Both the position numbers and the translations under genes were made by a program. A stretch of 64,000 bases of DNA, from the NCBI GenBank assembly GCA_035274925.1, contig DATENS010000253.1, forward strand, positions 3,266 to 67,265, read 5' to 3'. Positions within the stretch are counted from its first letter, which is position 1; each line of letters starts with the position of its first letter. The stretch comes from Pyrinomonadaceae bacterium (lineage in GTDB: Bacteria; Acidobacteriota; Blastocatellia; Pyrinomonadales; Pyrinomonadaceae). Under the pieces are notes generated by a model that made no database searches, had not been told where the DNA came from, and saw nothing but the letters and a program-made list of their open reading frames with translations. Below are positions 1-64,000 of this stretch, in pieces.

Positions 1-441
1 CTTATCGACCGCGGATTCGCGCGCGAAAAAGAGCCAGACACCAAACGCGATGCCTGCGCCTATGAGGACAAACGCAGCAATCCTAACCGGAGAAGAAAAC
101 AGGGGTTGGGCCCTCGCCCACAACCCCACAGGAGCCGGCACTTGATCTCTTTGGGCCGATGAAGACTTAGAAGACACATAACGCTTGAAAGCGCGCCCGA
201 ACCTGAGTTGCTCGTGTCGTTCTGGCGTGACGAGGAAATGCTTTTCAAAAGCAGCGCGATCTGTCGCGCTCATCCTTTCGCCCAGGTACTTGTCCACGAT
301 TTCGTCTTCCACTATCAGCAACTCCTGATAGAGTTCGTCGTTCGCCATGAGCTCCTTCTCGAACTCGTCGCGGGCGTTGTCAGCGAGTTGCCCCAGCAAA
401 AACTGCCTGAGCCTCTCCTGAACCTCTGGAGTGGGCGTCAT
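1..441 (-). CDS. anti-sigma-factor-like membrane protein, N-terminal part only (gene runs off window start)
   Basis: Minus-strand frame is open from ATG at 441-439 to base 1. It is absent from the ORF track because there is no stop in the window. Translation: MTPTPEVQERLRQFLLGQLADNARDEFEKELMANDELYQELL...IAAFVLIGAGIAFGVWLFF. The N-terminus parallels that of 7021..7932 (FLLG.L....EFE..L..D..L). One hydrophobic helix. Lies 63 nt downstream of sigma gene 505..1095. Confidence 0.6.
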   Translation of the reverse strand, partial: MTPTPEVQERLRQFLLGQLADNARDEFEKELMANDELYQELLIVEDEIVDKYLGERMSATDRAAFEKHFLVTPERHEQLRFGRAFKRYVSSKSSSAQRDQVPAPVGLWARAQPLFSSPVRIAAFVLIGAGIAFGVWLFFARESAVDK

Positions 442-504
442 AAGACTAAATCCTTCAGGCCGGGGCCAGCCCCTAGTTGATATGAGTAACAGGTGGAAAC
501 CATT

Positions 505-1095
505 TCAGTGTGCAATTTGGTTTTCCAGGCAATCGCGCACGCATGCCTCCAGTGCGCGACGAATTCGGTGGGCGCGAATTCGCAAGGCGTTGACGGCGAT
601 TCCCAGTTCGGCTGCCAACATTTTGCGGTGATCTATTTTCGCTTTTCGCTCCTGCTGGTAATACTCAAGCACTAATCGGCGGTTGTCAGCAGGCAGGTGT
701 TCGAGACAACGCTCGAGACATTCGTATTCGCGTTCAGTTTCGTCGGTAAGACTTGCGTTGGCGGGGATCGGATTGCCGGTAGTTTCAACCGAGCTTTCAA
801 CATCTCTAAGCCGGGATTTCCTTACGTACTCCAGTTGAACTTTTTGCGAAACGCCGTAGAAATAAAGAGCCGGGTCGCCCTGGTATCCGTTCACAACGTC
901 ATCGACTCGCGCGATGACTCGATTGATGGTCTCGTCGGCTAACTCCTCCGCTTCATAACATCCGCGACAAGTGAAAATTTTGATCAGACGTAACCTGATA
1001 TCCTGGTACTTGCGGCCAGCCCGCTCGCGATCAGCATCGAGCCAACTAAGTAGCGTGTCGAAAGCGTCTTGAGTTAATACCCACCCTTTTTTCAT
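505..1095 (-). CDS. ECF-type sigma-70 family RNA polymerase sigma factor (paralog of 6430..6984)
   Basis: 196 aa. Region-2-like AEELADETINRV and region-4-like HTH LAAELGIAVNALRIRAHRIRRAL. Collinear similarity to 6430..6984 over the full length. Confidence 0.75.
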   Translation of the reverse strand: MKKGWVLTQDAFDTLLSWLDADRERAGRKYQDIRLRLIKIFTCRGCYEAEELADETINRVIARVDDVVNGYQGDPALYFYGVSQKVQLEYVRKSRLRDVESSVETTGNPIPANASLTDETEREYECLERCLEHLPADNRRLVLEYYQQERKAKIDHRKMLAAELGIAVNALRIRAHRIRRALEACVRDCLENQIAH

Positions 1096-1443
1096 TGGGG
1101 CAAATCGTCTTACGCGAAGCAGAGTTTCGGAAACTCAAAAACCCTGGTCAGGGGTATTCGGGTGCTATCAGGTGACCATGTGTTTGAACGCGTCGGATAG
1201 AGCGCCCCGCAAATGAGTTCGAGGACGAGACGCTTCAGGTTGCATGCGCGCAAACAACTCGCAGTTTAAGGTTTGCGCCGGCTGGCAAACGACGTTGCGA
1301 ATAAAACAAGCGGAGAGTATATACCGCAAGCCATTCATGTCAATGGCGAATTCTCGGACGTTTCGCGCTCTGGCAATGCAGGTTTAGGACGTTGGTTAAG
1401 GGGCTCGAAGTAGCTGATTTTCGGATTCATAGTGCGTGCGCGA

Positions 1444-1467
1444 AATGTTTTGAACGTTTCAAACATT
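1444..1467. promoter_or_regulatory. imperfect 24-bp inverted repeat, candidate operator
   Basis: AATGTTTTGAACGTTTCAAACATT: outer arms AATGTTT/AAACATT and inner arms TGAA/TTCA. Sits in a 678-bp ORF-free divergent promoter region. Confidence 0.2.
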
Positions 1468-1773
1468 AGGAGTGAAGCGTTTGGATCCAATCAATGTTGC
1501 CTTACCCCACAACCAGGGGGGCGTGCCTTACCCACGCCTCCTTCGTTCTAAGTTAATCGTCAGGGTCCCTCGGGCTGCCAATTCTTTGCTGCACCGTTCC
1601 CCAACCACGCAAGAACCCAACGCATCCACGTTCTAAACAAACAAAGCCTCCGCAAGAGCTTCCCGCGGACGCTTCAAATTCGGCGCTGTGTGCAGGTCTC
1701 CCCGGACTGACTTTTGTTCGCGAATGGTTCGCGGCGGCACAGCAGGTTTAAGTCATCTGAAAGGGAGAAAACG

Positions 1774-2811
1774 ATGAAGACAAATTTTTTGGCATTTGTG
1801 GCGATGTTGGCGGTGTCTGTGGTGGCGCCGCTCGGAGTCCTGGCCGGCTGGGGAAACGGTGCAGGTCAGAAAACACAGGAGCAGAATGGCTATCGACTGG
1901 AAGGTCCGTATACCCAAGGCAACCTGACTGTTTTTCTCATTCATGGGAAGGACAAGATTAAGGGCCAGACATTTCTAACCCTGGAAGAAGCGCTGGTGCA
2001 GAGGAAGGTGATCGTGCGCGAAACAAAGACAGTCAACACGCTCACGATCGAAAATGTTTCGAGCGAAGAAGTCTATGTTCAATCCGGCGATATCGTGAAA
2101 GGCGGAGCGCAGGACCGCATGCTGGTGGTCGATCTGATTCTGCCGCCGCGCTCGGGCCAAATTTCGATTTCCGCATTTTGCGTAGAGAACGGCCGCTGGA
2201 GCCAGCGCGGCAACGAAGCAGCCACCGTTTTCAGCTCTTCAAAAAACACGGTCGCCAGTCGCGAAGTTAAGCTGGCCGCTAAACTCAAGTCTTCGCAGAG
2301 CGAAGTTTGGCGTGAAGTCTCCGTGGCCCAGGACAAGCTGAGCAGCAACGTAGGCGTTCGCGTCAACCATGCCGAGTCACCCACGAGCCTGCAGCTCGCG
2401 TTGGAAAACAAAGAAGTACAGAAGACGGCTGATGATTACGTAAACGGATTGTCATCAATTGTGGACGGAAAGACGGACGTGATCGGTTATGTGTTCGCGA
2501 TCAATGGCAAGGTGAACAGCGCAGATGTCTATGCTTCGAGCACGCTTTTCAAGAAGCTCTGGCCTAAGCTGCTGAAGGCGAGCGCGATCGAAGCGGTTGC
2601 AGAGTTCCGGCGTGGCGAGAAATTTGATCAACCAAAACCGGCGGAAGTGATGGGACTGCTTGACGATTCGAAGGGTCAGGAAAAGCAGAAAGACGTTTCG
2701 GGTCGTGTCCAGGTGATCACGCGCGAAACCGATGGCAACGTTTCCTTCGAGACTCGTGACCGCGCGAAATCCGATGCGTGGGTGCACCGGAACTACATTA
2801 AGAAGAACTAA
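1774..2811 (+). CDS. secreted protein of the DUF6569/ARPP-1-like family (family recalled from memory)
   Basis: ATG 1774 preceded by GGGAGA. Signal peptide MKTNFLAFVAMLAVSVVAPLGVLAG. Family-like pattern: NLTVFLIH...FLTLEEAL...V..L.IEN.S.EEVYVQSGDIVKGGAQDR...ISAFCVENGRWS. Confidence 0.6.
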   Translation: MKTNFLAFVAMLAVSVVAPLGVLAGWGNGAGQKTQEQNGYRLEGPYTQGNLTVFLIHGKDKIKGQTFLTLEEALVQRKVIVRETKTVNTLTIENVSSEEVYVQSGDIVKGGAQDRMLVVDLILPPRSGQISISAFCVENGRWSQRGNEAATVFSSSKNTVASREVKLAAKLKSSQSEVWREVSVAQDKLSSNVGVRVNHAESPTSLQLALENKEVQKTADDYVNGLSSIVDGKTDVIGYVFAINGKVNSADVYASSTLFKKLWPKLLKASAIEAVAEFRRGEKFDQPKPAEVMGLLDDSKGQEKQKDVSGRVQVITRETDGNVSFETRDRAKSDAWVHRNYIKKN

Positions 2812-2847
2812 ACGCAAAGCGGTAAGAGCAGAGCGCTAAGTACGAGA

Positions 2848-2876
2848 GGGCGAAAGACTGTGTCTTTCGCCCTTTT
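2848..2876 (+). terminator. rho-independent terminator
   Basis: GGGCGAAAGAC-tgt-GTCTTTCGCCC followed by TTTTC, 37 nt after the stop of 1774..2811. Confidence 0.75.
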
Positions 2877-3061
2877 CAACTCTTTAGAGATCTCGAGAAG
2901 TTCGTGATCTTACGACTAAGAATGTCGCAATCGCCTAACATATCGTCCACCTCGGCTGAAGTGACCAGATTCAGTTTTTCGAAAACCATTAACATAGAAG
3001 CGTCTTCGAATAAGGATCTTCTCGATATGTTCAAAAACTGTTTTGAACTCCTGAGTTGCTC
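2877..3061 (-). pseudogene. possible C-terminal remnant of a four-helix-bundle ('23S rRNA intervening sequence'-type) protein
   Basis: AT-rich patch. Minus-strand frame reads ..QFLNISRRSLFEDASMLMVFEKLNLVTSAEVDDMLGDCDILSRKITNFSRSLKS*. This resembles the A.GS..E...L....L.......D.....I.KML..L C-termini of that family. There is no full-length ORF. Confidence 0.2.
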
Positions 3062-3682
3062 TCAGTGGACGATCTTTGACGAATACATGATTGCGTAAAG
3101 CTCGTCTTCGTGTTTTGGAAAGTTTCCGGAGTCTGACGAGAGAATCATGGTAACCAGTTGAGTGTTGCCTCCAAATTTACGGTAGCCCTGCCATTCGAGT
3201 CGGCGAATGTCTCCAGCCATTTCCTGTTTCGATTCACGAAACTCGACGCCGCGCACACCATCAAGCGCGAGCCATTTCACTTCGTCATACTTGCCGATGC
3301 TTTTCTGTGTCTTGGCGGCCTCGTGCATGGCTTTCATTCTCGTATCTACCAGGCTTTCCATTTGCGGCATCACGGAAATTGCTACCGTGAGGAACGCGCC
3401 ATCGCCGCTGTAGCTGAAACTTTCGTTGCGCACATCAATCTTTTTCCAGTTGGCAGGCAGTGTCCACGAAATTCCTTGCTGGTCCCAGGTCACCGGCTGG
3501 CCATTCGCAATGATTGCCTGCTGGGCCGCGGTTGGTTGAGGCTTTTCGACTTCGTCGCCGCCCGATGAGCTTGAGCCGGTCGAAGAACCCGAGTTCGAGT
3601 TGTTGTTACCCTTGAGCTTACTGCTTAAGTTGCAAGCAACCACCACAAATACCATCGCAAATAATGCCAGGACCTTTTTCAT
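3062..3682 (-). CDS. putative lipoprotein
   Basis: 206 aa. Signal peptide plus lipobox (FVVVAC), then a low-complexity N/S/G linker GNNNSNSGSSTGSSSSGG. Confidence 0.6.
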   Translation of the reverse strand: MKKVLALFAMVFVVVACNLSSKLKGNNNSNSGSSTGSSSSGGDEVEKPQPTAAQQAIIANGQPVTWDQQGISWTLPANWKKIDVRNESFSYSGDGAFLTVAISVMPQMESLVDTRMKAMHEAAKTQKSIGKYDEVKWLALDGVRGVEFRESKQEMAGDIRRLEWQGYRKFGGNTQLVTMILSSDSGNFPKHEDELYAIMYSSKIVH

Positions 3683-4043
3683 TTCGATTTACCCACATCT
3701 TGCCAGGCTGGAAAAGCAAACGCGTTTTACGCCAGAGGCGTGTGGCGTGTCAATGTGCGAAGAAAGTTGTGCGGGCTTCTCGCCTGGTGAAACAGGTTGT
3801 GTCCTAACTTTGGAATCTTTTTGCACCTTTCGTTTCGCTTTGCGCCTTTGCGTAGAAAACTAACGGAGATAATGAGATTTCTCGCAAAGGCGCGAAGAAG
3901 TACAAAAGACGCAAGCCGGATGTGCGCAGTACCTGAACCACGCGCAGGATGCGCGTGCCACCCGGTCGTGCTATTCTTGGTTTTCAACCCCCCTCCAATT
4001 AGTCCTTTCAAGCGGCGCGATGACCGTCGATCTGAGGTGCAGA

Positions 4044-4952
4044 ATGCTTACGAGAAATTTCGATCGCAAAATATCAAGTGTCCTGATTCTTTCTTCCCTT
4101 TCGTTTGGGATGTTTTTCAGTGCGTGCAAGCCAGTTGAAAACGCCAATTCGAACGCAAACGCCAATGCGAATGCATCAGCGGCAAACACCAATAGCAACA
4201 TCAATTCAAGTTCTGAGAGCGGCCCGACTATCAACGCGCGCGAGCCTGAGAAGTACAGCGCCACCCTCGTTTTCAGCGTTGAGACGCAGGGCAACGAAAA
4301 GGCGATTGGCATTCCATCGTTGTCGGTCCAGGTTGCCCGCAATGGCGCTGACCGGCGCGTCGAATTCAAGTTGCCGGACGGAACGCCGCTCGTATATCTC
4401 GATCACGACAATCGTAGTTATGTGATTGCGCCGACCAAGAAGCAGTATGCGGAGTTGACTAAGGAAGCGACCGGTATTCAGCCGCAGAAGCTGATGACCG
4501 CGGGCCAGCTCGTTGCGGATTTGAAGAACAAGAGCGGCGTGGAACGCGTAGGCGAAGAACAGGTAAACGGCCGCACTGCCGAGAAGTATCGTTACAGCGC
4601 ATCGACCAACACCAACACGAAAGCCGGTGAAGTGAAAGCTGAAGCGTTTGTCTTCATCGACAAGGAAACCGGCCTGCCGTTGCGGACTGAGGTCAACGCC
4701 GAAAGTTCGGGCGACGTAAAAGGCGTCAATGCGGCGCGCGTAATTGCCGAAATGCGCGACATCAAAACCGACATTGATGCCACGCTGTTTGAAGTTCCGA
4801 GTGGCTATGCACAGGTTGCTCCTGAAAAAGTAAAGCAGCAGATCGATGCCTTGACCAGCGCGGTGGCAGCCATTCTGAAAGCCATGATGGCGAACATGCG
4901 CACTGAGGCGGCTTCATCGCCGTCACCCACGACGACGGTATCGCCCAGGTAG
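4044..4952 (+). CDS. putative lipoprotein
   Basis: GAGG sits 6 nt before ATG 4044. Lipobox in MLTRNFDRKISSVLILSSLSFGMFFSAC, then an N/A/S-rich linker. ATG 4020 is an alternative start. Confidence 0.6.
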   Translation: MLTRNFDRKISSVLILSSLSFGMFFSACKPVENANSNANANANASAANTNSNINSSSESGPTINAREPEKYSATLVFSVETQGNEKAIGIPSLSVQVARNGADRRVEFKLPDGTPLVYLDHDNRSYVIAPTKKQYAELTKEATGIQPQKLMTAGQLVADLKNKSGVERVGEEQVNGRTAEKYRYSASTNTNTKAGEVKAEAFVFIDKETGLPLRTEVNAESSGDVKGVNAARVIAEMRDIKTDIDATLFEVPSGYAQVAPEKVKQQIDALTSAVAAILKAMMANMRTEAASSPSPTTTVSPR

Positions 4953-4960
4953 AACCTAAA

Positions 4961-5695
4961 ATGAAACGCGTACTTATCTTTGTTGGCGGATTGCTGCTTG
5001 GCGCGGTAGCGGCGCTCTATTTTCTCAGTCCGGCACGCAGCGGACGGCTTTCGGGAATTCCGGTGCGGCCACCCGATGCTAATACCACTAATTCGGGCAC
5101 CGTTACGGTCACGCTGGACGAAAAGTTTTTTGAGTCGCTGCTCGGCACGATTTTTCAGAAGCTCGGTTCGCCACAATTGAAACTGGCGCAACTCGATGGC
5201 CAGTCGCCGTTTCAGCCGGCCGCTTTTCAGAACACTTGCAATAACGTAGTGGTGCTTAACCCCGAAGGCGGCAACATCAAAACGGGAGTGCGGTTTACCG
5301 GCGGCAAAATCACGGTGCCGTTGGCGTTCACGGGCAGTTACAACGTGTTCGCCAAGTGCGTGCAATTCAAAGGCACTGCGAAAGCGACCGTCGATCTGGC
5401 TTTCAATCAGGAAAAGCAGATTGTTTACGGCGCCGTAATTGTTGAGGAGATGATTCTCGAAGAGGTGCCGCCATTGGTAAGCGCTCTGGTGACGGCCTTT
5501 GTCCGCGAAACGATTGCCGCGAAGGTAAATCCGTTCGAGGTGCTGCGCGTTTCTCAACTGGCGCTTTCGATGCCGATTCAGGCGACCGGTGGATCCGTCA
5601 AAGCCAACGTTAAGGACGTGCGCTCCGAGGTTCAGGAGGGGTCGCTGCGTTTGTTGCTTACTTACGATTTCAGTGCCGAGAAGAACGCGGGTTGA
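4961..5695 (+). CDS. membrane-anchored hypothetical protein
   Basis: 244 aa. N-terminal hydrophobic anchor MKRVLIFVGGLLLGAVAALYF. Starts 8 nt after the upstream gene. Confidence 0.55.
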   Translation: MKRVLIFVGGLLLGAVAALYFLSPARSGRLSGIPVRPPDANTTNSGTVTVTLDEKFFESLLGTIFQKLGSPQLKLAQLDGQSPFQPAAFQNTCNNVVVLNPEGGNIKTGVRFTGGKITVPLAFTGSYNVFAKCVQFKGTAKATVDLAFNQEKQIVYGAVIVEEMILEEVPPLVSALVTAFVRETIAAKVNPFEVLRVSQLALSMPIQATGGSVKANVKDVRSEVQEGSLRLLLTYDFSAEKNAG

Positions 5696-5704
5696 GTGGT
5701 AAAT

Positions 5705-5846
5705 CAACCGCGAAGCGGTTCCGGCCTCCAGCCCAACGTTGCCGAAGGCTACGTTGGGTAAACAAATCGCCATTAATGGCGCAACCCTTACAGGGTTGCG
5801 ACTCCATCGTTTCCCTTCCACCCAGGGTAGCCGGCGCTTCGCGCCG
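5705..5846. repeat. composite multi-hairpin dispersed repeat, copy A
   Basis: Four hairpins: AACCGC-GAA-GCGGTT, CCCAACGT-tgccgaaggct-ACGTTGGG, CGCAACCCT-tac-AGGGTTGCG, CCGGCG-cttcg-CGCCGG. The first ~60 nt are nearly identical to 23517.. and 26626... Confidence 0.85.
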
Positions 5847-5975
5847 GATCCAAGCTCCCAGCAAAAACTTTTCCAAATCTCATGAAACGTTTTGCTCATC
5901 CGTACCATTCACGGGCGAAGTAATGACCGCCTGCGTTAAGAGGCGGAAAACAGCAATGATGGAGGAGAAACGTTC

Positions 5976-6296
5976 ATGATAAAGAAAGTCTTCGCGGTCC
6001 TGCTGCTATCGTTGATGGCAGCGGCGTGCGAGCCAGGTCCAACCGGCAATAACAACGCTACGCCCAGCCCGGCGGTGCAAGTTTCGTCTACGCCCGCGCC
6101 GAGCCCGGCCGTGGAAAGTAGTCCGGCGGCTTCAGCACAATGGAAAGCAGGCGACAAAGTGAAAGTGACCATCAACGGCTCAGCAGCGGCAGCCACGATC
6201 GTCAGTATTGACGAAAAGGTTGGCAAAGCTGTGGTCAAGGTCGAAGGTGAAACGAAGGAAAGAACCGTGAATCTCACGGACATCACCAAGCCGTAA
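5976..6296 (+). CDS. small lipoprotein
   Basis: GGAGGAG RBS. Lipobox in MIKKVFAVLLLSLMAAAC. Pro/Ser/Ala-rich linker. Confidence 0.6.
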   Translation: MIKKVFAVLLLSLMAAACEPGPTGNNNATPSPAVQVSSTPAPSPAVESSPAASAQWKAGDKVKVTINGSAAAATIVSIDEKVGKAVVKVEGETKERTVNLTDITKP

Positions 6297-6353
6297 CAGA
6301 CCAGCGTGACAGGCGGGGCAACTCAACTGGGTTGCCCCTGCCATCCCAGTGTT

Positions 6354-6423
6354 CGACAAACTTTAGTTTGTCGCACCGTTTGTTCTCGGGTTATTTTCCA
6401 GGCAAGACAAGCTTAAGTTTGTC
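6354..6423. promoter_or_regulatory. two related inverted repeats upstream of sigma gene (candidate operators or 5'-UTR hairpins)
   Basis: CGACAAAC-ttta-GTTTGTCG at 6354-6373 and GACAAG-cttaa-GTTTGTC at 6406-6423. Centres are ~51 bp apart. The second ends 6 nt before ATG 6430. Confidence 0.3.
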
Positions 6424-6429
6424 ATCCAT

Positions 6430-6984
6430 ATGTCGCCGGCAAGAAAACTTCGCACCCTTGAACAGGCCGATTTCGATCGGCTGTTGAATTGGCTTGATTC
6501 GGACCCGGAAGTGGCCGGCACGCTTTACGAGAAAATTCGTTGGCGTCTGATCGCCATTCTCGCTTCGCGCGGCTGTCATGTTCCGGAAGAGCTTGCGGAC
6601 GAAACCATCGATCGGGTTGCGCGCCGCGTTATCGATATCCGCGAAACCTATGTGGGCGACAAGGCCATCTACTTTTTGGGCGTGATGAACAACGTGCATC
6701 ATGAGTATTTGAAACGGAGGCCACAGCCGCGCACAGTTGAAGTGGCCGCCAGTGTGGAAGAGAAAGAGCGAATTCATCTTTGTCTTGATCGCTGTCTGGA
6801 AAAGCTGAGCCCGCACGCGCGGCAAATCATCGAGCGGTACTACGCTGAGAATAAACGCGCCAGAATTAACTTGCGGCGGCGCATTGCCAGTGAGCTGGGC
6901 GTTACCGCGAGCAACCTCAGGCTGCGCGCTCTGCGCATTCGTGAAAAGCTGCAGGTGTGCATCGATAGCTGCCTGGAAACATGA
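6430..6984 (+). CDS. ECF-type sigma-70 family sigma factor (paralog of 505..1095)
   Basis: 184 aa. Motifs PEELADETIDRV and ASELGVTASNLRLRALRIREKL. Collinear with 505..1095. Confidence 0.75.
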   Translation: MSPARKLRTLEQADFDRLLNWLDSDPEVAGTLYEKIRWRLIAILASRGCHVPEELADETIDRVARRVIDIRETYVGDKAIYFLGVMNNVHHEYLKRRPQPRTVEVAASVEEKERIHLCLDRCLEKLSPHARQIIERYYAENKRARINLRRRIASELGVTASNLRLRALRIREKLQVCIDSCLET

Positions 6985-7020
6985 TTTCAGTACCACCCGC
7001 GGGCGGATAATTCTCGAAAG

Positions 7021-7932
7021 ATGACAACCAGCCAAAATTCCGATCTTAAGCCAACCGACGAAGTGATTCGCGGCTTCCTCCTTGGCTGTCTGAACGCGGC
7101 TGATCAGGAAGAATTCGAAGGGCAACTGATTTCTGACGAACGTCTCCACGAGCGCGTTCGTCACGCGGAGTTTCAGTTGGCGGATGAATTCGCGGGCGAG
7201 CAAATCGGTAGGATTGATCGACATCGGTTCTTGAAAAACTTCCTGGTCACCACCGAGCGCAAGCGGATAGTCGCTGCTTCCGAAGCGTTGCGACAAAGCC
7301 TTTCGCTCGCGATCGATGCCCGCGCAATACCGCCAGCATCATGGCGACATCTCTTTGATTTCAGGAAATCAGCCTGGAGGTACGCGTTCGGCGCTCTGGT
7401 GCTCCTCTTTTTGATCGGCTCGTTCTGGCTGGTGACGAAAGAACGAAAAATCATCACGTATGTAATTCCTAAACGTATTTTCCGGAGGCCGGCTGCAACG
7501 GTTACGCCGCAGGAAACTCATCACCCACCAAACACAGCGCCGCCTGAGCACCGGGAATCAGCCGCTTCGCCACCCGGACACGAAGCTTTAGTGTCTCCGG
7601 GGGACAGTGCTCAAAAACCAGTGGTTGTTCTGTCTTTGACTGCGGGAGGAGATGTATCCCAGGCATCCAGCATGAGTCTTCCAGCTGCCGATGTGGTGCG
7701 CTTTCAATTAGCCTTTGAGGGCGACAGATTACGACCGTTGCGAATCGAACTCAATAACCTTGAGGGGCAGTCTGTGTTTTTCGCCGAGGCTCCGGCGATA
7801 GAAAAGAATTATGGACGAATTGATTTTGATGTGCCCGCAAACCGATTTAAGTCAGGGAGCTATCAGATTCGCGTGAGCGAGGCAGACAATGCCGAACAGG
7901 AAGTTGCGCGATATTACTTCCGCGTGCCTTGA
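7021..7932 (+). CDS. anti-sigma-factor-like single-pass membrane protein
   Basis: 303 aa. N-terminus VIRGFLLGCLNAADQEEFEGQLISDERLHE parallels 1..441(-). TM helix YAFGALVLLFLIGSFWLV. Lies 36 nt downstream of the sigma gene. Confidence 0.65.
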   Translation: MTTSQNSDLKPTDEVIRGFLLGCLNAADQEEFEGQLISDERLHERVRHAEFQLADEFAGEQIGRIDRHRFLKNFLVTTERKRIVAASEALRQSLSLAIDARAIPPASWRHLFDFRKSAWRYAFGALVLLFLIGSFWLVTKERKIITYVIPKRIFRRPAATVTPQETHHPPNTAPPEHRESAASPPGHEALVSPGDSAQKPVVVLSLTAGGDVSQASSMSLPAADVVRFQLAFEGDRLRPLRIELNNLEGQSVFFAEAPAIEKNYGRIDFDVPANRFKSGSYQIRVSEADNAEQEVARYYFRVP

Positions 7933-9261
7933 TTACTTCACCCGGCTTTTCCGCCGGCGCATAAAATCGATTAGCACGAATTGAGAGAGGTTTGAGGGAT
8001 TGGCAAAGTAGGCCTTGCCGTTCGTCATCGCCGTCATCTGTTTGACGAATTCCACCAGGTAATAATCGCTCGCCAGCATGAATGTATTGATCATAATTCC
8101 GGCCTTGCGACAGGCCTGCACCTCGCGAAACGTGGCATCCATCACAAACGGATCGCCACCCATTGAGTTTTTGTAGATGCGTCGTTCGCTCGACGCGCCC
8201 GGAGACCATTTGAATCCGCTCGGATGCGTCACCGCGCCCTCAACGAAGCAGGCGGTCGGTTTGCCGTCAGTGACCATCACGATCTGCTTCATGTCCTTGT
8301 GTTGTGCCTGGAGGATGCGCCGCGCCAGTCGCAAACCTTCAGCCGTGTTCGTGTGATACGGTCCCACTTGTGTGGTCGCCAGTTTCGCCAAAGGCAGTTC
8401 CTCGGCGCTGTCGTGGAATAGAACAATTTTCAACGAGTCGCCGGGATACTGCGTGCGAATCAAATGCCCCAGCGCCAGCGCGACCTTCTTGGCAGGCGTG
8501 AAACGATCTTCGCCGTAAAGAATCATCGAGTGCGAGCAATCAAGCATCACCACCGTGGCGCAGGATGATTGATAGTCGCACTGGTGCACGTGCAAATCCT
8601 TGTACTCGAGATTCAGCGGCACCGACAGACCTTCGCGTTGAATCGCGGAAAGCAACGTGGTGTTTACATCGAGGTTGATGGTGTCGCCAAATTCATACGG
8701 CTTGCTGGCGGCCTCGGCCTCGACCCCGGTGGCCAGATGGTGCGTATCGTGCCGGCCCATGGAACTCTTGCCTAAACTTCCAAGCAGGTTGCGCAGCGTT
8801 TTGTAGCCGAGAAAATCCAAACCTTTCTCGGTCACTTCAAAACGAACATTGCGCGGCAGGGGATCTTCGATGCGGCCCTCACCGTTGCCGCCCATCATGT
8901 CGCGCCGCTGTCTTTCATTGGCCGGTTCTTCATGTAGCGTCAGATAACCTTCTTCGACCAGGCGCTCGATCAACTGATTCAGCATTTCCTGAAGCTGCGA
9001 ACCCTGATACTTGCCTTCATTCTCATCAAGCATCTGTTGAATTTGATGCTGACCCAGGAGGCCCTGGTCCATCAGCGCCTGCAACAGTGCACGCCGCAGC
9101 GCGTCGATTGACGTGTCCTGCGGCATGCGCTCGCGAGTCCAGTAATAATCGTCATCGTAACCGGAATAGAGCAGGGAATCAGACAGACCTTCCATCAGGG
9201 CGCCAAGGTCGATCCCAAAAACGTCGAGGCCGTTGAACTTTCCGTAGCGAGTAAATTTCAT
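7933..9261 (-). CDS. VWA (von Willebrand A) domain protein
   Basis: 442 aa. MIDAS-like [10 protein letters not shown] (DxSxS) and later VMVTDGKPT. Same strand as AAA+ gene 10513..11982. Confidence 0.75.
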
Positions 9262-9346
9262 GCTGGCCGAAGTGCTGACGTAAATCGTTGTGCAATAGTA
9301 TCAGGATCAGCCGAGAAACAGAGATGCGGCGGCCACAAACCTTCCG

Positions 9347-10456
9347 TTAATGAGTATTGTTGAGGACGTCGCGATAAACCTCGAGGGTCAGCCTTGCGGT
9401 TCGTTGCCAGGTGAATTCAGCGGCTCGTTTCAAGCCGGCCGCGGCGAAATGTTCGCGCGCCTGGTTGTCGGTGAGAAACTCGACGAGGCTCGCCGTTAGT
9501 TCCTGCGAAGCTTTAGGATCTATCAGCCGCGCGGCATCGCCTACCGTTTCGACGATAGCCGGGATGCGGCTGGTGATAACGGCCGCGCCGCACGCCATGG
9601 CTTCCAATGGCGGCAGACCAAATCCTTCGTAAATCGACGGATAAATAAACGCCCGGCACGAAGAGTAGAGCGTGCGCAGGTCGTCGTCGGCCAAATATCC
9701 CGTGAAGAGAACCCGATTTCGCAGCGCTTCGTTGTGGGATGGATCCAGAAGATCTTCGCACAACCATCCTTCGGGGCCCGCGATCACGAGTTGCGGCGAT
9801 AAGGAAGTAGTGCGAAGTAGATCGTCGAACGCGCGAATGAGAGTCGCCAGGTTCTTACGCGGCTCGACAGTGCCCACAAACAAAACGAAGTCATCTTCGA
9901 TGCCTAAACGTCTTCGAGTTGCAGACGTATCCGCGGCCGGACGAAAAGCGCTCCTGGGCGCGTTCGGCACAACTACAACCTTTTGAGCAGGAACCTTCAA
10001 GTGCTCACAGATTTCCCGCTTTGCCGATTCAGAGACAGTAATGATTCGCGTTGCGATGCGAGTCATTAAAGGCAGTCTGCGCTTTGCTCTCCGCACCAGC
10101 GCCGGACGATGAGTCTCGGCGTGAAGTAGGAGCGAAAGATCGTGAATCGTAACCACGGTTGCACAGCCGGCCCAGAGCGGAACCTCATAATTCGTCCCGT
10201 GAAACAATGTGAGCTGCCGTTGCCTGGCATAGATGGGAAGGCCGATGGCCATCCAGCGACTTCTCCGGGGAACCTGCACGGTGGAAAGATTTGGCGGGAA
10301 ATTCGCGGCGTCTTCCAGATCCAAGTGCCGGTAAGAAATCAATTCGAATTCGCCGTCGGGTTCTGCGAGAGCAAGTTCCCGGGCCAGTTCATTCGTGTAA
10401 TGCCCGACACCGGTTTTTACTGTAGCGAGTGGAGCACCGTCGATTCCGATCCGCAT
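9347..10456 (-). CDS. GT4-type glycosyltransferase
   Basis: MRIGIDGAPL...VGHYT N-terminus typical of GT-B enzymes. C-terminal EGFGLPPLEAMACGAAV motif. ATG 10486 is an alternative start. Confidence 0.8.
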   Translation of the reverse strand: MRIGIDGAPLATVKTGVGHYTNELARELALAEPDGEFELISYRHLDLEDAANFPPNLSTVQVPRRSRWMAIGLPIYARQRQLTLFHGTNYEVPLWAGCATVVTIHDLSLLLHAETHRPALVRRAKRRLPLMTRIATRIITVSESAKREICEHLKVPAQKVVVVPNAPRSAFRPAADTSATRRRLGIEDDFVLFVGTVEPRKNLATLIRAFDDLLRTTSLSPQLVIAGPEGWLCEDLLDPSHNEALRNRVLFTGYLADDDLRTLYSSCRAFIYPSIYEGFGLPPLEAMACGAAVITSRIPAIVETVGDAARLIDPKASQELTASLVEFLTDNQAREHFAAAGLKRAAEFTWQRTARLTLEVYRDVLNNTH

Positions 10457-10512
10457 GATGGGCTGTCCTGAATCGCGATGCTTCATTTCATCGGGAGGCT
10501 GACCGGTTAGCT

Positions 10513-11982
10513 CTACCTTTCGGTTTCGGTCAGATCGTCATAGATCATTCCGCGCCGGTCTTTCTTCGCCTTGGTTACCGCCGCGTAGCCGCCTTCCTCG
10601 TTCCGGCTGATCTTGTTCTGAGCATACAAACCCTCGAGTACGAATTCACAGGCTGCGATGGTTTGCGCGACGTCCGATCGTTTGAAGTCGAATGGGATTA
10701 AGGAGTTTTCGATCAGATCGGGCACGGCCTCGACCAAAAGCATGCATTCTTCGGCGCCGGCGGTATCGGCGAGGCGCAAGTTGTTTCCTTCATCGAACCA
10801 TCGGACCGTAGGCGCAAAGTCGATGCCGACAAAATACCCTTCAAAGATTTCGCCGGACGCGCGTTTGATCAAATCTTTGGCGATGCGGTTAGCGCCCACT
10901 TGTTCGCCCTCGTATTCCAATTCCATTTTGCCGGTCATTGAGGGGATCGCCGCATAAATGTCGCCGATGCGAGGCAGGATTTTCTCTTCACCGGTCATCA
11001 AAGCCCGGCGCTCGGCGTTGGAAACGACTGATTCCATCACCGTGATCGGGAGACGCTGCGAAACACCGGAGTGTTTGTCGATGCGCTGATCATCGCGAGC
11101 CTCGAAAGCAATCTGTTCGATAATCTCACGGACAAAGTCGGGAATATGCAGCCGTTCGACGAAACCATCGCGCGCGGTCCATGCTTCCTGGCGAGTGATC
11201 TCAACGCCCAACTCAATTTCTTTTGGATAGTGCGTCATGATCTCAGCGCCGATGCGGTCCTTCAGCGGTGAGATGATCTTGCCGCGAGCCGTGTAGTCTT
11301 CAGGGTTTGCCGAGAACACTAGCATCACATCGAGCGGCAAACGCACCGGATAACCTTTTATCTGCACGTCGCCTTCCTGCATGATGTTGAAGAGTCCAAC
11401 CTGAATCTTGCCCGCCAGATCCGGCAGTTCGTTTATCGCGAAGATGCCGCGATTCGCGCGTGGCAAGAGCCCATAGTGAATCGTCAGCTCGTCGCTGAGG
11501 AGGTGGCCGCCCTTCGCCGCCTTAATGGGATCGACGTCCCCGATGATGTCGGCAATCGTCACGTCGGGCGTCGCCAGTTTCTCTACAAACCGCGCGTCGC
11601 GGTCGACCCATGCAATCTGCGTTGCATCACCATGCAACTGAATCATCTGTCGCCCATAAGCACTAATAGGCGCAAAAGGATTGTCGTTGACCTCTGAGCC
11701 CGCGATGATGGGAATTTTGGCGTCCAGCAGATTAGTGAGCTGACGAATGATGCGGCTTTTCGCCTGGCCGCGCAGGCCCAGCAAAATCAGGTTATGCCGC
11801 GAGAGAATCGCGTTGATAAGCTGCGGAACGACGGTTTCGTCATAGCCGACAATGCCCGGGAAGAGTTTCTCGCGCCGTTTGAGTTTACAGATCAGGTTCG
11901 CGCGCAGCTCGGCTTTGACTGACTGGGGGCGATAACCGCTGTCTTTGAGTTCCCCTAAGTTCGCCGCTCGTTCGTTTGTCAT
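10513..11982 (-). CDS. Mg-chelatase-subunit-I-like AAA+ ATPase
   Basis: 489 aa. IVGYDETVVPQLINAILSRHNLILLGLRGQAKS (Walker A). GIFAINELPDL (Walker B-like). Pattern is BchI/ChlI-like. Confidence 0.8.
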   Translation of the reverse strand: MTNERAANLGELKDSGYRPQSVKAELRANLICKLKRREKLFPGIVGYDETVVPQLINAILSRHNLILLGLRGQAKSRIIRQLTNLLDAKIPIIAGSEVNDNPFAPISAYGRQMIQLHGDATQIAWVDRDARFVEKLATPDVTIADIIGDVDPIKAAKGGHLLSDELTIHYGLLPRANRGIFAINELPDLAGKIQVGLFNIMQEGDVQIKGYPVRLPLDVMLVFSANPEDYTARGKIISPLKDRIGAEIMTHYPKEIELGVEITRQEAWTARDGFVERLHIPDFVREIIEQIAFEARDDQRIDKHSGVSQRLPITVMESVVSNAERRALMTGEEKILPRIGDIYAAIPSMTGKMELEYEGEQVGANRIAKDLIKRASGEIFEGYFVGIDFAPTVRWFDEGNNLRLADTAGAEECMLLVEAVPDLIENSLIPFDFKRSDVAQTIAACEFVLEGLYAQNKISRNEEGGYAAVTKAKKDRRGMIYDDLTETER

Positions 11983-12023
11983 GATGATGAAAAGATTCTA
12001 ACCGAGAAAAAGCCACTCAACGA

Positions 12024-12276
12024 GTCCGCGGAGCGGACGGCGGCATAAAGCCCGGGGTGAGCACAGCGAACCCCGGGACATGAGCCCATATAAAACAATA
12101 AGTCCGCGAAGCGGCCGATAGCCCTTAAAGTTGCGGTCTGTCCAAATTAGACTACAAACACAATTCTTATTATCAACAGCTGTCGCCCGCTTCGCGGGCT
12201 GGTATCCGAAATTGGACCTGTCCCGGGGTTCGCGTACGCTCACCCCGGGCTTTATGCCCTCGTCCGCTCCGCGGAC
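12024..12276. repeat. MITE-like element: ~57-bp imperfect terminal inverted repeats around a ~138-bp core
   Basis: Left arm 12024-12080: GTCCGCGGAGCGGACGGCGGCATAAAGCCCGGGGTGAGCACAGCGAACCCCGGGACA. Reverse complement of right arm 12219-12276: GTCCGCGGAGCGGACGAGGGCATAAAGCCCGGGGTGAGCGTACGCGAACCCCGGGACA. Confidence 0.8.
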
Positions 12277-12290
12277 GTGCCAATGAGATT

Positions 12291-13814
12291 TCAAATCGCT
12301 ACGAACGTTGAGGTGGGCGTTTCCCTCACCAAACCATCCGCTTGCAACTTCTCCAAGTGCGCGATTACTGCACGCTCGGCCAGTCCATGCGCTTTGGGTG
12401 ACACATCCGTGTAAACGCGCGCCACTATCTCTTTCGGAGTGGCAGCCCCGTTCCGCACCGCTGCCAGAATGGAAGTTTCGCGTTCAAGACGATGCGAAAT
12501 GTATTCGTCAAGCTTCTCGTAAGGATTCGCAATCGCCGGTCCGTGTCCACCAAACATGACAGTCAGGCCAGGCAGCGCGCGCATCCGCTCGAGCGAAGCG
12601 AGATAATCGCGCATGTTGCCTTCCGGCAAATCAATTAGCACCGATCCGAATCCGACGACATTGTCTCCGGAAATCAGTGCGCCGGTTCGTTCATCGTAGA
12701 AACAAAGATGACCGCGTGCGTGACCCGGCGTGTGCAGCGCGCGCAGTTCGATGGGCGGCTCGCCCTCGAGGACGATCCTTTGTCCGTCTTCGATAAAGCG
12801 ATCGACATCGAACTGGCCTTTTAACGATTCAGCGGTAGACGGGTGTGCTGCCACCGGAATACGTGCCCCATGTTTTTCGGCGAGATGGACATTCAGCGCA
12901 TTCACTCCTGCAACGTGATCGGGATGAACGTGAGTGAGCACTATTTCCCGTAAGCTCCGTCCCTGGCCAACAAGATCGTCGACGCACTCCGCCAGGGCCT
13001 GCTGTTCATCTTCATATGGCGAACCCGGATCAATGATCAAAATTTCACGCGAAGTGCTGATGAGATAGCAGTTCGTATGTGTGGCGGGCGGTCTGGTCGG
13101 CGTCCGCACCGGGAAGCAGATGTAATTTGGGTGAAACTCTATTCGCCGGGTTGGTTCGCGATGTGCTTCGGGTATCGAAAGAAAGCGCTCGACCAGATCG
13201 TCGTCCAATCCCTTTGCGAGAGTTTTCATGGCGTGCAGCACCGGCGGCACGACGATGATTTCGCTTCGCTGCCACAGACCATACGCCTCTGACGCAGCAA
13301 TCCATTCGCCGCTCTCCAATTCTGAGTCTTCAGTGATATGCGGTTCCTGCTTTGCGGGACAGTTAGCGAGGAAGAACCACGTATCAAATCGTCGTGGCGC
13401 AAATGGCGGCGTTACCCATCGGCCGGCAAACGTAAAATCGTTTGCGTCCAGATGAAGATTGTAGTGTGCCAGCAACTCCGGCCAGCTCATCCGCCCGGAT
13501 TCCAAATCGTCGAACAGGGAGTTCCGCTGACCCACAGTCAATGTCTTCGATCCGCGCGCAAGCAGCACCTTAATTTCCTCGAACAGCTCACGCGCGGCGC
13601 AACTGATCATAGCCGCACGCTCAGGATCGTCGCAGTTCTCGATGCGCGCCTCATTGTCATGCGCCTCTAGTTGGCCACCGGGAAACGCGCGATAACCGCC
13701 CAGAAAAGCGAGTTTGGTGCTGCGCTTTGCCCAAAAGACTTCCGGATTATTTTTGTCCGTTTGGTGGCGAAGGAGAATTACCGCGGCGGCATCTTTTGGT
13801 GTTTGTTGAGGCAC
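12291..13814 (-). CDS. NUDIX hydrolase / MBL-fold metallo-hydrolase fusion protein
   Basis: N-terminal Nudix box GGQLE....ER.A.REL.EE (FPGGQLE..AARELFEEIKV). C-terminal THVHPDHVAG metallo-beta-lactamase motif. Confidence 0.8.
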   Translation of the reverse strand: MPQQTPKDAAAVILLRHQTDKNNPEVFWAKRSTKLAFLGGYRAFPGGQLEAHDNEARIENCDDPERAAMISCAARELFEEIKVLLARGSKTLTVGQRNSLFDDLESGRMSWPELLAHYNLHLDANDFTFAGRWVTPPFAPRRFDTWFFLANCPAKQEPHITEDSELESGEWIAASEAYGLWQRSEIIVVPPVLHAMKTLAKGLDDDLVERFLSIPEAHREPTRRIEFHPNYICFPVRTPTRPPATHTNCYLISTSREILIIDPGSPYEDEQQALAECVDDLVGQGRSLREIVLTHVHPDHVAGVNALNVHLAEKHGARIPVAAHPSTAESLKGQFDVDRFIEDGQRIVLEGEPPIELRALHTPGHARGHLCFYDERTGALISGDNVVGFGSVLIDLPEGNMRDYLASLERMRALPGLTVMFGGHGPAIANPYEKLDEYISHRLERETSILAAVRNGAATPKEIVARVYTDVSPKAHGLAERAVIAHLEKLQADGLVRETPTSTFVAI

Positions 13815-13904
13815 GGTTTTGACTCTGCAGATTACGCAGGCAAGAGGTCAGTACCACCCGCAAGCTCCGGTTCTTACTCACCCTCGTTCAATCTGCTACC
13901 GCTC

Positions 13905-14588
13905 TTACGACCAGCGATATCTCTCGCCGTCTCCACTCGTCCATGGATTACCCCTCATGTGATAGCCGCCTTCTTCCCAGAAGCCGGCCTGATCTTGGGC
14001 GAGAAAGCGGACGCCCTTGACCCATTTCGCGGATTTCCAGGCGTAGAGCTGAGGGATGATAAGGCGCACCGGCCCGCCATGCTGAGGCGGAATCGGCTGA
14101 CCATCGTGCATAAAAGCAAAAAGCGAATCTTCTTTGAGGAAGTACTCGATAGGAACATTCGTGGTCCAGCCGTAATCGTAACCGAAGGCGAGCACAAATT
14201 TGGCTTCCGGCTTTACCGCCGCACGTTCGGCAATCTCACGCGTTGAGATGCCGGTCCAGACATTGTCCAGGCGCGACCAGCGCGTCACGCAATGAAAGTC
14301 TGCGTACACCTTCACGGCCGGTAACTCCATGAATTCGTCGAGCGAAAATTTGAGAAAGTTCTCGACCAGGCCGTCGACTTCGAATTCCCAGGTGGCCAGA
14401 TCGACTGGCGGAGTCCCATGCGCGTCCAGCACCGGCCACTTCTTGGTGCGTGATTGCCCGGGCGGGATCCGGTCCTCGCGCCGCGTGTCCGGGCTGACAA
14501 TCACATCCGGTTCGCTAAGGTCTTCTGGTTTGCGCGGTTCGTGAGATTGGTATTTCGGATCTTTGATTAGGCTATCGAGGAAACTCAT
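13905..14588 (-). CDS. sulfite-oxidase-like molybdopterin oxidoreductase
   Basis: 227 aa. HCVTRWS.., GGPVRLIIPQLYAWKSAKWV and GFWEEGGYH are typical of the SUOX/YedY-fold family. Confidence 0.8.
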   Translation of the reverse strand: MSFLDSLIKDPKYQSHEPRKPEDLSEPDVIVSPDTRREDRIPPGQSRTKKWPVLDAHGTPPVDLATWEFEVDGLVENFLKFSLDEFMELPAVKVYADFHCVTRWSRLDNVWTGISTREIAERAAVKPEAKFVLAFGYDYGWTTNVPIEYFLKEDSLFAFMHDGQPIPPQHGGPVRLIIPQLYAWKSAKWVKGVRFLAQDQAGFWEEGGYHMRGNPWTSGDGERYRWS

Positions 14589-14776
14589 GTGTTCATTTCT
14601 GGTCTTCGCTCTTCGCAGTATTCACGCAGCGCTTTCCGGATCTCAATCTTTCTGTCGAGACGGCGCTGTTTGCGCGCAGCGTCTTTGATCGCTTCGGTAA
14701 AGTCCCAGTGGTCCTGGTTTGAATGGCCGAGCTTTCCACCCTGGCCGGCGTCGGATTTACCCTTGGATATCGCCAC
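14585..14776 (-). CDS. small hypothetical protein
   Basis: 63 aa, charged. 4-nt overlap with the downstream gene suggests translational coupling. Confidence 0.4.
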   Translation of the reverse strand: MAISKGKSDAGQGGKLGHSNQDHWDFTEAIKDAARKQRRLDRKIEIRKALREYCEERRPEMNT

Positions 14777-14791
14777 GGTTTACCTCCGAAA

Positions 14792-15283
14792 TCATCTCGT
14801 GCTCTGGCCGAGGTGTTGTGCCGTAAGTAAAGAATCGATCAGTGCGCTTTCTTTTTCTACCAGCGTGCGCAAAATCTGCCCGAAGATCCGTTGCGACAGG
14901 TGCGGATCGCGAAGCAACAGCGTGCGAAAAGCTTCATCACTCCATTCGAGCACCGCCGCGCTTTGCTTAGCGCGCACTGACGCAGAACGAGGGATGCCGC
15001 AAAGCACCGCCAACTCGCCTACCACCGTACCCGGTTTGGTTTCAGTCAAGACCAAATCCTTGCCGTCGCGCTCGACAAAGACTTCGAGGCCGCCGGAGAG
15101 CAGGAGCAAGGCGCAGTCGGCCGCGTCACCTTCTTTCAGCACCACTTCGCCGGCGCCGTACTCTTTGACTTCGCCGGACTTGAGCAGGCGATTCGCGCCG
15201 TCTTTGGTGAAGCCTTTGAAGAGTGGAAAGCTGGGGATTAAGTCAGCGTACTGTTCGTTCATTCGGGGGTTCGCTCCTGTCAT
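14792..15283 (-). CDS. cyclic-nucleotide-binding domain protein (no HTH)
   Basis: 163 aa. FPLFKGF...G..V..EGD.ADC.LLLLSG...V......VGELAVL.G.PRSASV is the cNMP-binding pattern. Confidence 0.75.
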   Translation of the reverse strand: MTGANPRMNEQYADLIPSFPLFKGFTKDGANRLLKSGEVKEYGAGEVVLKEGDAADCALLLLSGGLEVFVERDGKDLVLTETKPGTVVGELAVLCGIPRSASVRAKQSAAVLEWSDEAFRTLLLRDPHLSQRIFGQILRTLVEKESALIDSLLTAQHLGQSTR

Positions 15284-15666
15284 CTGACAAAGTACTTGAG
15301 GATTAAGAGCCGCGACACCTTCTTTCCGTCTTTCTCGGCCGCTTCAAACTGAATAAGTTTTGCGGCCTCCACGGCGGCGGCATCCATGGTGGCAGTTATA
15401 CCGTTGGTTACGACGATGTCGGTAACTTTGCCGGAACCGCAGAGCGTAGCCCGCAGGGTTATGGCCTTACCTCGATATTTCTTACGCTCTTGTTTCTCAA
15501 ATACAGGATCGGGCTTAGCCAGAATTTTTGGCTTGCGATCGATTTCTTTGAGAGCCGGCACGTCACATTCTGATGGCTTTGGGCTGGGAGTCGGTGTTTG
15601 CATCTGCACGGTTCCCGCCATGGAAACTAACAGCACGATTCCGATAAAAAATCTTCCCGTTCTCAT
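15280..15666 (-). CDS. TonB-C-terminal-like protein with signal anchor
   Basis: Start at MRTGRFFIGIVLLVSMAG (TAATG overlap with the upstream gene). C-terminal pattern KP.P.....R..Y.G...L...L...G.V.DI.V......MD.AAVEAAK...F. Confidence 0.5.
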   Translation of the reverse strand: MRTGRFFIGIVLLVSMAGTVQMQTPTPSPKPSECDVPALKEIDRKPKILAKPDPVFEKQERKKYRGKAITLRATLCGSGKVTDIVVTNGITATMDAAAVEAAKLIQFEAAEKDGKKVSRLLILKYFVR

Positions 15667-16103
15667 TACTTTTTCGGAGCACTGCGTTCCGCCAGCTTCA
15701 TCAGCTCTTCCGGCATCCATTTGCCGACGCCTTTAGCGGTGGCTTCCTCGACGCCTTTGCTGCGATCGTGCCATTTGTCGCGGGTGCCTTCCCCTCCGCG
15801 CTCGCGTTCGTAATTCTCAGTTTGCTCGAGGGAAAGTACGATGCCCTGCGCGATGCCGTTCCAGTCTTTCTGCTGAATGCCGCGCAGCACCAGTGGCAAT
15901 CCGGCTGACCAATCTTCTTCAGGTGCCCGGCTGTCCTGTTCGGGTATGGTCAGGTTATAGGTCGGCGGAAAGGCCGAGCCCGAAAACTCGCGCACAATTT
16001 GGGCGGCGATGTCCCGGTAAGAAGCCTGCGCGTTCTCGGTTCGTATGGCCTGGGCACGACGAAAGAGATCGGCGGTACTTGGACCTGTTTGAGTCTCAGC
16101 CAA
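15666..16103 (-). CDS. hypothetical protein
   Basis: 145 aa. First gene of a tightly packed minus-strand gene string (16103 to 13905). Confidence 0.5.
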   Translation of the reverse strand: MAETQTGPSTADLFRRAQAIRTENAQASYRDIAAQIVREFSGSAFPPTYNLTIPEQDSRAPEEDWSAGLPLVLRGIQQKDWNGIAQGIVLSLEQTENYERERGGEGTRDKWHDRSKGVEEATAKGVGKWMPEELMKLAERSAPKK

Positions 16104-16175
16104 AACAGTTCTCCTGATTAATTGTTTTCAGATAAGTTACACGGGCGGCGAGGGAAGCACAACCTGTCCGGTGTT

Positions 16176-16243
16176 GTTTAGAGGCGGGCTACTGCCCGCC
16201 TATTTGACTGGAAGAAAGGCGGGCGGTAGCCCGCCCTCTAAAC
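16176..16243. repeat. inverted pair of 25-nt hairpin units (GGCGGGC-N4-GCCCGCC + TCTAAAC)
   Basis: 16176-16200: GTTTAGAGGCGGGCTACTGCCCGCC. 16218-16243: GGCGGGCGGTAGCCCGCCCTCTAAAC. A third unit lies inside a CDS at 54883-54907. Confidence 0.85.
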
Positions 16244-16609
16244 GGTGTCCAGGTTCTTGCGGGTAAACTCATTGCTTACATTTCCCGTGTTCAGTGTGGA
16301 AGCCGGCTCGAACAGCAGTACTTCGCATTCTGCTTCGGCTACGGGACAATGTTCGGTGCCACGCGGCACGATCACGAACTCGCCCGGCTCGATCCATTCG
16401 GTGTGGTCTTTACCGTCCTCGCGATAATCCATGCGGAAGCGTCCGCGCACGACCAGAAACATCTCGTCTTCAATTTCATGATGGTGCCAGGTGAACGGAC
16501 CCTGGAACTTAACCAGCTTCAAATGCTGGCCGTTCAGCTCGCCAACGATCCGCGGATTCCAGTGATCGTTGATGAGTGAAAGTTTTTCCGCGAGATTGAT
16601 CTTCTGCAT
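16238..16609 (-). CDS. cupin domain protein
   Basis: GGAGAA RBS before ATG 16609. WHHHEIEDEMFLVV.G......G.....I.PGEFVIVPRGTEHCP is the cupin motif pair. The longer ORF-track start reads through a repeat. Confidence 0.75.
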   Translation of the reverse strand: MQKINLAEKLSLINDHWNPRIVGELNGQHLKLVKFQGPFTWHHHEIEDEMFLVVRGRFRMDYREDGKDHTEWIEPGEFVIVPRGTEHCPVAEAECEVLLFEPASTLNTGNVSNEFTRKNLDTV

Positions 16610-16617
16610 ATGTTGTT

Positions 16618-16784
16618 CTCCCTTCTCCACCCGGGAGAAGGGCCGGGGATAAGGGCCTGGCGCGTCCAACTCTTATTGACTCAATTTCTCGCCCTCATCG
16701 GCTCGACGGACAAGAAAAATTATTTTGATCTTAGTCTCGCCGCTAAACCCTCACCCTAACCCTCTCCCAAAAGGGAGAGGGAAC
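16618..16784. repeat. MITE-like element with hairpin-containing inverted ends (CCCTCTCCC-N-GGGAGAGGG + GGGTGAGGG type)
   Basis: Left end: CTCCCTTCTCCACCCGGGAGAAGGGCCGGGGATAAGGGCC. Right end is the inverted relative: AAACCCTCACCCTAACCCTCTCCCAAAAGGGAGAGGGAAC. Confidence 0.8.
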
Positions 16785-16815
16785 AAGAGTTGAGGTTTGC
16801 CAGTGCACTACAAAA

Positions 16816-18945
16816 TCAATTTGCCAGCCCCATCTGCCACAACATGAACGAGTAGTCGAACGCGGTTTCGCGAATCGCGTCGTAACGGCCTGAGGCTCCG
16901 CCATGTCCGGCGCCCATGTTTGTCTTCAGCAGCAGCGGGTTGCGATCGGTTTTGTAATCGCGCAGTTTCGCCACGAGCTTGGCGCCTTCCCAATACGGCA
17001 CCTGGCTGTCGTTGAGCGAAACCTTCACCAGCATCGCCGGATAATTCGCCTTGTGAATGTTGTCGTAGGGCGAATACTTCTTCATGTATTCGTACGCGGC
17101 CTTCTCGTTGGGATTGCCCCATTCGATGTACTCGCTGGTGGTCAAAGGCAGTGACGCATCGAGCATGGTATTAAGCACGTCAACGAACGGCACCTGGGCC
17201 ACGACCGCCTTGAACAGATCGGGCCGCATGTTCGTCACCGCGCCGACTAACAATCCACCGGCGCTGCCGCCTTGAATTACGAGCCGGTCTTTTGAGGTGT
17301 ACTTGGCGTTCACCATGTGTTCGGCGCAGGCGATGAAATCGGTGAAGGTATTGATCTTGTTCATCATGCGGCCGGCTTCGCGCCAGGGCTCGCCCAGTTC
17401 GCCGCCGCCGCGAATGTGGGCGATGGCAAAGACTACGCCGCGATCAAGCAGAGCCAGCCTGCTGGCTGAGAACCCGGGCGAGATCGAAACTCCATACGAT
17501 CCGTAACCATAGAGCAGCATCGGCGCACTGCCATCCAGCTTCACTGTTTTTCGGTAGACCACCGACATCGGAACCCGGGTGCCGTCCGACGCCGTGGCAA
17601 AAACGCGCTCTGACACGTAATTCGCTTTATCAAAGCCACCGGGCACTTCGGTCTGCTTCATAAGCGTGGCCTTGTGCGTGTTCAGGTCGTAATCAAACAC
17701 CGAGCTGGGAGTAGTCAGCGACTGGTAGTTGTAACGCACCACGGCGGTGTTGAATTCGCGATTGGACGTGAGCCCCGCGGCATAGACAGGTTCCGGAAAT
17801 GCAATCCGGTGTCTCTTGTTTGTTTTGAAATCGATGACTTCGAGCTGCTGCAACCCGTTTTCCCATTCAGACAGCACCGCGTGATCGGCAAAAAGATCGA
17901 TGCCTTCCACTTTCACTGCGGGCCGGTGGGCCACAAATTCTTTCCAGTTCTTCTCGGAAGGATCCGCAACCGGCGCTGTCACCACCCGGAAATTCTTCGC
18001 GCCCTTGTTTGTGCGGATATAAAAGAGGTCGCCGCGATGATCCACGTCGTACTCGTGGTCCGCCGAGCGCGGCACAACGATCTTCAATTCGGCATTCGGA
18101 TTGTTCGCGGGGATGTAACGAAACTCCGTCGAGGTCTTGCTGTACGCTCCCAAAGCGATCAGCGCGCGGTCGCGCGAACGATCGACGCCGATATCAAACA
18201 GCTCGTCCTTCTCTTCATAAACCAGGTCGTACTTGTCCGTGCCGAGCACGTGCCGGAAGAATTTGTCGCTGCGCTTGGTGACCTGATCTTCGGTCACATA
18301 GAAGATGGTTTTGTTGTCCGTCGCCCAGGCGACGTTGTTAACTCGCTCGACCCGCTCGCTGAATAATTCGCCGGTCTTGAGGTTCTTGATGTTCAGCGTG
18401 TACTGACGGTAGCCGGTGTTGTCGGTTGAGTAAGCGAGCAGGTTGCCATCGTCGCTCGGAACGTAGGCGCCAATCGCCATGAACTTCTGTCCCTTGGCCA
18501 TCTCGTTCAGGTCAAGCACGATTTCTTCGGGCGCGTCGAGTTTGCCGTGCTTGCGGCAATAGATCGGGTACTGCTTTCCTTCCACTGTGCGCGTGTAATA
18601 GAAATAATTTCCCCATCGGTAAGGCACGTTCACATCGGTCTGCTTAATGTGACTAAGGATTTCGTTGTAGAGCTTTTCCTGCAGCGCTTCGGTCGGTTTC
18701 ATGACCGTGGAGGTGTAAGCGTTTTCGGCTTCCAGGTGGGCGATCACCGCGGCGTTGGTTTTTTCGCGCAGCCAGAAATAGTTATCGATCAGCCGATCGC
18801 CGTTGATTTCTGTGACCTTTGGTTTCTTTTCGGTTACCGGAGGTTGAAGCATGCTGGAAGCGTTTCCACCCTGGGCCGACGCATTGATAAAGCTCGTCAG
18901 GGAAATCGAGAGAATCAAAAGCAGTAGAAGGATACGATATTTCAT
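16816..18945 (-). CDS. ptrB: S9A prolyl oligopeptidase family, oligopeptidase B-like
   Basis: GAGGAG RBS before ATG 18945, then a signal peptide. GGSAGGLL nucleophile elbow. N-terminal D.YFWLREK..... pattern typical of protease II. Confidence 0.8.
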   Translation of the reverse strand: MKYRILLLLLILSISLTSFINASAQGGNASSMLQPPVTEKKPKVTEINGDRLIDNYFWLREKTNAAVIAHLEAENAYTSTVMKPTEALQEKLYNEILSHIKQTDVNVPYRWGNYFYYTRTVEGKQYPIYCRKHGKLDAPEEIVLDLNEMAKGQKFMAIGAYVPSDDGNLLAYSTDNTGYRQYTLNIKNLKTGELFSERVERVNNVAWATDNKTIFYVTEDQVTKRSDKFFRHVLGTDKYDLVYEEKDELFDIGVDRSRDRALIALGAYSKTSTEFRYIPANNPNAELKIVVPRSADHEYDVDHRGDLFYIRTNKGAKNFRVVTAPVADPSEKNWKEFVAHRPAVKVEGIDLFADHAVLSEWENGLQQLEVIDFKTNKRHRIAFPEPVYAAGLTSNREFNTAVVRYNYQSLTTPSSVFDYDLNTHKATLMKQTEVPGGFDKANYVSERVFATASDGTRVPMSVVYRKTVKLDGSAPMLLYGYGSYGVSISPGFSASRLALLDRGVVFAIAHIRGGGELGEPWREAGRMMNKINTFTDFIACAEHMVNAKYTSKDRLVIQGGSAGGLLVGAVTNMRPDLFKAVVAQVPFVDVLNTMLDASLPLTTSEYIEWGNPNEKAAYEYMKKYSPYDNIHKANYPAMLVKVSLNDSQVPYWEGAKLVAKLRDYKTDRNPLLLKTNMGAGHGGASGRYDAIRETAFDYSFMLWQMGLAN

Positions 18946-19017
18946 TGAAGTCTCCTCTAACAAGGACAAATTGGATTAGGCTGGATACGAACGCACGGTC
19001 CGTTAGTCGTGGACCGT

Positions 19018-19239
19018 TCAACCGCGAAGTGGATCGCCCCAGCCGGATTGGACGTACTTGCCGTCCTTTACGATGCACGGCACAGTGGGATCACCGCCCG
19101 AGTACTTGAACATTTCCGCCCGGAACTCGCGATTGGTCTGGGCATCCCGATCGATAAAGGTGAGGCCTTTCGAGTTGTAATACTCGCGCGCCTGCTGGCA
19201 GTAAGGACAACCGGGTTTGGTGTAAATAATCAGTGCCAA
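19018..19239 (-). CDS. glutaredoxin-like protein
   Basis: 73 aa. MALIIYTKPGCPYCQQAREYY with CPYC active site and TVPCIV motif. Confidence 0.8.
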   Translation of the reverse strand: MALIIYTKPGCPYCQQAREYYNSKGLTFIDRDAQTNREFRAEMFKYSGGDPTVPCIVKDGKYVQSGWGDPLRG

Positions 19240-19333
19240 GGGTGAATCCTCCGTCTGGGGAAGATGGATTTTAGCAGACTGTTTTGAGGTGGGCTACTTT
19301 GCGAGACTGGAGACGGCGCTTTAATTTGTCTTT

Positions 19334-19429
19334 CCCTCTCCCTCTGGGAGAGGGCCAGGGTGAGGGTGTACCGCGGCAAGATAGAAAAGAAAATATTCTT
19401 TGACGTAACCCTATCCCAAAGGGAGAGGG
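19334..19429. repeat. second copy of the CCCTCTCCC/GGGAGAGGG MITE-like family
   Basis: 19334-19368: CCCTCTCCCTCTGGGAGAGGGCCAGGGTGAGGGTG. Inverted end at 19409-19429: CCCTATCCCAAAGGGAGAGGG. Confidence 0.8.
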
Positions 19430-19433
19430 CTCC

Positions 19434-19467
19434 AAAAAAGGGACGAGCGTGCCTCATCGCTCGTCCC
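19434..19467 (-). terminator. rho-independent terminator (minus strand)
   Basis: GGGACGAGCG-8 nt-CGCTCGTCCC (19440-19467) followed on the minus strand by TTTTTT (19439-19434). Confidence 0.7.
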
Positions 19468-19730
19468 TACAGCGTGACAAAAGTAGGTTTTCCGGAATAG
19501 CCCCTCCGGGATAAAACTCAAGTCACGCCGATCTCTCTTAGGCCCTTCTCAATTGGTTAGACGCGAGAGGTGAGTTGCTGGACGAAATTTGTGAGGTGCA
19601 TCCGAGTGACAGAGCGGCTTTGCCCCAAGACTTGTTGTAAGCGAACCCTCGCCGAGCTGCTTCGCAGCTTTTGGCAGAGCCATTACAACAGCACCCGGGC
19701 CTTACAGAGTTGACTTCGAGTAAGGCTCGC

Positions 19731-20549
19731 TTAAAACAAGCGACTAATCGTGGAGAGCGGTTGCAATTGCAGCCCGAACGTGTCCGGGTTCTCGCCGATG
19801 ATTGCGGCGGCGAAAAAGCGCGGCACGTAGTAAACACTCTCGTTTTGGAAGTTCGCATCGAGTTTGTCACGCTGCTCGGTCAGAACGCAGATGCTGCAGG
19901 CACGATTTCCCGGATTAACCAGTAACTCCAAATCGCGCTCGACGTTCGATCCGCCGCGGTTGTAAGCCAGAATGGCCAGGACCTCTTTCATCGGATCGTT
20001 TTCGAATTGCTTGATGCCGGCAGCAATGTAACGCGCCGCGGCGTTGGCCGACTTTTCCACATCCAGAAGATCTTTCGCGCTCAATCCAAAATGCTCGCCC
20101 GTCTTTGGCAGGAACTGGAACATCCCCACGGCGCCGACCGAGTTCGCGGATTGAATATTGACGTATGCCGATTCAACCGCCGGAATGTAGATCCCGATCA
20201 ACGGCGAGACGTTATGGGCCTTGAAGATTCCTCGCAGGGTCGGGGCGAGCGTCTGCCCGCGCTCGAACATGGCGCGCGTGTTTCGTCCGACCTGGTCGCT
20301 CCCGGTGTCGTCCATACGCTGAACGTAGAAATCCACGCTCCGCATGATGGCGGCTTCAAATGCCGGCGTGAATTGATAATTGTTTCCGGACATTTCACGG
20401 CCCAGGCGGCGGGCTTGTTGTGAAACAAAGGCCGCGCGCTGGGCGGGCGTCATCTGCGCGTAGGTTAAGTTCTGTGCTGATGCGGTGGGCGAGGCGGCAG
20501 CCAGCAAAATTGTGACTGCCAGTAAGAGGAAGCTCTTGTTAAGTGTCAT
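19731..20549 (-). CDS. secreted lytic transglycosylase (SLT/GH23) domain protein
   Basis: Signal peptide. IPAVESAY...VGAVGMFQFLPKTG...AYNRG are the SLT motifs. C-terminus is paralogous to the C-terminus of the kinase 21430..23463. Confidence 0.75.
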   Translation of the reverse strand: MTLNKSFLLLAVTILLAAASPTASAQNLTYAQMTPAQRAAFVSQQARRLGREMSGNNYQFTPAFEAAIMRSVDFYVQRMDDTGSDQVGRNTRAMFERGQTLAPTLRGIFKAHNVSPLIGIYIPAVESAYVNIQSANSVGAVGMFQFLPKTGEHFGLSAKDLLDVEKSANAAARYIAAGIKQFENDPMKEVLAILAYNRGGSNVERDLELLVNPGNRACSICVLTEQRDKLDANFQNESVYYVPRFFAAAIIGENPDTFGLQLQPLSTISRLF

Positions 20550-20769
20550 CTGGTTTCTCCCTAAAGATAATAGTGTCTCTCAATTAGTTAAGCGAGATAA
20601 CGCAGTGAAAATGTTCATACCCCTCGCTACCTCTCGGGGTTCTGACCCGCAAGCGAGAAAACCTCGCAAATGTGTTCACTCTTTCTCGATAAACTTTCTT
20701 TCCGGCGAATCAAATTGTTCGAATCTTCAGGCGCGATAAAGATGATAAGATCTCGCGCGAAGTTTGAGC

Positions 20770-21342
20770 ATGATGACAGTAGCCACGTCAGAACTAACCG
20801 GTCTGCTAAGGGATTGGAAGCAGGGCGATCCTACGGCGCTCGAACGGCTGACACCTTTAATCTATGACGAATTGCGCCGCATCGCGCACCGTTATGCCCA
20901 GCGCGAACGCAACGGCCACACCTTGCAGACGACCGCGCTGGTGAACGAGGCATACCTGCGGCTGGCGGGCGCCGAAAAACCTGATTGGCAGAATCGATCG
21001 CATTTCTTTGCGGTCACGGCCCAGGTGATGCGCCATATCCTGATCGATCACGCACGCCGGCGCCGTTATGTGAAGCATGGCGGCGATGTGCAGCAGGTCT
21101 CGCTTGAAGCGGCAGGTTTGATGGCTGAGGAACGAGCGGCTGAGCTGATCAGTCTGGACGAGGCCCTTAATGACCTGGCCCGGATCGATCCGCGCAAGAT
21201 ACGCGTGGTGGAAATGCGTTACTTCGGAGGCCTGAGTTTGGAAGAAACCGCGAACGCTTTGGGAACTTCGGTGATGACTGTGCGCCGGGACTGGCGCGCA
21301 GCGAAAGCGTGGCTTTATAAGGCAGTAAATCGGGAATCGTAA
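20770..21342 (+). CDS. ECF sigma factor, ECF43/TIGR02999-like type
   Basis: TELL..W..GD..A...L.PL.Y.ELRR.A......ER..HTLQ.TALV.EAYLRL... N-terminus is characteristic of this type. C-terminal HTH LEETANALGTSVMTVRRDWR.AKAWL. TTG 20764 is an alternative start. Confidence 0.8.
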   Translation: MMTVATSELTGLLRDWKQGDPTALERLTPLIYDELRRIAHRYAQRERNGHTLQTTALVNEAYLRLAGAEKPDWQNRSHFFAVTAQVMRHILIDHARRRRYVKHGGDVQQVSLEAAGLMAEERAAELISLDEALNDLARIDPRKIRVVEMRYFGGLSLEETANALGTSVMTVRRDWRAAKAWLYKAVNRES

Positions 21343-21397
21343 GTCGTAAATAGGTTGCGCTTTCGATGCGTTACGAGTTGCACAGGCTGAACGTTCT

Positions 21398-21425
21398 ATT
21401 CACGATTCACGATTGACCATTCACT
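21398..21425 (+). repeat. 4 x 7-bp tandem repeat
   Basis: ATTCACG ATTCACG ATTGACC ATTCACT, ending 4 nt before the kinase ATG (21430). Confidence 0.7.
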
Positions 21426-21429
21426 TCTT

Positions 21430-23463
21430 ATGACACCCGAACGTTGGCAAAAAGTTGAAGAAGTCTTGCAGACGACGCTGGATCTTCCTGAGACCGAGCG
21501 TTCGGCGCATCTCGCGCAAGTGTGCGCGGACGATTACGAGTTGCGACAGGAAGCACAGTCACTGTTGGAAGCACACGAAGAGGCCGGCGACTTTCTGGAG
21601 CAACCGGCGCTCGAGCAGGATGCGCGGGTCCTGCTGGGACAAGACGAGCTGGGCCGCATCGCCACGGACATTGGACCTTACCAGGTTATCGATCGCCTGG
21701 GTCGAGGCGGAATGGGAGAAGTCTATCTGGCGCAGGATCGACGACTGGGCCGCCGTGTGGCGCTTAAAGTTCTTCCGCCGTATTTCGTTTCTGATGACGC
21801 GCGTCTACGACGCTTTCAAACCGAAGCGCGCGCCGCTTCCGCCCTGAATCACGGAAACATTCTCACCATCTATGAAGTCGGCCAGACCGACGAGCTACAT
21901 TTCATCGCCACCGAATACATCGAAGGCCGCACGATTCGCGAATTGATCCGGGCCGGGAGTTTGGCGCTGGGCGAAGTCCTCGACATCGCCATCCAGCTGG
22001 TGACGGGCTTATCGGCAGCGCATGCGGCCGGGATCGTTCACCGGGACATCAAGCCTGAGAACATCATGCGTCGCGAGGACGGCGCCCTCAAGATTCTCGA
22101 TTTCGGTATTGCCAAGTTGCTTGAGGAACCTGCGGTCGAGAGTTCCGACTGGACCACTTCAATTCCGAACAGCAAGACCGAAACCGGCGCCTTAATGGGA
22201 ACGATAGGCTACATCTCGCCTGAGCAGGTGCGCGGGCTGGGCATAGACGAGCGCACGGATGTCTGGAGCTGCGGCGTGGTGCTCTTTGAAATGTTAACCG
22301 GGAAAAGACCATTCACCGGTGTCACCAACGCCGATACGATCGTAGCCATTCTCGAAGGAACGCCGCCACCTCTCTTTGAGTCGCGAGTAAGCTCAACCGT
22401 CCTGCGAATGATCGCGCGAGTCGTTGAGAAGGCTTTGAGTAAGCGTGCAGAGGACCGATACCAAACGGCGGACGCACTGCTTGCGGATTTGAAAGCGATT
22501 GAGACTGAGCTCAAACGCGTTCCGGCAGACAAAACCTCAACAGTCATCGGCGCCGGCACGCGTGTCAACGAACTGGCATCGCTGCTGCATCAGCAAGCGA
22601 CTGCTCGCCGGCGCAATCGATTTGTGGCGGCGGCGGCCGTGGCGGCGGTCGTTCTCGCTGTATCGAGTTTCGCGCTTTACCGATACTTCCGATCGGATTC
22701 AGGGCCTCAGGCTCCGCCAGTAAAAAAGATTTACGCGCAGATGAGCGAGGACGAAAAACTGCGTTTCGTTGACGAACAGGAGCAGCGGATTTCTGCGATG
22801 ATCGGCGAGCGTCCCGCCAGGCTCAATGATGAAGCTGTGCGCGTGATCAAAACTCATGTCGACTGGTACGTCGCCCGAAAAGGCGCCAAACCGGGGGACG
22901 AAGGCTTGTCGGGTGTCTATCGACGTGCGCCACCTTATATACCCGTGATTGCCAAAGCCTTTGACGAACGCCGCATTCCGGTCGTGATCGGAGTTTATTT
23001 GCCGATGCTGGAGTCAGCGTACACGCCCTGCTATGAAAATAGTTTTGGCGCAAAAGGTCTCTTTCAGTTTCTCCCGCAAACCGCGCAAAACTACGGCGTG
23101 GCGCGCGCCGACATGTGCGACGTGAACAAGATGGCGCCGGCGGCGGCCCACTACATTGCCGACCGCATGGCGGAACTGGGAGACGATTCGCAGAGCATGA
23201 CCCTGGTGCTGCTCAGTTACAACCAGGGGCCAAACGCCGTACTGGATGCGCTCAGAAGCCTGCGCGAGAGTGACACTAAGTTTGAAAGAAACTATTGGAG
23301 CCTGTTTGCCAACCGCGACAAGTTAAGCCAGTCATTCCGCGAAGGCGCCGGCTATGTTCCCGGCTTCTTTGCGGTCGCGATTATCGGAGAGAATCCTGAA
23401 GCCTTCGAACTTGGCATGCCGCCGCTTTCGAGTCTGGCTAATGACGCGCTGAAGGCTCGTTGA
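21430..23463 (+). CDS. Ser/Thr protein kinase with one TM helix and extracytoplasmic SLT-like domain
   Basis: GRGGMGEVY, HRDIKPEN, DFGIAK, GT.GY.SPEQ (Hanks motifs). TM helix FVAAAAVAAVVLAVSSFALY. C-terminal LPMLESAY...AKGLFQFLPQTA...SYNQG. Confidence 0.85.
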   Translation: MTPERWQKVEEVLQTTLDLPETERSAHLAQVCADDYELRQEAQSLLEAHEEAGDFLEQPALEQDARVLLGQDELGRIATDIGPYQVIDRLGRGGMGEVYLAQDRRLGRRVALKVLPPYFVSDDARLRRFQTEARAASALNHGNILTIYEVGQTDELHFIATEYIEGRTIRELIRAGSLALGEVLDIAIQLVTGLSAAHAAGIVHRDIKPENIMRREDGALKILDFGIAKLLEEPAVESSDWTTSIPNSKTETGALMGTIGYISPEQVRGLGIDERTDVWSCGVVLFEMLTGKRPFTGVTNADTIVAILEGTPPPLFESRVSSTVLRMIARVVEKALSKRAEDRYQTADALLADLKAIETELKRVPADKTSTVIGAGTRVNELASLLHQQATARRRNRFVAAAAVAAVVLAVSSFALYRYFRSDSGPQAPPVKKIYAQMSEDEKLRFVDEQEQRISAMIGERPARLNDEAVRVIKTHVDWYVARKGAKPGDEGLSGVYRRAPPYIPVIAKAFDERRIPVVIGVYLPMLESAYTPCYENSFGAKGLFQFLPQTAQNYGVARADMCDVNKMAPAAAHYIADRMAELGDDSQSMTLVLLSYNQGPNAVLDALRSLRESDTKFERNYWSLFANRDKLSQSFREGAGYVPGFFAVAIIGENPEAFELGMPPLSSLANDALKAR

Positions 23464-23516
23464 TCAGTTCCTCGTGTCTTGCGCAGTGTCCTATTGACTG
23501 AAGTCTGAATTCAGTA

Positions 23517-23687
23517 GACCGCGAAGCGGTCTCGACCTACAGCCCAACGTTGCCGAAGGCTACGTTGGGTCACGCGTCGTCCGCCAACGGCGCAACCCTG
23601 ACAGGGTTGCGAGCGCATGATTGCGCGTGACCCAGGGTTGCCGGAGCGTCAACCCTGGGCTTTGTGTCGAAACCGCTTTGCGGTTTC
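23517..23687. repeat. composite multi-hairpin dispersed repeat, copy B
   Basis: Five hairpins: GACCGC-GAA-GCGGTC, CCCAACGT-tgccgaaggct-ACGTTGGG, CGCAACCCT-gac-AGGGTTGCG, CCCAGGGT...ACCCTGGG, GAAACCGC-ttt-GCGGTTTC. Confidence 0.85.
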
Positions 23688-23798
23688 CAAAAGCGGCGGC
23701 TTGCTGATGAGTTCTCTGACCCAGTTGCGCTTATTGAAACTCGATGCTATCAAATTCGAGATCGCTAATACTGAAATCAGACTCTCAAAACCGAAATC

Positions 23799-25694
23799 AT
23801 GACCAGAATTAGAATTCTCAGCCTGCGCGCAATGCTCACCTCTCTTTTGCTCTTTACCGCTTCGTTTGCGTTCGCAGCGCCGGAGCAACAACTCAAGATC
23901 AATTATCGCCTCGCGATGTCCCAACCCAGCTCGCACTTGTTTGAAGTCTCAATCGAAGTTGAGATTCCGCCGGATGCGAAGCCTGAATCCCTCGATTTTC
24001 AAATGGCGAAATGGTCGCCGGGCCGCTATGCAGTCTTTGATTTTGCCAAGAACGTTCAGGAAGTTCGCGCGCTCGGCGGCATCTGCCCGCGCGCAGGTAT
24101 GCGGTGTAACCTGCCCGACTTTCCGGTGACACGCGTCGATGATCAAACCTGGCGCGTCGCGATGATGAACACGCACAGCGCCACGATTTCTTACAAGGTG
24201 TTCGGCAATGATTTGTCGGGGACGTTTTCGCAGCTTGATGCGCGCCACGCAAATTACAACGGTGGCTCGATCTTCATGTACGTCGTCAATCACAAACAGG
24301 ATCCCGTGCAGCTAGAAATTGACGCGCCCAAAGGCTGGCGCATCGTTAACGGCCGCACCGATCGCCCGGGTCAAACCGAATGGCATTATCCCAATTGGGA
24401 CGTAATGATCGACACGCCGACTGAGATTGCGCCGGACTGGACCGAAGATACGTTTAAGGTCGAGGGAAAAACCTATCACGTGGTCGTGCACTCGTTCGGA
24501 AGCGAAGGCGGGAAGCGCCCAGCCCTGGTGCGCGAGATCGAGAAAATTGTGCGCACTGAAACGGCCATGTGGGGAGCACCCGATTTCGACTCGTACACAT
24601 TTCTGATTCACTTTGCCAACGATGGCCGCTCAGGCGACGGCATGGAACATCTGACCTCAACTCAGATAATTCAACCGGGAAAGCTCGCGGACCTCGGTAC
24701 CTCGGCCGATACGCTTGACACTGTCTCGCACGAGTTTTTTCACGTGTGGAATGTAAAGCGGCTGCGGCCGATAGAGCTCGGACCGTGGGATTTTACGCGT
24801 CCCGCGAACACCCGAGGTCTTTGGATCGCAGAAGGCATTACCAATTACTACGGGCACTTGATGCTGCGACGCGCCGGAATCTGGGACGACAAGCGACTGT
24901 ACGATACGTTGGTGAGACAGATTAGCGAAGTAGACAACGCACCGGGGAGTCGTTTGATGAGTGCGGAGGATTCTTCGCTCTCAGCCCCGTTCATCGACGA
25001 CGCGCCACATGCGCAGGAAACCAATCTCCAAAATACTTCCATTAGTTACTACCCGAAGGGTGAAATCATCGGTGTGGTGCTCGATCTTCTGATTCGGGGA
25101 AAGACGCAGGGCAAGGGATCGCTCGACGACGTCATGCGGCGGATGTATGACGAGTTTTATGTGAAGAGTCCAAACGCGACGTATTACCTGCGCGGGCGTG
25201 GCTACCGTAATGAAGACTTCGAGCGTGTCGTTTCCGAAGTGGCGGGCGCGGACATGAGCGATTTTTTCAAGCGCCATGTGCGCGCAGTGGAACCGCCGCC
25301 TTACGAAGAAGCCTTTGCCCAGGTCGGATTGCGATTCATTCGTGAAGCGAGTGCGCCGGTCACAGTCGGAATCGGTGGAGACGAAAGTGAAAGAATCAAT
25401 TTCAAAATCGCCAGCGTGCGACTGAACTCTCCGGCCGCGGCAGCGGGAATTCAGCAAGGCGACGTCATTACGTCGTTTGGCGGCACACGTCTTAATCCGG
25501 CGAACTTGCAAAAGACAGTCGCTCGTTACAAGCCGGGCGATCAAGTGCCGGTAATCCTCTCGCGCGGCGGTAAGATCGTGCGCCTTACTCTGACGATGGG
25601 CCCGCCCTTGACGTTTAATTTTCGGATTGAGGAAATGCCTAACGCGTCACCGGCAGCGAAGGCGCTTCGTGCGGCGTGGCTGCGCGGAAGATAA
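23799..25694 (+). CDS. M61 family metallopeptidase with C-terminal PDZ domain
   Basis: Signal peptide. HEFFHVWNVKR (HExxH). C-terminal PDZ-like segment ..NSPAAAAGIQQGDVITSFGG. Confidence 0.75.
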   Translation: MTRIRILSLRAMLTSLLLFTASFAFAAPEQQLKINYRLAMSQPSSHLFEVSIEVEIPPDAKPESLDFQMAKWSPGRYAVFDFAKNVQEVRALGGICPRAGMRCNLPDFPVTRVDDQTWRVAMMNTHSATISYKVFGNDLSGTFSQLDARHANYNGGSIFMYVVNHKQDPVQLEIDAPKGWRIVNGRTDRPGQTEWHYPNWDVMIDTPTEIAPDWTEDTFKVEGKTYHVVVHSFGSEGGKRPALVREIEKIVRTETAMWGAPDFDSYTFLIHFANDGRSGDGMEHLTSTQIIQPGKLADLGTSADTLDTVSHEFFHVWNVKRLRPIELGPWDFTRPANTRGLWIAEGITNYYGHLMLRRAGIWDDKRLYDTLVRQISEVDNAPGSRLMSAEDSSLSAPFIDDAPHAQETNLQNTSISYYPKGEIIGVVLDLLIRGKTQGKGSLDDVMRRMYDEFYVKSPNATYYLRGRGYRNEDFERVVSEVAGADMSDFFKRHVRAVEPPPYEEAFAQVGLRFIREASAPVTVGIGGDESERINFKIASVRLNSPAAAAGIQQGDVITSFGGTRLNPANLQKTVARYKPGDQVPVILSRGGKIVRLTLTMGPPLTFNFRIEEMPNASPAAKALRAAWLRGR

Positions 25695-25706
25695 TCCACG
25701 GATGTT

Positions 25707-26618
25707 TCATCTTCCCAGCCGCGACGCGATCACCTTTGCCGCGGTCGCGCCCGCGCCTACTGCGGCGGCAATGGTCGGCGCCAGCGGATTGGCCACGTCG
25801 CCGATAGCAAAAACATTGCTGACGCTTGTTTCCTGTTGGGAATCAACAGCTAAGTAACCCCGTTCGTCCTGCTTCAATTGACCGCTCAGGAAGTCCGTAT
25901 TGGGCTCGAATCCAATTCGGATCACCACACCCTGCACGGCCATTTGGAAAGGCTTGAGCGCTTGCGCGCGTTCGATTTCGACAGCCTCGACGCGATCGTT
26001 TCCCAGAATCCGCAGCACGCGGGACTCCGGAAAGACGGTCACGCAGTGATGTGTGTGCAACTGCTCAGCGAATTCCCGGCGCGCGCTGAGCTTCTTGCCG
26101 CGATGCACCAGGGTCACGGTGGGACAAACTTCACCTAACAGCAGCGCGTTCTCAGCGGCCGCATCGCCGCCTCCGATGACGCATACATCTTTTCCGGCAA
26201 AGGCTTCACGGTCTTTTGAGGCAGATTCAATAATTCCACGACCGGCAAATTCAGTTTCTCCGGGAATGCCCAGTTGGCGGCGGCGTAACCCGGTGGCGAG
26301 GATGAGCGCGATTGATTGCAACTGTTCGCCGCTCTTTAACGTGACGCGCTTTGCTTTCAAATCCACGGTTTCGATCTGAACGTTGGTCCAGAGATCGAAA
26401 TCACAGTCTTTGGTTTGTTCGGTGAATCGATCCCGCAGCTCGCGGCCGTTCGCCGCATGGGCGCCGAGGTAATCCTCGATGGGGTTGTAAGTGATGAGGA
26501 GTTGGCCGCCCACTTCTTCGCCTTGTTCAAGAACGAGAATGTCCAGTCCGAGCCGATCGCACCACATGGCTGCGCTCAAGCCCGCCGGACCAGCGCCGAT
26601 GATTACGACGTCATGCAT
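25707..26618 (-). CDS. thioredoxin-reductase-like FAD/NAD(P) flavoprotein lacking the CxxC redox centre
   Basis: MHDVVIIGAGPAGLSAA, VCVIGGGDAAAENA and FAIGDV motifs. At the TrxB CATC position the sequence is GRGIIESASKD. Confidence 0.75.
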   Translation of the reverse strand: MHDVVIIGAGPAGLSAAMWCDRLGLDILVLEQGEEVGGQLLITYNPIEDYLGAHAANGRELRDRFTEQTKDCDFDLWTNVQIETVDLKAKRVTLKSGEQLQSIALILATGLRRRQLGIPGETEFAGRGIIESASKDREAFAGKDVCVIGGGDAAAENALLLGEVCPTVTLVHRGKKLSARREFAEQLHTHHCVTVFPESRVLRILGNDRVEAVEIERAQALKPFQMAVQGVVIRIGFEPNTDFLSGQLKQDERGYLAVDSQQETSVSNVFAIGDVANPLAPTIAAAVGAGATAAKVIASRLGR

Positions 26619-26625
26619 GAGTTTT

Positions 26626-26914
26626 AAAACCGCAAAGCGGTTTCGGCCTTCAGCCCAACGTTCCCGCTTCGGCTACGTTGGGGACAAGTGGCCACAGATC
26701 ATATCAACCGCAATGCGGTTGCGTCAGTTACCAAACGTAGCGTCCAAACCTCGAAAAGCCCAAATGGAGTCAACAAGAGAAGGAAGGCCACGACATTAAT
26801 ATCCTCCTCGTGGGTTGGAATTGGCGCAACCGCGTTGCGGTTGGATGATAAACTGCTGACGTGTTCCCAGGGTAGCTGCAACCCTGGGCTGAAGGTCGTA
26901 ACCGCGTTGCGGTT
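26626..26914. repeat. composite multi-hairpin dispersed repeat, copy C (extended)
   Basis: Hairpins: AAAACCGC-aaa-GCGGTTT, CCCAACGT-tcccgcttcggct-ACGTTGGG, AACCGC-aat-GCGGTT, AACCGC-gtt-GCGGTT (twice), CCCAGGGT-agctgca-ACCCTGGG. Confidence 0.85.
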
Positions 26915-26938
26915 CAATCGGCGAAAGGAGGCAAAGCG

Positions 26939-27970
26939 ATGCGTCTGACTGAGATGGTTTCGTGCTCTGGTTGAGCGGCGAAGCTGGCGCCTGCCGTCCT
27001 CGCTCAGGTGTTGAGCGGGCTTGAGAAACAACCCAACGATCCAAATCTGCTGGTCGGTTTCGACAAAGCGGACGACGCCGGAGTGTATCGTCTGCGCGAC
27101 GATTTGGCGCTGGTGCAGACACTCGATTTCTTCACGCCGATTGTCGACGATCCGTTCGACTACGGCCGCATCGCTGCGCTCAACTCGATCAACGACGTGT
27201 GGGCCATGGGCGGGACGCCGGTGACCGCGATGGCCATCACCTGCTTTCCCAAGAAAGGTGTGGACTTCTCGATCCTTCAGGAGATCATGCGTGGGGGTCT
27301 GTCCGTTCTGACTGAAAACAAAGTGGCACTCGTCGGTGGCCATAGTGTCGATAACGAGCAGATCATGTTTGGGTATTCAGTCACCGGTGTGATCGATCCA
27401 AATCACGTGGCGACGAATGCAGGCGCGCGACCCGGAGATGTAATCATCCTGACGAAGCCGATCGGCACCGGCGTGATTTCGACGGGAATCAAGAAAGCAA
27501 AGGCGCCGCCCGCGCTCGTGGCCGAATCAGTTGCCACGATGATGACGCCGGGCAAATACGCCGCCGAAGCGATCATGAAATTTGATGTGAAAGCCGCAAC
27601 GGATGTCACCGGTTTTGCTTTGCTGGGTCACGCCTGGGAAATGGCTTGCGCCAGCAACGTCACTATTGAGATAGATTCGGCTAGCGTGCCTTTGATTAAC
27701 GGCGCGTGGGACTTAGCGGCGGCAGGAATGCTCACCGGCGCGGACAAGACCAATCGCGACTACGTAGGCCAGGATATCGAAATCGCTTCAAGCGTCGATC
27801 CGAATTTGCTGCGACTTTTTTACGATCCGCAGACGGCGGGCGGGCTGTTGTTGGCGATTGAGGAATCCAAGGCCCACGAGTTGTTGACGGAATTACGCCG
27901 CAATTACCCTCGCGCGGAAATCATCGGCCAGGTCCGAGGCCGCGGCCCCCACGCAATCCTCTTAAAATAG
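26939..27970 (+). CDS. selD: selenide, water dikinase (selenophosphate synthetase), Sec-containing form; UGA at 26972-26974
   Basis: AAAGGAGG RBS, then ATG 26939. [50 protein letters not shown]...[30 protein letters not shown]. Collinear with E. coli SelD, with TGA at the Cys17 position. Confidence 0.8.
26999..27019 (+). promoter_or_regulatory. SECIS-like hairpin downstream of selD UGA
   Basis: CUCGCUCA-GGUGU-UGAGCGGG: 8 bp including one G-U, with an apical loop containing GGU. First loop G lies 35 nt from the U of UGA. Confidence 0.45.
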
Positions 27971-28032
27971 AACCCGAATCTCGTTCGGTTTCCTATTCTG
28001 TGAAATCTGTGTAATCTGCGGATTGAAACGAT

Positions 28033-29457
28033 ATGGCTTCGCCGATTTCGCAAACTGCTAAGTCCGGACCGCGCTCAATCGCCGAACTCTACCAATCCGT
28101 GCGCGCGCGCACGCTGGAGATCGTCGCGCCGCTCGAGATTGAAGACTATGTCATCCAAACCGCCGAGTTCATGAGTCCGCCGCGCTGGCACATTGGCCAC
28201 ACGTCCTGGTTTTTTGAGACGGTGCTGCGAAAATATCAGCCGGGCTACAAAGTCTTTTCAGACGACTTTCTCTTTTACTTCAATTCTTACTACGAAGGAT
28301 TTGGCGAGCGGATAGAACGTCAAAAGCGCGGCACGCGTTCCCGTCCGACGGTTGCTGAAACCAGAAAGTATCGCGCGCATATCGATGAGCAGATGTCGCG
28401 ATTCATCGAGAAGCTTTCGGCGCGCGATGATGCCGCGGAAATTCAGTCGATCATTCGGCTCGGACTCGAGCACGAGATGCAGCACCAGGAGTTACTGGTC
28501 TACGACATCAAACACCTTCTCTGCGATCAGTTTGATGCGCCCATGAAACCTGCGCCGCCCTCGCTGGAAACTGTCAGCGGCATGGCGGAGGTTGAAGGTG
28601 GGTTGTTTGAGCTGGGATACGCTATCTCCCTCCCCACAAGTGGGGAGGGCCGGGGTGGGGTAGCCACGGGCCAACCTCTCCCCCAACCCCTCTCCGAAGG
28701 CGGAGAGGGGAGTCAGAGAAACTCAAAAGACTTCGCCTGGGACAACGAAAAGCCCGCGCACAAAGTATTCCTCGAAGACTTTCAAATCGATCGCGCGCCG
28801 GTGAGCAATGGCGAGTATCTCGAATTCATTAACGCCGGCGGCTACACAGATTTTCGCTGGTGGCTATCGTCAGGTTGGGAGAAGGTGACGACGGAACAGT
28901 GGCAAGCGCCGCTTTACTGGGAACAACTCGAGGGCGAATGGATGATTCGGGACTTCGGCGGATTACATCGCGTCGCGGATAAATCAAACGAACCGGTTTC
29001 GCACGTAAGTTTTCTCGAAGCGTCAGCCTATGCCAAGTGGGCCGGCAAGCGCCTGCCAACTGAAGCCGAATGGGAAAAAACGGCTACGCTCGATTCCACG
29101 CAGCCATTTCCGTGGGGCAACCAGCCGTCTGACGAGAGTCGTGGAAATCTTTTCGAGAATGGTTTGTGGAGCGTCGCGCCCATCGGAGCTTTTCCAAACG
29201 GTAAAACTTCCCAAGGCATTCATCAGATGATTGGTGACGTCTGGGAATGGACCACTTCGGACTACACCCCTTACCCGGGCTTCAAATCCGAGTTTGACGA
29301 GTATAACGACAAATGGTTTGTCGGCCAGAAAGTTCTGCGCGGCGGTTCCTTTGCCACGCCGCAAATTCACATTCGCTCGACCTACCGAAACTTCTTCTAC
29401 CCGCACGAGCGTTGGATGATTGCCGGGTTCCGCTGTGCGAAAGACCCGGGCAAATAG
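28033..29457 (+). CDS. EgtB/SenA-like sulfoxide (or selenoxide) synthase: DinB_2 + FGE-sulfatase domains
   Basis: 474 aa. [74 protein letters not shown]. Confidence 0.8.
28624..28722 (+). repeat. in-frame hairpin-repeat insertion inside the EgtB/SenA-like CDS
   Basis: CCCTCCCCA-caag-TGGGGAGGG (28628-28649), then CCGGGGTGGGG, then CCCCTCTCCG-aagg-CGGAGAGGGG (28687-28710). Same family as 16618.. and 19334... Encodes [35 protein letters not shown]. Confidence 0.7.
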
Positions 29458-29504
29458 CTGTGGTGGAAACATAGTAGCTCCCGAAATTAGCTCGCGGTTC
29501 GCAG

Positions 29505-30635
29505 GTGGATCGAATACAATCTCCCGCGCGGCAGCTTCATGCGCCGCTCCGGCTCGTGAAAATCGAACTTCTCGTTGATTTCAAAGAATTCTGGGCACGG
29601 TTGAGCGAGGACATTCACTCCGCTCAGGGCTCGGTTTACGTCCAGACATTCGCGCTCGAAGGCGACGCTACGGGGCGACAACTTGGAGCCGCTTTGCTTG
29701 CCTCGCCGGCGCCGGATCGCCGCATTCTCGCCGACTCGTTCACGCGCGTCATGCTCAGCGATCGATTCAAGTATTCGCCGTCAGCCCTGCTTGATCGCGA
29801 GTTACGAGACGAAGCGCGGCAGACAACTGCCATGCAAAACGAGCTGGCCGCCGCCGGCGTCGAGATTCGATTTACCAACGCCTACGGACCAACGCCGCGC
29901 CGCATGCTCAGTCATAATCACAAGAAGCTCATCGTGGTCGACGAGAGCACTGCATACATCGGCGGTGTTAACTTCAGCGATCATAACGGCGCCTGGCACG
30001 ACATGATGTTTCGGATCGAAGATGAGAATTCGATCCGGTTCCTGCGCGAAGATTTTCTGACTACCTGGAAAGGCCAGGATCGCGTCGCCCGGCAAGCGGG
30101 GGACAGCATGGAACTCCTGACCACCGACGGCCGAAAGAACCGCCTCGTCTTTCAACGGGTGTTTGATTTGGTGGACGCCGCGCGCCAGACGATTTTTGTC
30201 GAGAGTCCCTACGTCACTTTTCCGTTTTATGAACGATTGCGCGAAGCCACGCGCCGCGGTGTGCGCGTGACTGTGATTACCCCCGAAGAGAATAATTGGC
30301 GCTTCTTCAGAAACTATGCGCGGCTGGAATCAGCGAGGTCGGGCATCGACTTGCGGTTTTTCCAGGGACGCATGAGTCATTTGAAGGCAATGCTGATCGA
30401 CGACGAGTATCTGATCGCGGGCTCGACCAACTTTGATTACCTCAGTTACCGGGTCCATCAGGAGCTGATCGCGGTGATCACATCGCCTTCGGTCATCGTC
30501 GATTTTCGCGAGCGCGTCGTTCTTCCTGATCTGGCGAATTCACGCGTCGTGGAATGCCACGCGAGCACGGCCGGCAAACAATGGCTGGGCTTGCAGACAA
30601 GACTGCTGGACGCAGCCATGACGATTCTTACTTAA
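29505..30635 (+). CDS. phospholipase D / cardiolipin-synthase-like protein (two HKD motifs)
   Basis: HNHKKLIVVDESTAYIGGVNFSDHN and SHLKAMLIDDEYLIAGSTNFD. Start is uncertain (GTG 29505 or GTG 29556). Confidence 0.75.
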   Translation: MDRIQSPARQLHAPLRLVKIELLVDFKEFWARLSEDIHSAQGSVYVQTFALEGDATGRQLGAALLASPAPDRRILADSFTRVMLSDRFKYSPSALLDRELRDEARQTTAMQNELAAAGVEIRFTNAYGPTPRRMLSHNHKKLIVVDESTAYIGGVNFSDHNGAWHDMMFRIEDENSIRFLREDFLTTWKGQDRVARQAGDSMELLTTDGRKNRLVFQRVFDLVDAARQTIFVESPYVTFPFYERLREATRRGVRVTVITPEENNWRFFRNYARLESARSGIDLRFFQGRMSHLKAMLIDDEYLIAGSTNFDYLSYRVHQELIAVITSPSVIVDFRERVVLPDLANSRVVECHASTAGKQWLGLQTRLLDAAMTILT

Positions 30636-31242
30636 GCCCGATTTCCTTCCGCTCGTAATTCCCGTAGACAAAATCCTGCTGCGACTGGTGACATGCGAAG
30701 CAGGCGCCTTTCTTTTGCCGCTTCTGAATCCTGGACGCTGTTCCATTCACAATCAGAAATTCCCAGTCATTCGCGGCCGGATTGAATCCTTTCGCTCTTT
30801 TGATCATCACGGCCAGCAGGTCGGGTGTTTCGCTTTCCGGATGGGAAAGTTTTGCGCGCACGATCATCGAGCCGGGTCTGAAGCTCGAACGGGGCGTGGC
30901 GTTCATGGCTTCGAGCGCGATGTCGTTTGCATAAACGACGCCGAAGGTGTGTTGTTTGCGAACGGGCTCGGGATTACTCCACTCGCCGGGTCGCGGAAAG
31001 ATGAATCGGGTTGTGCCGCCACCTCCAATGATTCGTGGCCCGTCAACTACGGGCCCTATAGGTCTAACGCTTCAACCGGCGACCGACGCGTAGTCCAGCG
31101 CAATCACTTTCTGAGTAACTCGCGACCACTGGCGATATTTGGAGATCTCCTGCAGCGTATCGTCGTCTGTGATGTTGCCGGCGATTACCGCGGTAGTGAT
31201 GCTTAAAACAAGAGCGATGAGTTTGAGCGAACGTCCGGACAT
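30628..31242 (-). CDS. cytochrome P460-family haem protein with one in-frame UGA (31074-31072): candidate selenoprotein, or a nonsense pseudogene
   Basis: GGAGG 7 nt before ATG 31242. Signal peptide MSGRSLKLIALVLSITTAVIAG. ORF-track pieces 31072..31305 and 30628..30906 share one frame, with no other stop between them. C-terminal ..VMIKRAKGFNPAANDWEF....CFACH....DFVYGNY. Confidence 0.55.
31037..31055 (-). promoter_or_regulatory. SECIS-like hairpin downstream of UGA 31074-31072
   Basis: Minus strand: GGCCCG-UAGUUGA-CGGGCC. Perfect 6-bp GC-rich stem. The stem starts 19 nt after the U of UGA. Loop contains GU. Confidence 0.45.
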
Positions 31243-31332
31243 TGGGCGCCTCCAGCTTTTCGCATTGGTTTGTCCGGGGTAGTAACGCTCGGATGCCGCG
31301 CACACTTCACGGGATGCTTTTCCAGCCGGGCA

Positions 31333-34068
31333 TTATTGAGTGTCCGACTGCAGTTTGGCGGTCCAGGGGCTGCGCGGATAGTTCTGACGCAGAAGTTTGA
31401 CGACCTGCTCGAGCGTCTCCTTATCGTTGTCCCAGCCATTGCAGCCGTACTTGTAACTTCGGTTGGCCTCAGCCGCAATGTAGAGCGCTTCGGGGATGCG
31501 CGGGTCGTTGGGAGATTGTTTGGCCCATGCAAGCACGCGTCTTCCCAGATAACTATGGGCGTCGCCAATGGCGATTAGCGCGGCCCGTTCGCGGCGCGCC
31601 TTTTCCAATTCAACTGGAGTTAGAAATTGCGGTTTGGGAACAGACTTCGCGGCTTCCCGGCTCAACTGGACGTCGTATTCGGTATTTACAGGCTTACACC
31701 ACCATGAAGTTTCAAAGTCATAGGAGGACTGTTCGGCAGTCATGAAGTCCGGAATGCCTCCGACCACCAGCGGAGTGAGAGCCGGAAACTTAAGCAGGAC
31801 AAAAAGTGCGGCATGTTCCTTCTCGGCCCGGGTCTGGGCGTCCCGGTACGAGTCGAAGACCGGCTTCATTTCGGGCGCGAATTTCACTGCCTCAGGCGCT
31901 ATGCGTGAGGCGATCGCGTCGTTTTGCAGAACTATGGCCCGGGTCCAGACTGCCAGCACCAGCCGCCGCCGCAAGTAATCGGGAACTACCGGATTGCGCG
32001 CCGCCATCTCCAATCGTTCGAGTGGGAAATGCCAGTTGAGGATCTCAATCGCCTCGTCGTCAAGCTGAACTCGATCATCCCAGGGCAACAGATCTTCATA
32101 ACGCTCGTCAACACTCTTCTCGTATTCTTCCTTCGTCGGTTTATTTTCGAACCGGTCTGAAAAATACGAGTTGAATTCCCAGTCCGATTTCGCCTTTCCG
32201 ACAATGTCGCTAATGGATCCCATTCGGCCTGCTTCGTAATAAGCGGCCGCCTTCCGCGGGGCGAACTTGAGAAAGTCATTCACATTGTCTGCCAGCAACA
32301 TGCGCTGTTCGAGGAACTGATTCCGGGCGGAAACCGGCGGGCGTTCCAGGCCTGGTAAGACCGAATCGTCCAGTAACTTTCGCGCTTCAGCTTTTTTGCC
32401 GGACGCAATCTTCAATCGCACCAGGTTGTAAGCCGCGGTGGGATAAAGCGGCGACTCGGGTTGAATCTTTTCGGCAAAACTTGCCAGCCGGTCCACGCGA
32501 GGCGAGTTGAACTCGGCCCTGGAGATTGCCAACGCGAACCAGGCGGGCGATTCACTCTCGCGCCACTTGGCCATCGCCCGATCGTAAACACCGGGGTCTG
32601 ATGTTTGCGCGGCGAAAATCCACTCGCTGAGATCGTCGCCGCGAAGGAAAGGCGGAATCAAATCCAGGGTGAGACTATTGCAGTCGCTATAATCGTAATT
32701 GCATTGGCCACCTTCATGTTCAGTCAACCCGGAGCGGCTATACCGGCGGTTAGGACTGATGTGGTATTGACGCGACTTCAACGCCGAATCAATGTGCTCA
32801 TCCAGATTCTTGAGTTCGTCCGGTGTTAGCTGCCGGCCGAGCGCGCTCGCGAACGCCATGCGCACCTCGTCTCGGGTAACCGTGGATTTGAAATCAAGAT
32901 GAACGTACTGAGTGTGGTCAGGCTTTCCGTTCACCAGCGGACTCCAGCTGATGTCGATCAGTTCGCCTCGTTGAATAGCCTCAAATCTGGCCTTGAACTC
33001 GGGATTGGACCACGCGTCTTTTTCTTCCTCCTTTTCGCCGCGCGCGGCCCGCTTCCGTTTTTCCTCCTCCTCTACGATCCGATTTTCAATCTTGTCGAGC
33101 AGCCAAACGTAGTCGATCAAGTCCTGCTTGAGATTGGGATTGCCGCCCTGGTTCGCCAGAATGCTCGCCAACTCTCGGACTCTTTCGTGCGGATGCCAGC
33201 GAAATTGAACCAGAGCAAGCAACTTCTGGGCGCCGCCTGAAAACTGGCCGCGCCGGCTCGCGATCAGGCGCAGGTGGCGCTCGGCTTCCTCATACAATTC
33301 ACGTTGCTTGTTTTGATCCTGAGTCAGGCTGGCATGACGCACCAGGGTGCGGCCCACCAGATAGTCGGCGGTTTCGCGCCAGGGAGATTCCAGATCGGCG
33401 GCAATGCTGGCAAAGCGACTGCGCGCCCCGTCGAAGTTCAATGAGTAAAGAAGCGCGGCGCCGATTTGATAATCGCGATCCTTTCGCAACCAGGCGGGGC
33501 TTTCAGGACCGAGCTCAGCCGGAATGGCGGCGCCACCCTGGCAGTTTTGAAACACGAGATCCTGAGCGGCCAACCACGCGCGAACATTCTTGTCTTCTGT
33601 GCCGTAAGTCGCTGACCGTTCTTTCAGCGTCGTCGTCGCAACTTCAAAAGCATTCCGGGCACAGTTGGGAAAGAAATCGTAACCCTCGTGTTGCCTCTCC
33701 ACGTAAACTTCAGGCAAGGGCTCGTCTTTAAGGGCGACCTCTTTTCGCGCCAGCAGCCACGCCTTCATGGCGTCGTCGCCCTGATCTTCCGGCGCTTTGC
33801 CGCGCAGCGTCTCAACCAGTTGCTGTCGCTCGTCGTCCGAAAATGAGCCGCCGTTGAAATATCGATAAGTAACGAACAGCGTCTTGCGTCCGAGCGTCGG
33901 CCGCAGAATTCCAATCTTGCCTGCCACAAATTCGTCGAACGGCAGATCGGGCGAGTGGTTGAAGACGAAGATCGGCTGAATGAACTCAGGGCCGCAGGCC
34001 ATGGCGGCCATCGGCATCTGGAAGATCATCAGCAATCCCAAAAAGCAGACAACGAGCTTTTCCTTCAT
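31333..34068 (-). CDS. large (911 aa) secreted or lipid-anchored protein of unknown function
   Basis: ATG 34068 overlaps the upstream stop (ATGA). Signal peptide MKEKLVVCFLGLLMIFQMPMAAMAC. Helical-repeat-like composition. No motif recognised. Confidence 0.7.
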   Translation of the reverse strand: MKEKLVVCFLGLLMIFQMPMAAMACGPEFIQPIFVFNHSPDLPFDEFVAGKIGILRPTLGRKTLFVTYRYFNGGSFSDDERQQLVETLRGKAPEDQGDDAMKAWLLARKEVALKDEPLPEVYVERQHEGYDFFPNCARNAFEVATTTLKERSATYGTEDKNVRAWLAAQDLVFQNCQGGAAIPAELGPESPAWLRKDRDYQIGAALLYSLNFDGARSRFASIAADLESPWRETADYLVGRTLVRHASLTQDQNKQRELYEEAERHLRLIASRRGQFSGGAQKLLALVQFRWHPHERVRELASILANQGGNPNLKQDLIDYVWLLDKIENRIVEEEEKRKRAARGEKEEEKDAWSNPEFKARFEAIQRGELIDISWSPLVNGKPDHTQYVHLDFKSTVTRDEVRMAFASALGRQLTPDELKNLDEHIDSALKSRQYHISPNRRYSRSGLTEHEGGQCNYDYSDCNSLTLDLIPPFLRGDDLSEWIFAAQTSDPGVYDRAMAKWRESESPAWFALAISRAEFNSPRVDRLASFAEKIQPESPLYPTAAYNLVRLKIASGKKAEARKLLDDSVLPGLERPPVSARNQFLEQRMLLADNVNDFLKFAPRKAAAYYEAGRMGSISDIVGKAKSDWEFNSYFSDRFENKPTKEEYEKSVDERYEDLLPWDDRVQLDDEAIEILNWHFPLERLEMAARNPVVPDYLRRRLVLAVWTRAIVLQNDAIASRIAPEAVKFAPEMKPVFDSYRDAQTRAEKEHAALFVLLKFPALTPLVVGGIPDFMTAEQSSYDFETSWWCKPVNTEYDVQLSREAAKSVPKPQFLTPVELEKARRERAALIAIGDAHSYLGRRVLAWAKQSPNDPRIPEALYIAAEANRSYKYGCNGWDNDKETLEQVVKLLRQNYPRSPWTAKLQSDTQ

Positions 34069-34856
34069 GGCGAGATCCTTTGATTCAGTGCGGCGACGTC
34101 GTCTGCCTGCCATGCGCGATTGTTGAAAACATAGATGCGCCGCGAATGATCAAACTTCAAATCGAGTGGCTCGTCCAACGCGATGCCGTAGCTCTTGCGG
34201 CAAAGTGGCTCGCCAAAATCTTCTCCGGACGCCAGCCGGCTCTTGATCGCGCGATCATCGGCGCCCATGCGAAAAATCATGGGGACGGCTTCGTCGACGG
34301 GAAGATCGTGGAGCCAGCGATCTCCGACGCAGAAGGAAGCCAACGCCGTTATCGAGAGTGGGACATGGTCCGGAAGTTTTGCGCGCAGTTCCTGCAACAG
34401 CGCGCGATAAAACTCTCGTTCAGAGGATGCTGCGTCAAAATCAATCTGAATCGCGGTCACGCGATTCAGCTCGAGCGTCTTCAGGATCAGTCTTACCAGC
34501 CGCTCTCGTTGCGCAGCAGAGAGGGCGGCTCGCTGGCGCGTTGTCTTTTGCGATTCAATTCGCGTCACCGCCATCATCTTCGTGGTTGGGGAAACTCGGA
34601 GCGGTTGATGACGCGGACTGTAGCCGACGTCTTCGTCCTTTAACGTCAATGTCTGGGCCAGGAAAGCCACGGCAAATCTCTGCGAATCGAGAAACTCCAG
34701 GTCCTCAGGACGCTCCCACGCCCACAAGACCACGGGCGGGAATTGCGTTTCATTCAAACGGTTGCGAGCCGGCAGTTTTGATTTACAGCTCGCCAGAATC
34801 ATCAGTGACAGCGCCAACCAAATTCCGACGGAATTCCTTCTCAGCATCGGAGGCAT
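34065..34856 (-). CDS. putative lipoprotein (DUF3142-like, recalled from memory and unverified)
   Basis: Lipobox in SVGIWLALSLMILASC. 263 aa. Translationally coupled to the 911-aa gene. Confidence 0.55.
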   Translation of the reverse strand: MPPMLRRNSVGIWLALSLMILASCKSKLPARNRLNETQFPPVVLWAWERPEDLEFLDSQRFAVAFLAQTLTLKDEDVGYSPRHQPLRVSPTTKMMAVTRIESQKTTRQRAALSAAQRERLVRLILKTLELNRVTAIQIDFDAASSEREFYRALLQELRAKLPDHVPLSITALASFCVGDRWLHDLPVDEAVPMIFRMGADDRAIKSRLASGEDFGEPLCRKSYGIALDEPLDLKFDHSRRIYVFNNRAWQADDVAALNQRISP

Positions 34857-34944
34857 GGTAACGATACTCAGGATTGTGCGCCAGAATTTTACGCGCCGTG
34901 AGCGTGGGACCCTCAGTTACTTACCGGGAAATCCACATGGGAAG

Positions 34945-35847
34945 TTAGTTGGCCGGTGCGGCTTGTTCGCGTGCGTGGTAAGACGAGCGGGTGAGGGGAC
35001 TGGACTGGACGTGCTGGAATCCCATGGTCATGCCGATATCTCGCCAGCGATCGAACTCTGCGGGCGTGACATAGCGCTCGACCGGCAGGCGCCGCGCGTG
35101 TGGCTGCAGGTACTGGCCGATGGTCATGATGTCGCAGGAAGAGGCGCGCAGATCTTTCATCAACTCGACCACTTCATCGAATGTTTCACCCAGGCCTACC
35201 ATGATGCCGCTCTTGGTCAGCATGCCGCGCCGCTCACGATCGCGACGCTCTGCCGCGCGTTTCAGTAATGTCAGCGACTGCTGGTAATCAGCATCGGGCC
35301 GGACCCGTCGATACAATCGTGCGATGGTTTCGGTGTTGTGATTAAGCACGTCCGGTGCGGCATCGAGCACGGTCTGCAAAGCCGCTTCGTCGCCATTGAA
35401 GTCGGGAATCAACACTTCAACTTTACAATCCGGGTTGAGGGCGCGCACCTGGCGAATAGTCTCAGCCCAATGCGCGGCGCCGCCGTCAGGCAGGTCGTCG
35501 CGATTGACTGACGTAATTACCGCGTGCGCCAAATTCAGATGACGCACCGCCTCGCCCACATGACGCGGCTCATCCGCATCGAGCGAGCCGGGAGCGCCTT
35601 TGCCCACGGCACAGAACCCGCAGTGGCGCGTGCAGATGTCTCCGCCGAGCATGAACGTCGCGGTGCGATCTGACCAGCATTCGAAAATGTTTGGACACCG
35701 CGCTTCCTGGCAAACCGTGTGCAGATTCAAACCCTGAATCAGCTTCAACAGATGGTTCTGATTGGTCGGATCGCCGAGACGGATCCGCAGCCAGTCAGGC
35801 TTGGGCTGGCGGGGTTTGGTATTAAGGACTCGAAGCTCGCGGGCCAA
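34945..35847 (-). CDS. lipA: lipoyl synthase
   Basis: CQEARCPN..EC and CTR.C.FC radical-SAM and auxiliary cluster motifs. 300 aa. Confidence 0.9.
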   Translation of the reverse strand: MARELRVLNTKPRQPKPDWLRIRLGDPTNQNHLLKLIQGLNLHTVCQEARCPNIFECWSDRTATFMLGGDICTRHCGFCAVGKGAPGSLDADEPRHVGEAVRHLNLAHAVITSVNRDDLPDGGAAHWAETIRQVRALNPDCKVEVLIPDFNGDEAALQTVLDAAPDVLNHNTETIARLYRRVRPDADYQQSLTLLKRAAERRDRERRGMLTKSGIMVGLGETFDEVVELMKDLRASSCDIMTIGQYLQPHARRLPVERYVTPAEFDRWRDIGMTMGFQHVQSSPLTRSSYHAREQAAPAN

Positions 35848-36002
35848 TCGTTTTTACCTCTCGAGATTTGCGCAAAACATTCTAGCACCCGCGTCTCGAA
35901 TTCAGCATCCAAGCGGTGCGATTGCGCTATACTGCGCAGAATTTGGGTACCACCGCAGACCTCGAGAGGACGAAATCTGCGGCTGAATGAAATGGAGGAA
36001 AT

Positions 36003-36578
36003 ATGAAACGCATTCTGATTTCAAGCGCTGCGGTTCTGGCTCTCTTTGCCAGTGCGATTTTTGCTTTCGCGGACATCGCGCGGCCGAACCCTTCACCCGC
36101 CGTCGAAGCGAAAACACTTCTTTACAGCGGTTTGGAGATCGTGACCGATCCGAAAGCCTACGAAGCGCGCCTGCAAATTTCGCAGGACGCTTTAAGACGC
36201 ATGCAGCAGGGCGCGGCTGAGTCCGGCGCGACCACATCTTTGGGAACGCGTTTGATGCACAGTTCCACGCGCACCATGATGGCCGGAATGTTCATGTTCC
36301 TGGCCGTTTCGTTTGCGGGCGTGTGGCTGGCCCGTTCCGGACAGCGGCGCAATCAGAAAGCTGTCGTCGGCGTTCTCTTGATTGCTGCTTTCCTGGGTGC
36401 TGCCACCGTAATGGTGCGCGCGAACGCCGGGCCTCCCGGATACATTCGCTGGCAAAACCTGCCACAGCATTTGAAGGACGGCAAGCCGACGTATGGCGGC
36501 GTCAGTGTGGAAGTCGTACCCGGCGACGGAAACATCAAGCTGATCATCCCGCTCAGGACTAAGAACCAGGGCGAGTAG
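36003..36578 (+). CDS. hypothetical membrane protein
   Basis: Signal peptide plus two internal hydrophobic helices. 191 aa. Confidence 0.5.
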   Translation: MKRILISSAAVLALFASAIFAFADIARPNPSPAVEAKTLLYSGLEIVTDPKAYEARLQISQDALRRMQQGAAESGATTSLGTRLMHSSTRTMMAGMFMFLAVSFAGVWLARSGQRRNQKAVVGVLLIAAFLGAATVMVRANAGPPGYIRWQNLPQHLKDGKPTYGGVSVEVVPGDGNIKLIIPLRTKNQGE

Positions 36579-36626
36579 TGTCAGTACCCCCTGCGTTAGC
36601 GGGCGGGGCGAGTATTCCGGTCTCAC

Positions 36627-37664
36627 ATGGAACGAGCTGAAAACATTTCGGTAGCAGGGTGGTCCGCGCCACGCGCGCGCGTGGGCTGGCGTGTGTCTGC
36701 GAAAGTCTTTGCCGCGATTCTGCTCGCGGGCGCGTTCACGTCAGCGGCACTCGCGAGTTGGCTGCCGCTGCAAATGTCGATCGCGACGGTATTCTTGTTT
36801 GCCGGCCCCCACAACTGGTTCGAGGCGCGCTACTTTCTTATGCGTCTGCCCGCGCGCTTTGGCCGTTCGCGAAACTTTTTCGTTGTCGCCTTCGCGGGAA
36901 TTTTCCTGCTCACCCTGGGTTACATTTCTTTTCCCGCGCTGTATTACGCAAACCTTTGGTCAGGGGCGAATTGGCCCACGGCAATCGCGACGTGGAACTC
37001 TGCGCTCTTGTTGTGGATTGCGGCGCTGATCGTGATGCGCGGCCGGCAGACTTCGCGGCGCGATTGGTTTTGGGCCCTGCCGGTAGCCTTTACCCTTTGT
37101 GCCGTTAACTGGCTGGCGCCGGATCTTTTCAGTCTGGCGATCGTCTATGTACATCCGCTGATTGCACTTTGGTTTTTGGACAGGCATCTGCGACGCACAA
37201 AGCCTGAGTGGCTGTCTGTGTATCGGCGGTGCCTTTTAGTCTTGCCGGTCCTGCTGCTCGGCATGCTTTGGCAATTGTCGCGCACGCCTTCGCTCGCCGA
37301 CGACAACGGACTCTTTTGGCGCATTACGCAGCACGCCGGCGCGGAACTCTTGCCGAACGTTTCCAGCCATATGCTGGTCTCGACGCATGTGTTTCTGGAA
37401 ATGCTTCATTACGGAGTCTGGATTGTGGCTCTGCCATTAATCGGAGCGAGTGGCGCGATTTGGAAAGTAAACACCATCCCGCTGGCGCGGCGGACGAGCG
37501 GTTTTCCGAAATTGATCGGCGCTTTCCTCGTGATTGGATTATTTGCGGTGGCTCTTCTATGGGTTGGCTTTTCGGCAAATTACAGCGCGATGCGTGATGT
37601 CTATTTTGCTGTGGCGGTCGCGCATGTGATGGCGGAAGCACCGTTCTTGTTGAGAATGATCTGA
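36627..37664 (+). CDS. polytopic integral membrane protein of unknown function
   Basis: 345 aa with about 9-10 hydrophobic segments. Confidence 0.6.
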   Translation: MERAENISVAGWSAPRARVGWRVSAKVFAAILLAGAFTSAALASWLPLQMSIATVFLFAGPHNWFEARYFLMRLPARFGRSRNFFVVAFAGIFLLTLGYISFPALYYANLWSGANWPTAIATWNSALLLWIAALIVMRGRQTSRRDWFWALPVAFTLCAVNWLAPDLFSLAIVYVHPLIALWFLDRHLRRTKPEWLSVYRRCLLVLPVLLLGMLWQLSRTPSLADDNGLFWRITQHAGAELLPNVSSHMLVSTHVFLEMLHYGVWIVALPLIGASGAIWKVNTIPLARRTSGFPKLIGAFLVIGLFAVALLWVGFSANYSAMRDVYFAVAVAHVMAEAPFLLRMI

Positions 37665-37756
37665 AATCGCAGAAGTCAGAAAGCAGAAAGCAGAAAGCAG
37701 GAACGTCTCGCTTACTGCCTCCTGCCTGCTGCCTACTGCCCACTGCCTACTGCTTC
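37665..37756. repeat. purine-rich/pyrimidine-rich mirrored repeat (GCAGAAA x3 ... CTGCCTACTGCC x2)
   Basis: AGCAGAAAGCAGAAAGCAGG...CTGCCTCCTGCCTGCTGCCTACTGCCCACTGCCTACTGC. Same word family as 50918-50966. Confidence 0.75.
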
Positions 37757-38152
37757 ATGTCTCCTTCCGATCTTTGGCGATTTCTTCCCCTCGGCTATCT
37801 CCTCACTATCCTTATCGAAACTCCGATTCTAGTTGTCGGACTTTCGAAAGGACATCCCGTCAAACGCAAGTTGCTCGCGGGCGTGTGGCTCACCGCCTGC
37901 ACCTATCCGATCGTGGTCCTGGTTCTGCCGCTGGTTTTCGCAACCTCATCGCGCGCGATTTACCTGACTGTGGCCGAGACATTCGCGCCGGTGGCTGAAT
38001 GCATTCTTTTCTGGCTGGCTTATGGCACTAAAGAGGAAGTGGGTAAGCGATCGATGTGGCGAGACTTCTCCGCCATCATCGTCGCCAATCTCGCCTCGTT
38101 CCTGGCAGGTGAAGTCCTTAATGCTTACGGCTGGTTCGGATTGCTCGGCTGA
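37757..38152 (+). CDS. small integral membrane protein
   Basis: 131 aa with 4 hydrophobic segments. Confidence 0.5.
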
Positions 38153-38349
38153 AGTTGAGCCTGGGCTGGTGAGCCCTCGCTGACGTTGGGGCTTTTGCGT
38201 TTAAGCCATTTCAGAAGGAACACGAATCCGAAAACTCCGGCGCTGACGAGCATCAACACCACCAACACAAGCAGGATTAGGCCACCCACACCGATTACCG
38301 GCGTGACCGGATCGGGAGCGACATCAAGCAGCAGCAAACTAATCTTCAT
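38125..38349 (-). CDS. possible small membrane protein
   Basis: 74 aa with one long hydrophobic helix. Overlaps both neighbours, so weakly supported. Confidence 0.3.
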   Translation of the reverse strand: MKISLLLLDVAPDPVTPVIGVGGLILLVLVVLMLVSAGVFGFVFLLKWLKRKSPNVSEGSPAQAQLQPSNPNQP

Positions 38350-39307
38350 TCTTGTCGTCTTTCAACCACCGCGATAGCAGATCGGCATCCACGTTTCCAC
38401 CTGACAATACGACGCCCGCGCGCCGGCAATTTTGCGGAAGTTTTCCCGCAAGGACTGCCGCCGCTGCGGCCGCGCCTGACGGTTCAACCAGCAGCTTCAT
38501 GCGAAACAGCATGAACTTCATGGCGGCGACTATCTCGTCGTCGGTCACGGTCAGGATCGCCTCAGCGTTCTTCCGGGTGATTGGAAAAGTCAGGGCCCCC
38601 GGAGTTTGCACCCGCAGGCCGTCGGCAATCGTCGGCGGAGGACCGATCGAAACACGCTCGCCTTTCTGAAAAGACTGCTGCGTGTCGTTGGCAGTGTCTG
38701 GTTCGACAGCAAAGCAACGAATGGAAGGCTTGATTGATTTGGCGGCCATACTTACTCCGGCAAACAATCCACCGCCACTGCAAGGCGTAAGGATGCAATC
38801 AAGATCCGGAACCTCTTCAAGAAACTCGAGCCCGCAAGTGCCCTGGCCGGCCATGATGAAATAGTCATCGTATGCCGGCACTGCAGTAAGGCCTTCGCGT
38901 TCGGCGATGTCGCGTCCAAACTTGTCGCGGTCGTCTTTGTGCCGATCAAATACGCGAATGTCCGCGCCGTATGCGCGGGCGGCGGCGATCTTCATTTTCG
39001 GCGCGTCGTCGGGAACGCAAACGACCGCGCGAATGCCGGCTTCACGCGCGGCGAGCGCCACGGCTTGCGCGTGATTGCCGGACGAAACCGCGATCACGCC
39101 GCGCTGTTTCTCGTCATCGCTGAGTGAAAGAATCTTGTTCGCCGCACCGCGGGCTTTGAAAGCGCCGATGCGTTGCAGGTTTTCGCATTTGAAGAAAACT
39201 TCGCGGCCGGCTGCCTCGTTGAATGACCGGGAAGTCACTACCGGCGTGCGATGGACGCGGTCGGCGATGCGCGAAGCGGCCTCCTTGATGAGTTCAATGG
39301 TCAGCAT
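38339..39307 (-). CDS. PLP-dependent threonine/serine dehydratase family enzyme
   Basis: RTPV......N......V.FKCENLQRIGAFKARGA (PLP lysine motif) and SSGNHAQAVA. Start taken at MLTIELIKEAA. Confidence 0.8.
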   Translation of the reverse strand: MLTIELIKEAASRIADRVHRTPVVTSRSFNEAAGREVFFKCENLQRIGAFKARGAANKILSLSDDEKQRGVIAVSSGNHAQAVALAAREAGIRAVVCVPDDAPKMKIAAARAYGADIRVFDRHKDDRDKFGRDIAEREGLTAVPAYDDYFIMAGQGTCGLEFLEEVPDLDCILTPCSGGGLFAGVSMAAKSIKPSIRCFAVEPDTANDTQQSFQKGERVSIGPPPTIADGLRVQTPGALTFPITRKNAEAILTVTDDEIVAAMKFMLFRMKLLVEPSGAAAAAAVLAGKLPQNCRRAGVVLSGGNVDADLLSRWLKDDKNED

Positions 39308-39514
39308 TTGTGTCGGAACTTGTCCTGGCGGCGAGCAAGGCAAAGTCTCTATTCACTCAAGTTAACTGCCTGTCACGACTGTGCTCGAAAAAAACTGTTG
39401 TCAGGCAAATCGGCGAGATTATAGTATCTGGTTTAGGGGACGACCAAAGTCCTCGTCCTGCATCGCAAGGTCCTCTTGCCCGAATCTCACTAGCCTGACA
39501 CAGACCAAACCAAT

Positions 39515-40141
39515 ATGAAGAGCACTAAATGTTCCCAATGCGGACTTGTCTACTGGAGCACGGCGCCGAATTGTAAGCGCTGTGGTTTGGCCACTCCCGA
39601 TTTTGCAAGCGACGGTCCCGCGCCGGAACCTCAGCACGAAAGCACCGCAGCCCCGCAGCCCACCAATTCTTACTATGCGCCACCTCCGCAGCCGGCGCCG
39701 CACATTTCACCCGATAAAGAACTCTTGCATTACCTTAAGATTGATACGCGCATCTTCTACGTGATTGGCGCATTGCAGGGGCTGCTGTGGTTCATCGTTG
39801 GCGATTTGCTGATCGTCGATGCCGCGCTCAATATCGGCCTGGCGTTCGCTGCTCATAAATTCAGAAGCCGCGTGGCCGCAATCCTGCTGATGCTGCTCAC
39901 TATGCTGAGCGTGATGATGGTGATTCTGTCGTTCTTCGAAGGCGGAAAGGTGTTCAGCCCGATCGCACCGGTGATCCTGATACTACGTTTGTTTGCCAGC
40001 GGCCGCATCGTCTATTCAACGTTCACGCTCGAGAAGTATGGGGTCGTCGAGACGTTTGTACCGCCACCGCCTCCACCCACGTTTCATCCGGACGGCTCGC
40101 CGCAATGGAGCCCGGCTACACCGGCGAACCAGTGGCAGTAA
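39515..40141 (+). CDS. zinc-ribbon / Pro-rich / multi-TM hypothetical protein
   Basis: N-terminal C.QCG...........C.RCG, then a Pro-rich linker and 3-4 TM helices. Confidence 0.55.
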   Translation: MKSTKCSQCGLVYWSTAPNCKRCGLATPDFASDGPAPEPQHESTAAPQPTNSYYAPPPQPAPHISPDKELLHYLKIDTRIFYVIGALQGLLWFIVGDLLIVDAALNIGLAFAAHKFRSRVAAILLMLLTMLSVMMVILSFFEGGKVFSPIAPVILILRLFASGRIVYSTFTLEKYGVVETFVPPPPPPTFHPDGSPQWSPATPANQWQ

Positions 40142-40148
40142 GCGTTGT

Positions 40149-40832
40149 CTAGATCGAGACTGCGCTTCCCGCAAGATTCATTTCAAAAACTTCAGCGAAT
40201 CGATCGGCGATGCGGTCCTCAACTTCACTCATCGCTACTTCGCGGCCCAGAATTTCTTTCATCGAAGTCACCGGCTCGCCTTCACAGGCGATAATCAGAT
40301 TGAAGTAGCTGAGGTCGGTGTTCACATTCAAGGCAAAGCCGTGCGTAGTGACCCAACGCGCGATATGTACGCCAATAGCGGCGACCTTGCCACGTGGCGT
40401 GTGCACGCCGGTCAGTCCCTTGATCCGGAAAGCTTCGATCTCAAAGTCGCGCATCGCGCGAATCAATACCTCTTCCAGTTCGCGAACATAGCGGTGCACG
40501 TCCTCGCGATCGGGACTCAACTTGATAATCGGATAGCCGACGATTTGCCCGAGTCCGTGATAGGTGACCTTGCCGCCGCGATTAGTCTCAAAGACCGTCA
40601 CGCCGCGAGCGCGCAGCACTTGCTCAGGCGCAATGATGCCGCCGTCAGTCGCGCGCCGGCCCAGAGTCAACGTGTGCGGATGTTCCAGTAGCAACAGCGT
40701 GTCCGGTTGTTCGCCGCTGAGAACGGCGCGCTCAGTTTGCTTCTGAATATCGAGCGCCGCGCGGTATTCGACCCGCGCCAGACGCTCAACCTTCAGGGTT
40801 CTTGTTTTCACTTCCGACGTCGCTGTTGGCAT
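40149..40832 (-). CDS. lipB: lipoyl(octanoyl) transferase
   Basis: LLLLEHPHTLTLGRR, RGGKVTYHGLGQIVGYPI, KVAAIGV....WVT.HGFALNV. Confidence 0.85.
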   Translation of the reverse strand: MPTATSEVKTRTLKVERLARVEYRAALDIQKQTERAVLSGEQPDTLLLLEHPHTLTLGRRATDGGIIAPEQVLRARGVTVFETNRGGKVTYHGLGQIVGYPIIKLSPDREDVHRYVRELEEVLIRAMRDFEIEAFRIKGLTGVHTPRGKVAAIGVHIARWVTTHGFALNVNTDLSYFNLIIACEGEPVTSMKEILGREVAMSEVEDRIADRFAEVFEMNLAGSAVSI

Positions 40833-41009
40833 TTGCACTACCAACTTTAGTTGGGCCGGCCCCGGCGCGCAACCGGACCAATATGTAGCACGGGCGTCCC
40901 GCTCGTGGATCACTCGCAAGATAGCGGGCCACCCGACTTGACTCGCGTCAACGGATTGCCTCAGGCTTGTTCATTCCCCGGATTTTCGAAACGGTTGAAG
41001 GAGCTAAAA

Positions 41010-41537
41010 ATGAGAAAGTTAGGGATAGTTCTCTGTGTGCTGTTATTGGCAACGGCTGCCGTGGCGCAGTCACGCACTCGTAGAACAACGGGGCGGAGCA
41101 CATCTACGAAGTCTCAGGCGGCGGCGGCGGAAACGGCCGCAAACCAGGCGCGCACTGAGGCCGCCACCAAAGTAGCCGACCAGGTGAAAATTCTGACCAA
41201 GTTTCTTTACGTGCTCGGCGGCGTTGCCAAGGGCATCGAACAGGTTGACGAAGCTGCGCGCAAGAACGAGGCATCACCGGCAGCGCTCCAGCAGAACGAG
41301 CAAAACAAAGCGACCGTAAAAACCAGCCTGCGAAATGTACGCGAAGGTTTGGACGCTCTCGAGATTCATTTTCGCAGCACGCCAGGTTTGCAGAGTTATT
41401 ACCTGAAACTCGCGGGTTCGGCTTCGGGCGCGGCCGCAGCTGAGGATCTGGCGAATGCCGGTCGTTTTGACCAGTCGGGGCGAAGTTTGCTAAACGTCGT
41501 AAACCGATTAACTGACGTACTCTTGATCATGCGCTAG
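41010..41537 (+). CDS. secreted hypothetical protein
   Basis: GAAGGAG RBS. Signal peptide MRKLGIVLCVLLLATAAVAQS. Confidence 0.55.
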   Translation: MRKLGIVLCVLLLATAAVAQSRTRRTTGRSTSTKSQAAAAETAANQARTEAATKVADQVKILTKFLYVLGGVAKGIEQVDEAARKNEASPAALQQNEQNKATVKTSLRNVREGLDALEIHFRSTPGLQSYYLKLAGSASGAAAAEDLANAGRFDQSGRSLLNVVNRLTDVLLIMR

Positions 41538-41589
41538 TCGGCTCTGGGCACTAGCCCGACCGTCAGGGAGGGCTCACAGCCGCTCATCT

Positions 41590-42708
41590 ATGAAAAACTT
41601 GAAGCACGCCGCAACACTACTCTTCTTTTTTTGCTTATTGATGCTGAGCAGCAATCTCGCTTTCGCTCAGCCGTCAAAAACGACGGGCCCTTCACTCACT
41701 CAAGCCGAAGGATCGCACTTCGCCCGCCTCGCGTTGAAGTGTGTGCGCAAGGAATTTCCAAACAAGCTCGATCACGTGAACAACGATGCGGACGATGTAC
41801 GTAGTCCGCGCACGATGCACCCCGCGTTTTATGGTTGCTTCGACTGGCATTCGACTGTGCATGGTCACTGGATGCTGGTGCATTTGCTCAAACTGTTTCC
41901 GGGCATGCCTGAGTCGCGCGACATTCGCAGCGCGCTTGATGCAAACCTGAGTGCGAAAAATATTGCCGGCGAAGTTGCCTATCTCAAGCAAGCGAACCGG
42001 GCTTCATTCGAGCGCACTTATGGGTGGGCGTGGCTGTTAAAGCTGGCCGAGGAGTTGCACGGCTGGCAGGACGAGGACGGCTCGCGCTGGGCGAGAAATT
42101 TGCAACCACTCGCCGACGCGTTCGTGGAAAAGTATCTCGCTTTCATGCCCAAACAGAATTATCCGATTCGCACGGGTGTGCACCCGAATACGGCATTCGG
42201 TCTGGCGTTCGCGCTCGATTACGCGCGTGTTGCCGGCGACCGGAAACTTGAGTCGCTGATCATCGAACGCAGCCGCGCATACTTTGCTCGCGACGTGAAT
42301 TATCCGGCCGCGTGGGAGCCCGGCGGCGAAGATTTCTTTTCACCGGCACTGATGGAAGCCGATCTGATGAGACGCGTGATGAACCGGGCTGAGTTCACGC
42401 GCTGGTTTCACCGTTTTCTGCCAGGCATCTCGCGTAATCAACCGCGGGCCTTGCTTGATCCGGCGATTGTTACCGACCGCGCCGATCCAAAATTGGTGCA
42501 CCTCGACGGGCTCAATCTGAGCCGCGCCTGGTGCATGCGCAGCATCGCGAACGCGCTGCCGGCAAACGATCCGGCGAGACGAGTTCTCGCGCGATCGGCC
42601 GAAGGGCATGCGCGCGCCGCCTTGAAGTTTGTCGGAAGCGGAAACTACGAAGGCGATCACTGGCTGGCGTCTTTCGCGGTCTACGTGCTCACCACGCCGG
42701 CGCCATAA
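41590..42708 (+). CDS. DUF2891-family protein (family recalled from memory)
   Basis: Signal peptide. HPAFYGCFDWHSTVHGHWML motif. Confidence 0.65.
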   Translation: MKNLKHAATLLFFFCLLMLSSNLAFAQPSKTTGPSLTQAEGSHFARLALKCVRKEFPNKLDHVNNDADDVRSPRTMHPAFYGCFDWHSTVHGHWMLVHLLKLFPGMPESRDIRSALDANLSAKNIAGEVAYLKQANRASFERTYGWAWLLKLAEELHGWQDEDGSRWARNLQPLADAFVEKYLAFMPKQNYPIRTGVHPNTAFGLAFALDYARVAGDRKLESLIIERSRAYFARDVNYPAAWEPGGEDFFSPALMEADLMRRVMNRAEFTRWFHRFLPGISRNQPRALLDPAIVTDRADPKLVHLDGLNLSRAWCMRSIANALPANDPARRVLARSAEGHARAALKFVGSGNYEGDHWLASFAVYVLTTPAP

Positions 42709-42792
42709 ATGCCACAGGTCCTGCCAATTCCAAGGAATCCGCGACCAGGGTTTATACTTACGGCATTCATAAACTAATTATTCGGAGTACTA

Positions 42793-44820
42793 ATGCCTGC
42801 TGAACAAACAACAAAACGAGGGAGCGATGTGCGGTTCGACGGCCGCATTCTCTTTCTCACCGAAGACACGTCATTAATTCGCCGTCAGCTCGAAGCTTCT
42901 GGCGACGACGCAAAACAGATCGAGGACGAGCTGGCCCAGCGGCTGGCCAACGACGATTTGCCGCTGATGAACAACATCTCGACGGACGAGATCACGCCCG
43001 GCTGGGTCTGTTTTTATTACGACGAAACGTTGGGCCAATACGTGTACGCCGGCATGCGCGACAGCGCCGTCAAGAAAGATGAAGTTAAGAACGGCGGCTT
43101 TTCGGTGGTCGTCTCGGGTTTGTCGAAAGGCTGCGGATCGTCACGCGAGACTGCGCCGTACGCTGAGAAATGGGCGGGCATTCAACTTGTTATCGCGAAG
43201 AGCATCGAAAAAATTTACGGCCAGAACTCGCAGAACATCGGCCTGCTCACTTCGACTGATCTCGGACTGGTTGAGCGAGTTCGCCGCGGCGAAGAGATCG
43301 CGCTCTCGGAATTTACCAGCGGCCTGGATCCGATTTCCAAAGACATTGTCGAGTACGGCGGCCTGTTCAATTACAACAAGGCGCGTCTGGCGGGCGAGGT
43401 CTCGCCACCAGTACCACCTGCGTCAGCGGGTGGGTCCGCCCGCCCCATGAACATCGTCGAGAAAATCATCGCGCGCCACGCGTTTGTTAAAGCAGGCACT
43501 GTCGGCGTGGAATCAGTCAAGCCGGGTGATGCGCTTTTCGCCGTCGCAGACGTGCGCTTCTCGCATGAATACGTCACGCCGATGGCCGCGTCGCTTTTGA
43601 CGCAAGCGCTCGGGCCGGATGCGAAAGTAACCGAGCCTGATTCGGTCTTCGCTTTCCGCGATCACCTGACCTTTCTCAACAAAGTCATGTCGCCAAAACA
43701 TCGCGAGATGGGCTTGTTGGAAAAGGCGGAAGGCCTTGCAACTACTCAGGAAAGCTTTACCAGCAAGCAGGGCATCAAGCTCTATGGCGAGAATCCTGAT
43801 GGTGGCTCGGAAGCAATTTGTCACAACGCGGTGGTTGAGGATCTCGCGTTGCCCGGACAGGTGGTGATCGGCACTGACTCGCACACCTGCATGGCCGGCG
43901 TGCTCGGCTGTTTCGCATTCGGCGTAGGCTCAACCGACATGGCCAACGCCTGGTACACGAAAGACATTCGCATTCGCGTGCCTGAGACCGTGCGTTACGT
44001 TTTGAAGGGGAAGAAACGGGACGATGTCGCGGCCAAGGATGTCATGTTGTATATCCTGGCGACTGACTACATGAAATCTAGTCAGGGCATCGGCAAAGTC
44101 CTGGAGTTCGCCGGCGAGGATCTAATGAACTGGCCGATGGACGAGCGTGCCACCCTCACGAACATGTCAGTCGAAGCCGGCGGCTTCACCGGCATCATCG
44201 AACCCGACGAACACACGCTGGCTTACATCGTGAGCACGCGTGGCCTTGATGCCGAGACGGTGCGCCAAGGATTTGTTTACAGCGACCCGGATGCGGAGTA
44301 TGCCGCCGTGTTTGAGATCGATCTCGACGAGATCCGGCCGATGGTCGCGCTGCCGGGTGATCCGCGCAACGGCATTCCGATCGATTCGCTCGAAGAAGAG
44401 GTGCGCATTGACGCGGCGTATGGTGGTTCTTGCACCGGCGGAAAAATGGCCGACATGGATATGTACGCGGAAGTGCTACAGCATGCTCTGTCACAAGGCA
44501 AGCATGTCGCGCCGGGCGTCCATCTGTATCTGCAATTTGGCTCGCAGAAGATCAAGCAGTACGCTAAAGAGCGCGGCTACATCGAAATCTTCCAGCGGGC
44601 TGGAGCTGAATTGATCGATCCTTCGTGCGGAGCTTGTATCAACGCCGGCCCCGGCGCGTCGCCGTCGGCTGAGACCGTAACCGTCAGCGCGCAGAATAGA
44701 AACTTTCCCGGCCGTAGCGGCCCCGGCAAACTCTATCTCGCGTCTCCTTATGTCGTAGCTGCCTCGGCAATCGCGGGAAAAATTGTCGAACCGGATGAAT
44801 TCTTGCAGCGAGGCGAATAA
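42793..44820 (+). CDS. aconitase-family hydro-lyase, LeuD-like swivel domain fused N-terminal to a LeuC-like catalytic domain
   Basis: N-terminus: ISTDEITP, GCGSSRETAPYA, NSQNIGLL (LeuD-like). C-terminus: GTDSHT, GGSCTGG, DPSCGACI (Fe-S ligand regions). Confidence 0.8.
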   Translation: MPAEQTTKRGSDVRFDGRILFLTEDTSLIRRQLEASGDDAKQIEDELAQRLANDDLPLMNNISTDEITPGWVCFYYDETLGQYVYAGMRDSAVKKDEVKNGGFSVVVSGLSKGCGSSRETAPYAEKWAGIQLVIAKSIEKIYGQNSQNIGLLTSTDLGLVERVRRGEEIALSEFTSGLDPISKDIVEYGGLFNYNKARLAGEVSPPVPPASAGGSARPMNIVEKIIARHAFVKAGTVGVESVKPGDALFAVADVRFSHEYVTPMAASLLTQALGPDAKVTEPDSVFAFRDHLTFLNKVMSPKHREMGLLEKAEGLATTQESFTSKQGIKLYGENPDGGSEAICHNAVVEDLALPGQVVIGTDSHTCMAGVLGCFAFGVGSTDMANAWYTKDIRIRVPETVRYVLKGKKRDDVAAKDVMLYILATDYMKSSQGIGKVLEFAGEDLMNWPMDERATLTNMSVEAGGFTGIIEPDEHTLAYIVSTRGLDAETVRQGFVYSDPDAEYAAVFEIDLDEIRPMVALPGDPRNGIPIDSLEEEVRIDAAYGGSCTGGKMADMDMYAEVLQHALSQGKHVAPGVHLYLQFGSQKIKQYAKERGYIEIFQRAGAELIDPSCGACINAGPGASPSAETVTVSAQNRNFPGRSGPGKLYLASPYVVAASAIAGKIVEPDEFLQRGE

Positions 44821-44888
44821 TACTGGCATCATGTGGGTTGTCTCTCCCGCTCTAAACTCTAATTGAATCCACCATCCGGAGGTTGACG

Positions 44889-45554
44889 ATGCTGAAGCAT
44901 GTGATCTCTTGTCTCTCGCTCCTTCTCCTGCTGACGATGAGCGTTTCAGTCGCGCACGCGCAATCTGATGAAAAGAAGTTTGAAGTTGGCGGGCAGTTTA
45001 GCCTGCTGGGCTCAACGACCCGGACGGCTTCCAGCACGGTGTTCACCGAAGATCGAACGCATGTTCCGGGATTCGGGGGAAGGTTCGGCTACAACGCCTC
45101 GAAGTATTTTGCGCTCGAGGCCGAAGTCAATTTCTTTCCGCGTGATCGTGATCTCGAAGGCGGGCAGAAGTTTCAAGGCCTGTTTGGCGTGAAGGCGGGC
45201 AAGCGATTTGAAAAGGTCGGCGTGTTCGGCAAGGCGAGGCCGGGGTTCATCCGTTTCGATAAAGGCGACTATGTCTTTGGGACCGGCGGTTGTATCACCG
45301 TCTTCCCGCCACCCCTTGCCTGTTATCGACCGGTGGCGACCACCAACTTTGCGGCTGATTTGGGCGGGGTATTTGAACTTTATCCATCAGACCGAACTTT
45401 AGTTCGCTTTGACGTGGGCGACACAATCATCCACTTCAACCGGCGAAATGTTGCTGCGACCAGCACAGTGTTCGCGGGTTTGGTTGTGATTCCCGCGCCG
45501 GCTGAGACAAAGCACAACTTGCAGTTCAGCGCGGGCTTCGGGTTCCGGTTTTAA
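44889..45554 (+). CDS. outer-membrane beta-barrel protein
   Basis: GGAGG RBS. Signal peptide ..SVSVAHAQ. Alternating beta-strand pattern. C-terminal aromatic ...GFGFRF. Confidence 0.65.
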   Translation: MLKHVISCLSLLLLLTMSVSVAHAQSDEKKFEVGGQFSLLGSTTRTASSTVFTEDRTHVPGFGGRFGYNASKYFALEAEVNFFPRDRDLEGGQKFQGLFGVKAGKRFEKVGVFGKARPGFIRFDKGDYVFGTGGCITVFPPPLACYRPVATTNFAADLGGVFELYPSDRTLVRFDVGDTIIHFNRRNVAATSTVFAGLVVIPAPAETKHNLQFSAGFGFRF

Positions 45555-45585
45555 GACATCCACAGATTGCACAGAACAGTAAGGA

Positions 45586-45656
45586 CCACCTTCGTCAGCG
45601 GGTGGGTCAGTCGCTACGCCGACTAGATCCCCAAACCCACCCGCTGACGCAGGTGG
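45586..45656. repeat. inverted pair of the GTCAGTACCACCTGCGTCAGCGGGTGGG repeat family
   Basis: CCACCTTCGTCAGCGGGTGGGT (45586-45607) and ACCCACCCGCTGACGCAGGTGG (45635-45656). Related copies at 36583-36611, at 43411-43436 (inside a CDS), and a partial copy at ~13849. Confidence 0.8.
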
Positions 45657-45665
45657 TACTGACTT

Positions 45666-46427
45666 CTACATTGCCAACCCGCCATCAACCTGCACTACCT
45701 GGCCGGTAATGTAGCGCGCGTCGTCCGACAAGAGGAAGCAGGCAATGCGCGCGACTTCGTCGGCTTCGGCGAAGCGGCCGAGGGGAATCTGGTCCAAAAC
45801 TTTCTGCTGATAACTCTCGTCAAGCCCGCTTGCCATGTCGGTGGCTACCATTCCTAAGGCCAATGCGTTCACGGTGACTTTTCGGCTGGCAACTTCGCGT
45901 GCAAGAGCTTTGGTGAGGCCGATCATTCCTGCTTTCGATGCGGAATAATTCGATTGCCCGGCCATGCCGATCACGCCGCTGATCGAGGTGATGTTGAGAA
46001 TCGATCCGCCCTCTTCCTGGCGCAACATCACGCGCAGCGCCGCTTTCGAAAAGTTCCAGGCGCCTTTCAGATTCGTGTCGATAACCGCGTCCCAGTCGTC
46101 TTCTTTCATGCGCAGGATCAGCGTGTCGCGCACGATGCCGGCGTTGTTGATAAGAAAGTCGATGCGGCCGAAAGCTTCTTTCGTTTGCTTTACCATTTCG
46201 GCGGCGCCTTCGGTGCTGGCCACGTCACCCTGCGTGGCGAGCGCGCGCACTCCGAGTGCCTCAATCTCAGCGCGCAGCGAGTCGGCGGCTTCCACGCTCT
46301 TCGCATAATTGAATGAGACATTTGCGCCGCGTCTCGCTAACTCCAGAGCGATGGATCGCCCGATGCCGCGCGTGGCGCCGGTTACGATTGCAGCTCGTCC
46401 GGCAAAGTCTTTTCCGTCGTTACTCAC
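45666..46427 (-). CDS. fabG: SDR family 3-oxoacyl-ACP reductase
   Basis: VTGATRGIGRSIA, NNAGI, S.....G..GQSNYSASKAG. 253 aa. Confidence 0.8.
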   Translation of the reverse strand: MSNDGKDFAGRAAIVTGATRGIGRSIALELARRGANVSFNYAKSVEAADSLRAEIEALGVRALATQGDVASTEGAAEMVKQTKEAFGRIDFLINNAGIVRDTLILRMKEDDWDAVIDTNLKGAWNFSKAALRVMLRQEEGGSILNITSISGVIGMAGQSNYSASKAGMIGLTKALAREVASRKVTVNALALGMVATDMASGLDESYQQKVLDQIPLGRFAEADEVARIACFLLSDDARYITGQVVQVDGGLAM

Positions 46428-46512
46428 GAGTCACCTCACGTTAGAATGCGTGGCAATATACCAGAGCTTCGATCGAGCGCGGAAGTAACGTTGGTGAGGA
46501 TCCCTGATTTGC

Positions 46513-46693
46513 GGCGCGAAGCGCCGAGATGAAAGAGCCCCGACCGTTAGGTCGGGGTTAGTGTGCGAAAACAAAAATTGCGGTCCGAAGGACCGCCATG
46601 AGCATGCCGGTCCTTCGGACCTCCTGGTTCTGTTCGTCAATCGTTACCCCGACCTAACGGTCGGGGTTATTTCATCTCGGTCCTGCGGACCGG
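46513..46693. repeat. MITE-like nested hairpin element
   Basis: Arms: CCGAGATGAAAGAGCCCCGACCGTTAGGTCGGGGTTA (46524-46560) versus TACCCCGACCTAACGGTCGGGGTTATTTCATCTCGG (46645-46680). Inner hairpins: GCGGTCC-GAAG-GACCGC and GGTCC-TTCG-GACC. Confidence 0.8.
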
Positions 46694-46794
46694 ATACCAC
46701 ACAACTAACTCTTTCACCTCCGCACGTTGCTCGCCCCTGACTTTTATTGTAAAGATTTGAGTTCGCTGAAAATCAGAAAGACCAGGATGGTAAT

Positions 46795-47562
46795 GTGAAG
46801 TTCATTGTTCTCGCTGCGGGTTACGCCACGCGCCTTTACCCGCTGACTCTCGATCAACCAAAGCCGCTGCTTGCGGTCGCGGGCAAGCCGATGATCGAGC
46901 ACGTGCTCGACAATCTGAAGCCGATAGCGGGCGTCGATCACATCTACATTGTCACGAACGCAAAGTTCGCGGGGCACTTTCAGCGCTGGGCGGACGATTA
47001 TCACGTGCAGCACGAAGGTGCGCCGATTACGATCGTCAACGATCTCACCACCGACGAATCAAACAGGCTGGGCGCCATCGGCGACATGAATTTAGTCCTG
47101 ACCCAAGCCCGGATCGACGACGACATCATGGTGGTCGCCGGCGATAATCTGTTCAGCGAGAGTCTCGAGCAGTTCGGCGAGTTCAGCAGCGCCCGAAATG
47201 GGCCGGTCCTCGGCGTTTACGACGTTGGCAATTTGGAGGAGATTAAAAAGTACAACGAGATCGACATTGACGAGGACGACCGCATCACTTTTTTTGAAGA
47301 GAAACCGGCCCACCCAAAAAGCACTCTTACCGGAATTGCTTTGTATTACTATCCGCGCCAGACCCTGCCGCTGATTCGCCAGTATCTGGACGAAGGCAAC
47401 AACGCCGACCAACCGGGCCGGCTCGTCCAATGGCTTTATCCGCGGATCCCTTTCTACATTTGGCGCGTGCCAGGCATTTGGTACGATGTCGGCTCGAAAG
47501 AAACGCTCGAGGAAGCGAATCGAATTTTTGCCCGGCCGACAGCGGCAAGCGACAAACAATAA
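46795..47562 (+). CDS. sugar-phosphate nucleotidyltransferase
   Basis: KFIVLAAGYATRLYPLT...PKPLL.V.GKPMI (NTP-transferase signature). GTG start. Confidence 0.8.
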   Translation: MKFIVLAAGYATRLYPLTLDQPKPLLAVAGKPMIEHVLDNLKPIAGVDHIYIVTNAKFAGHFQRWADDYHVQHEGAPITIVNDLTTDESNRLGAIGDMNLVLTQARIDDDIMVVAGDNLFSESLEQFGEFSSARNGPVLGVYDVGNLEEIKKYNEIDIDEDDRITFFEEKPAHPKSTLTGIALYYYPRQTLPLIRQYLDEGNNADQPGRLVQWLYPRIPFYIWRVPGIWYDVGSKETLEEANRIFARPTAASDKQ

Positions 47563-48849
47563 ATGCTCGACCTAAATTACGTTCGCGAAAATATCGATGC
47601 CGTGCGTGCGGCTCTGGAGAAACGAGGCGCGCCCGCGACAGCGCTCGACGACTTTGCACAGGCTGACGCCGAGCGCCGGCGAGTAATTGCCGAGTCCGAT
47701 CAACTGAACGCGAAAAGGAATACGGCCAGTCGCGAAATCGGCGCCTTGATGAAAGACGGTAAGCGTGAGGAAGCCGACGCCCAACGCAAATCAGTGGGCG
47801 AGATGAAAGAGCGCATCGCCGAGTTGGATCGGCAGCGCGACGACGCCGACACGCGCATGCGCGATCTGCTCTCAACCCTGCCCAACATTCCTCACGACAG
47901 TGTGCCGGTTGGTAAAGACGAATCGGCCAACCGGTTCGAAAGAGTTTGGGGTGAAAAGCCTGAGTTTGAGTTTGAACCAAAAGATCACGTGGATCTGGGA
48001 ACAGCCCTCGGCATTCTCGATCTGGAGCGGGCAACGAAGATCGCCGGGGCGCGTTTCGCGATCCTGCTGGGCGCAGGGGCACGACTCGAGCGCGCCTTGA
48101 TTGACTTCATGCTGGATGTGCACACGCGTGAGCACGGTTACCTCGAGACCCTGCCGCCGTTCATAGTCAATCGCGATGCGCTATTTGGCACTGCTCAACT
48201 GCCAAAATTCGAAGAAGATCTTTTCAGGCTCGATGACGAACGCGGGTTCTACCTGCTTCCCACGGCTGAAGTTCCCGTCACCAACTATCATCGCGAGGAA
48301 ATTCTCGAGGCGTCACAGTTGCCGAAGAAATGGGTGGCCTACACGCCGTGTTTTAGATCTGAGGCGGGCAGTTATGGAAAGGACACGCGCGGAGTGATTC
48401 GCCAGCACCAGTTTGAAAAGGTCGAGCTGGTGAAGTATTCGTTGCCGGAAAATTCCTATGATGAACTCGAAGCGCTGACCCGCGACGCGGAAACGATCCT
48501 GCAGAAACTGGGGATTCATTATCGAGTGGTTTCGCTCTCGACCGGTGACCTGGGCTTTGCCAGCGCGAAGACTTATGACATCGAGGTGTGGCTGCCGTCG
48601 CAGAATGCGTTTCGCGAGATCTCGTCATGTTCAAACTGCGAAAGTTTTCAGGCGCGACGGGCGAACATTCGCTTTCGCCGGGCGGGCGGCGCCAAACCTG
48701 AGTTTGTGCACACGCTAAATGGATCAGGGCTGGCTGTCGGCCGCACCTGGCTCGCGATTTTGGAGAACTTTCAGCAGGCGGACGGATCAGTCGTGGTGCC
48801 GGAAGCGCTGCGGCCGTACATGGGCGGAGTTGAGCTCATTAGGGCTTAG
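47563..48849 (+). CDS. serS: serine--tRNA ligase
   Basis: [10 protein letters not shown]... coiled-coil arm. Class II motifs ..FRSEAGS.G.DTRG..R.HQF.KVE.. and GSGLAVGRT. Confidence 0.95.
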
Positions 48850-48873
48850 GTTCGTCAATCCGGAATTTCTTAC

Positions 48874-48979
48874 GCCCCGTCGGGGCTTCAATTTTGTTTG
48901 GTCTCGGGACTTGGGGTGGCGCGCTTCGCGCTTACCCCAGGCTATTTTATTTTCACGCCTTCGGCGTGAAGACCTTCAC
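48874..48979. repeat. cluster of tetraloop-type hairpins between convergent genes
   Basis: GCCCC-gtc-GGGGC, GGGGTGGCGCG-cttcg-CGCTTACCCC (imperfect), CACGCC-ttcg-GGCGTG, GTGAAG-ac-CTTCAC. Confidence 0.7.
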
Positions 48980-49009
48980 GAGTTCAGGACAGGCGCGAGC
49001 TTCGCAGGC

Positions 49010-50815
49010 CTATCTAATCCGCAAACTAAACGGCAGCAGATAAACTGCCTCGCCCCGCTTGACCCGATCCATGATTTGCAAATAGCGAAAAGCGTGACGC
49101 ACATCTTCGGGCATGGCCGCGAGCATGGCCTGTTGCTGCTTTAGCGTCGCGTTGGCACTGGCGTCGACGCTGTCTTCGCCTGAGTCGCTGAACAACTCTT
49201 CCCAGAAGCTGGGTGGCTGCGGGCGAATGATGCGCTGCACGCCCTTGTCGGCAGGTATCTTCGCCAGTTGCTTGGCGATTTCGATCGCCTTGTCGAGCCC
49301 GCCGTATTCATCAACCAGCCCGTTGTCTTTCCCCTGTTTTCCGGTCCAGACACGGCCCTGACCGATCGAGTCGATGTAAGCCGCATCTTTCCCGCGGCCT
49401 TTTCCGACTTTCGAAATAAAATCCTGATAAGTCGTATTCAGGAACTCTTCGAACTTCTTTCTTTCGCTGTCACTGAATTTTTCGGATTCGCGAAACATGC
49501 CCGCGTTCGTGCCGCGCAGCACGTATTCATTCGTAACCCCAATCCAGTCATAGAAACCCTTGACCACCGGCTTGCCGCCAACGACGCCGATCGATCCGGT
49601 AATCGTCGAAGGCTCGGCGACGATCTTGTGCGCGCCGGCGGCAATGTAATAACCGCCTGACGCGGCCACGTCGCTCATCGAAACCACCACCGGCTTCTTT
49701 TCTTTCAGCGATTCAACGGCGCGCCAAATAATGTCTGAGGCCAGCCCGGATCCGCCCGGACTGTCGATGCGAAAGACGACGGCCTTGATCGAATTATCGT
49801 CGCGCACTTCTTTCAGGACTTTGACCAGAGAGTCTGATCCAATCGTTTCCTGCCCCGAAGATCCGAACTGCGAGCTGCCAGAGACAATGTCGCCAGAGGC
49901 GTACACCACCGCAATTTTTTCACCGCGGTTCAGGCCCAGCGACTCCTGCGTAATCTTGCGATAATCCCCGGCGCTGGTGACGCGCAATTCATCGCCCTCT
50001 TTATAACCAAGGCGTTTCTTCATCTCCTTGTCTACTTCGTCGCGGTAAAGAGCGCCGTCGATCAGGCCCGCATCCTTTGCCTGAGCCGCGTTGTAAGGCG
50101 CGTTGTCGATTATCTTCTTCACGTCGTCAGCCGATTTCGATCGCCCTTTCGCAATTCCTTCGACATACCGGCCGTACAAATCATCCAGCAGCGAATTGAT
50201 GTACTCGCGATGGGCATCCGTCATCTCCTTTTGCGTGAACATGTCGCCAGCGCTTTTGTACTTTCCAATCTGGTACATGTCGGGATAGATGCCGAGTTTG
50301 TCGAGCGAGCCGCGGAAGAACATCACGTCGGCTGCGAGACCTGTGACGAAGAGCTCTCCTGAAGGCGGCACGTAGATCTTGTCGCAAGCCGCGGCGATGT
50401 AATAGTCCTTGTTGAATCCGGTTTCGATGAATGCGTAGACAGGTTTGCCCGACGAACGAAAATCTTCAATCGCGCCGCGAATTTCTTCTGCCTTGGCCCA
50501 ACCCGTGTCCGACGCATCGATGTCGAGAATAATGGCGCTGATGCGCTTGTCGGCTTTTGCTTTGCGAAACTGGGCCAACAGGCTGCCGAGCGATTGCGGC
50601 GGATTGCTAAAGAGACGATTGAAGGCGTTATCGGGAACGTAGTCAGGCAGCGGGCCTGAGACGCGCAGCGCCAGAACGCTGTTGTCGCGAATCGATGGGC
50701 GGCCGCCTCTGAGCGAGGAAACCAAAATCGCCATTCCTACAAAGAAGAACAGCACCACGCCCAGAACGATTCCGGAAATGATAAGTACGGTTTTACGGGT
50801 TGATGACATTGCCAT
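49010..50815 (-). CDS. sppA: signal peptide peptidase SppA, 67K type
   Basis: 601 aa. N-terminal TM helix. Two tandem S49 domains (..AASGGYYIA..). Confidence 0.8.
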   Translation of the reverse strand: MAMSSTRKTVLIISGIVLGVVLFFFVGMAILVSSLRGGRPSIRDNSVLALRVSGPLPDYVPDNAFNRLFSNPPQSLGSLLAQFRKAKADKRISAIILDIDASDTGWAKAEEIRGAIEDFRSSGKPVYAFIETGFNKDYYIAAACDKIYVPPSGELFVTGLAADVMFFRGSLDKLGIYPDMYQIGKYKSAGDMFTQKEMTDAHREYINSLLDDLYGRYVEGIAKGRSKSADDVKKIIDNAPYNAAQAKDAGLIDGALYRDEVDKEMKKRLGYKEGDELRVTSAGDYRKITQESLGLNRGEKIAVVYASGDIVSGSSQFGSSGQETIGSDSLVKVLKEVRDDNSIKAVVFRIDSPGGSGLASDIIWRAVESLKEKKPVVVSMSDVAASGGYYIAAGAHKIVAEPSTITGSIGVVGGKPVVKGFYDWIGVTNEYVLRGTNAGMFRESEKFSDSERKKFEEFLNTTYQDFISKVGKGRGKDAAYIDSIGQGRVWTGKQGKDNGLVDEYGGLDKAIEIAKQLAKIPADKGVQRIIRPQPPSFWEELFSDSGEDSVDASANATLKQQQAMLAAMPEDVRHAFRYLQIMDRVKRGEAVYLLPFSLRIR

Positions 50816-50917
50816 AGCAGTTTTTCCTAATGATTTTCAGAGATTCCAGTCCGGTTGTGAGTACGAAGAGCGTACGAAAAAGGTTTAAGAACTGCAGAAA
50901 CCAGTAGGCAAAGGCAC

Positions 50918-50966
50918 AAGGCAGTAGGCAGAAAGCAGTCGATTTCAGTTCTCTGCCTACTGCCTT
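50918..50966. repeat. 15-bp perfect hairpin of the GCAGTAGGCAG family (overlaps the mnmA stop)
   Basis: AAGGCAGTAGGCAGA (50918-50932) ... TCTGCCTACTGCCTT (50952-50966). Confidence 0.8.
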
Positions 50967-52075
50967 CTGTTCTTCACGATCCAGCCACCACCTACGACTT
51001 CATCACCGCGATAGAACACCGTCGCCTGGCCGGGCGTGATGGCTCGCTGTGGCGCGGCAAACTGTACGCGCACGCGATTGTCGGCAATCGGCGTGATCGT
51101 CGCAGGCGACGGCGCATGTCGATAGCGCACGCGTACTTCGGCTTCCACCGGGCGGGAGGGATTATCAAGTGCGATCCAATTTACGCCGGCGGCCGTGAAC
51201 TGATCACTCATCAGTTCGTCTTCGTAACCGACCACGATGCGGTTCGTTTCGGATTCAACATTCAGCACGTAAAGGGGCCGCGCGTCCGCGATGCCGATTC
51301 CGCGACGCTGGCCAATCGTGTAGCGGTGAATGCCGGTGTGCGCGCCGATCACTTCGCCGCCGGCAGTGACGATTTCACCATCACCCGGCATACGATTGGT
51401 TTGCTGTTCTGCTTCAAGATAGCGATCGATAAAACCGGCATAGTCGCCATCGGGCACAAAACAGATTTCCTGTGATTCCTTCTTTTCTGCTACGGCCAGA
51501 TCGGCGCGCCGGGCCGCGTCGCGCGCTTCCGGTTTCGACAACTCGCCCAGCGGAAACAGCGCTCGTGAAAGCTGGTCCTGCGTCAGCTCCCAAAGAAAAT
51601 AGGATTGGTCCTTTTGCGGATCCTTGCCGCGCAAGAGCCGGTAACGGTTTGTGCTTTCATCGAATTCCACGCGGGCGTAATGACCGGTGGCCACTTTCTC
51701 GCACCCGAGACTGGTGGCCAGTTTGTCCAGCGAGGCAAACTTCAAACGGCTGTTGCAGGCGACACAGGGAATTGGCGTTTCGCCGTTCAGGTAGCTCGTC
51801 ACAAACGGCTGCACCACGTCCCGCTCGAATTCCTTTTCCAGATTGAGGACGTAGAAGGGAAAGCCGAGCTCTTCCGCCACGCGGCGCGCGTCATAGACGT
51901 CGTCGAGCGAACAGCAGCGCGAAGGCAGCGGCTCGCCGTTTTCATCCACACTGATCCCGCGCCGCTGGTTCCACAACTGCATCGTGAAGCCGACCAGTTC
52001 GTGGCCCTGCTCCTTTAAGATCGCGGCGGCGGCGGACGAATCAACGCCACCTGACATGGCTACTGCTACTTTCAT
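50957..52075 (-). CDS. mnmA: tRNA 2-thiouridine(34) synthase
   Basis: [14 protein letters not shown] (PP-loop), CCS..D, ATGHYAR, KDQSYFL. Confidence 0.9.
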
Positions 52076-52086
52076 TGAGATATGTT

Positions 52087-52743
52087 CTATTTTTGCGCCT
52101 CGGCGATGAAATACACAACTTCGCGGCGGTCATTGGATTGAAGGCGCCGTGCCCACGAGGATTTCAGGTGTGGCCATTCCGCCGGGTGCACCGGTCCGCT
52201 TTCGCGCACTTTGAATCCGGCCGCGTCGTACTTTGGCGCGAGACTGGATTTGAGGTAGTCCGCGGACAAAACCGGTAGTTCAAGACGGGCAATCTCTGTT
52301 TTGTCGCGCACCGGATCGATGCCGATCACGACTTCGAGCAGGCAGCCCGGCGCGCTCACGCGATGGAGATTCTTCAACACTTCCGGATCGCCGCAAGCGA
52401 CGGCGCGCAGCAAACTTCCCCACGGAAAATGAATGTGAATCTCGTCTGCCGTATCGTTCAGTTCGGCCGGGAGGTCTTCGATGGCCGCCTGCACGAACAT
52501 CAGGTTAGGCGCGCCACCTTTAGCCGGCTGACGCGTCGCCTTCAACGAGATCTTTTCCAGCGGCTTCGCATTCGCGTCGATCCCCAGGTAGAACCTGGCC
52601 GGGTTTTCCCGCGCGCTCTGGTATACAAAGCGACCGTCGCCGGTCCCGATATCGATAATCACTCCGCGGGCCTGATCGTCGGATGTAGGGCTCGATAAGT
52701 TGTCGAAACTCGCGTTCGTCGAGTTATCAGAATGTACTGCCAC
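52087..52743 (-). CDS. class I SAM methyltransferase resembling the Kam/NpmA 16S rRNA m1A1408 methyltransferase family
   Basis: [14 protein letters not shown]......P..FY.GIDA....L..IS.K....P.KGG.PN..FV.AA.E.LP.EL...AD.I.I.FPWGSLL ... SSWARRL. Collinear with my recollection of NpmA. Confidence 0.55.
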
Positions 52744-52897
52744 GAATTGTCTTCAGCATGTTCCGTCTCCTTGCGATGCTACCCCGCTTTGCGAACGATG
52801 CTATTTGTTCGCCTTTCAACGTAAATGTTAGGATGTCGCTTCAGAATCCTAAGGATATCAGGGCGGCTTCTGACACTCAAAACCGGGACGTCAAACA

Positions 52898-53452
52898 ATG
52901 AAACGAATCCTCTTTGGGACTCTTTGCGGCGTCATTTCTGTGGTGACGATTTGCCCGGCGATAGCCGAGTCCGGCGATAGCGCGGGTGAAGAGCGAATCG
53001 AAATCACTGTGCCCACGGCTCCCTGGAAGCTGACTTTGCCCAAAAATGATTTTGGGGTTAGACGGCAGCAGATCGATCCGAAGGGCCGTTTTGGATCTAC
53101 ATTCCTCACCGATGATGATCGGCACCTGAATATTTCAATTTTCGTTCGGCCGGCGAGCGAGTGTCAGGACAGCAAGTCCTGTCGCGATATGCTGTGGGCG
53201 AAATATCGCTCGCGGCCAAATCTGGAGAGTGTGGCTCTCGCCGAGATCGGCGCGGCTAGTTGCGTTGAATTTGTGGATCCGATGTTTCAGGGCCATCCGG
53301 TTCGACAGCAGAACATGCTGGCAGTATTCGTGGTAGACGGGTTCCGGGTGGACCTTCATCTGATGGGTGCTGACAAGGACCGCAACCGCGAATTGTTCAC
53401 ACGGATTATCAAGGCGATAAAGTTTGAACCCAAGGGAGCCCCCAAGTCTTAA
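52898..53452 (+). CDS. secreted hypothetical protein
   Basis: Signal peptide [23 protein letters not shown]. The stop is 1 nt before the CbbQ-like start. Confidence 0.5.
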
Positions 53453-53453
53453 A

Positions 53454-54260
53454 ATGCCCGAACGCGCCATTGAAGAATATCGAATTGTTGACGAGCCTTT
53501 TTATCTGCCCGTCGATCACGAAGTTGATCTGTTCGCAGCGGCCCATTCCGCTCACCTGCCGGTAATTTTGAAAGGGCCGACGGGCTGCGGCAAAACGCGT
53601 TTTGTCGAGCATATGGCTTGGCGGCTCGAGCGGCCGCTGATCACCGTTGCCTGCCACGAGGATCTTTCTTCTACTGACCTGGTGGGCAGGTTTCTGATCG
53701 AAGGTGAAGAGACAGTTTGGCACGATGGGCCGCTGACGTCGGCCGTGCGCCACGGCGCAATTTGCTATCTCGACGAAGTCGTTGAGGCGCGCAAGGATAC
53801 AGTCGTCATCATTCACCCGCTTACGGATCATCGCCGGCGGCTTCCGATTGAAAAAAGAGGAACAGTCCTGGAAGCGCCGTCGGATTTCATGCTCGTGGTT
53901 TCCTATAATCCGGGTTATCAATCGATCCTGAAAGATCTGAAGCAGTCGACGCGCCAGCGTTTTGTAGCCATTGATTTTGACTATCCGCCTCCCGAAGCCG
54001 AAACCACGATCGTCGCGCGTGAGGGCGGCATCGACGAAGGCACCGCGCGCGATTTGGTTCTAATCGGACAGAAGGTGCGTAACCTGCGGGGCCACGGGTT
54101 GGAAGAAGGTGTCTCAACCCGGCTGTTGATCTACGCTGCGCAACTTATCTCGCACGGCATCCCACCAGTGCGCGCGGCCGAAGTCGCGATGTGCTCGCCG
54201 ATCACCGACGATCGCGATCTGCAAAGAAGCATTCGCGAGATCGTGACCACGGTGATGTAG
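53454..54260 (+). CDS. CbbQ/NorQ/NirQ-type MoxR-family AAA+ ATPase
   Basis: [10 protein letters not shown] (Walker A), [10 protein letters not shown] (Walker B), C-terminal [12 protein letters not shown]...PITDD (CbbQ_C-like). The ORF-track start 53424 would overlap the upstream gene. Confidence 0.85.
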
Positions 54261-54262
54261 AG

Positions 54263-57200
54263 GTGGCTGACGAACCGCAAACGAACAAACACCCCACGCC
54301 GCTTGACGAGCAAATCAACGAGCATCTGAAGGCCGCCAGGAATCCTGCCGAGCGACGCACCGTCGCCGGACTGCTGCGACAAATAAGCCAGCTTCCGCTT
54401 GAACATACGCGCGCTGCGGTCGAAACCAGCGCGGTAATCGGTGCGGTGTCGTTGCGGGCCAGCATTGAGTTTCTGCGCGCGGCATCGGACGCCGCCCGCG
54501 TGCTCGATCCCGCAGAGTTGCGTGCGTGGGGCGAGATCGGGCGCCGTTTGACGATGGCCGACATCGAAAACGGCGTGAGCTTTTTCATCGCGGGCGTTTC
54601 AGAATTCGCAAACGTGCCGGCCGTCGCGCGGCCCTTTGTGTTTCAGGTTTGCTCGCGGCAAATGACGTTGTCTGCTCCTGCCGCCGCGGAAACCTTACAC
54701 GGCGCTTCCGCGCTGGCGAAAGAGATCGGCGACGCCGAAGTGCTGCGCGCCGTTTATCAAATCGCGTCGGAGATCTCGCGGCGCTCGGCAAAGCACAGCA
54801 GCGAGTTTCTGAATGCGACCTCACTCGTAATCCCCCGGCTTGCTGTTTACGACCCACCAGCTACCGCAGGTCCAGAATCATTGGCGGGCGGTAGCCCGCC
54901 TCTAAACAACGACGTAACGCTCTCTGCAATCAATCTCACTTCGCAATTCGCCGAGCGCGCCGGCGGCATCGCCTCAGATGCGTGGCAGGCGATTCCCGTG
55001 GCAATAGAAAACCTGGATGTTGGAGCAGCCCTCAAGTTGATGCGGCGCGCCTCGAGTTTTCTTGAAAGAGGCGGCGGCACAGCCCTGAACGTACTCGCAT
55101 CCGGCGGCGAGATTCTGCGAATCCTGCCTGAATGCTTTGATGATTGGATCGAGTTGCTTTGGACGGTGGCCGTGCATGGCAATGCCGGACTTGTCGCTTT
55201 CATTCGCGCCAGCCCGCCGTTCTTTCAAACCATCGCCGGACGAAGCCGTGAGGAGCGCGGCGTCCTGGCCCGTCGGGTGATGACCCTCACGCGTGACGTG
55301 GCTCGTGTGGACGCCGAAAGCGCGCTGGCGTGTCTACGCTCAGCCGGCAAAGCCCTGCACACAGTCTCGATCGATCAGTTTGAGAGTTGGGCCCGCGCCG
55401 GATTGATTAGCGCGGATGCGCGCGTGCGCCGGAGTTATTACGCGCTCGAAACGCGTACCAGCAACGAAGCGTTGCGCGTGGGCGGCGCCGGAGTCGCGCT
55501 TGAATCGATTCAGCCCCTGCTGCGTCTTTACGTCGAAGGACTGACCGGCCGTGCCGTCGAGGTTGCGCCGGTAGCGGCGGTGCCGGTTGAGTCGCGCATC
55601 GGCGACGGCCGCACGATTCACCTGCCATCGGTGGTGGCGGAGTTTGGCGATGCCGATCTCGACTTTCGGCTATACAAAGTCCTGGCCGCTCACGCAGCCG
55701 GTCAGATCGAATTTGGAACTTACGAGCGTGACTCGGAAGACTTGCGCGCGGCTTATGCTTCGTTGACTGAGCTTTATGATCCGGCGAGGCAGGACGATCG
55801 CGACGCGTTTGCCATCGATCCAAATCTCCTCGCGGAAACTGAGTCTCACGCAAAGGCGCAAAGTCGCAAAGAAATCCCTGGCGAATTGGATTATCGCCAG
55901 GTTCTCAACCTCTTCTCAATTCCTGCACTCGCTCGCAGAATCTTCGGAACTCTGGAAAACGCCCGCATCGATCGACACCTGCGGCGCACTTATCGCGGCC
56001 TGGTGCGGGATCTGGATTTGATTCGCGACCACCTGCGGCATCGCCGCCCCCAGATCATCGATTTACCGCCCGCGTTGATCCCGTTCGAGCTGCTATTTCA
56101 AATCACGCTGCTCGGCGGCGCGCTCGACGACGCGCGCGAGTTTTACGGTCAAGTCGTCTCGGAACTCGAAACCATCGTTGTTAACTATTTATCAAACCCG
56201 CTTGCGACGGTGGCCGATACGTTGATGGCCACCAGCCGCGTCTATGCGCTGTTTCAATCAATCGCCCTTGAAGATTCCGAACAGCAGATCGAAGTCCCGG
56301 ATGAGATGGACCAGGACGACCAGGGCAAGATGGCGGAGCAGATGATGCGCGAGCGCCAGGCCGATCGACAGCCGCAACGTCGCGACGCGCGCGAGCTCTT
56401 CAATGCCTGGAATCGCGAAACCGATGGCGAGTTTGATGAGCTCGAAGGCAGTGAAGCCTGGGGAGAAGGCGACGTGCCGGAACAGGATCTGGAAGCCGGC
56501 GAGGTCGCATTTAATTACGACGAGTGGGACCGCGATCTGGTCGATCATCGCTTAGGCTGGTGCCGCGTGGTGGAAAAGAAAGTTAAGCGCGGCAGCCGCG
56601 ATTTCGTCGACGATACACGCGAGCGTTATCGCGGCGTCGTGTCATCAATTCGTCATCAGTTTCAGTTGATGAAGCCTGAGAACCTTACAAAGATCGCAAA
56701 TGAAATTGACGGAGAAGATTACGATCTGAACGCAGTCGTCGATTATTTCATCGACCGCCGCGCCGACGGGCAGCAGTCGGAACGCATTTACACAAAACGC
56801 CTGCGCCGGAGGCGCGATGTGGCAGTGTCTTTCCTGCTGGATCAGTCGTCTTCAACCGCGCGCACCATCGGACGCCACCCGCTGCAGCCTTACACGCATC
56901 CGGGCCGGCGCATCATTGAAATTGAAAAAGAAGGCCTGGTGCTGATGAGCGAGGCGCTCGAGGCGGTCGGCGACGCTTACTCGATCAACGGCTTCACTTC
57001 CGAAGGCCGCCGCAACGTAAAGTTTTATGTATTGAAGGACTTCAGCGAGCAGTATTCCGATGAAGTAATGCGGCGCATCGGCGGCATCACCTATCAAAAC
57101 AACACGCGGCTGGGCGCAGCGATTCGGCACGCTTCCGCGAAACTGGAAAAGCAGGACGCACGCACACGGTTGTTGATAGTCCTGTCTGACGGGCGGCCTT

Positions 57201-57421
57201 ACGATCACGATTACGGCGACGCGCGTTACGCGCGCGAGGACACGCGCGAAGCCCTGCGCCAAGCCAAGACTGCCGGCATTACACCCTTCTGCATCACCAT
57301 CGATCGCGAATCCGAAGCCGAGCTGCGTGATCTATACGGCGAAGTTGGCTACACGATTATTGATGACGTGCTCACTTTGCCGGAAAGACTGCCGGGGATT
57401 TATCGAAGGTTGACGACGTGA
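54263..57421 (+). CDS. CbbO/NorD-like protein: long helical N-terminal region plus C-terminal VWA domain
   Basis: C-terminal [10 protein letters not shown] (MIDAS DxSxS), ...TRLG.A..., [10 protein letters not shown]. Start is uncertain: GTG 54263 follows the CbbQ stop, while ORF-track ATG 54191 overlaps it by 70 nt. Confidence 0.75.
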
Positions 57422-57473
57422 CCCATAGCCGGATAATAGGGTGTAGAAAGGACATTCGACACGCTAAAGAAGC

Positions 57474-58448
57474 ATGGCCGAACTAATTTATCCCACCAAC
57501 GAAATATTGTATGGCCCTTGGCTGATTGATCGGGAGGGTCTAGAGGCCTTTGATGAAATGTTGGACCAAGAGTGGGAACGAATAAACGCGTATAACGATA
57601 AGAAAAAAGAGCAGGAGTTCGAAAAAAGAGTTCAGGAAAGAATCGAACGATACGAGTCGGAAGAACGTGATATCGATATTGAGACGGCCCGCCAACAAGA
57701 GAAAAGATTTTCAGAGGAGTACTCTTTCTTAAGATCAGCGTACAGCTCTAGGTCTACGCGAAAAATCAACATACAGCTGAAGGGGAAACGGATCCAAGCA
57801 AATTCTTTTAAAGAAGCGTTTCGAGATCCCGAACTGTTGGGCGAAGTTCCGCGCAAGTTTGACGCTCGGGTGGAGTGCGGAGAGATTGACTGCACTGTTA
57901 TTCTAACGGGCAATCTATTAAGCCTCAGGACTTCTCCGGAAGATAACCGCGAGGCAAGAGAATTGTTTGTGAGTCTCAAGCAATGGGTCGCAGGCATAGC
58001 ACCGCCGAAATGGTTACATCTTTGGAGGAGGTTTAACGGGCTACAGTGGCTTTTATGGTTCCTCACGATCTTGGTTGTTGTACTTACTATGGGGCGTGAC
58101 CCGAAAGACGAAGCGAGGAAAACGTATCAACGGCAAGCCCACGAAATTCTTAACTCAGGAATGTCTCAAGAACAACAAACCAAAGCGATTGAGGTGCTCT
58201 TGGCGCTTCAATCTGAATATGTACCGTCCGCCCAGCCCAATAGAACTCCGGGTTGGTTTGTGTTTTTGTCGTTTGGCGGGCTAGTGATGTGCGCTATTTC
58301 AACGATCGTTCCAAGCGCAGTCTTGGGCATCGGCAAAGGACAAGACCGAATACGCTTTTGGCGTAAGTGGATTTGGTTCGTCTTTATCGCGGTTCCCGGT
58401 TTCGTTCTGGTCAACATTGTGTGGCCCTACCTAGGTGTGGTTCGTTAG
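57474..58448 (+). CDS. orphan protein: charged/coiled N-terminal half plus 3-4 C-terminal TM helices, in an AT-rich island
   Basis: 324 aa. K/E-rich segment KKKEQEFEKRVQERIERYESEERDIDIE. TM helices LQWLLWFLTILVVVL, WFVFLSFGGLVMCAISTIV and IWFVFIAVPGFVLVNIVW. Base composition is clearly lower in GC than the flanks. Confidence 0.55.
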   Translation: MAELIYPTNEILYGPWLIDREGLEAFDEMLDQEWERINAYNDKKKEQEFEKRVQERIERYESEERDIDIETARQQEKRFSEEYSFLRSAYSSRSTRKINIQLKGKRIQANSFKEAFRDPELLGEVPRKFDARVECGEIDCTVILTGNLLSLRTSPEDNREARELFVSLKQWVAGIAPPKWLHLWRRFNGLQWLLWFLTILVVVLTMGRDPKDEARKTYQRQAHEILNSGMSQEQQTKAIEVLLALQSEYVPSAQPNRTPGWFVFLSFGGLVMCAISTIVPSAVLGIGKGQDRIRFWRKWIWFVFIAVPGFVLVNIVWPYLGVVR

Positions 58449-58462
58449 GTTTAGCAGATCAT

Positions 58463-59998
58463 TCAGGCATTAACCCTCTCTCGCCTCACCACGCGCACAC
58501 CTCTTCGCCAGTCTTCATTAATATCGAAGCGGTAAACTTCAATGTCAGGCGCGATGGTTCTGGCCAGCGTGGCGAATGACGGATGGAAGCGGAGGGCGGG
58601 TGCGACGAGGTAAACCAGCGGCGATTCGTCGCTGATCTCGCGCTCGCCGAAAAGTTTTGCCGCAGTGATATGGCCGCGGCGGCGATGGGCCTCGACCCTG
58701 CGCCAGTAATCAACACCCTGAAAAACGTGCTCGCGATCCTCGTTCACCTTTAGTTCGATTACCGCCAGTCGTCCATCACGCCGGAGCGCCAACAGATCGA
58801 TTGGCCGTACCCCGGTCGGTCCTCCGTGCGACGTGCGAAACTGCGCATGCAATGGCGCAATGATTAGCCCAGGATCGAGTTTCGATATGTCGCGGCGCAG
58901 GATTGACTCCAGCCACGCCTCGCCCGCCGCCCGATAAAACCAGTGGCCCCGGTCACGGCAACTCTCGTCGCGATAGGTCTTTAGATCGGCTAGCAACTTC
59001 TCCCAATCTCTTTGGTGATGTTCGCGTAGCGCACGGCGGCGGGCGCCTTCGATGCCGAACCAGATACGCTCTCGCTCCATCACGCGGCGCACGCGCGCGA
59101 ATGGCAAGCCGTGATAGCGCAACGTCTGTCCGTGACGCGAAGACACGACGTCGATGTTGGCGGGCGATCGGGAAATGATTTCCGTGACGCCTTCGCTCGC
59201 AGCAGGCGCCGATACCGGCGGAAACCTGGCGAGCCTTTTCTTCCAAATGTGACTTCGCTTGAACGAGCCAACGCTTTCAACCTGCGCCCAGTCTTTGTCA
59301 ATCGTGAACAATTCAATTCTCTCGCGCAGTGACTGACGAAGGAGAACGTGACGCTGGCGTGCCGCTTCCAGTAATCCGTGCTCGACAATCATGAGCAGAC
59401 GATTGAGTGGCGGCCGCTTTGGACTCGATCGAAGTCGCTCGAACCAAAGCAGCGCGGATGAGAAGAGCGAGTCCGCATTGCGCGCGTCGCTCTCGGCAAC
59501 CGTTGCGGTCACGGCCACGCGCTCGTGCGGCAGACGCAGGATAATGCGCGCATAGCGCCCGGGCTGATCCCGACGCATGCCGGGACTCAGGGCAGCAAGT
59601 TCGACCTTGGCCTCCAAAGTCTGTGCCGCAACCTGCGCGAGTTGCTCGCATCGAGCCTGCCGCGCCGCGGCAATGCCGGCTATTGCGGCTTTGGCGGAAG
59701 CGCGTGGAACCAGTTCCAGCTTCGCGGCTTCGCGTCCCATGCCGCGCGTCGCTTCCAATTCGAGCCGCTCGCCCTTCCAATCCCATCTCGTGATGCGCCA
59801 TGTTTTCGAGCCTTGCTCAGTCCAACTCGAGAAAATCAAACGGCCATGGGCGGCGGAAAAATCAAACTCGTCCCGCTGAATTGCGAGCGGCGCGCCACCA
59901 TTCTGGGTCAGAAACCATTCGCTCTGCCCGTCGAGGATTTTGCGGATCGACTTTTCGGAGTTCGAAACCGTTTCGAGTTGCTTGATTGCCGGGGGCAT
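58463..59998 (-). CDS. hypothetical protein with C-terminal NucS/DUF91-like PD-(D/E)xK nuclease fold
   Basis: 511 aa. ..EAWLESILRRDISKLDPGL....RPIDLLALRRDGRLAVIELKVNEDREHVFQGVDYW (D...E.K...Q..Y pattern). Confidence 0.55.
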   Translation of the reverse strand: MPPAIKQLETVSNSEKSIRKILDGQSEWFLTQNGGAPLAIQRDEFDFSAAHGRLIFSSWTEQGSKTWRITRWDWKGERLELEATRGMGREAAKLELVPRASAKAAIAGIAAARQARCEQLAQVAAQTLEAKVELAALSPGMRRDQPGRYARIILRLPHERVAVTATVAESDARNADSLFSSALLWFERLRSSPKRPPLNRLLMIVEHGLLEAARQRHVLLRQSLRERIELFTIDKDWAQVESVGSFKRSHIWKKRLARFPPVSAPAASEGVTEIISRSPANIDVVSSRHGQTLRYHGLPFARVRRVMERERIWFGIEGARRRALREHHQRDWEKLLADLKTYRDESCRDRGHWFYRAAGEAWLESILRRDISKLDPGLIIAPLHAQFRTSHGGPTGVRPIDLLALRRDGRLAVIELKVNEDREHVFQGVDYWRRVEAHRRRGHITAAKLFGEREISDESPLVYLVAPALRFHPSFATLARTIAPDIEVYRFDINEDWRRGVRVVRRERVNA

Positions 59999-60083
59999 TT
60001 GCGGGAGCCGCCAAACGCTGTGTTACCATTTCTGAAATCGCGCAAGCTTAGCACCGGAATTATTTTTTGAAAGCCATCAATTG

Positions 60084-61265
60084 ATGCAAAAAATTTATCT
60101 AGCAGGCGCAGTCCGTACGCCCATCGGCCGTTTCGGCGGCACGCTGGCCAACTGGACGGCTGCTGATTTAGGCACTGCCGTGGCAAGGGAAAGCCTGCGC
60201 CGCGCAAACATTCAACCCGACAAGATCGACGATTCGATCTGGGGTTGCGCGCGGCAGGCGGGCGGGGGACCAAACGTTGCGCGGCAAGTAACTTTTCGTG
60301 CAGGTGTGCCGGACTCAGTTCCGGCGTTCACCGTGAACCAGGCATGCGGCTCGGGATTGCGCGCAATCATTCTTGCGGCAGAGAAAATCATGTTGGGCCG
60401 CGCGAGCGTTGTGCTGGCCGGAGGAACAGAGAGCATGTCGCGCGTGCCTTACTTTGCTGAAGGCGCGCGTTGGGGAGCCCGCATGGGTCACGCCGAGTTG
60501 GTCGACGGAATGTATCGTGATGGATTCAACGATCCACTCTCGGGGCTGGTGATGGGCGAAACTGCTGAGGAGCTCGCGCGGCGGTATGAAATCGCGCGCG
60601 ACGAACAGGACGAGTATGCCTTGCGTTCACAGCAGCGGGCAGCCGAAGCGGTGGCCGCCGGAAAGTTCGCGGATGAAATGGCGCCGTTGGAAGTGAAAGA
60701 TCGGAAAGGCAACACGACTGCATTTGCCACCGATGAGCACGTGCGGGCAAAGACCTCGATCGAAGACTTGCGCAAACTGGCGCCGGTCTTTTCAAAAGAA
60801 GGAACGGTCACGGCCGGCAACTCTTCGGGAATTACTGACGGCGCCGCCGCGCTGGTTGTGATGAATGAACAAGCCCTGAAAGAGTCAGGAGCCGAACCGC
60901 TGGCGCGATTGGTCGATTATGAAATCGTCGGCGTGCCGCCTGAGATCATGGGTATTGGCCCGGTGCCTGCAGTGCGCGGAATTCTGGAAAGGCAGAAACT
61001 CACGCTTGCTGACATCGACCTGATTGAACTCAACGAAGCGTTTGCGGCCCAGGTCATCGCCTGCGATCGGGATCTGCAGCTCGATCCTGAGAAACTGAAT
61101 GTTAATGGCGGTGCGATTGCGCTTGGCCATCCGATCGGTTGTACCGGCGTACGTATTACGACCACCTTGCTGCATGAAATGAGAAGGCGAAAGGTAAGAC
61201 GCGGGGTGGCGACTCTGTGTATCAGCGGTGGCATGGGAATCGCCATGCTGGTCGAACGGGAGTGA
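60084..61265 (+). CDS. acetyl-CoA C-acetyltransferase (thiolase II)
   Basis: TVNQACGSGLRA (active Cys), NEAFAAQ, GGAIALGHPIGCTG, CISGGMG. Confidence 0.9.
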   Translation: MQKIYLAGAVRTPIGRFGGTLANWTAADLGTAVARESLRRANIQPDKIDDSIWGCARQAGGGPNVARQVTFRAGVPDSVPAFTVNQACGSGLRAIILAAEKIMLGRASVVLAGGTESMSRVPYFAEGARWGARMGHAELVDGMYRDGFNDPLSGLVMGETAEELARRYEIARDEQDEYALRSQQRAAEAVAAGKFADEMAPLEVKDRKGNTTAFATDEHVRAKTSIEDLRKLAPVFSKEGTVTAGNSSGITDGAAALVVMNEQALKESGAEPLARLVDYEIVGVPPEIMGIGPVPAVRGILERQKLTLADIDLIELNEAFAAQVIACDRDLQLDPEKLNVNGGAIALGHPIGCTGVRITTTLLHEMRRRKVRRGVATLCISGGMGIAMLVERE

Positions 61266-61360
61266 TGTCTGGGCGTCTGACACGAGCCAACCCGGACTTA
61301 CAGGCAAAGCATCGGATAAACAGCTCATCCCCGAAACTTCATCAATCGAGAGGTAACTTC

Positions 61361-62371
61361 GTGAAAATAAGACTTAATCGTGTGATCGCCGTCGCGCTTC
61401 TGGCCTTGCTCGGCATCTCGGTGTTTGCGACTAATTCCACTGACGCCGTAGCTCAAAAGAAAACGGCGCCTGACGCTTTTGCTTTCCTGCCGCAATCTGA
61501 TGGCGTTCTCGTCGTCGACGTCAATCGTCTGATAAACGAAACCCTGCCCCGGGTCTTCGCGGCGAGTACCGACAAGCTGACACACATCAATGCGGACATC
61601 GACTCGTTCAAAACCAAAACCGGCATCGATCCGCGCGCCTTTGATCGCGTTGTCGTGGGAGTGCGTTTCACAAACCCAACGCCGAACGTAACCAAGGTCG
61701 AATCGGTGGCGATTGCCCAGGGGAAGTTTGACGTAAAGTCGCTGGCCGCTGCGGGCCGTGAGGCCGCAAAAGGCAACGTGCGGGAAGAGAAGTATCGCAA
61801 TACGACGATCATGACGTTCGGGATCAACGATCAGATGAAACTGTTCGGCCTCTGGAATGTGAAAGTAAAAGAGTTGTCAGTGGCCGTGCTCAATCCGACC
61901 ACCCTGGCGATTGGAGATCCCGAGAACGTGCGCCGGGTGATTGATTCCAACCGCACGCGCCGTCGCTACAATGTTGAGCTGATTGCCCTGGCAACACGTG
62001 ACCCGCAAGCCGTGATCGGCTTTGGGTCCAACATGCCGCGCAATCTCATGTCGAATTTCGAGCTGGCCACCGATGCGATTGCCCAGGACGTGAATTCGAT
62101 CCGGCAGATGTATGGATCGATTGGCAATACCGCCACGGACGTATCGCTGGCGGTGGTGGCTCGGACGGATACTCCGGCGTCAGCAAAGAATCTTGGCGAG
62201 ACCGTTACCGGCCTTAAACAGCTCGCAGGATTTCTCATCATGCGCCTGAAAGACGACCAGCAGGCGCTGGCGCAGGGCGCGATGGGGAATTTGAAGATTA
62301 CGACGCGTGGGAATGAGCTTGAAATTCGAACTCAGGTTTCTTCCGCGAACCTGGCTGCACTCGTTAAATAA
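61361..62371 (+). CDS. secreted hypothetical protein
   Basis: GAGAGG RBS plus GTG 61361. Signal peptide VKIRLNRVIAVALLALLGISVFA. The longer ORF-track start overlaps the thiolase gene. Confidence 0.55.
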   Translation: MKIRLNRVIAVALLALLGISVFATNSTDAVAQKKTAPDAFAFLPQSDGVLVVDVNRLINETLPRVFAASTDKLTHINADIDSFKTKTGIDPRAFDRVVVGVRFTNPTPNVTKVESVAIAQGKFDVKSLAAAGREAAKGNVREEKYRNTTIMTFGINDQMKLFGLWNVKVKELSVAVLNPTTLAIGDPENVRRVIDSNRTRRRYNVELIALATRDPQAVIGFGSNMPRNLMSNFELATDAIAQDVNSIRQMYGSIGNTATDVSLAVVARTDTPASAKNLGETVTGLKQLAGFLIMRLKDDQQALAQGAMGNLKITTRGNELEIRTQVSSANLAALVK

Positions 62372-62386
62372 CCCTCTATTAGTTTC

Positions 62387-62415
62387 CTCGGCAAGGTACT
62401 CACCTCCTTGCCGAG
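62387..62415 (+). terminator. 10-bp perfect hairpin after 61361..62371 (no U-run)
   Basis: CTCGGCAAGG-9 nt-CCTTGCCGAG. Confidence 0.4.
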
Positions 62416-62525
62416 CGAAATAGCCTCTCAGCATTTTTGGAATAAACTGTGGTGGTGGGCTCAGACGCCGTTGTATCATGTGACCGCCCGCTCGTTTTTT
62501 CTCGATCTCACCAAAGGAGACAGAG

Positions 62526-63359
62526 ATGGACGCAAGCATGTCACGCAAGCACCTTTACCCGCGTGCGAATCCCGCTGAAGAACCCAGTCCGTGGTGGTAT
62601 TTCGGCCGGGCCGTGTATGTCAGCCGCTATGATTACAAAAAGATCTTTTTCGTTTTTCTCGCGATCGGCATCCCGTTAGGCGCAGTCGGTGTGCTGTTGA
62701 AGCTGCCAGTATTTCTTTACGCAGCATTTGCTCTCGCCGCCATCGGGATCGTCATGCTCGCTTACTCCCTGATTGGCCTCTATCGCCAGTACGGTCACTT
62801 CTCAGTCCAATACTTTCGTCGTCTGCTTGAACTGGCCGGCGCCAAAGGCCCGCTGACGGTCGCCGATTTTCATATCGGCACGTACCGGCATTCTTACCGT
62901 CTGGCAGAAGTCCTTCCCGAAGCGACCGTCTATTCCGTCGACTGTTGGAATCTCGAGGGGCCGCCGCCCGAGAAAGCGATTCGCGACGTCCGCGATCTTG
63001 AACCGCCCCCGACGACGCACTCCAGAATTTTGCCGAGACGCGCCGAGGACTTTGCCGTCCCGCTTCCTGACTCGAGTTGTGATCTGGTGGTTTTCGGATT
63101 CGGGACACATGAGGTGCCGGTCGGAGGGCCACGCGAAAAACTATTCAGCGAGGCAGTAAGGATTCTGAAACCGGAAGGCAAGGCGCTCTTGTTTGAACAC
63201 GGCTACGATGCGCACAACTATTTGATTTTCGGTCCCGTCATTAACCACGTCACCAAACGCCAGGATTGGCTCGAGATCATGAAGAGCCATTTTCGCGATG
63301 TTCGTTACGCACGCACTTCTCACGCTGTTGACCTCTTCGTAGGAACTCGAAATGCCTGA
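62526..63359 (+). CDS. membrane-anchored class I SAM-dependent methyltransferase
   Basis: AAGGAGA RBS. Two N-terminal TM helices. ..DLVVFGFGTHE.. and ..RILKPEGKALLFEHG.. are methyltransferase-fold motifs. Confidence 0.65.
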   Translation: MDASMSRKHLYPRANPAEEPSPWWYFGRAVYVSRYDYKKIFFVFLAIGIPLGAVGVLLKLPVFLYAAFALAAIGIVMLAYSLIGLYRQYGHFSVQYFRRLLELAGAKGPLTVADFHIGTYRHSYRLAEVLPEATVYSVDCWNLEGPPPEKAIRDVRDLEPPPTTHSRILPRRAEDFAVPLPDSSCDLVVFGFGTHEVPVGGPREKLFSEAVRILKPEGKALLFEHGYDAHNYLIFGPVINHVTKRQDWLEIMKSHFRDVRYARTSHAVDLFVGTRNA

Positions 63360-64000
63360 TCCTCCAGATCCTGACGGTGCTGATGTCATTGTTGTGGGAG
63401 GAGGAGTCGCCGGTCTCGCCGCCGCATTGCGTCTGCAGGACCGTGGACTAAAGCCGGTGGTGCTCGAGGCCGAGCCGCGCGTCGGTGGCCGAATGACCAC
63501 CGATCGCGTCGAGGGTTTCGTAATCGATCGGGGCGTGACCTTGATCGGTAACAGGTTTAAGAGAATGCGCAGCCTGGCAAAGCGTCTCGGCCTCGGGCCG
63601 TTGATGCGGCCGGTCGGCTTCACCCTTGGTCTGGAAGACGAAAACGGCTGCCGTTCTTATCGCGCGCAAAGGCCGGATGACATCATCCTGGACCGGCGGA
63701 TCTCGTTTGCCGCCAAGCGTGCCCTGTCACGTTTCTACTTTGACTTGCTTCGCCACCAATCCGCGATGGTGCATGGCCGCAGCGATCGCAGCGACGCCCT
63801 GGACACCGAAGATGTGTGGCAATACCTTTCGCGGCTGGGCGCCGGCGGTGAGGAGTTGTTCGAAAAGATTTTTGAGCCCGGTTTGCGCGCAGCCGTTGGT
63901 GGTTCGCTCGCCAACGCCTCGCGGGCAATTCTGATGCAAACCGTTTGGAATACGCTCGGCGGCGGATTTTGGAATTTGACCGACGGCGTCGATCGGATTC
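63352..64000 (+). CDS. FAD-dependent amine-oxidase/phytoene-desaturase-like oxidoreductase, N-terminal part (runs off window end)
   Basis: Open frame from ATG 63352 to the window end. DVIVVGGGVAGLAAALRL...V.VLEA..RVGGR dinucleotide-binding motif. 8-nt overlap with the upstream methyltransferase. Confidence 0.7.
   Translation, partial: MPDPPDPDGADVIVVGGGVAGLAAALRLQDRGLKPVVLEAEPRVGGRMTTDRVEGFVIDRGVTLIGNRFKRMRSLAKRLGLGPLMRPVGFTLGLEDENGCRSYRAQRPDDIILDRRISFAAKRALSRFYFDLLRHQSAMVHGRSDRSDALDTEDVWQYLSRLGAGGEELFEKIFEPGLRAAVGGSLANASRAILMQTVWNTLGGGFWNLTDGVDRI

Follow-up and report, generated by a model that had tools for sequence, protein, structure and literature searches.

A haem c protein gene of Acidobacteriota with a probable P460 fold and a conserved in-frame UGA: a predicted selenoprotein

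The window analysed here, a stretch of 64,000 nucleotides from a Pyrinomonadaceae bacterium, carries on its minus strand two reading frames which are separated by a TGA and which, when joined, resemble one haem protein of the cytochrome P460 family. The locus raises the question of whether this TGA is a true stop, either in a dead gene or between two separate products, or a codon for selenocysteine (Sec). The reading that we prefer, with a probability of roughly 0.88, is that of a single intact gene which encodes a periplasmic protein with one haem c and the P460/cytochrome c'-beta fold, and in which the UGA of codon 57 is recoded to selenocysteine. According to this reading, the SECIS hairpin within the coding sequence would recruit SelB with Sec-tRNA(Sec), and the ribosome would put in Sec at the UGA in place of termination. 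Selenophosphate would be supplied by the SelD encoded 4 kb away, itself a predicted Sec enzyme.

The interrupted gene and its public annotation

The two pieces of the gene (31072..31305 and 30628..30906, both on the minus strand) had been reported to share one frame with a lone TGA as the sole in-frame stop, and both statements were borne out. The 615 nt from the ATG at 31242 to the TAA at 30630-30628 hold 204 sense codons, with codon 57 counted among them (Table 1). A GGAGG ribosome binding site was also present as described, although its spacer to the ATG is 6 nt and not 7. The N-terminus, MSGRSLKLIALVLSITTAVIAG, is signal-peptide-like, as had been proposed, and the signal peptide is present only on the piece upstream of the UGA. 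Attachment of haem c in the periplasm needs export of the protein. The first conserved motif of the P460 domain, YRQW, also lies upstream of the UGA, so that the domain itself is split by the stop codon; a YxxW motif was found in all homologues having TGA (Sec forms) or Cys (Cys forms) at the place of codon 57. The predicted peptide context spanning residue 57 reads ..ASVAG-U-SVRPIGPVVDGPR.., and the insertion which follows houses both the SECIS and a conserved ..G.TTRI.. motif. The architecture of the window gene recurs in the three nearest relatives whose DNA was read (L081-L083), which have MSG[RS]S[LF][KR]L as their common start.

Table 1. Features of the candidate selenoprotein gene and of selD in the window
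Feature	Position	Strand	Basis or detail
selD (selenophosphate synthetase), itself predicted UGA-Sec	26939..27970	+	TGA 26972-26974; TIGR00476 368 bits, cut-off 125
Complete candidate selenoprotein gene, 204 codons + TAA	30628..31242	-	one frame, single TGA
Shine-Dalgarno GGAGG, 6-nt spacer to ATG 31242-31240	31249..31253	-	sequence reading
Signal peptide, about 23 codons, MSGRSLKLIALVLSITTAVIAGN	31174..31242	-	read from translation
Y36-R-Q-W39, first conserved P460-domain motif	31126..31137	-	counterpart in alignment: YREW/YRFW of solved P460 and c'-beta chains
In-frame UGA, codon 57, predicted to encode selenocysteine; context ..ASVAG-U-SVRP..	31072..31074	-	41 homologues TGA, 43 Cys
Bacterial SECIS hairpin GGCCCGU-AGUUG-ACGGGCC (candidate)	31037..31055	-	7 bp, 5-nt loop AGUUG, G at position 2
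Insertion specific to the Sec clade, following Sec, about 36 codons, SVRPIGPVVDGPRIIGGGGTTRFIFPRPGEWSNPEP, end approximate	30964..31071	-	absent in Cys forms (alignment)
Arg129 (MIV-R-AKL), at the column of the Lys which in true cytochromes P460 is cross-linked to the haem	30856..30858	-	profile alignment
CFACH haem c attachment motif: Cys181, Cys184, His185 = proximal ligand	30688..30702	-	C..CH invariant in all homologues

In public annotation the window locus is represented by a truncated protein of 143 aa, and all 27 close database homologues are C-terminal fragments of 116-160 aa without a signal peptide. The gene calls of L081-L083 consist of an ORF of 56-57 aa ending in the TGA plus a P460 fragment, and a fourth relative with a split gene call (P0004) is known from its gene table alone. 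Among the best 150 matches from a representative library of 1.84 billion proteins, no full-length protein was found of the clade that carries Arg at the haem cross-link column, to which the window protein belongs. The N-terminal motif was missing from 53 of the 54 Arg-type clusters in these matches, the 54th (P0217) being a false match, and the longest five turned out on reading to be fragments without a signal peptide. This amounts to a systematic annotation error, by which all Sec-clade members recovered from the searched public protein sets are C-terminal fragments lacking the signal sequence.

Conservation of the UGA and of the hairpin that follows it

A TGA at the place of codon 57 was found in 41 homologues, mostly from Blastocatellia (Acidobacteriota) MAGs, with identities ranging from 83% down to about 30%, while 43 relatives carry Cys at this place. 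Complete Pyrinomonadaceae chromosomes, such as OY969701.1 and OY970389.1, are among the sequences with Sec forms. In the 33 Cys forms first scored the Cys is invariant, with a constant distance of 21 residues from the Tyr of Y[RK]xW; the corresponding distance to U is +21 in the window protein and +20 to +38 in the other Sec forms. When the UGA was given to MAFFT as a neutral X, the X fell in or adjacent to the Cys column. The cysteine given in the original prediction as 'aLC..P' was recognized in the Cys forms in the context ..A[LM]CAxPT.., and the UGA column held Cys in the Cys-containing homologues and Trp or Arg in none. The proposed Cys/Sec pair is formed between two paralogous clades that often coexist in the same genomes and not between orthologues. 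The sister clade (Acidobacteriota and Abditibacteriota; named 'cytochrome P460 family protein', about 200 aa) is 30-35% identical to the Sec clade and has the same architecture, with Cys at the Sec column and with the loop His and CXXCH conserved. It differs in having Lys at the cross-link column and in being without the insertion, the TGA or the hairpin. More than 2,000 database proteins belong to it at E <= 1e-10, and to our knowledge it is likewise uncharacterised. With dN/dS values of 0.18-0.24 for the part before the UGA and 0.13-0.15 for the part after it (pS 0.45-0.63), purifying selection acts on both halves of the gene.

The hairpin at 31055-31037 had been described as a 6-bp stem starting 19 nt after the UGA. 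Its position was confirmed, with the 19 nt counted from the U of the UGA, and the stem could be extended to 7 bp by a U-A pair. With 23 nt from the UGA to the loop and a folding energy of -12.7 kcal/mol, it agrees with all four bacterial SECIS (bSECIS) constraints as given in PMC13188914. Downstream of the TGA, the Sec forms have a hairpin of 6-8 bp whose loop reads xG[G/U]xx. Elements agreeing with the published constraints were found in 27 of 41 Sec forms, as opposed to 3 of 43 Cys forms and 5% of shuffles (Fisher p = 8e-9); the strict no-bulge form of the test was failed by 14 of the 41 Sec forms. Scores above the 95th percentile of shuffles were obtained for 24/35 Sec forms and 2/33 Cys forms, and the uninterrupted hairpin of the window reached the 99th percentile. 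As a single sequence, the 60 nt after the window UGA folded no better than shuffles (z = -0.9); the real significance of the hairpin comes from the comparison with the 40 other homologues. In the covariation alignment (A6), pairing amounted to 94.6%, a percentage that is partly by construction since the alignment was anchored on the hairpins found in each sequence. Double changes were seen in 7 of 8 stem pairs, with 36 compensatory cells. The control values were 0 of 500 for shuffles and at most 55% paired for slid alignments. The hairpin centre keeps one constant codon phase across the Sec forms, and certain amino acid changes are compensatory in the RNA, for example R-V-G-D-V-P versus G-P-V-V-D-G-P. 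Because the SECIS is located inside the coding region, several residues after Sec would be constrained by RNA pairing. A covariance model built from the hairpin alignment (R1) recovered in the window its own training hairpin with 26 bits, the next match being an intergenic palindrome at 48948-48974, and did not find the SECIS of selD. This model is too sequence-specific for general SECIS detection.

The presence in the window of a SelD gene with its own in-frame TGA was confirmed. Its hairpin (26999-27019) has 8 bp, the loop GGUGU and 32 nt from the UGA to the loop; folded as a single sequence, the element was not significant (z = +0.2). Since selD is itself predicted to contain UGA-encoded Sec, it supports the decoding of UGA as Sec in the source organism. 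No matches were obtained in Rfam and tRNA scans of the window, no tRNA-Sec was found in a tRNA scan of 34 Sec-form loci, and selA and selB were seen neither in the ORF map of the window, of which eight ORFs were family-scanned, nor in the loci fetched. TGA ends 16 of the 48 long ORFs in the window as an ordinary stop, and a reassigned genetic code was rejected for this reason. Among 32 Sec-form loci, lipA was located upstream in 21 and a Zn-dehydrogenase-like gene downstream in 18, and no functional partner emerged from these neighbourhoods; the Cys-form loci had no conserved neighbour. The proximity to selD and egtB is peculiar to the window locus.

The TGA might also be explained without selenocysteine. 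Inactivation of a P460-family gene by a nonsense mutation, with a hairpin that is there by chance, would be in line with the truncated 143-aa annotation, with the insignificant single-sequence fold and with an additional, non-TGA stop in one Sec form (L019). However, the TGA is kept at the same place in homologues of as little as about 30% identity, the relatives are without the scattered stops that decay would leave, the low dN/dS extends to the part upstream of the stop, and the hairpin covaries. The pseudogene reading is effectively refuted by this conservation and is hardly credible. A split of the locus into a 56-aa exported peptide and a separately initiated haem domain of 143-147 aa is what the gene callers and the NCBI annotation imply. 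Yet the downstream piece has no signal peptide, and so it would be out of reach of periplasmic haem c maturation; it would also be deprived of the YxxW motif of its own domain, which is encoded before the UGA. No start codon is conserved downstream of the UGA, the starts of the annotated fragments vary, and one of them (P0001) begins on a codon which in the genome is Ile (ATA). Moreover, the Cys forms are single proteins of 195-210 aa. The two-gene split was rejected as highly improbable. Finally, since Sec decoding is predicted here from sequence, the UGA could be read through with another residue, by near-cognate insertion of Trp or Cys or by Cys carried on tRNA-Sec under selenium scarcity. 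We consider this very unlikely, given that the Sec forms keep, at the canonical distance, a SECIS-type hairpin whose loop has the canonical G[G/U], that the aligned residue of the sister clade is Cys, a hallmark of Sec sites, and that selD of the same organism needs Sec decoding.

Fold, haem site and possible roles of Sec57

The assignment of the protein to cytochrome P460 was upheld as to family and, in all probability, as to fold, but not in the strict sense, as Arg is found where the haem-cross-linking Lys belongs. The Pfam model PF16694 (Cytochrome_P460) matched residues 96-193 with 43.3 bits (cut-off 27), including CFACH at residues 181-185, and no NCBIfam model matched the window protein. 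The stretch ...vivKeKl of the profile was aligned onto GTVIVKEL of 6AMG and onto 2JE2; a lysine of the window protein, Lys131, stands two residues beyond Arg129. Judged by Arg at the column of the P460 haem cross-link, the window protein is a predicted P460-fold protein and not a true P460. For an AF2 model of a Cys-form paralogue (P0099, pLDDT 80.6), the 21 best Foldseek PDB matches were P460 or cytochrome c'-beta structures, the Cys loop being modelled with moderate confidence (pLDDT 66-76). The AF2 model of the C-terminal piece of the window protein shows a P460-like strand order at a mean pLDDT of 66, with low confidence (36-47) in the insertion after Sec.

The known cytochromes P460 (Nitrosomonas europaea 2JE2/2JE3, Nitrosomonas sp. 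AL212 6AMG, Methylococcus capsulatus 6HIU) have in common with the window protein PF16694, the N-terminal YxxW, the C-terminal CXXCH, a signal peptide and a strand ..IV-x-EKL aligned to GTVIVKEL, and they share the beta-sheet fold of the modelled Cys-form paralogue as its best PDB matches. In contrast, their Lys is cross-linked to the haem, whereas Arg129 in its place should make the P460 chromophore impossible in the known way. The window protein also has Sec and an insertion of 30-45 aa in the distal capping loop, where known P460s are without Cys or Sec. Cytochromes c'-beta (Thermus thermophilus 7EAD, M. capsulatus 6HIH, N. europaea 7S5O) have the fold predicted for the window protein and no Lys cross-link, and among PDB sequences the family profile matches 7EAD best (1.3e-10). 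Their cross-link column is occupied by a hydrophobic, non-cross-linking residue (Phe in 7EAD), which is replaced by Arg in the window protein. The distal pocket of c'-beta proteins is hydrophobic, unlike the capping loop of the window protein with its conserved His and Sec. Studies of the P460 fold have dealt with hydroxylamine and NO chemistry in nitrifiers and methanotrophs. After correction by eye of four mis-hits, the cross-link column held Arg in 35/35 Sec forms and Lys in 33/33 Cys forms, a correlation of Sec/Arg versus Cys/Lys that may simply reflect two clades.

Sec57 would be located on the loop, enlarged in this protein, that connects the YRQW strand with the FGVVYAN strand. On the corresponding loop of N. 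europaea P460, the capping Phe41 lies over the distal haem face (PMC10411619). Our preferred guess, at slightly less than an even chance, is that Sec lies close to the haem as a redox or ligand residue and works together with Arg129 and the conserved His of the loop. Sec57 could then serve in the distal pocket as the nucleophile for a small substrate, either an N-, S- or Se-oxyanion or one of the NO type. The alternative, that Sec is the sixth axial ligand of a His/Sec-ligated haem c, appears unlikely, and we are similarly doubtful of a reading in which Sec57 either coordinates the haem c iron as its distal (sixth) ligand or holds a substrate directly over it. By analogy, the former arrangement would be the Sec counterpart of His/Cys-ligated c-type cytochromes of the TsdA and SoxAX type, in which Cys is the sixth ligand. 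If Sec57 did stand on or over the iron, this would be the first natural selenolate-coordinated c-type haem, in an Arg-for-Lys P460 fold. On this reading, the clade-specific loop insertion would accommodate the SECIS, and R-V-G-D-x-P would be dictated by RNA pairing and not by protein function.

Selenocysteine could also be accepted without any role at the haem. In this case Sec57 would form an inter- or intrasubunit selenylsulfide or belong to a surface redox or metal site, and the haem would be a plain 5-coordinate one of the c'-beta type. P460 and c'-beta proteins form homodimers, the model confidence for the Cys loop is moderate, and the window protein has no other free Cys with which Sec57 could pair inside the monomer, which fits a link between subunits. 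On the other hand, the residue is placed on the loop which in N. europaea P460 covers the distal face of the haem, a conserved loop His accompanies the residue, and Sec or Cys at this position goes with Arg or Lys, respectively, at the haem cross-link column. We hold a location of Sec57 away from the haem to be conceivable, though the odds are rather against it.

Relation to known Sec-containing haem proteins

No P460/PF16694 entry is contained in a 2026 inventory of 119 prokaryotic selenoprotein families (PMC13188914, its Table 1), and full-text literature searches for P460 together with selenocysteine or selenoprotein returned nothing relevant. The UGA is almost certainly read as Sec, and the P460-type protein would then be a selenoprotein family new to the prokaryotic selenoproteome. 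Other haem c proteins predicted to contain Sec are found in the same inventory, namely ExtKL (NF040886), the GSU2204 family (NF041027) and the octahaem tetrathionate reductase family (TIGR04315), but these have multihaem folds unrelated to the window protein. The native Sec-ligated cytochrome P450 (subfamily M; bioRxiv 10.1101/2024.12.22.630014) is similar in that a UGA-encoded Sec replaces a conserved Cys and that the protein is truncated in databases. It differs by its b-type haem, its P450 fold and a Sec that is demonstrably the proximal axial ligand; the window protein has the His of CXXCH as its proximal ligand, and a contact of Sec with Fe is hypothetical.

For the P460 fold, these results point to a large clade of soil Acidobacteriota having Arg for the defining Lys cross-link and a probable Sec on the haem-capping loop. 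The natural pair of Cys/Lys and Sec/Arg proteins would offer a ready-made experiment on the outer-sphere tuning of a c-type haem. Finally, the Sec clade suggests that abundant soil bacteria may have a periplasmic redox activity which depends on selenium and has so far been overlooked.

The reading frame and its relatives

Re-reading of the sequence for frame, TGA and hairpin found every coordinate of the original prediction to be correct: the haem-protein gene is one frame, with TGA 31074-31072 (codon 57) as its sole interruption. The N-terminus, MSGRSLKLIALVLSITTAVIAG, has a signal-peptide-like appearance, and the proposed P460-family membership is borne out by a PF16694 (Cytochrome_P460) match of 43.3 bits (cut-off 27 bits) over residues 96-193, the C-terminal two thirds, a part closed by CFACH. 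Elsewhere in the window TGA is an ordinary stop, terminating 16 of 48 long ORFs.

Features of the window around the haem-protein gene
Feature	Position	Strand	Remark
Sec gene ORF	ATG 31242 to TAA 30630-30628	-	single frame, 204 sense codons
Shine-Dalgarno GGAGG	31253-31249	-	6-nt spacer before ATG
Hairpin GGCCCGU-AGUUG-ACGGGCC	31055-31037	-	downstream of UGA
lipA	34945..35847	-	upstream of Sec gene
selD	26939..27970	+	TIGR00476 368 bits; own in-frame TGA
EgtB gene	28033..29457		directly after selD; TIGR03440 467 bits, above cut-off
Divergent thioredoxin-reductase-like flavoprotein	25707..26618	-	upstream of selD

The window's SelD does carry the UGA ascribed to it, and 32 nt downstream comes an 8-bp hairpin whose loop reads GGUGU. 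Since SelD itself would need Sec, the organism would have to decode UGA as Sec; no selA, selB or tRNA-Sec was found within the 64-kb window or the fetched homologue loci. The selD-egtB adjacency (region 25707-29457) is reminiscent of the selenoneine (sen) cluster, although a SenB-like glycosyltransferase is missing next to it, and the SenA model scores 353 bits on the EgtB gene, below its cut-off of 420. Gene neighbourhoods gave no clue to function. lipA is upstream in 21/32 loci and immediately precedes the Sec gene in most relatives, and only in this window is the Sec gene near selD and egtB. Between lipA and the Sec gene (31333-34856, minus strand) lie 926-aa and 263-aa proteins, neither with a credible NCBIfam match; the former was found again in just 4 loci, where its position differs.

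Scanning the GTDB species representatives yielded 80 loci, mostly from Pyrinomonadaceae and other Blastocatellia, with some from other Acidobacteriota and a few from Abditibacteriota; a few of the MAGs are probably mis-binned. When the loci were translated with TGA displayed as U, TGA lay 20-38 residues (usually 21-24) past the Tyr of Y[RK]xW in 41 sequences (Sec forms; the window itself and three closely related metagenomic sequences are counted). Cys was present in 43 (Cys forms), exactly at +21 in the 33 first scored, whose context ..A[LM]CAxPT.. matches the conserved 'aLC..P' cysteine named in the original prediction. The UGA column, which it had proposed to align with homologues, held Cys or TGA, with Trp, Arg or a variable residue in none of these 41 and 43 sequences; when TGA was entered as neutral X, MAFFT placed the X in or next to the Cys column. 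The nearest relatives with readable DNA (L081, L082 and L083; 83, 67 and 63% identity) have the MSGRS.. start in common with the window and TGA at codon 57 or 58. One Sec-form locus (L019:4001-4570; its MAG carries an 'MFD' isolate name) shows the TGA in place and one extra in-frame non-TGA stop (..VREKLA*AENTAPQ..), and L046, a Cys form from another MFD MAG, has its N-terminus out of frame; these would be either local pseudogenes or assembly errors.

Existing annotation presents the gene as two pieces: a 56-57 aa 'gene' is called upstream of the P460 fragment in L081-L083, and the same split appears for a fourth relative, the database protein P0004 (gene table only). Such pieces could be the remains of a pseudogene or two separate genes. 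However, dN/dS against L081 and L082 was 0.18-0.24 over codons 1-56 and 0.13-0.15 in the C-terminal domain, at heavy synonymous divergence (pS 0.45-0.63), and upstream of the stop lie both the YxxW motif, part of the P460 domain in solved structures, and the signal peptide, needed for haem attachment in the periplasm. Given this purifying selection and these upstream elements, both readings were excluded.

The hairpin downstream of the UGA

The 60 nt past the window UGA do not fold better than dinucleotide shuffles (z = -0.9), so the case rests on comparison with relatives; the specific 7-bp hairpin, an uninterrupted stem, ranks at the 99th percentile of shuffles. Published constraints on bacterial SECIS elements are a stem of 4-16 bp, a loop of 3-9 nt with G within its first two bases, a distance of 16-37 nt to the UGA, and MFE <= -7.5 kcal/mol (PMC13188914). 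The window hairpin, described as SECIS-like from the outset, lies within all of these limits (7 bp, loop AGUUG, 23 nt, -12.7 kcal/mol). With uninterrupted stems alone counted, 27/41 Sec forms also fall inside them, whereas only 3/43 Cys forms and 5% of shuffles do (Fisher p = 8e-9). Nearly all TGA forms have a G+C-rich hairpin of 6-8 bp with a 3-5 nt loop xG[G/U]xx (GGC, GGU, CGUGA, AGUUG, GGUC). The 95th percentile of shuffles was exceeded in 24/35 Sec forms and, at the equivalent place, in 2/33 Cys forms, with median best-hairpin energies of -12.2 and -7.2 kcal/mol, respectively (p = 5e-5).

In a loop-anchored alignment of 21 hairpins, an anchoring that biases toward pairing by construction, 94.6% of cells were paired and 7/8 pairs showed two-sided changes (36 cells); 0/500 shuffles matched these values, and slid controls reached <=55% paired. 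Independent of the anchoring are the Sec-versus-Cys contrast and the constant codon phase, the hairpin centre lying 22-37 nt past the U of UGA and always on a codon's middle base in the 21 aligned sequences. The stem-encoded peptide shifts along with the RNA (R-V-G-D-V-P, I-G-D-G-P, P-A-G-G-G; G-P-V-V-D-G-P in the window), which indicates that RNA, rather than peptide, is under selection at the stem. Recoding of UGA codon 57 as Sec is well supported. The sole other covariance-model match with E < 0.1 in the window is a palindromic hairpin, UUCACGCC-GAA-GGCGUGAA, at 48948-48974, probably a bidirectional terminator between convergent genes 47563..48849(+) and 49010..50815(-).

The predicted P460 fold and the probable place of Sec57

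The ..GSVIV-K-EKL strand of the family profile aligns on GTVIVKEL of Nitrosomonas P460 (6AMG, 2JE2), site of the Lys cross-linked to haem. This column, counted by regex with four mis-hits corrected by eye, holds Lys in 33/33 Cys forms and Arg in 35/35 Sec forms (Arg129 in the window protein). Among the best 150 matches in a 1.84-billion-protein representative library, 57 Lys-type clusters are full length with the loop Cys. Of the 54 Arg-type clusters there, 53 are without the N-terminal motif, and the remaining one, P0217, had matched the motif test falsely; the five longest, as read, are without signal peptide. A few Sec-type fragments of the library carry Ser or Leu in place of Arg. Because of the column split and this cluster make-up, Cys/Lys and Sec/Arg are two paralogous clades, often within one genome. 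Loci L020, L041 and L064 each have two Sec-form paralogues side by side, L036 has two neighbouring Cys-form genes, and at least 5 MAGs have both forms on separate contigs. A 392-aa library protein, P0148, fuses two P460-like domains, the first with loop Cys and Lys, the second without loop Cys and with Cys at the cross-link column (GSVIV-C-EEY).

By sequence, the window protein would have the P460 fold in common with cytochrome P460 proper, but it lacks the defining cross-link Lys, and it does not look like classical cytochrome c'-beta, where the residue in place of Arg is hydrophobic. All significant PDB neighbours of the AF2 model of a Cys-form paralogue, P0099 (pLDDT 80.6), are P460 or c'-beta structures. 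Compared with solved structures, the YxxW-to-..VYxN strand loop is enlarged in both clades and carries Cys or Sec together with a conserved His. After Sec, the Sec clade has 30-45 extra residues, housing the SECIS and a ..G.TTRI.. motif; in an AF2 model of the window's post-UGA piece this insertion has low confidence. In N. europaea P460 the corresponding loop is flexible, and its Phe41 caps the haem on the distal side (PMC10411619).

Sec57 would sit on the distal capping loop. From this position, the co-conserved loop His and the switch together with the cross-link column, and from these only, we infer its chemistry. A haem-proximal redox or ligand role, sixth-ligand role included, is tentatively put a little short of even odds (about 0.45); service as the sixth haem ligand itself seems unlikely. 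The main alternative is that Sec57 acts away from the haem, for example in an inter-subunit selenylsulfide.

Annotation and novelty

Among 5.8 billion proteins searched, 27 homologues of 116-160 aa came up, all spanning the post-UGA part only and none with a signal peptide. The best (P0001, 99% identity, 143 aa, NCBI 'cytochrome P460 family protein [Pyrinomonadaceae bacterium]') starts MGPVVDG; the genome, at 31055-31060 shortly after the UGA, has an ATA (Ile) codon there. This start looks like one forced by homology, an example of mis-annotation. NCBIfam holds no model for the window protein, full-text searching of the literature turned up nothing relevant on a P460 selenoprotein or on P460 and selenocysteine, and P460/PF16694 has no entry among the 119 prokaryotic selenoprotein families of a 2026 review, whose three c-type cytochrome selenoproteins are unrelated (PMC13188914). 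The family is almost certainly a genuine selenoprotein family, one not listed before, whose UGA is recoded by the canonical bacterial mechanism. A 2024 study reported a native P450 ligated by Sec (bioRxiv 10.1101/2024.12.22.630014); a natural haem-selenolate would therefore not be unprecedented as such. The haem-selenium connection proposed here is intriguing and hypothetical; a haem-selenolate, if true, would still be a novelty in haem c and in the P460 fold.

Follow-up and report, generated by a model that had tools for sequence, protein, structure and literature searches.

A CbbQ/NorQ-type ATPase and its long VWA partner as a conserved, probably housekeeping remodelling pair in Pyrinomonadaceae

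Introduction

CbbQ/NorQ-type motors are known for two jobs, the reactivation of RuBisCO and the loading of iron into NO reductase, and the locus described here raises the question of what such a motor serves when neither enzyme is encoded beside it. The locus belongs to a Pyrinomonadaceae (Acidobacteriota) MAG from a soil Acidobacterium, and lies in a stretch of 64,000 nucleotides, referred to below as the window. A sequence-only reading of the window had picked out four packed genes, an ATPase and a VWA protein bracketed by a secreted protein (g1) and a membrane protein (g4), as either a chaperone for an unknown substrate or a system of three or four components with its payload encoded by the flanking genes. 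Our analysis indicates that the functional unit is probably the two-gene pair of ATPase and VWA protein, which would remodel an unlinked housekeeping client, with g1 and g4 as accessory genes.

Results

Layout of the locus

ORF translations and Pfam searches returned the four same-strand ORFs at the positions and sizes originally given:

52898-53452, + strand: g1, predicted secreted protein, 184 aa; its TAA stop ends at 53452
53454..54260, + strand: CbbQ/NorQ-type MoxR AAA+ ATPase, the motor, 268 aa; ATG at 53454
54263..57421, + strand: long NorD/CbbO-type VWA adaptor, core partner of the ATPase, 1052 aa; GTG at 54263
57410..57437, + strand: sigma-70-like promoter match TTGACG-16-GATAAT, overlapping the VWA stop, upstream of g4
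57474-58448, + strand: g4, membrane protein, 324 aa

In the window a single nucleotide separates the g1 stop from the ATPase start, 2 nt the ATPase stop from the VWA start, and 52 nt the VWA gene from g4. Since the spacing across g1, ATPase and VWA gene is only 1-2 nt, g1 is probably co-transcribed with the pair in this genome. The promoter match ahead of g4 agrees with 10 of 12 consensus positions and is a consensus hint only; the region contains six sigma-70-like sites, where 2.4 ± 1.9 would be expected. There were no notable repeats in the window region. Riboswitches, sRNAs and tRNAs were rejected as a regulatory clue or integration site, since Rfam gave no match, whether at the gathering threshold or at E≤1, and no tRNA was found.

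The ATPase is a CbbQ/NorQ-type motor

The ATPase matches the Pfam families AAA_5 (2.9e-36) and CbbQ_C (1.1e-31), both well over cut-off, and its 268 residues form a single module in which AAA_5 is followed by CbbQ_C, the layout of the CGN subfamily (~270 aa). A sequence search of the PDB returned CsoCbbQ (5c3c, 6e-110), NorQ (9qh4/9qhd, ~1e-102) and AfCbbQ2 (6l1q, 1e-101), together with the AAA modules of midasin (~1e-51) and a weak match to CobS (1e-6 to 2e-7). As read from the translation, Walker A (GPTGCGKT) and the Walker B DE pair (D107/E108) are intact and the helix-2 insert fits the NorQ motif GRxL[L/I]xxxxT; the P-loop Cys pair is Cys45/Cys67 and the post-sensor-1 residues are I158/L159. 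These motifs and their roles have been described for NorQ, where the helix-2 insert contacts the finger of the partner (PMC13036017). PADLOC yielded only marginal IetA P-loop matches. Judged by its sequence, gene 2 is a bona fide member of the CbbQ/NorQ (CGN) subfamily of MoxR AAA+ ATPases, and its initial assignment is borne out by both the AAA_5 and CbbQ_C domains and the solved CbbQ and NorQ structures.

The VWA partner combines a NorD-like C-terminus with a long N-terminal extension

Gene 3 encodes a protein identical (100%, same length) to a deposited Pyrinomonadaceae protein (P0001), and a C-terminal VWA domain is the sole Pfam match on its 1052 residues. The impression that it is longer than NorD and CbbO proved right, as the NorD chains in the PDB have 638 and 646 aa and CbbO ~770 aa (PMC4660213). 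More than 120 homologues at 75-84% identity are all ~1035-1100 aa long, and the architecture is constant at ~1000-1100 aa. The family comprises 1567 cluster representatives at E<1e-30, and long forms (900-1460 aa) are found in Chloroflexota and other lineages too. The protein, for which the AF2 model has a mean pLDDT of 78, consists of the following parts:

54263..55402, + strand: N-terminal extension, residues ~1-380; all-alpha helical repeat, solenoid-like
55415..56272, + strand: NorD/CobT-like middle domain, residues ~385-670
56273..56497, + strand: acidic linker, predicted disordered, residues ~671-745; Asp/Glu-rich
56498..57421, + strand: YDEWD beta-hairpin and VWA domain, residues ~746-1052; NorD-type C-terminus
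56669..56812, + strand: finger insertion in the VWA domain, residues ~803-850
56840..56857, + strand: MIDAS motif DxSxST, with D860, S862, S864 and T865; T948 and D976 complete the site

The match to NorD (9qhd_G) has an E-value of 1.2e-47 with the single sequence, where it covers the C-terminal third only, and 4.8e-85 with the family profile. In both searches it takes in the finger and reaches the last residues, and in the profile search the finger aligns residue for residue with the finger region of JtNorD (DGDDLDIEAAV...); in PdNorD the finger is formed by residues 403-448 (PMC13036017). The extreme C-terminus, ...LPGIYRRL, also aligns with JtNorD, and at the level of sequence these two elements together mark an adaptor. 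In the AF2 model the finger is a helix (822-834) on a low-confidence stalk. Foldseek with the VWA model placed the NorD VWA domain (9qh6_G) first (5.3e-15, target TM 0.76), followed by the MIDAS domain of MDN1 (6.8e-6). Midasin/Rea1 resembles the predicted complex of the pair in that its MIDAS domain, with an inserted finger, docks on the ring (ATPase ~1e-51, VWA 6.8e-6), whereas it is a eukaryotic single chain of 4700-4900 residues in the solved entries, with six fused AAA modules (PMC4660213) and pre-60S assembly factors as clients. Across 20 sequences, down to 26% identity, D860, S862, S864, T865 and D976 are invariant and T948 nearly so; MIDAS mutants of CbbO lose their activase function (PMC4660213). 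Gene 3 does end in a MIDAS-bearing VWA domain, as had been proposed, with the MIDAS intact and the NorD match at 4.8e-85, and its aligned features identify it as a NorD/CbbO-type VWA adaptor of CbbQ/NorQ ATPases. By analogy with NorD, the finger and the extreme C-terminus are predicted to be the contacts with the ATPase ring, the finger entering its pore.

Upstream of the VWA domain, the pLDDT of the linker falls below 50 at residues 671-684, 701-712 and 717-738; the analogous linker of NorD is essential for metal insertion (PMC13036017). The middle domain aligns weakly at positions 387-458 of the family profile (A2) with residues 34-123 of the NorD N-terminal domain (4.9 bits, from position 387 onward), and at positions 503-692 with residues 96-293 of CobT (9uka_G, E 1.4e-8). 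The first ~380 residues have no NorD counterpart in the profile alignment. They are modelled by AF2 as consecutive helices (pLDDT ~90) and have no Pfam or PHROGs match; their family profile matches designed helical-repeat proteins only, and profile and Foldseek searches for an identity gave nothing beyond such generic matches. A conserved Cys/His cluster is absent from the N-terminal region of a 20-sequence alignment, so that this region gives no specific pointer to metal delivery. Mean within-family identity is 89% in the VWA domain, 82% in the finger, 70% in the middle domain and 56% in the N-terminal extension. In MoxR-associated VWA proteins the variable N-terminal domain has been assigned the role of setting target specificity (PMC9976466), and we propose that the N-terminal extension is a client-recognition module.

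The pair, and not the four-gene block, is conserved

Conservation was scored by tblastn and ORF clustering across 80 related loci from Pyrinomonadaceae/Blastocatellia. The ATPase, 84-95% identical, is present in 70 of these, its gene lying upstream of the VWA gene and within ~4.4 kb of it; the VWA protein is 62-81% identical. The pair is in fixed synteny with mnmA and sppA, and in the same loci MnmA is mostly 75-88% identical. Further away, the two genes are not linked in several distant lineages, and among more remote Acidobacteriota and Chloroflexota the long VWA gene is frequently on its own. These comparisons indicate that the pair is vertically inherited, highly conserved and core-gene-like. 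The four-gene block itself did not hold up: only the ATPase-VWA pair is kept, four of the 80 loci have g1 and not one has g4, and clustering of these loci revealed no third gene conserved beside the pair. The tight packing is real in the window, but does not extend to g1 and g4 in the relatives.

The g1 protein begins with a hydrophobic, signal-like segment ending AIA/ES and carries the motif CxDSKxCRDMxW, with no Pfam, NCBIfam, PADLOC or PHROGs match. In the four loci that have it, it is 39-51% identical while the ATPase is 92-95% identical, and elsewhere the slot between mnmA and the ATPase gene holds other genes or is empty. It is a lineage-restricted accessory gene of this slot, outside the core. 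For g4, the charged N-terminal half seen previously was recovered as a charged, coiled region, while the three to four transmembrane helices came down to three hydrophobic ones (~190-207, 260-285 and 299-323, from sequence and AF2; pLDDT of the model, 64). Pfam, NCBIfam, PADLOC and PHROGs were all empty and Foldseek gave no match below E 0.1, so that no family or structural match settled its identity. Just two homologues were found among 5.8 billion protein clusters, and the only one with known context (57% identity) lies directly after the VWA gene in a distant locus, L092. The GC content of g4 is 47.6% and its GC3 0.51, against 0.63-0.69 in its neighbours; the L092 homologue has a GC3 of 0.48. 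g4 is an accessory gene, nearly an ORFan, that occupies the slot after the VWA gene, and because its sole context-known homologue also follows a VWA gene, it may have a lineage-specific functional link to the pair. Loci of a Pyrinomonas-like clade carry a conserved ~300-aa protein after the VWA gene; this protein is not related to g4, and the window lacks it.

The slots around the pair are prone to insertion

Between one and four genes are inserted at the ATPase|VWA junction in 43 of 62 loci, and the junction is empty in the other 19. The inserts fall into 38 gene families, with 64 of the 83 ORFs on the same strand, and include VapBC, HicAB, CAP12/Pycsar-type TIR, OsmC, YhhN, HXXEE and FGE-sulfatase. 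Taken together, dozens of unrelated accessory genes occupy the positions ahead of, between and behind the core genes, and the downstream genes vary. An integron-like or site-specific cassette array at the junction was rejected, as all-against-all blastn of 108 spacers retrieved orthologous spacers only and no shared recombination motif was present among them. We conclude that the ATPase|VWA junction acts as a hot spot for accessory genes and that g1 and g4 are hot-spot cargo. A bolder addition is that the inserted genes may ride on the constitutive transcription of the pair, the gap being tolerated or exploited.

No linked client accompanies the pair

In agreement with the sequence-only reading that the window lacks a known client, Pfam searches of nearly all window ORFs of at least 200 aa found no RuBisCO, NOR/haem-copper oxidase, CODH or chelatase substrate subunit. 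Among the recurrent gene families of the 80 loci there was no client, with no norB/norC, no other NOR or haem-copper oxidase subunit and no RuBisCO. The same was true of 13 further contexts, no two of which were alike: fatty-acid oxidation/TetR, amidase/aconitase, Usp/Na-H exchanger, CoaE/NUDIX, MFS/nitroreductase, molybdopterin oxidoreductase, TPP enzyme and thiolase/ilvB (on a Miltoncostaea plasmid) are found among them, and a client drawn from these distant neighbourhoods was rejected. A nor or cbb client lying beside the pair in relatives, which that reading had held out as a possibility, was seen in neither set. NorQ and NorD proper share a locus with norC and norB and are needed for cNOR activity; by way of comparison, a genuine nor cluster, readily recognised in Sphaerotilus, is ordered norC-norB-norQ-x-norD. 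Aconitase-family genes lie 10 kb from the locus in the window and, by our reading of one gene cluster (C46), near some related loci, and one adjoins the VWA gene in a single Chloroflexota locus; aconitase was judged too weak a candidate to propose as client. With NorQD/CbbQO features in both proteins and no client nearby, here or in the related loci inspected, it is the idea of a chaperone for an unknown substrate that gains support.

Discussion

On the conservation pattern and on homology, our verdict is that the pair is probably a housekeeping NorQD/CbbQO-like remodeller whose client is unlinked. The closest known system is NorQ/NorD, the FeB-inserting chaperone of cytochrome c-dependent NO reductase (PDB 9qh4-9qhg; PMC13036017; PMC9976466). 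Its two proteins are the nearest solved structures, and every NorQD contact element is conserved: the ATPase (E ~1e-102) retains the helix-2 insert motif as well as the Cys pair and the post-sensor-1 I-L, while in the partner the VWA domain, finger, MIDAS and C-terminus align at 33-36% identity within the same overall plan, in which a disordered acidic linker joins the N-terminal domain to the VWA domain. Many homologues are also named NorD by JGI ('nitric oxide reductase NorD protein') and NCBI. That this is an ordinary NorQ/NorD pair, serving a NOR or another haem-copper oxidase encoded elsewhere in the genome, is nevertheless unlikely, since the single-sequence match is restricted to the C-terminal third, and the N-terminal two thirds, where the literature places specificity (PMC9976466), differ; the protein is ~400 residues longer than NorD, with an added helical repeat of ~380 residues and a barely alignable N-terminal domain. 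Moreover, norB and norC are missing from the window, the recurrent families of the 80 loci and the 13 contexts, and the genes, often split or unlinked and without nor genes nearby, behave as core genes of aerobic heterotrophs; in soil bacteria that live as aerobic heterotrophs, such conservation and housekeeping synteny are easier to reconcile with a constitutive role than with denitrification. The ATPase lies equally close to CbbQ (6e-110, 1e-101) and to NorQ, its best single PDB match being carboxysomal CsoCbbQ, and CbbQ/CbbO, the MoxR-type RuBisCO activase (PDB 5c3c, 6l1q; PMC4660213), likewise has a long partner that ends in a MIDAS-bearing VWA domain and whose pre-VWA region is long and poorly conserved (PMC4660213). 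Such activases have their genes downstream of those for RuBisCO or within a carboxysome locus, and they reactivate inhibited RuBisCO by a contact between the MIDAS and an acidic residue. By analogy a Q6:O1 stoichiometry is expected here also. As a RuBisCO activase, however, the pair is effectively refuted by context, and we give this reading next to no probability: no RuBisCO gene occurs in the window or in the recurrent families of related loci, the hosts are heterotrophic Blastocatellia and Chloroflexota, and the VWA protein is ~280 residues longer than CbbO, with which it was compared by length and description. A class of CbbQ homologues without RuBisCO association had already been set apart by Sutter et al. 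(PMC4633670). The pairing of an AAA+ ATPase with a C-terminal-VWA protein is found again in CobS/CobT, the motor of aerobic cobaltochelatase (PDB 9uka), and the middle domain is homologous to CobT residues 96-293 (1.4e-8). A CobS/CobT-like or BchI/BchD-like chelatase motor, with its tetrapyrrole chelatase subunit encoded elsewhere, is still extremely unlikely, since the CobT match and the CobS match of the ATPase (1e-6 to 2e-7) are far weaker than those to NorD and NorQ/CbbQ, the ATPase carries a CbbQ_C domain, and no cobN or bchH is nearby.

A different kind of explanation is offered by the MoxR-vWA conflict systems (Kaur et al. 2020, PMC7159879), which also pair a MoxR-class ATPase with a vWA protein among variable neighbours. 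The pair would then be the sensor or regulator of a multi-component defence system with exchangeable neighbours as effectors, and the 38 gene families that fill the ATPase|VWA slot in 43 of 62 loci, TIR and toxin-antitoxin pairs among them, could be read in this way, as could g4, which recurs after the VWA gene in two distant lineages with a foreign-looking GC3. We consider this highly unlikely. The junction is empty in 19 of 62 loci and the downstream genes differ; inserts such as OsmC, YhhN, HXXEE and FGE-sulfatase are not effectors, and toxin-antitoxin modules are self-contained. Conflict systems are sporadic and diversifying, with variable C-terminal effector domains after the vWA and a conserved third component that is VMAP, iSTAND, FtsH or a beta-propeller (PMC7159879), whereas here the VWA domain is itself C-terminal with no effector domain after it, and Pfam, NCBIfam and PADLOC found no VMAP-C, inactive STAND, FtsH-type ATPase or beta-propeller in g1, g4 or g5. 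Vertical inheritance with an ATPase at 84-95% identity is just the reverse of what conflict systems show, in other lineages the VWA gene lies away from the ATPase gene, the spacers share no recombination motif, and a defence-system identity found no backing in PADLOC (nothing for g1, the VWA protein or g4; no meaningful matches overall) or PHROGs (nothing). The payload alternative fails on the ground that the sequence-only reading had itself set for dropping it: the flanking genes vary across the 80 loci while only the pair is conserved.

For a housekeeping remodeller with an unlinked client, the following mechanism can be drawn from the homologous systems. Six copies of the ATPase would form a ring on which one 1052-aa VWA protein docks, as NorD does on NorQ; its finger would enter the pore and contact the helix-2 inserts, while its C-terminus would bind the post-sensor-1 loop. 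The MIDAS site would grip an acidic residue on the target protein, and the middle domain and N-terminal helical solenoid might provide a second, target-specific grip. ATP-driven rotation, a twisting mechanism suggested by homology, would stretch the acidic linker and remodel the target, so that a cofactor is loaded or released, or an inhibitor released. The target would be neither RuBisCO nor a NOR encoded next door but a conserved housekeeping protein with its gene elsewhere in the genome, and g1 and g4 would simply have landed in the insertion-prone slots around the pair.

More tentatively, and at somewhat less than even confidence, the long-form pair may represent a third functional class of CbbQ/NorQ-type remodellers, with the RuBisCO activase and the NOR metallochaperone as the other two. 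Such a machine would be constitutive, passed on vertically and common to Blastocatellia, Chloroflexota and other soil and marine lineages, and its N-terminal solenoid would recognise a housekeeping client not suspected so far, such as a metalloenzyme of central metabolism or respiration. The locus also illustrates how little the tight packing of genes in a single genome says about operon membership. Because automatic pipelines label every homologue 'NorQ/NorD', denitrification potential is being inferred for soil Acidobacteria, Chloroflexota and sponge symbionts (for example PMC6081418) from genes that probably do something else; a large conserved long-form clade with its own N-terminal module, no nor or cbb context and housekeeping behaviour is the corrective. 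Its client, once found, would be a new AAA+-remodeller-dependent enzyme in some of the most abundant soil bacteria.

The four-gene block and its surroundings

Four same-strand open reading frames are present in the window (G+C 56%), at the positions and with the spacing described in the sequence-only reading:

52898–53452, +: g1, secreted protein, 184 aa
53454–54260, +: CbbQ/NorQ-type MoxR AAA+ ATPase gene, 268 aa, starting 1 nt past the g1 stop
54263–57421, +: NorD/CbbO-type VWA gene, GTG start, 1052 aa, 2 nt past the ATPase stop
57474–58448, +: g4, membrane protein, 324 aa, 52 nt beyond the VWA gene

On the opposite strand, 5' of the block, lie genes for a NpmA/KamB-family 16S rRNA methyltransferase homologue, mnmA and sppA, and 3' of it a convergent gene for a 511-aa protein and a thiolase gene. 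For the VWA protein there is a deposited counterpart of 100% identity from a Pyrinomonadaceae (Acidobacteriota, Blastocatellia) MAG. A Pfam scan of nearly all window ORFs of at least 200 aa gave no RuBisCO, NO reductase, haem-copper oxidase, CODH or chelatase substrate subunit, in agreement with the earlier observation that a known client is missing from the window.

The 511-aa protein (58463–59998, −) has no Pfam domain; its residues ~358–437 contain a PD-(D/E)xK-like motif (D...ELK, read by eye) and give weak PADLOC PDC-S11 matches (1e-7). Its gene is kept beside the thiolase gene in about 17–21 related loci.

The ATPase and VWA genes are conserved without g1 and g4

With each GTDB species represented by a single genome, a scan yielded 80 related loci, every one from a Pyrinomonadaceae or Blastocatellia MAG, in which the VWA protein is 62–81% identical to that of the window. 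The other window proteins were compared with these loci by tblastn.

Table. Occurrence of window proteins in the 80 related loci (tblastn).
ATPase: 70/80 loci, 84–95% identity
mnmA: 61/80 loci, mostly 75–88% identity
sppA: 52/80 loci, 58–83% identity
g5 (a further window protein): 21/80 loci
g1: 4/80 loci, 39–51% identity
g4: 0/80 loci

In nine of the ten loci that gave no ATPase match the sequence reaches less than 2 kb upstream, and the remaining one (L037) has a truly different context. Clustering of the ORFs revealed a constant backbone, serS-sppA-mnmA, ATPase, VWA, with three slots of variable content. A conserved four-gene system, as had been proposed, is therefore not supported by the neighbourhood comparison, and we conclude that the ATPase-VWA pair forms the functional unit.

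The pair lies in an accessory-gene hot spot

Between the ATPase gene and the VWA gene the median gap is 824 nt, and one to four extra ORFs occupy it in 43/62 loci; for comparison, the sppA-mnmA junction is occupied in 10/50. The 83 inserted ORFs fall into 38 families, with 64 of the 83 on the same strand, and include PIN/VapC with a small partner (VapBC), HicA/HicB, a CAP12/Pycsar-type TIR protein, OsmC, an FGE-sulfatase protein, and HXXEE and YhhN membrane proteins. DUF433/DUF5615 pairs are found 3' of the VWA gene in related loci, together with thioredoxin-reductase-like, hydantoinase-like and other families whose labels were read from the sequences by eye; independently of these labels, Pfam identified hydantoinase A/B 3' of the VWA gene of a distant family member (L092). 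The junction spacers of related loci share no common repeat or att-like/recombination motif. The gap between the two genes is a hot spot for accessory genes.

The Q and D genes are also separated by an insert in a Sphaerotilus nor cluster and a marine Chloroflexota locus. FGE-sulfatase proteins with zinc-ribbon N-termini occur among the inserts of relatives, and the window itself encodes a DinB_2 plus FGE-sulfatase protein (EgtB/SUMF1-like) at 28033–29457 (+). The methyltransferase homologue (52087–52743, −; 16S rRNA adenine1408-N1 type, Pfam PF24675, 6.7e-64) matches NCBIfam NpmB at 2.5e-52, under the curated cut-off. This enzyme of the aminoglycoside-resistance type, here in the MAG of a soil member of the Pyrinomonadaceae, is found in 5–6 of the 80 loci, each time in the slot between mnmA and the ATPase gene.

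A search of 5.8 billion protein clusters returned two g4 homologues in total. The one of known context (57% identity) lies directly 3' of the VWA gene in L092, whose VWA protein is 63% identical to that of the window. In both genomes the GC3 of g4 is low (0.51 and 0.48, against 0.63–0.69 in the core genes), a feature shared by other inserted genes. Secreted proteins of the g1 type are confined to one sub-clade, each time immediately 5' of the ATPase gene, and one is fused to another secreted domain. Both g1 and g4 are most readily explained as cargo carried in slots prone to insertion; since the two known contexts of g4 represent a single slot, g4 may nevertheless have a lineage-specific functional link to the pair.

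A CbbQ/NorQ-type ATPase with an unusually long VWA partner

Profile searches bore out the assignment of the ATPase to the CbbQ/NorQ type (Pfam AAA_5, 2.9e-36; CbbQ_C, 1.1e-31), and a PDB sequence search placed it about equally close to the solved CsoCbbQ, NorQ and AfCbbQ2 (6e-110 to 1e-101). It retains Walker A and Walker B, the P-loop cysteine pair and the post-sensor-1 Ile-Leu, and ten residues of its helix-2 insert fit the NorQ motif GRxL[L/I]xxxxT. According to cryo-EM of NorQD (2026; PMC13036017), all of these elements but the Walker motifs contact the partner or act as a redox switch.

At 1052 aa the VWA protein does exceed NorD (638 and 646 aa, PDB) and CbbO (~770 aa, PMC4660213). Its NorD match is limited to residues ~740–1051 in a single-sequence search (1.2e-47) and rises to 4.8e-85 with a 20-sequence family profile. 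In profile searches the NorD N-terminal domain (residues 34–123) aligns weakly, starting no earlier than profile position 387, so that nothing in NorD corresponds to the first ~380 residues; a CobT-like stretch lies mid-protein (1.4e-8). The AlphaFold2 model (mean pLDDT 78) has five regions.

Table. Predicted regions of the VWA protein (AlphaFold2).
1–380: confident all-helical repeat
385–670: mixed alpha/beta-plus-helical domain
671–745: acidic disordered linker
748–773: YDEWD hairpin
C-terminal region to 1052: VWA domain, finger inserted at about 803–850

Foldseek ranked NorD VWA domains top, followed by the MDN1 MIDAS domain, and confined the likeness of the N-terminal part to generic designed helical repeats. 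In relatives with as little as 26% identity, the MIDAS residues D860, S862, S864, T865 and D976 never vary and T948 is nearly constant. The finger and extreme C-terminus align with their NorD counterparts in profile searches. Mean within-family identity is 56% for the N-terminal solenoid against 89% for the VWA domain, so that the solenoid is kept throughout the family yet evolves faster than the remainder of the protein.

No neighbour recurs across lineages in further contexts of the family

Among 1.84 billion cluster representatives, searched exhaustively, there are 1567 relatives of the VWA protein at E<1e-30, many of them 900–1460 aa; the named ones belong to other Blastocatellia, a Pyrinomonas sp. 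and Chloroflexota. No neighbour family of the pair recurs across lineages in thirteen further contexts. The positive control for a linked client was the genuine nor cluster (norC-norB-norQ-x-norD) of a Sphaerotilus plasmid.

Table. Further contexts of the VWA family.
L081, Acidobacteriota: lone VWA gene, flanked by TetR/beta-oxidation genes and MacB
L083, Acidobacteriota-like metagenome contig: mnmA, ATPase-VWA
L085, Chloroflexota: lone VWA gene, amidase on one side, aconitase on the other
L087, L091, L097, Pyrinomonas-like clade: lone VWA gene after Usp, then a conserved ~300-aa hypothetical
L089, marine Chloroflexota: ATPase-NUDIX-VWA
L090: ATPase-VWA (1460 aa)
L094, Miltoncostaea plasmid: ATPase gene, then the VWA protein split over two genes (N-terminal part first, VWA part second)
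L096: lone VWA gene
L098: ATPase-VWA adjoining a molybdopterin oxidoreductase

The soluble ~300-aa hypotheticals 3' of the VWA gene (L087, 13080–13958; L091, 10895–11797; L097, 10180–11085) share 35–40% mutual identity, are not related to g4 and are missing from the window; these loci have no adjacent ATPase gene. The split system lies at 10599–14309 of the 46.6-kb plasmid NZ_CP064358.1 of Miltoncostaea oceani, in the order CbbQ-family ATPase, 362-aa 'hypothetical' matching the middle of the long VWA protein, and 548-aa VWA protein. This cultured actinobacterium is a possible model organism for the system.

At 41590–44820 (+) of the window, the gene for a DUF2891 protein precedes one for an aconitase-family protein of 675 aa whose domain order is swapped, and several related loci have the same pair close to their VWA gene (clusters C46 and C47, read by eye). 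The proximity of aconitase to the VWA gene here, in these loci and in Chloroflexota L085 is probably coincidence.

A probable remodeller of a client encoded elsewhere

By homology to NorQD and CbbQO (PMC13036017, PMC4660213), the ATPase would form a hexameric ring bearing one VWA adaptor, with the finger in the pore and the C-terminal end of the adaptor on the post-sensor-1 loop. An acidic residue of the target would be gripped by the MIDAS, and ATP-driven rotation would stretch the linker and so remodel the target. Published work places the target specificity of such adaptors in their variable N-terminal domains (PMC9976466); in the long VWA protein this presumed specificity region is enlarged by the helical solenoid.

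The sequence-only reading had left two alternatives, a chaperone for a substrate yet to be named or a multi-component system with the flanking genes as payload. The former is supported, as a remodeller without a linked client in the window or the loci inspected, and the four-gene payload system is not. The very high conservation, vertical inheritance and housekeeping synteny of the pair, together with the frequent unlinking of its genes and the lack of a recurrent neighbour, suggest that it acts constitutively on a client whose gene lies elsewhere, and speak against a conflict system; the locus does not show the traits that define MoxR-vWA ternary conflict systems.

A second AAA+/VWA set, unrelated to the pair, lies at 7933–11982 (−) and 1714–2811 (+). 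Its members are a 489-aa protein that weakly matches AAA_5/Mg-chelatase/sigma-54 ATPase models, a GT4 glycosyltransferase that also matches 'GT4-conflict' (1.7e-10) and a VWA_2 protein of 442 aa, with an ARPP-1 domain protein (3.6e-59) near by. This set may be a conflict-type system; PADLOC gave zero matches to it.

We conclude that the locus of the ATPase-VWA pair is a long-form orphan of the CbbQ/NorQ-NorD/CbbO remodeller family, inside an accessory-gene hot spot. Metaproteomics of a sponge symbiont reportedly found abundant 'NorQ' without NorB or NorC (PMC6081418), which fits the idea that many 'NorQ/NorD' annotations do not concern NO reductase.
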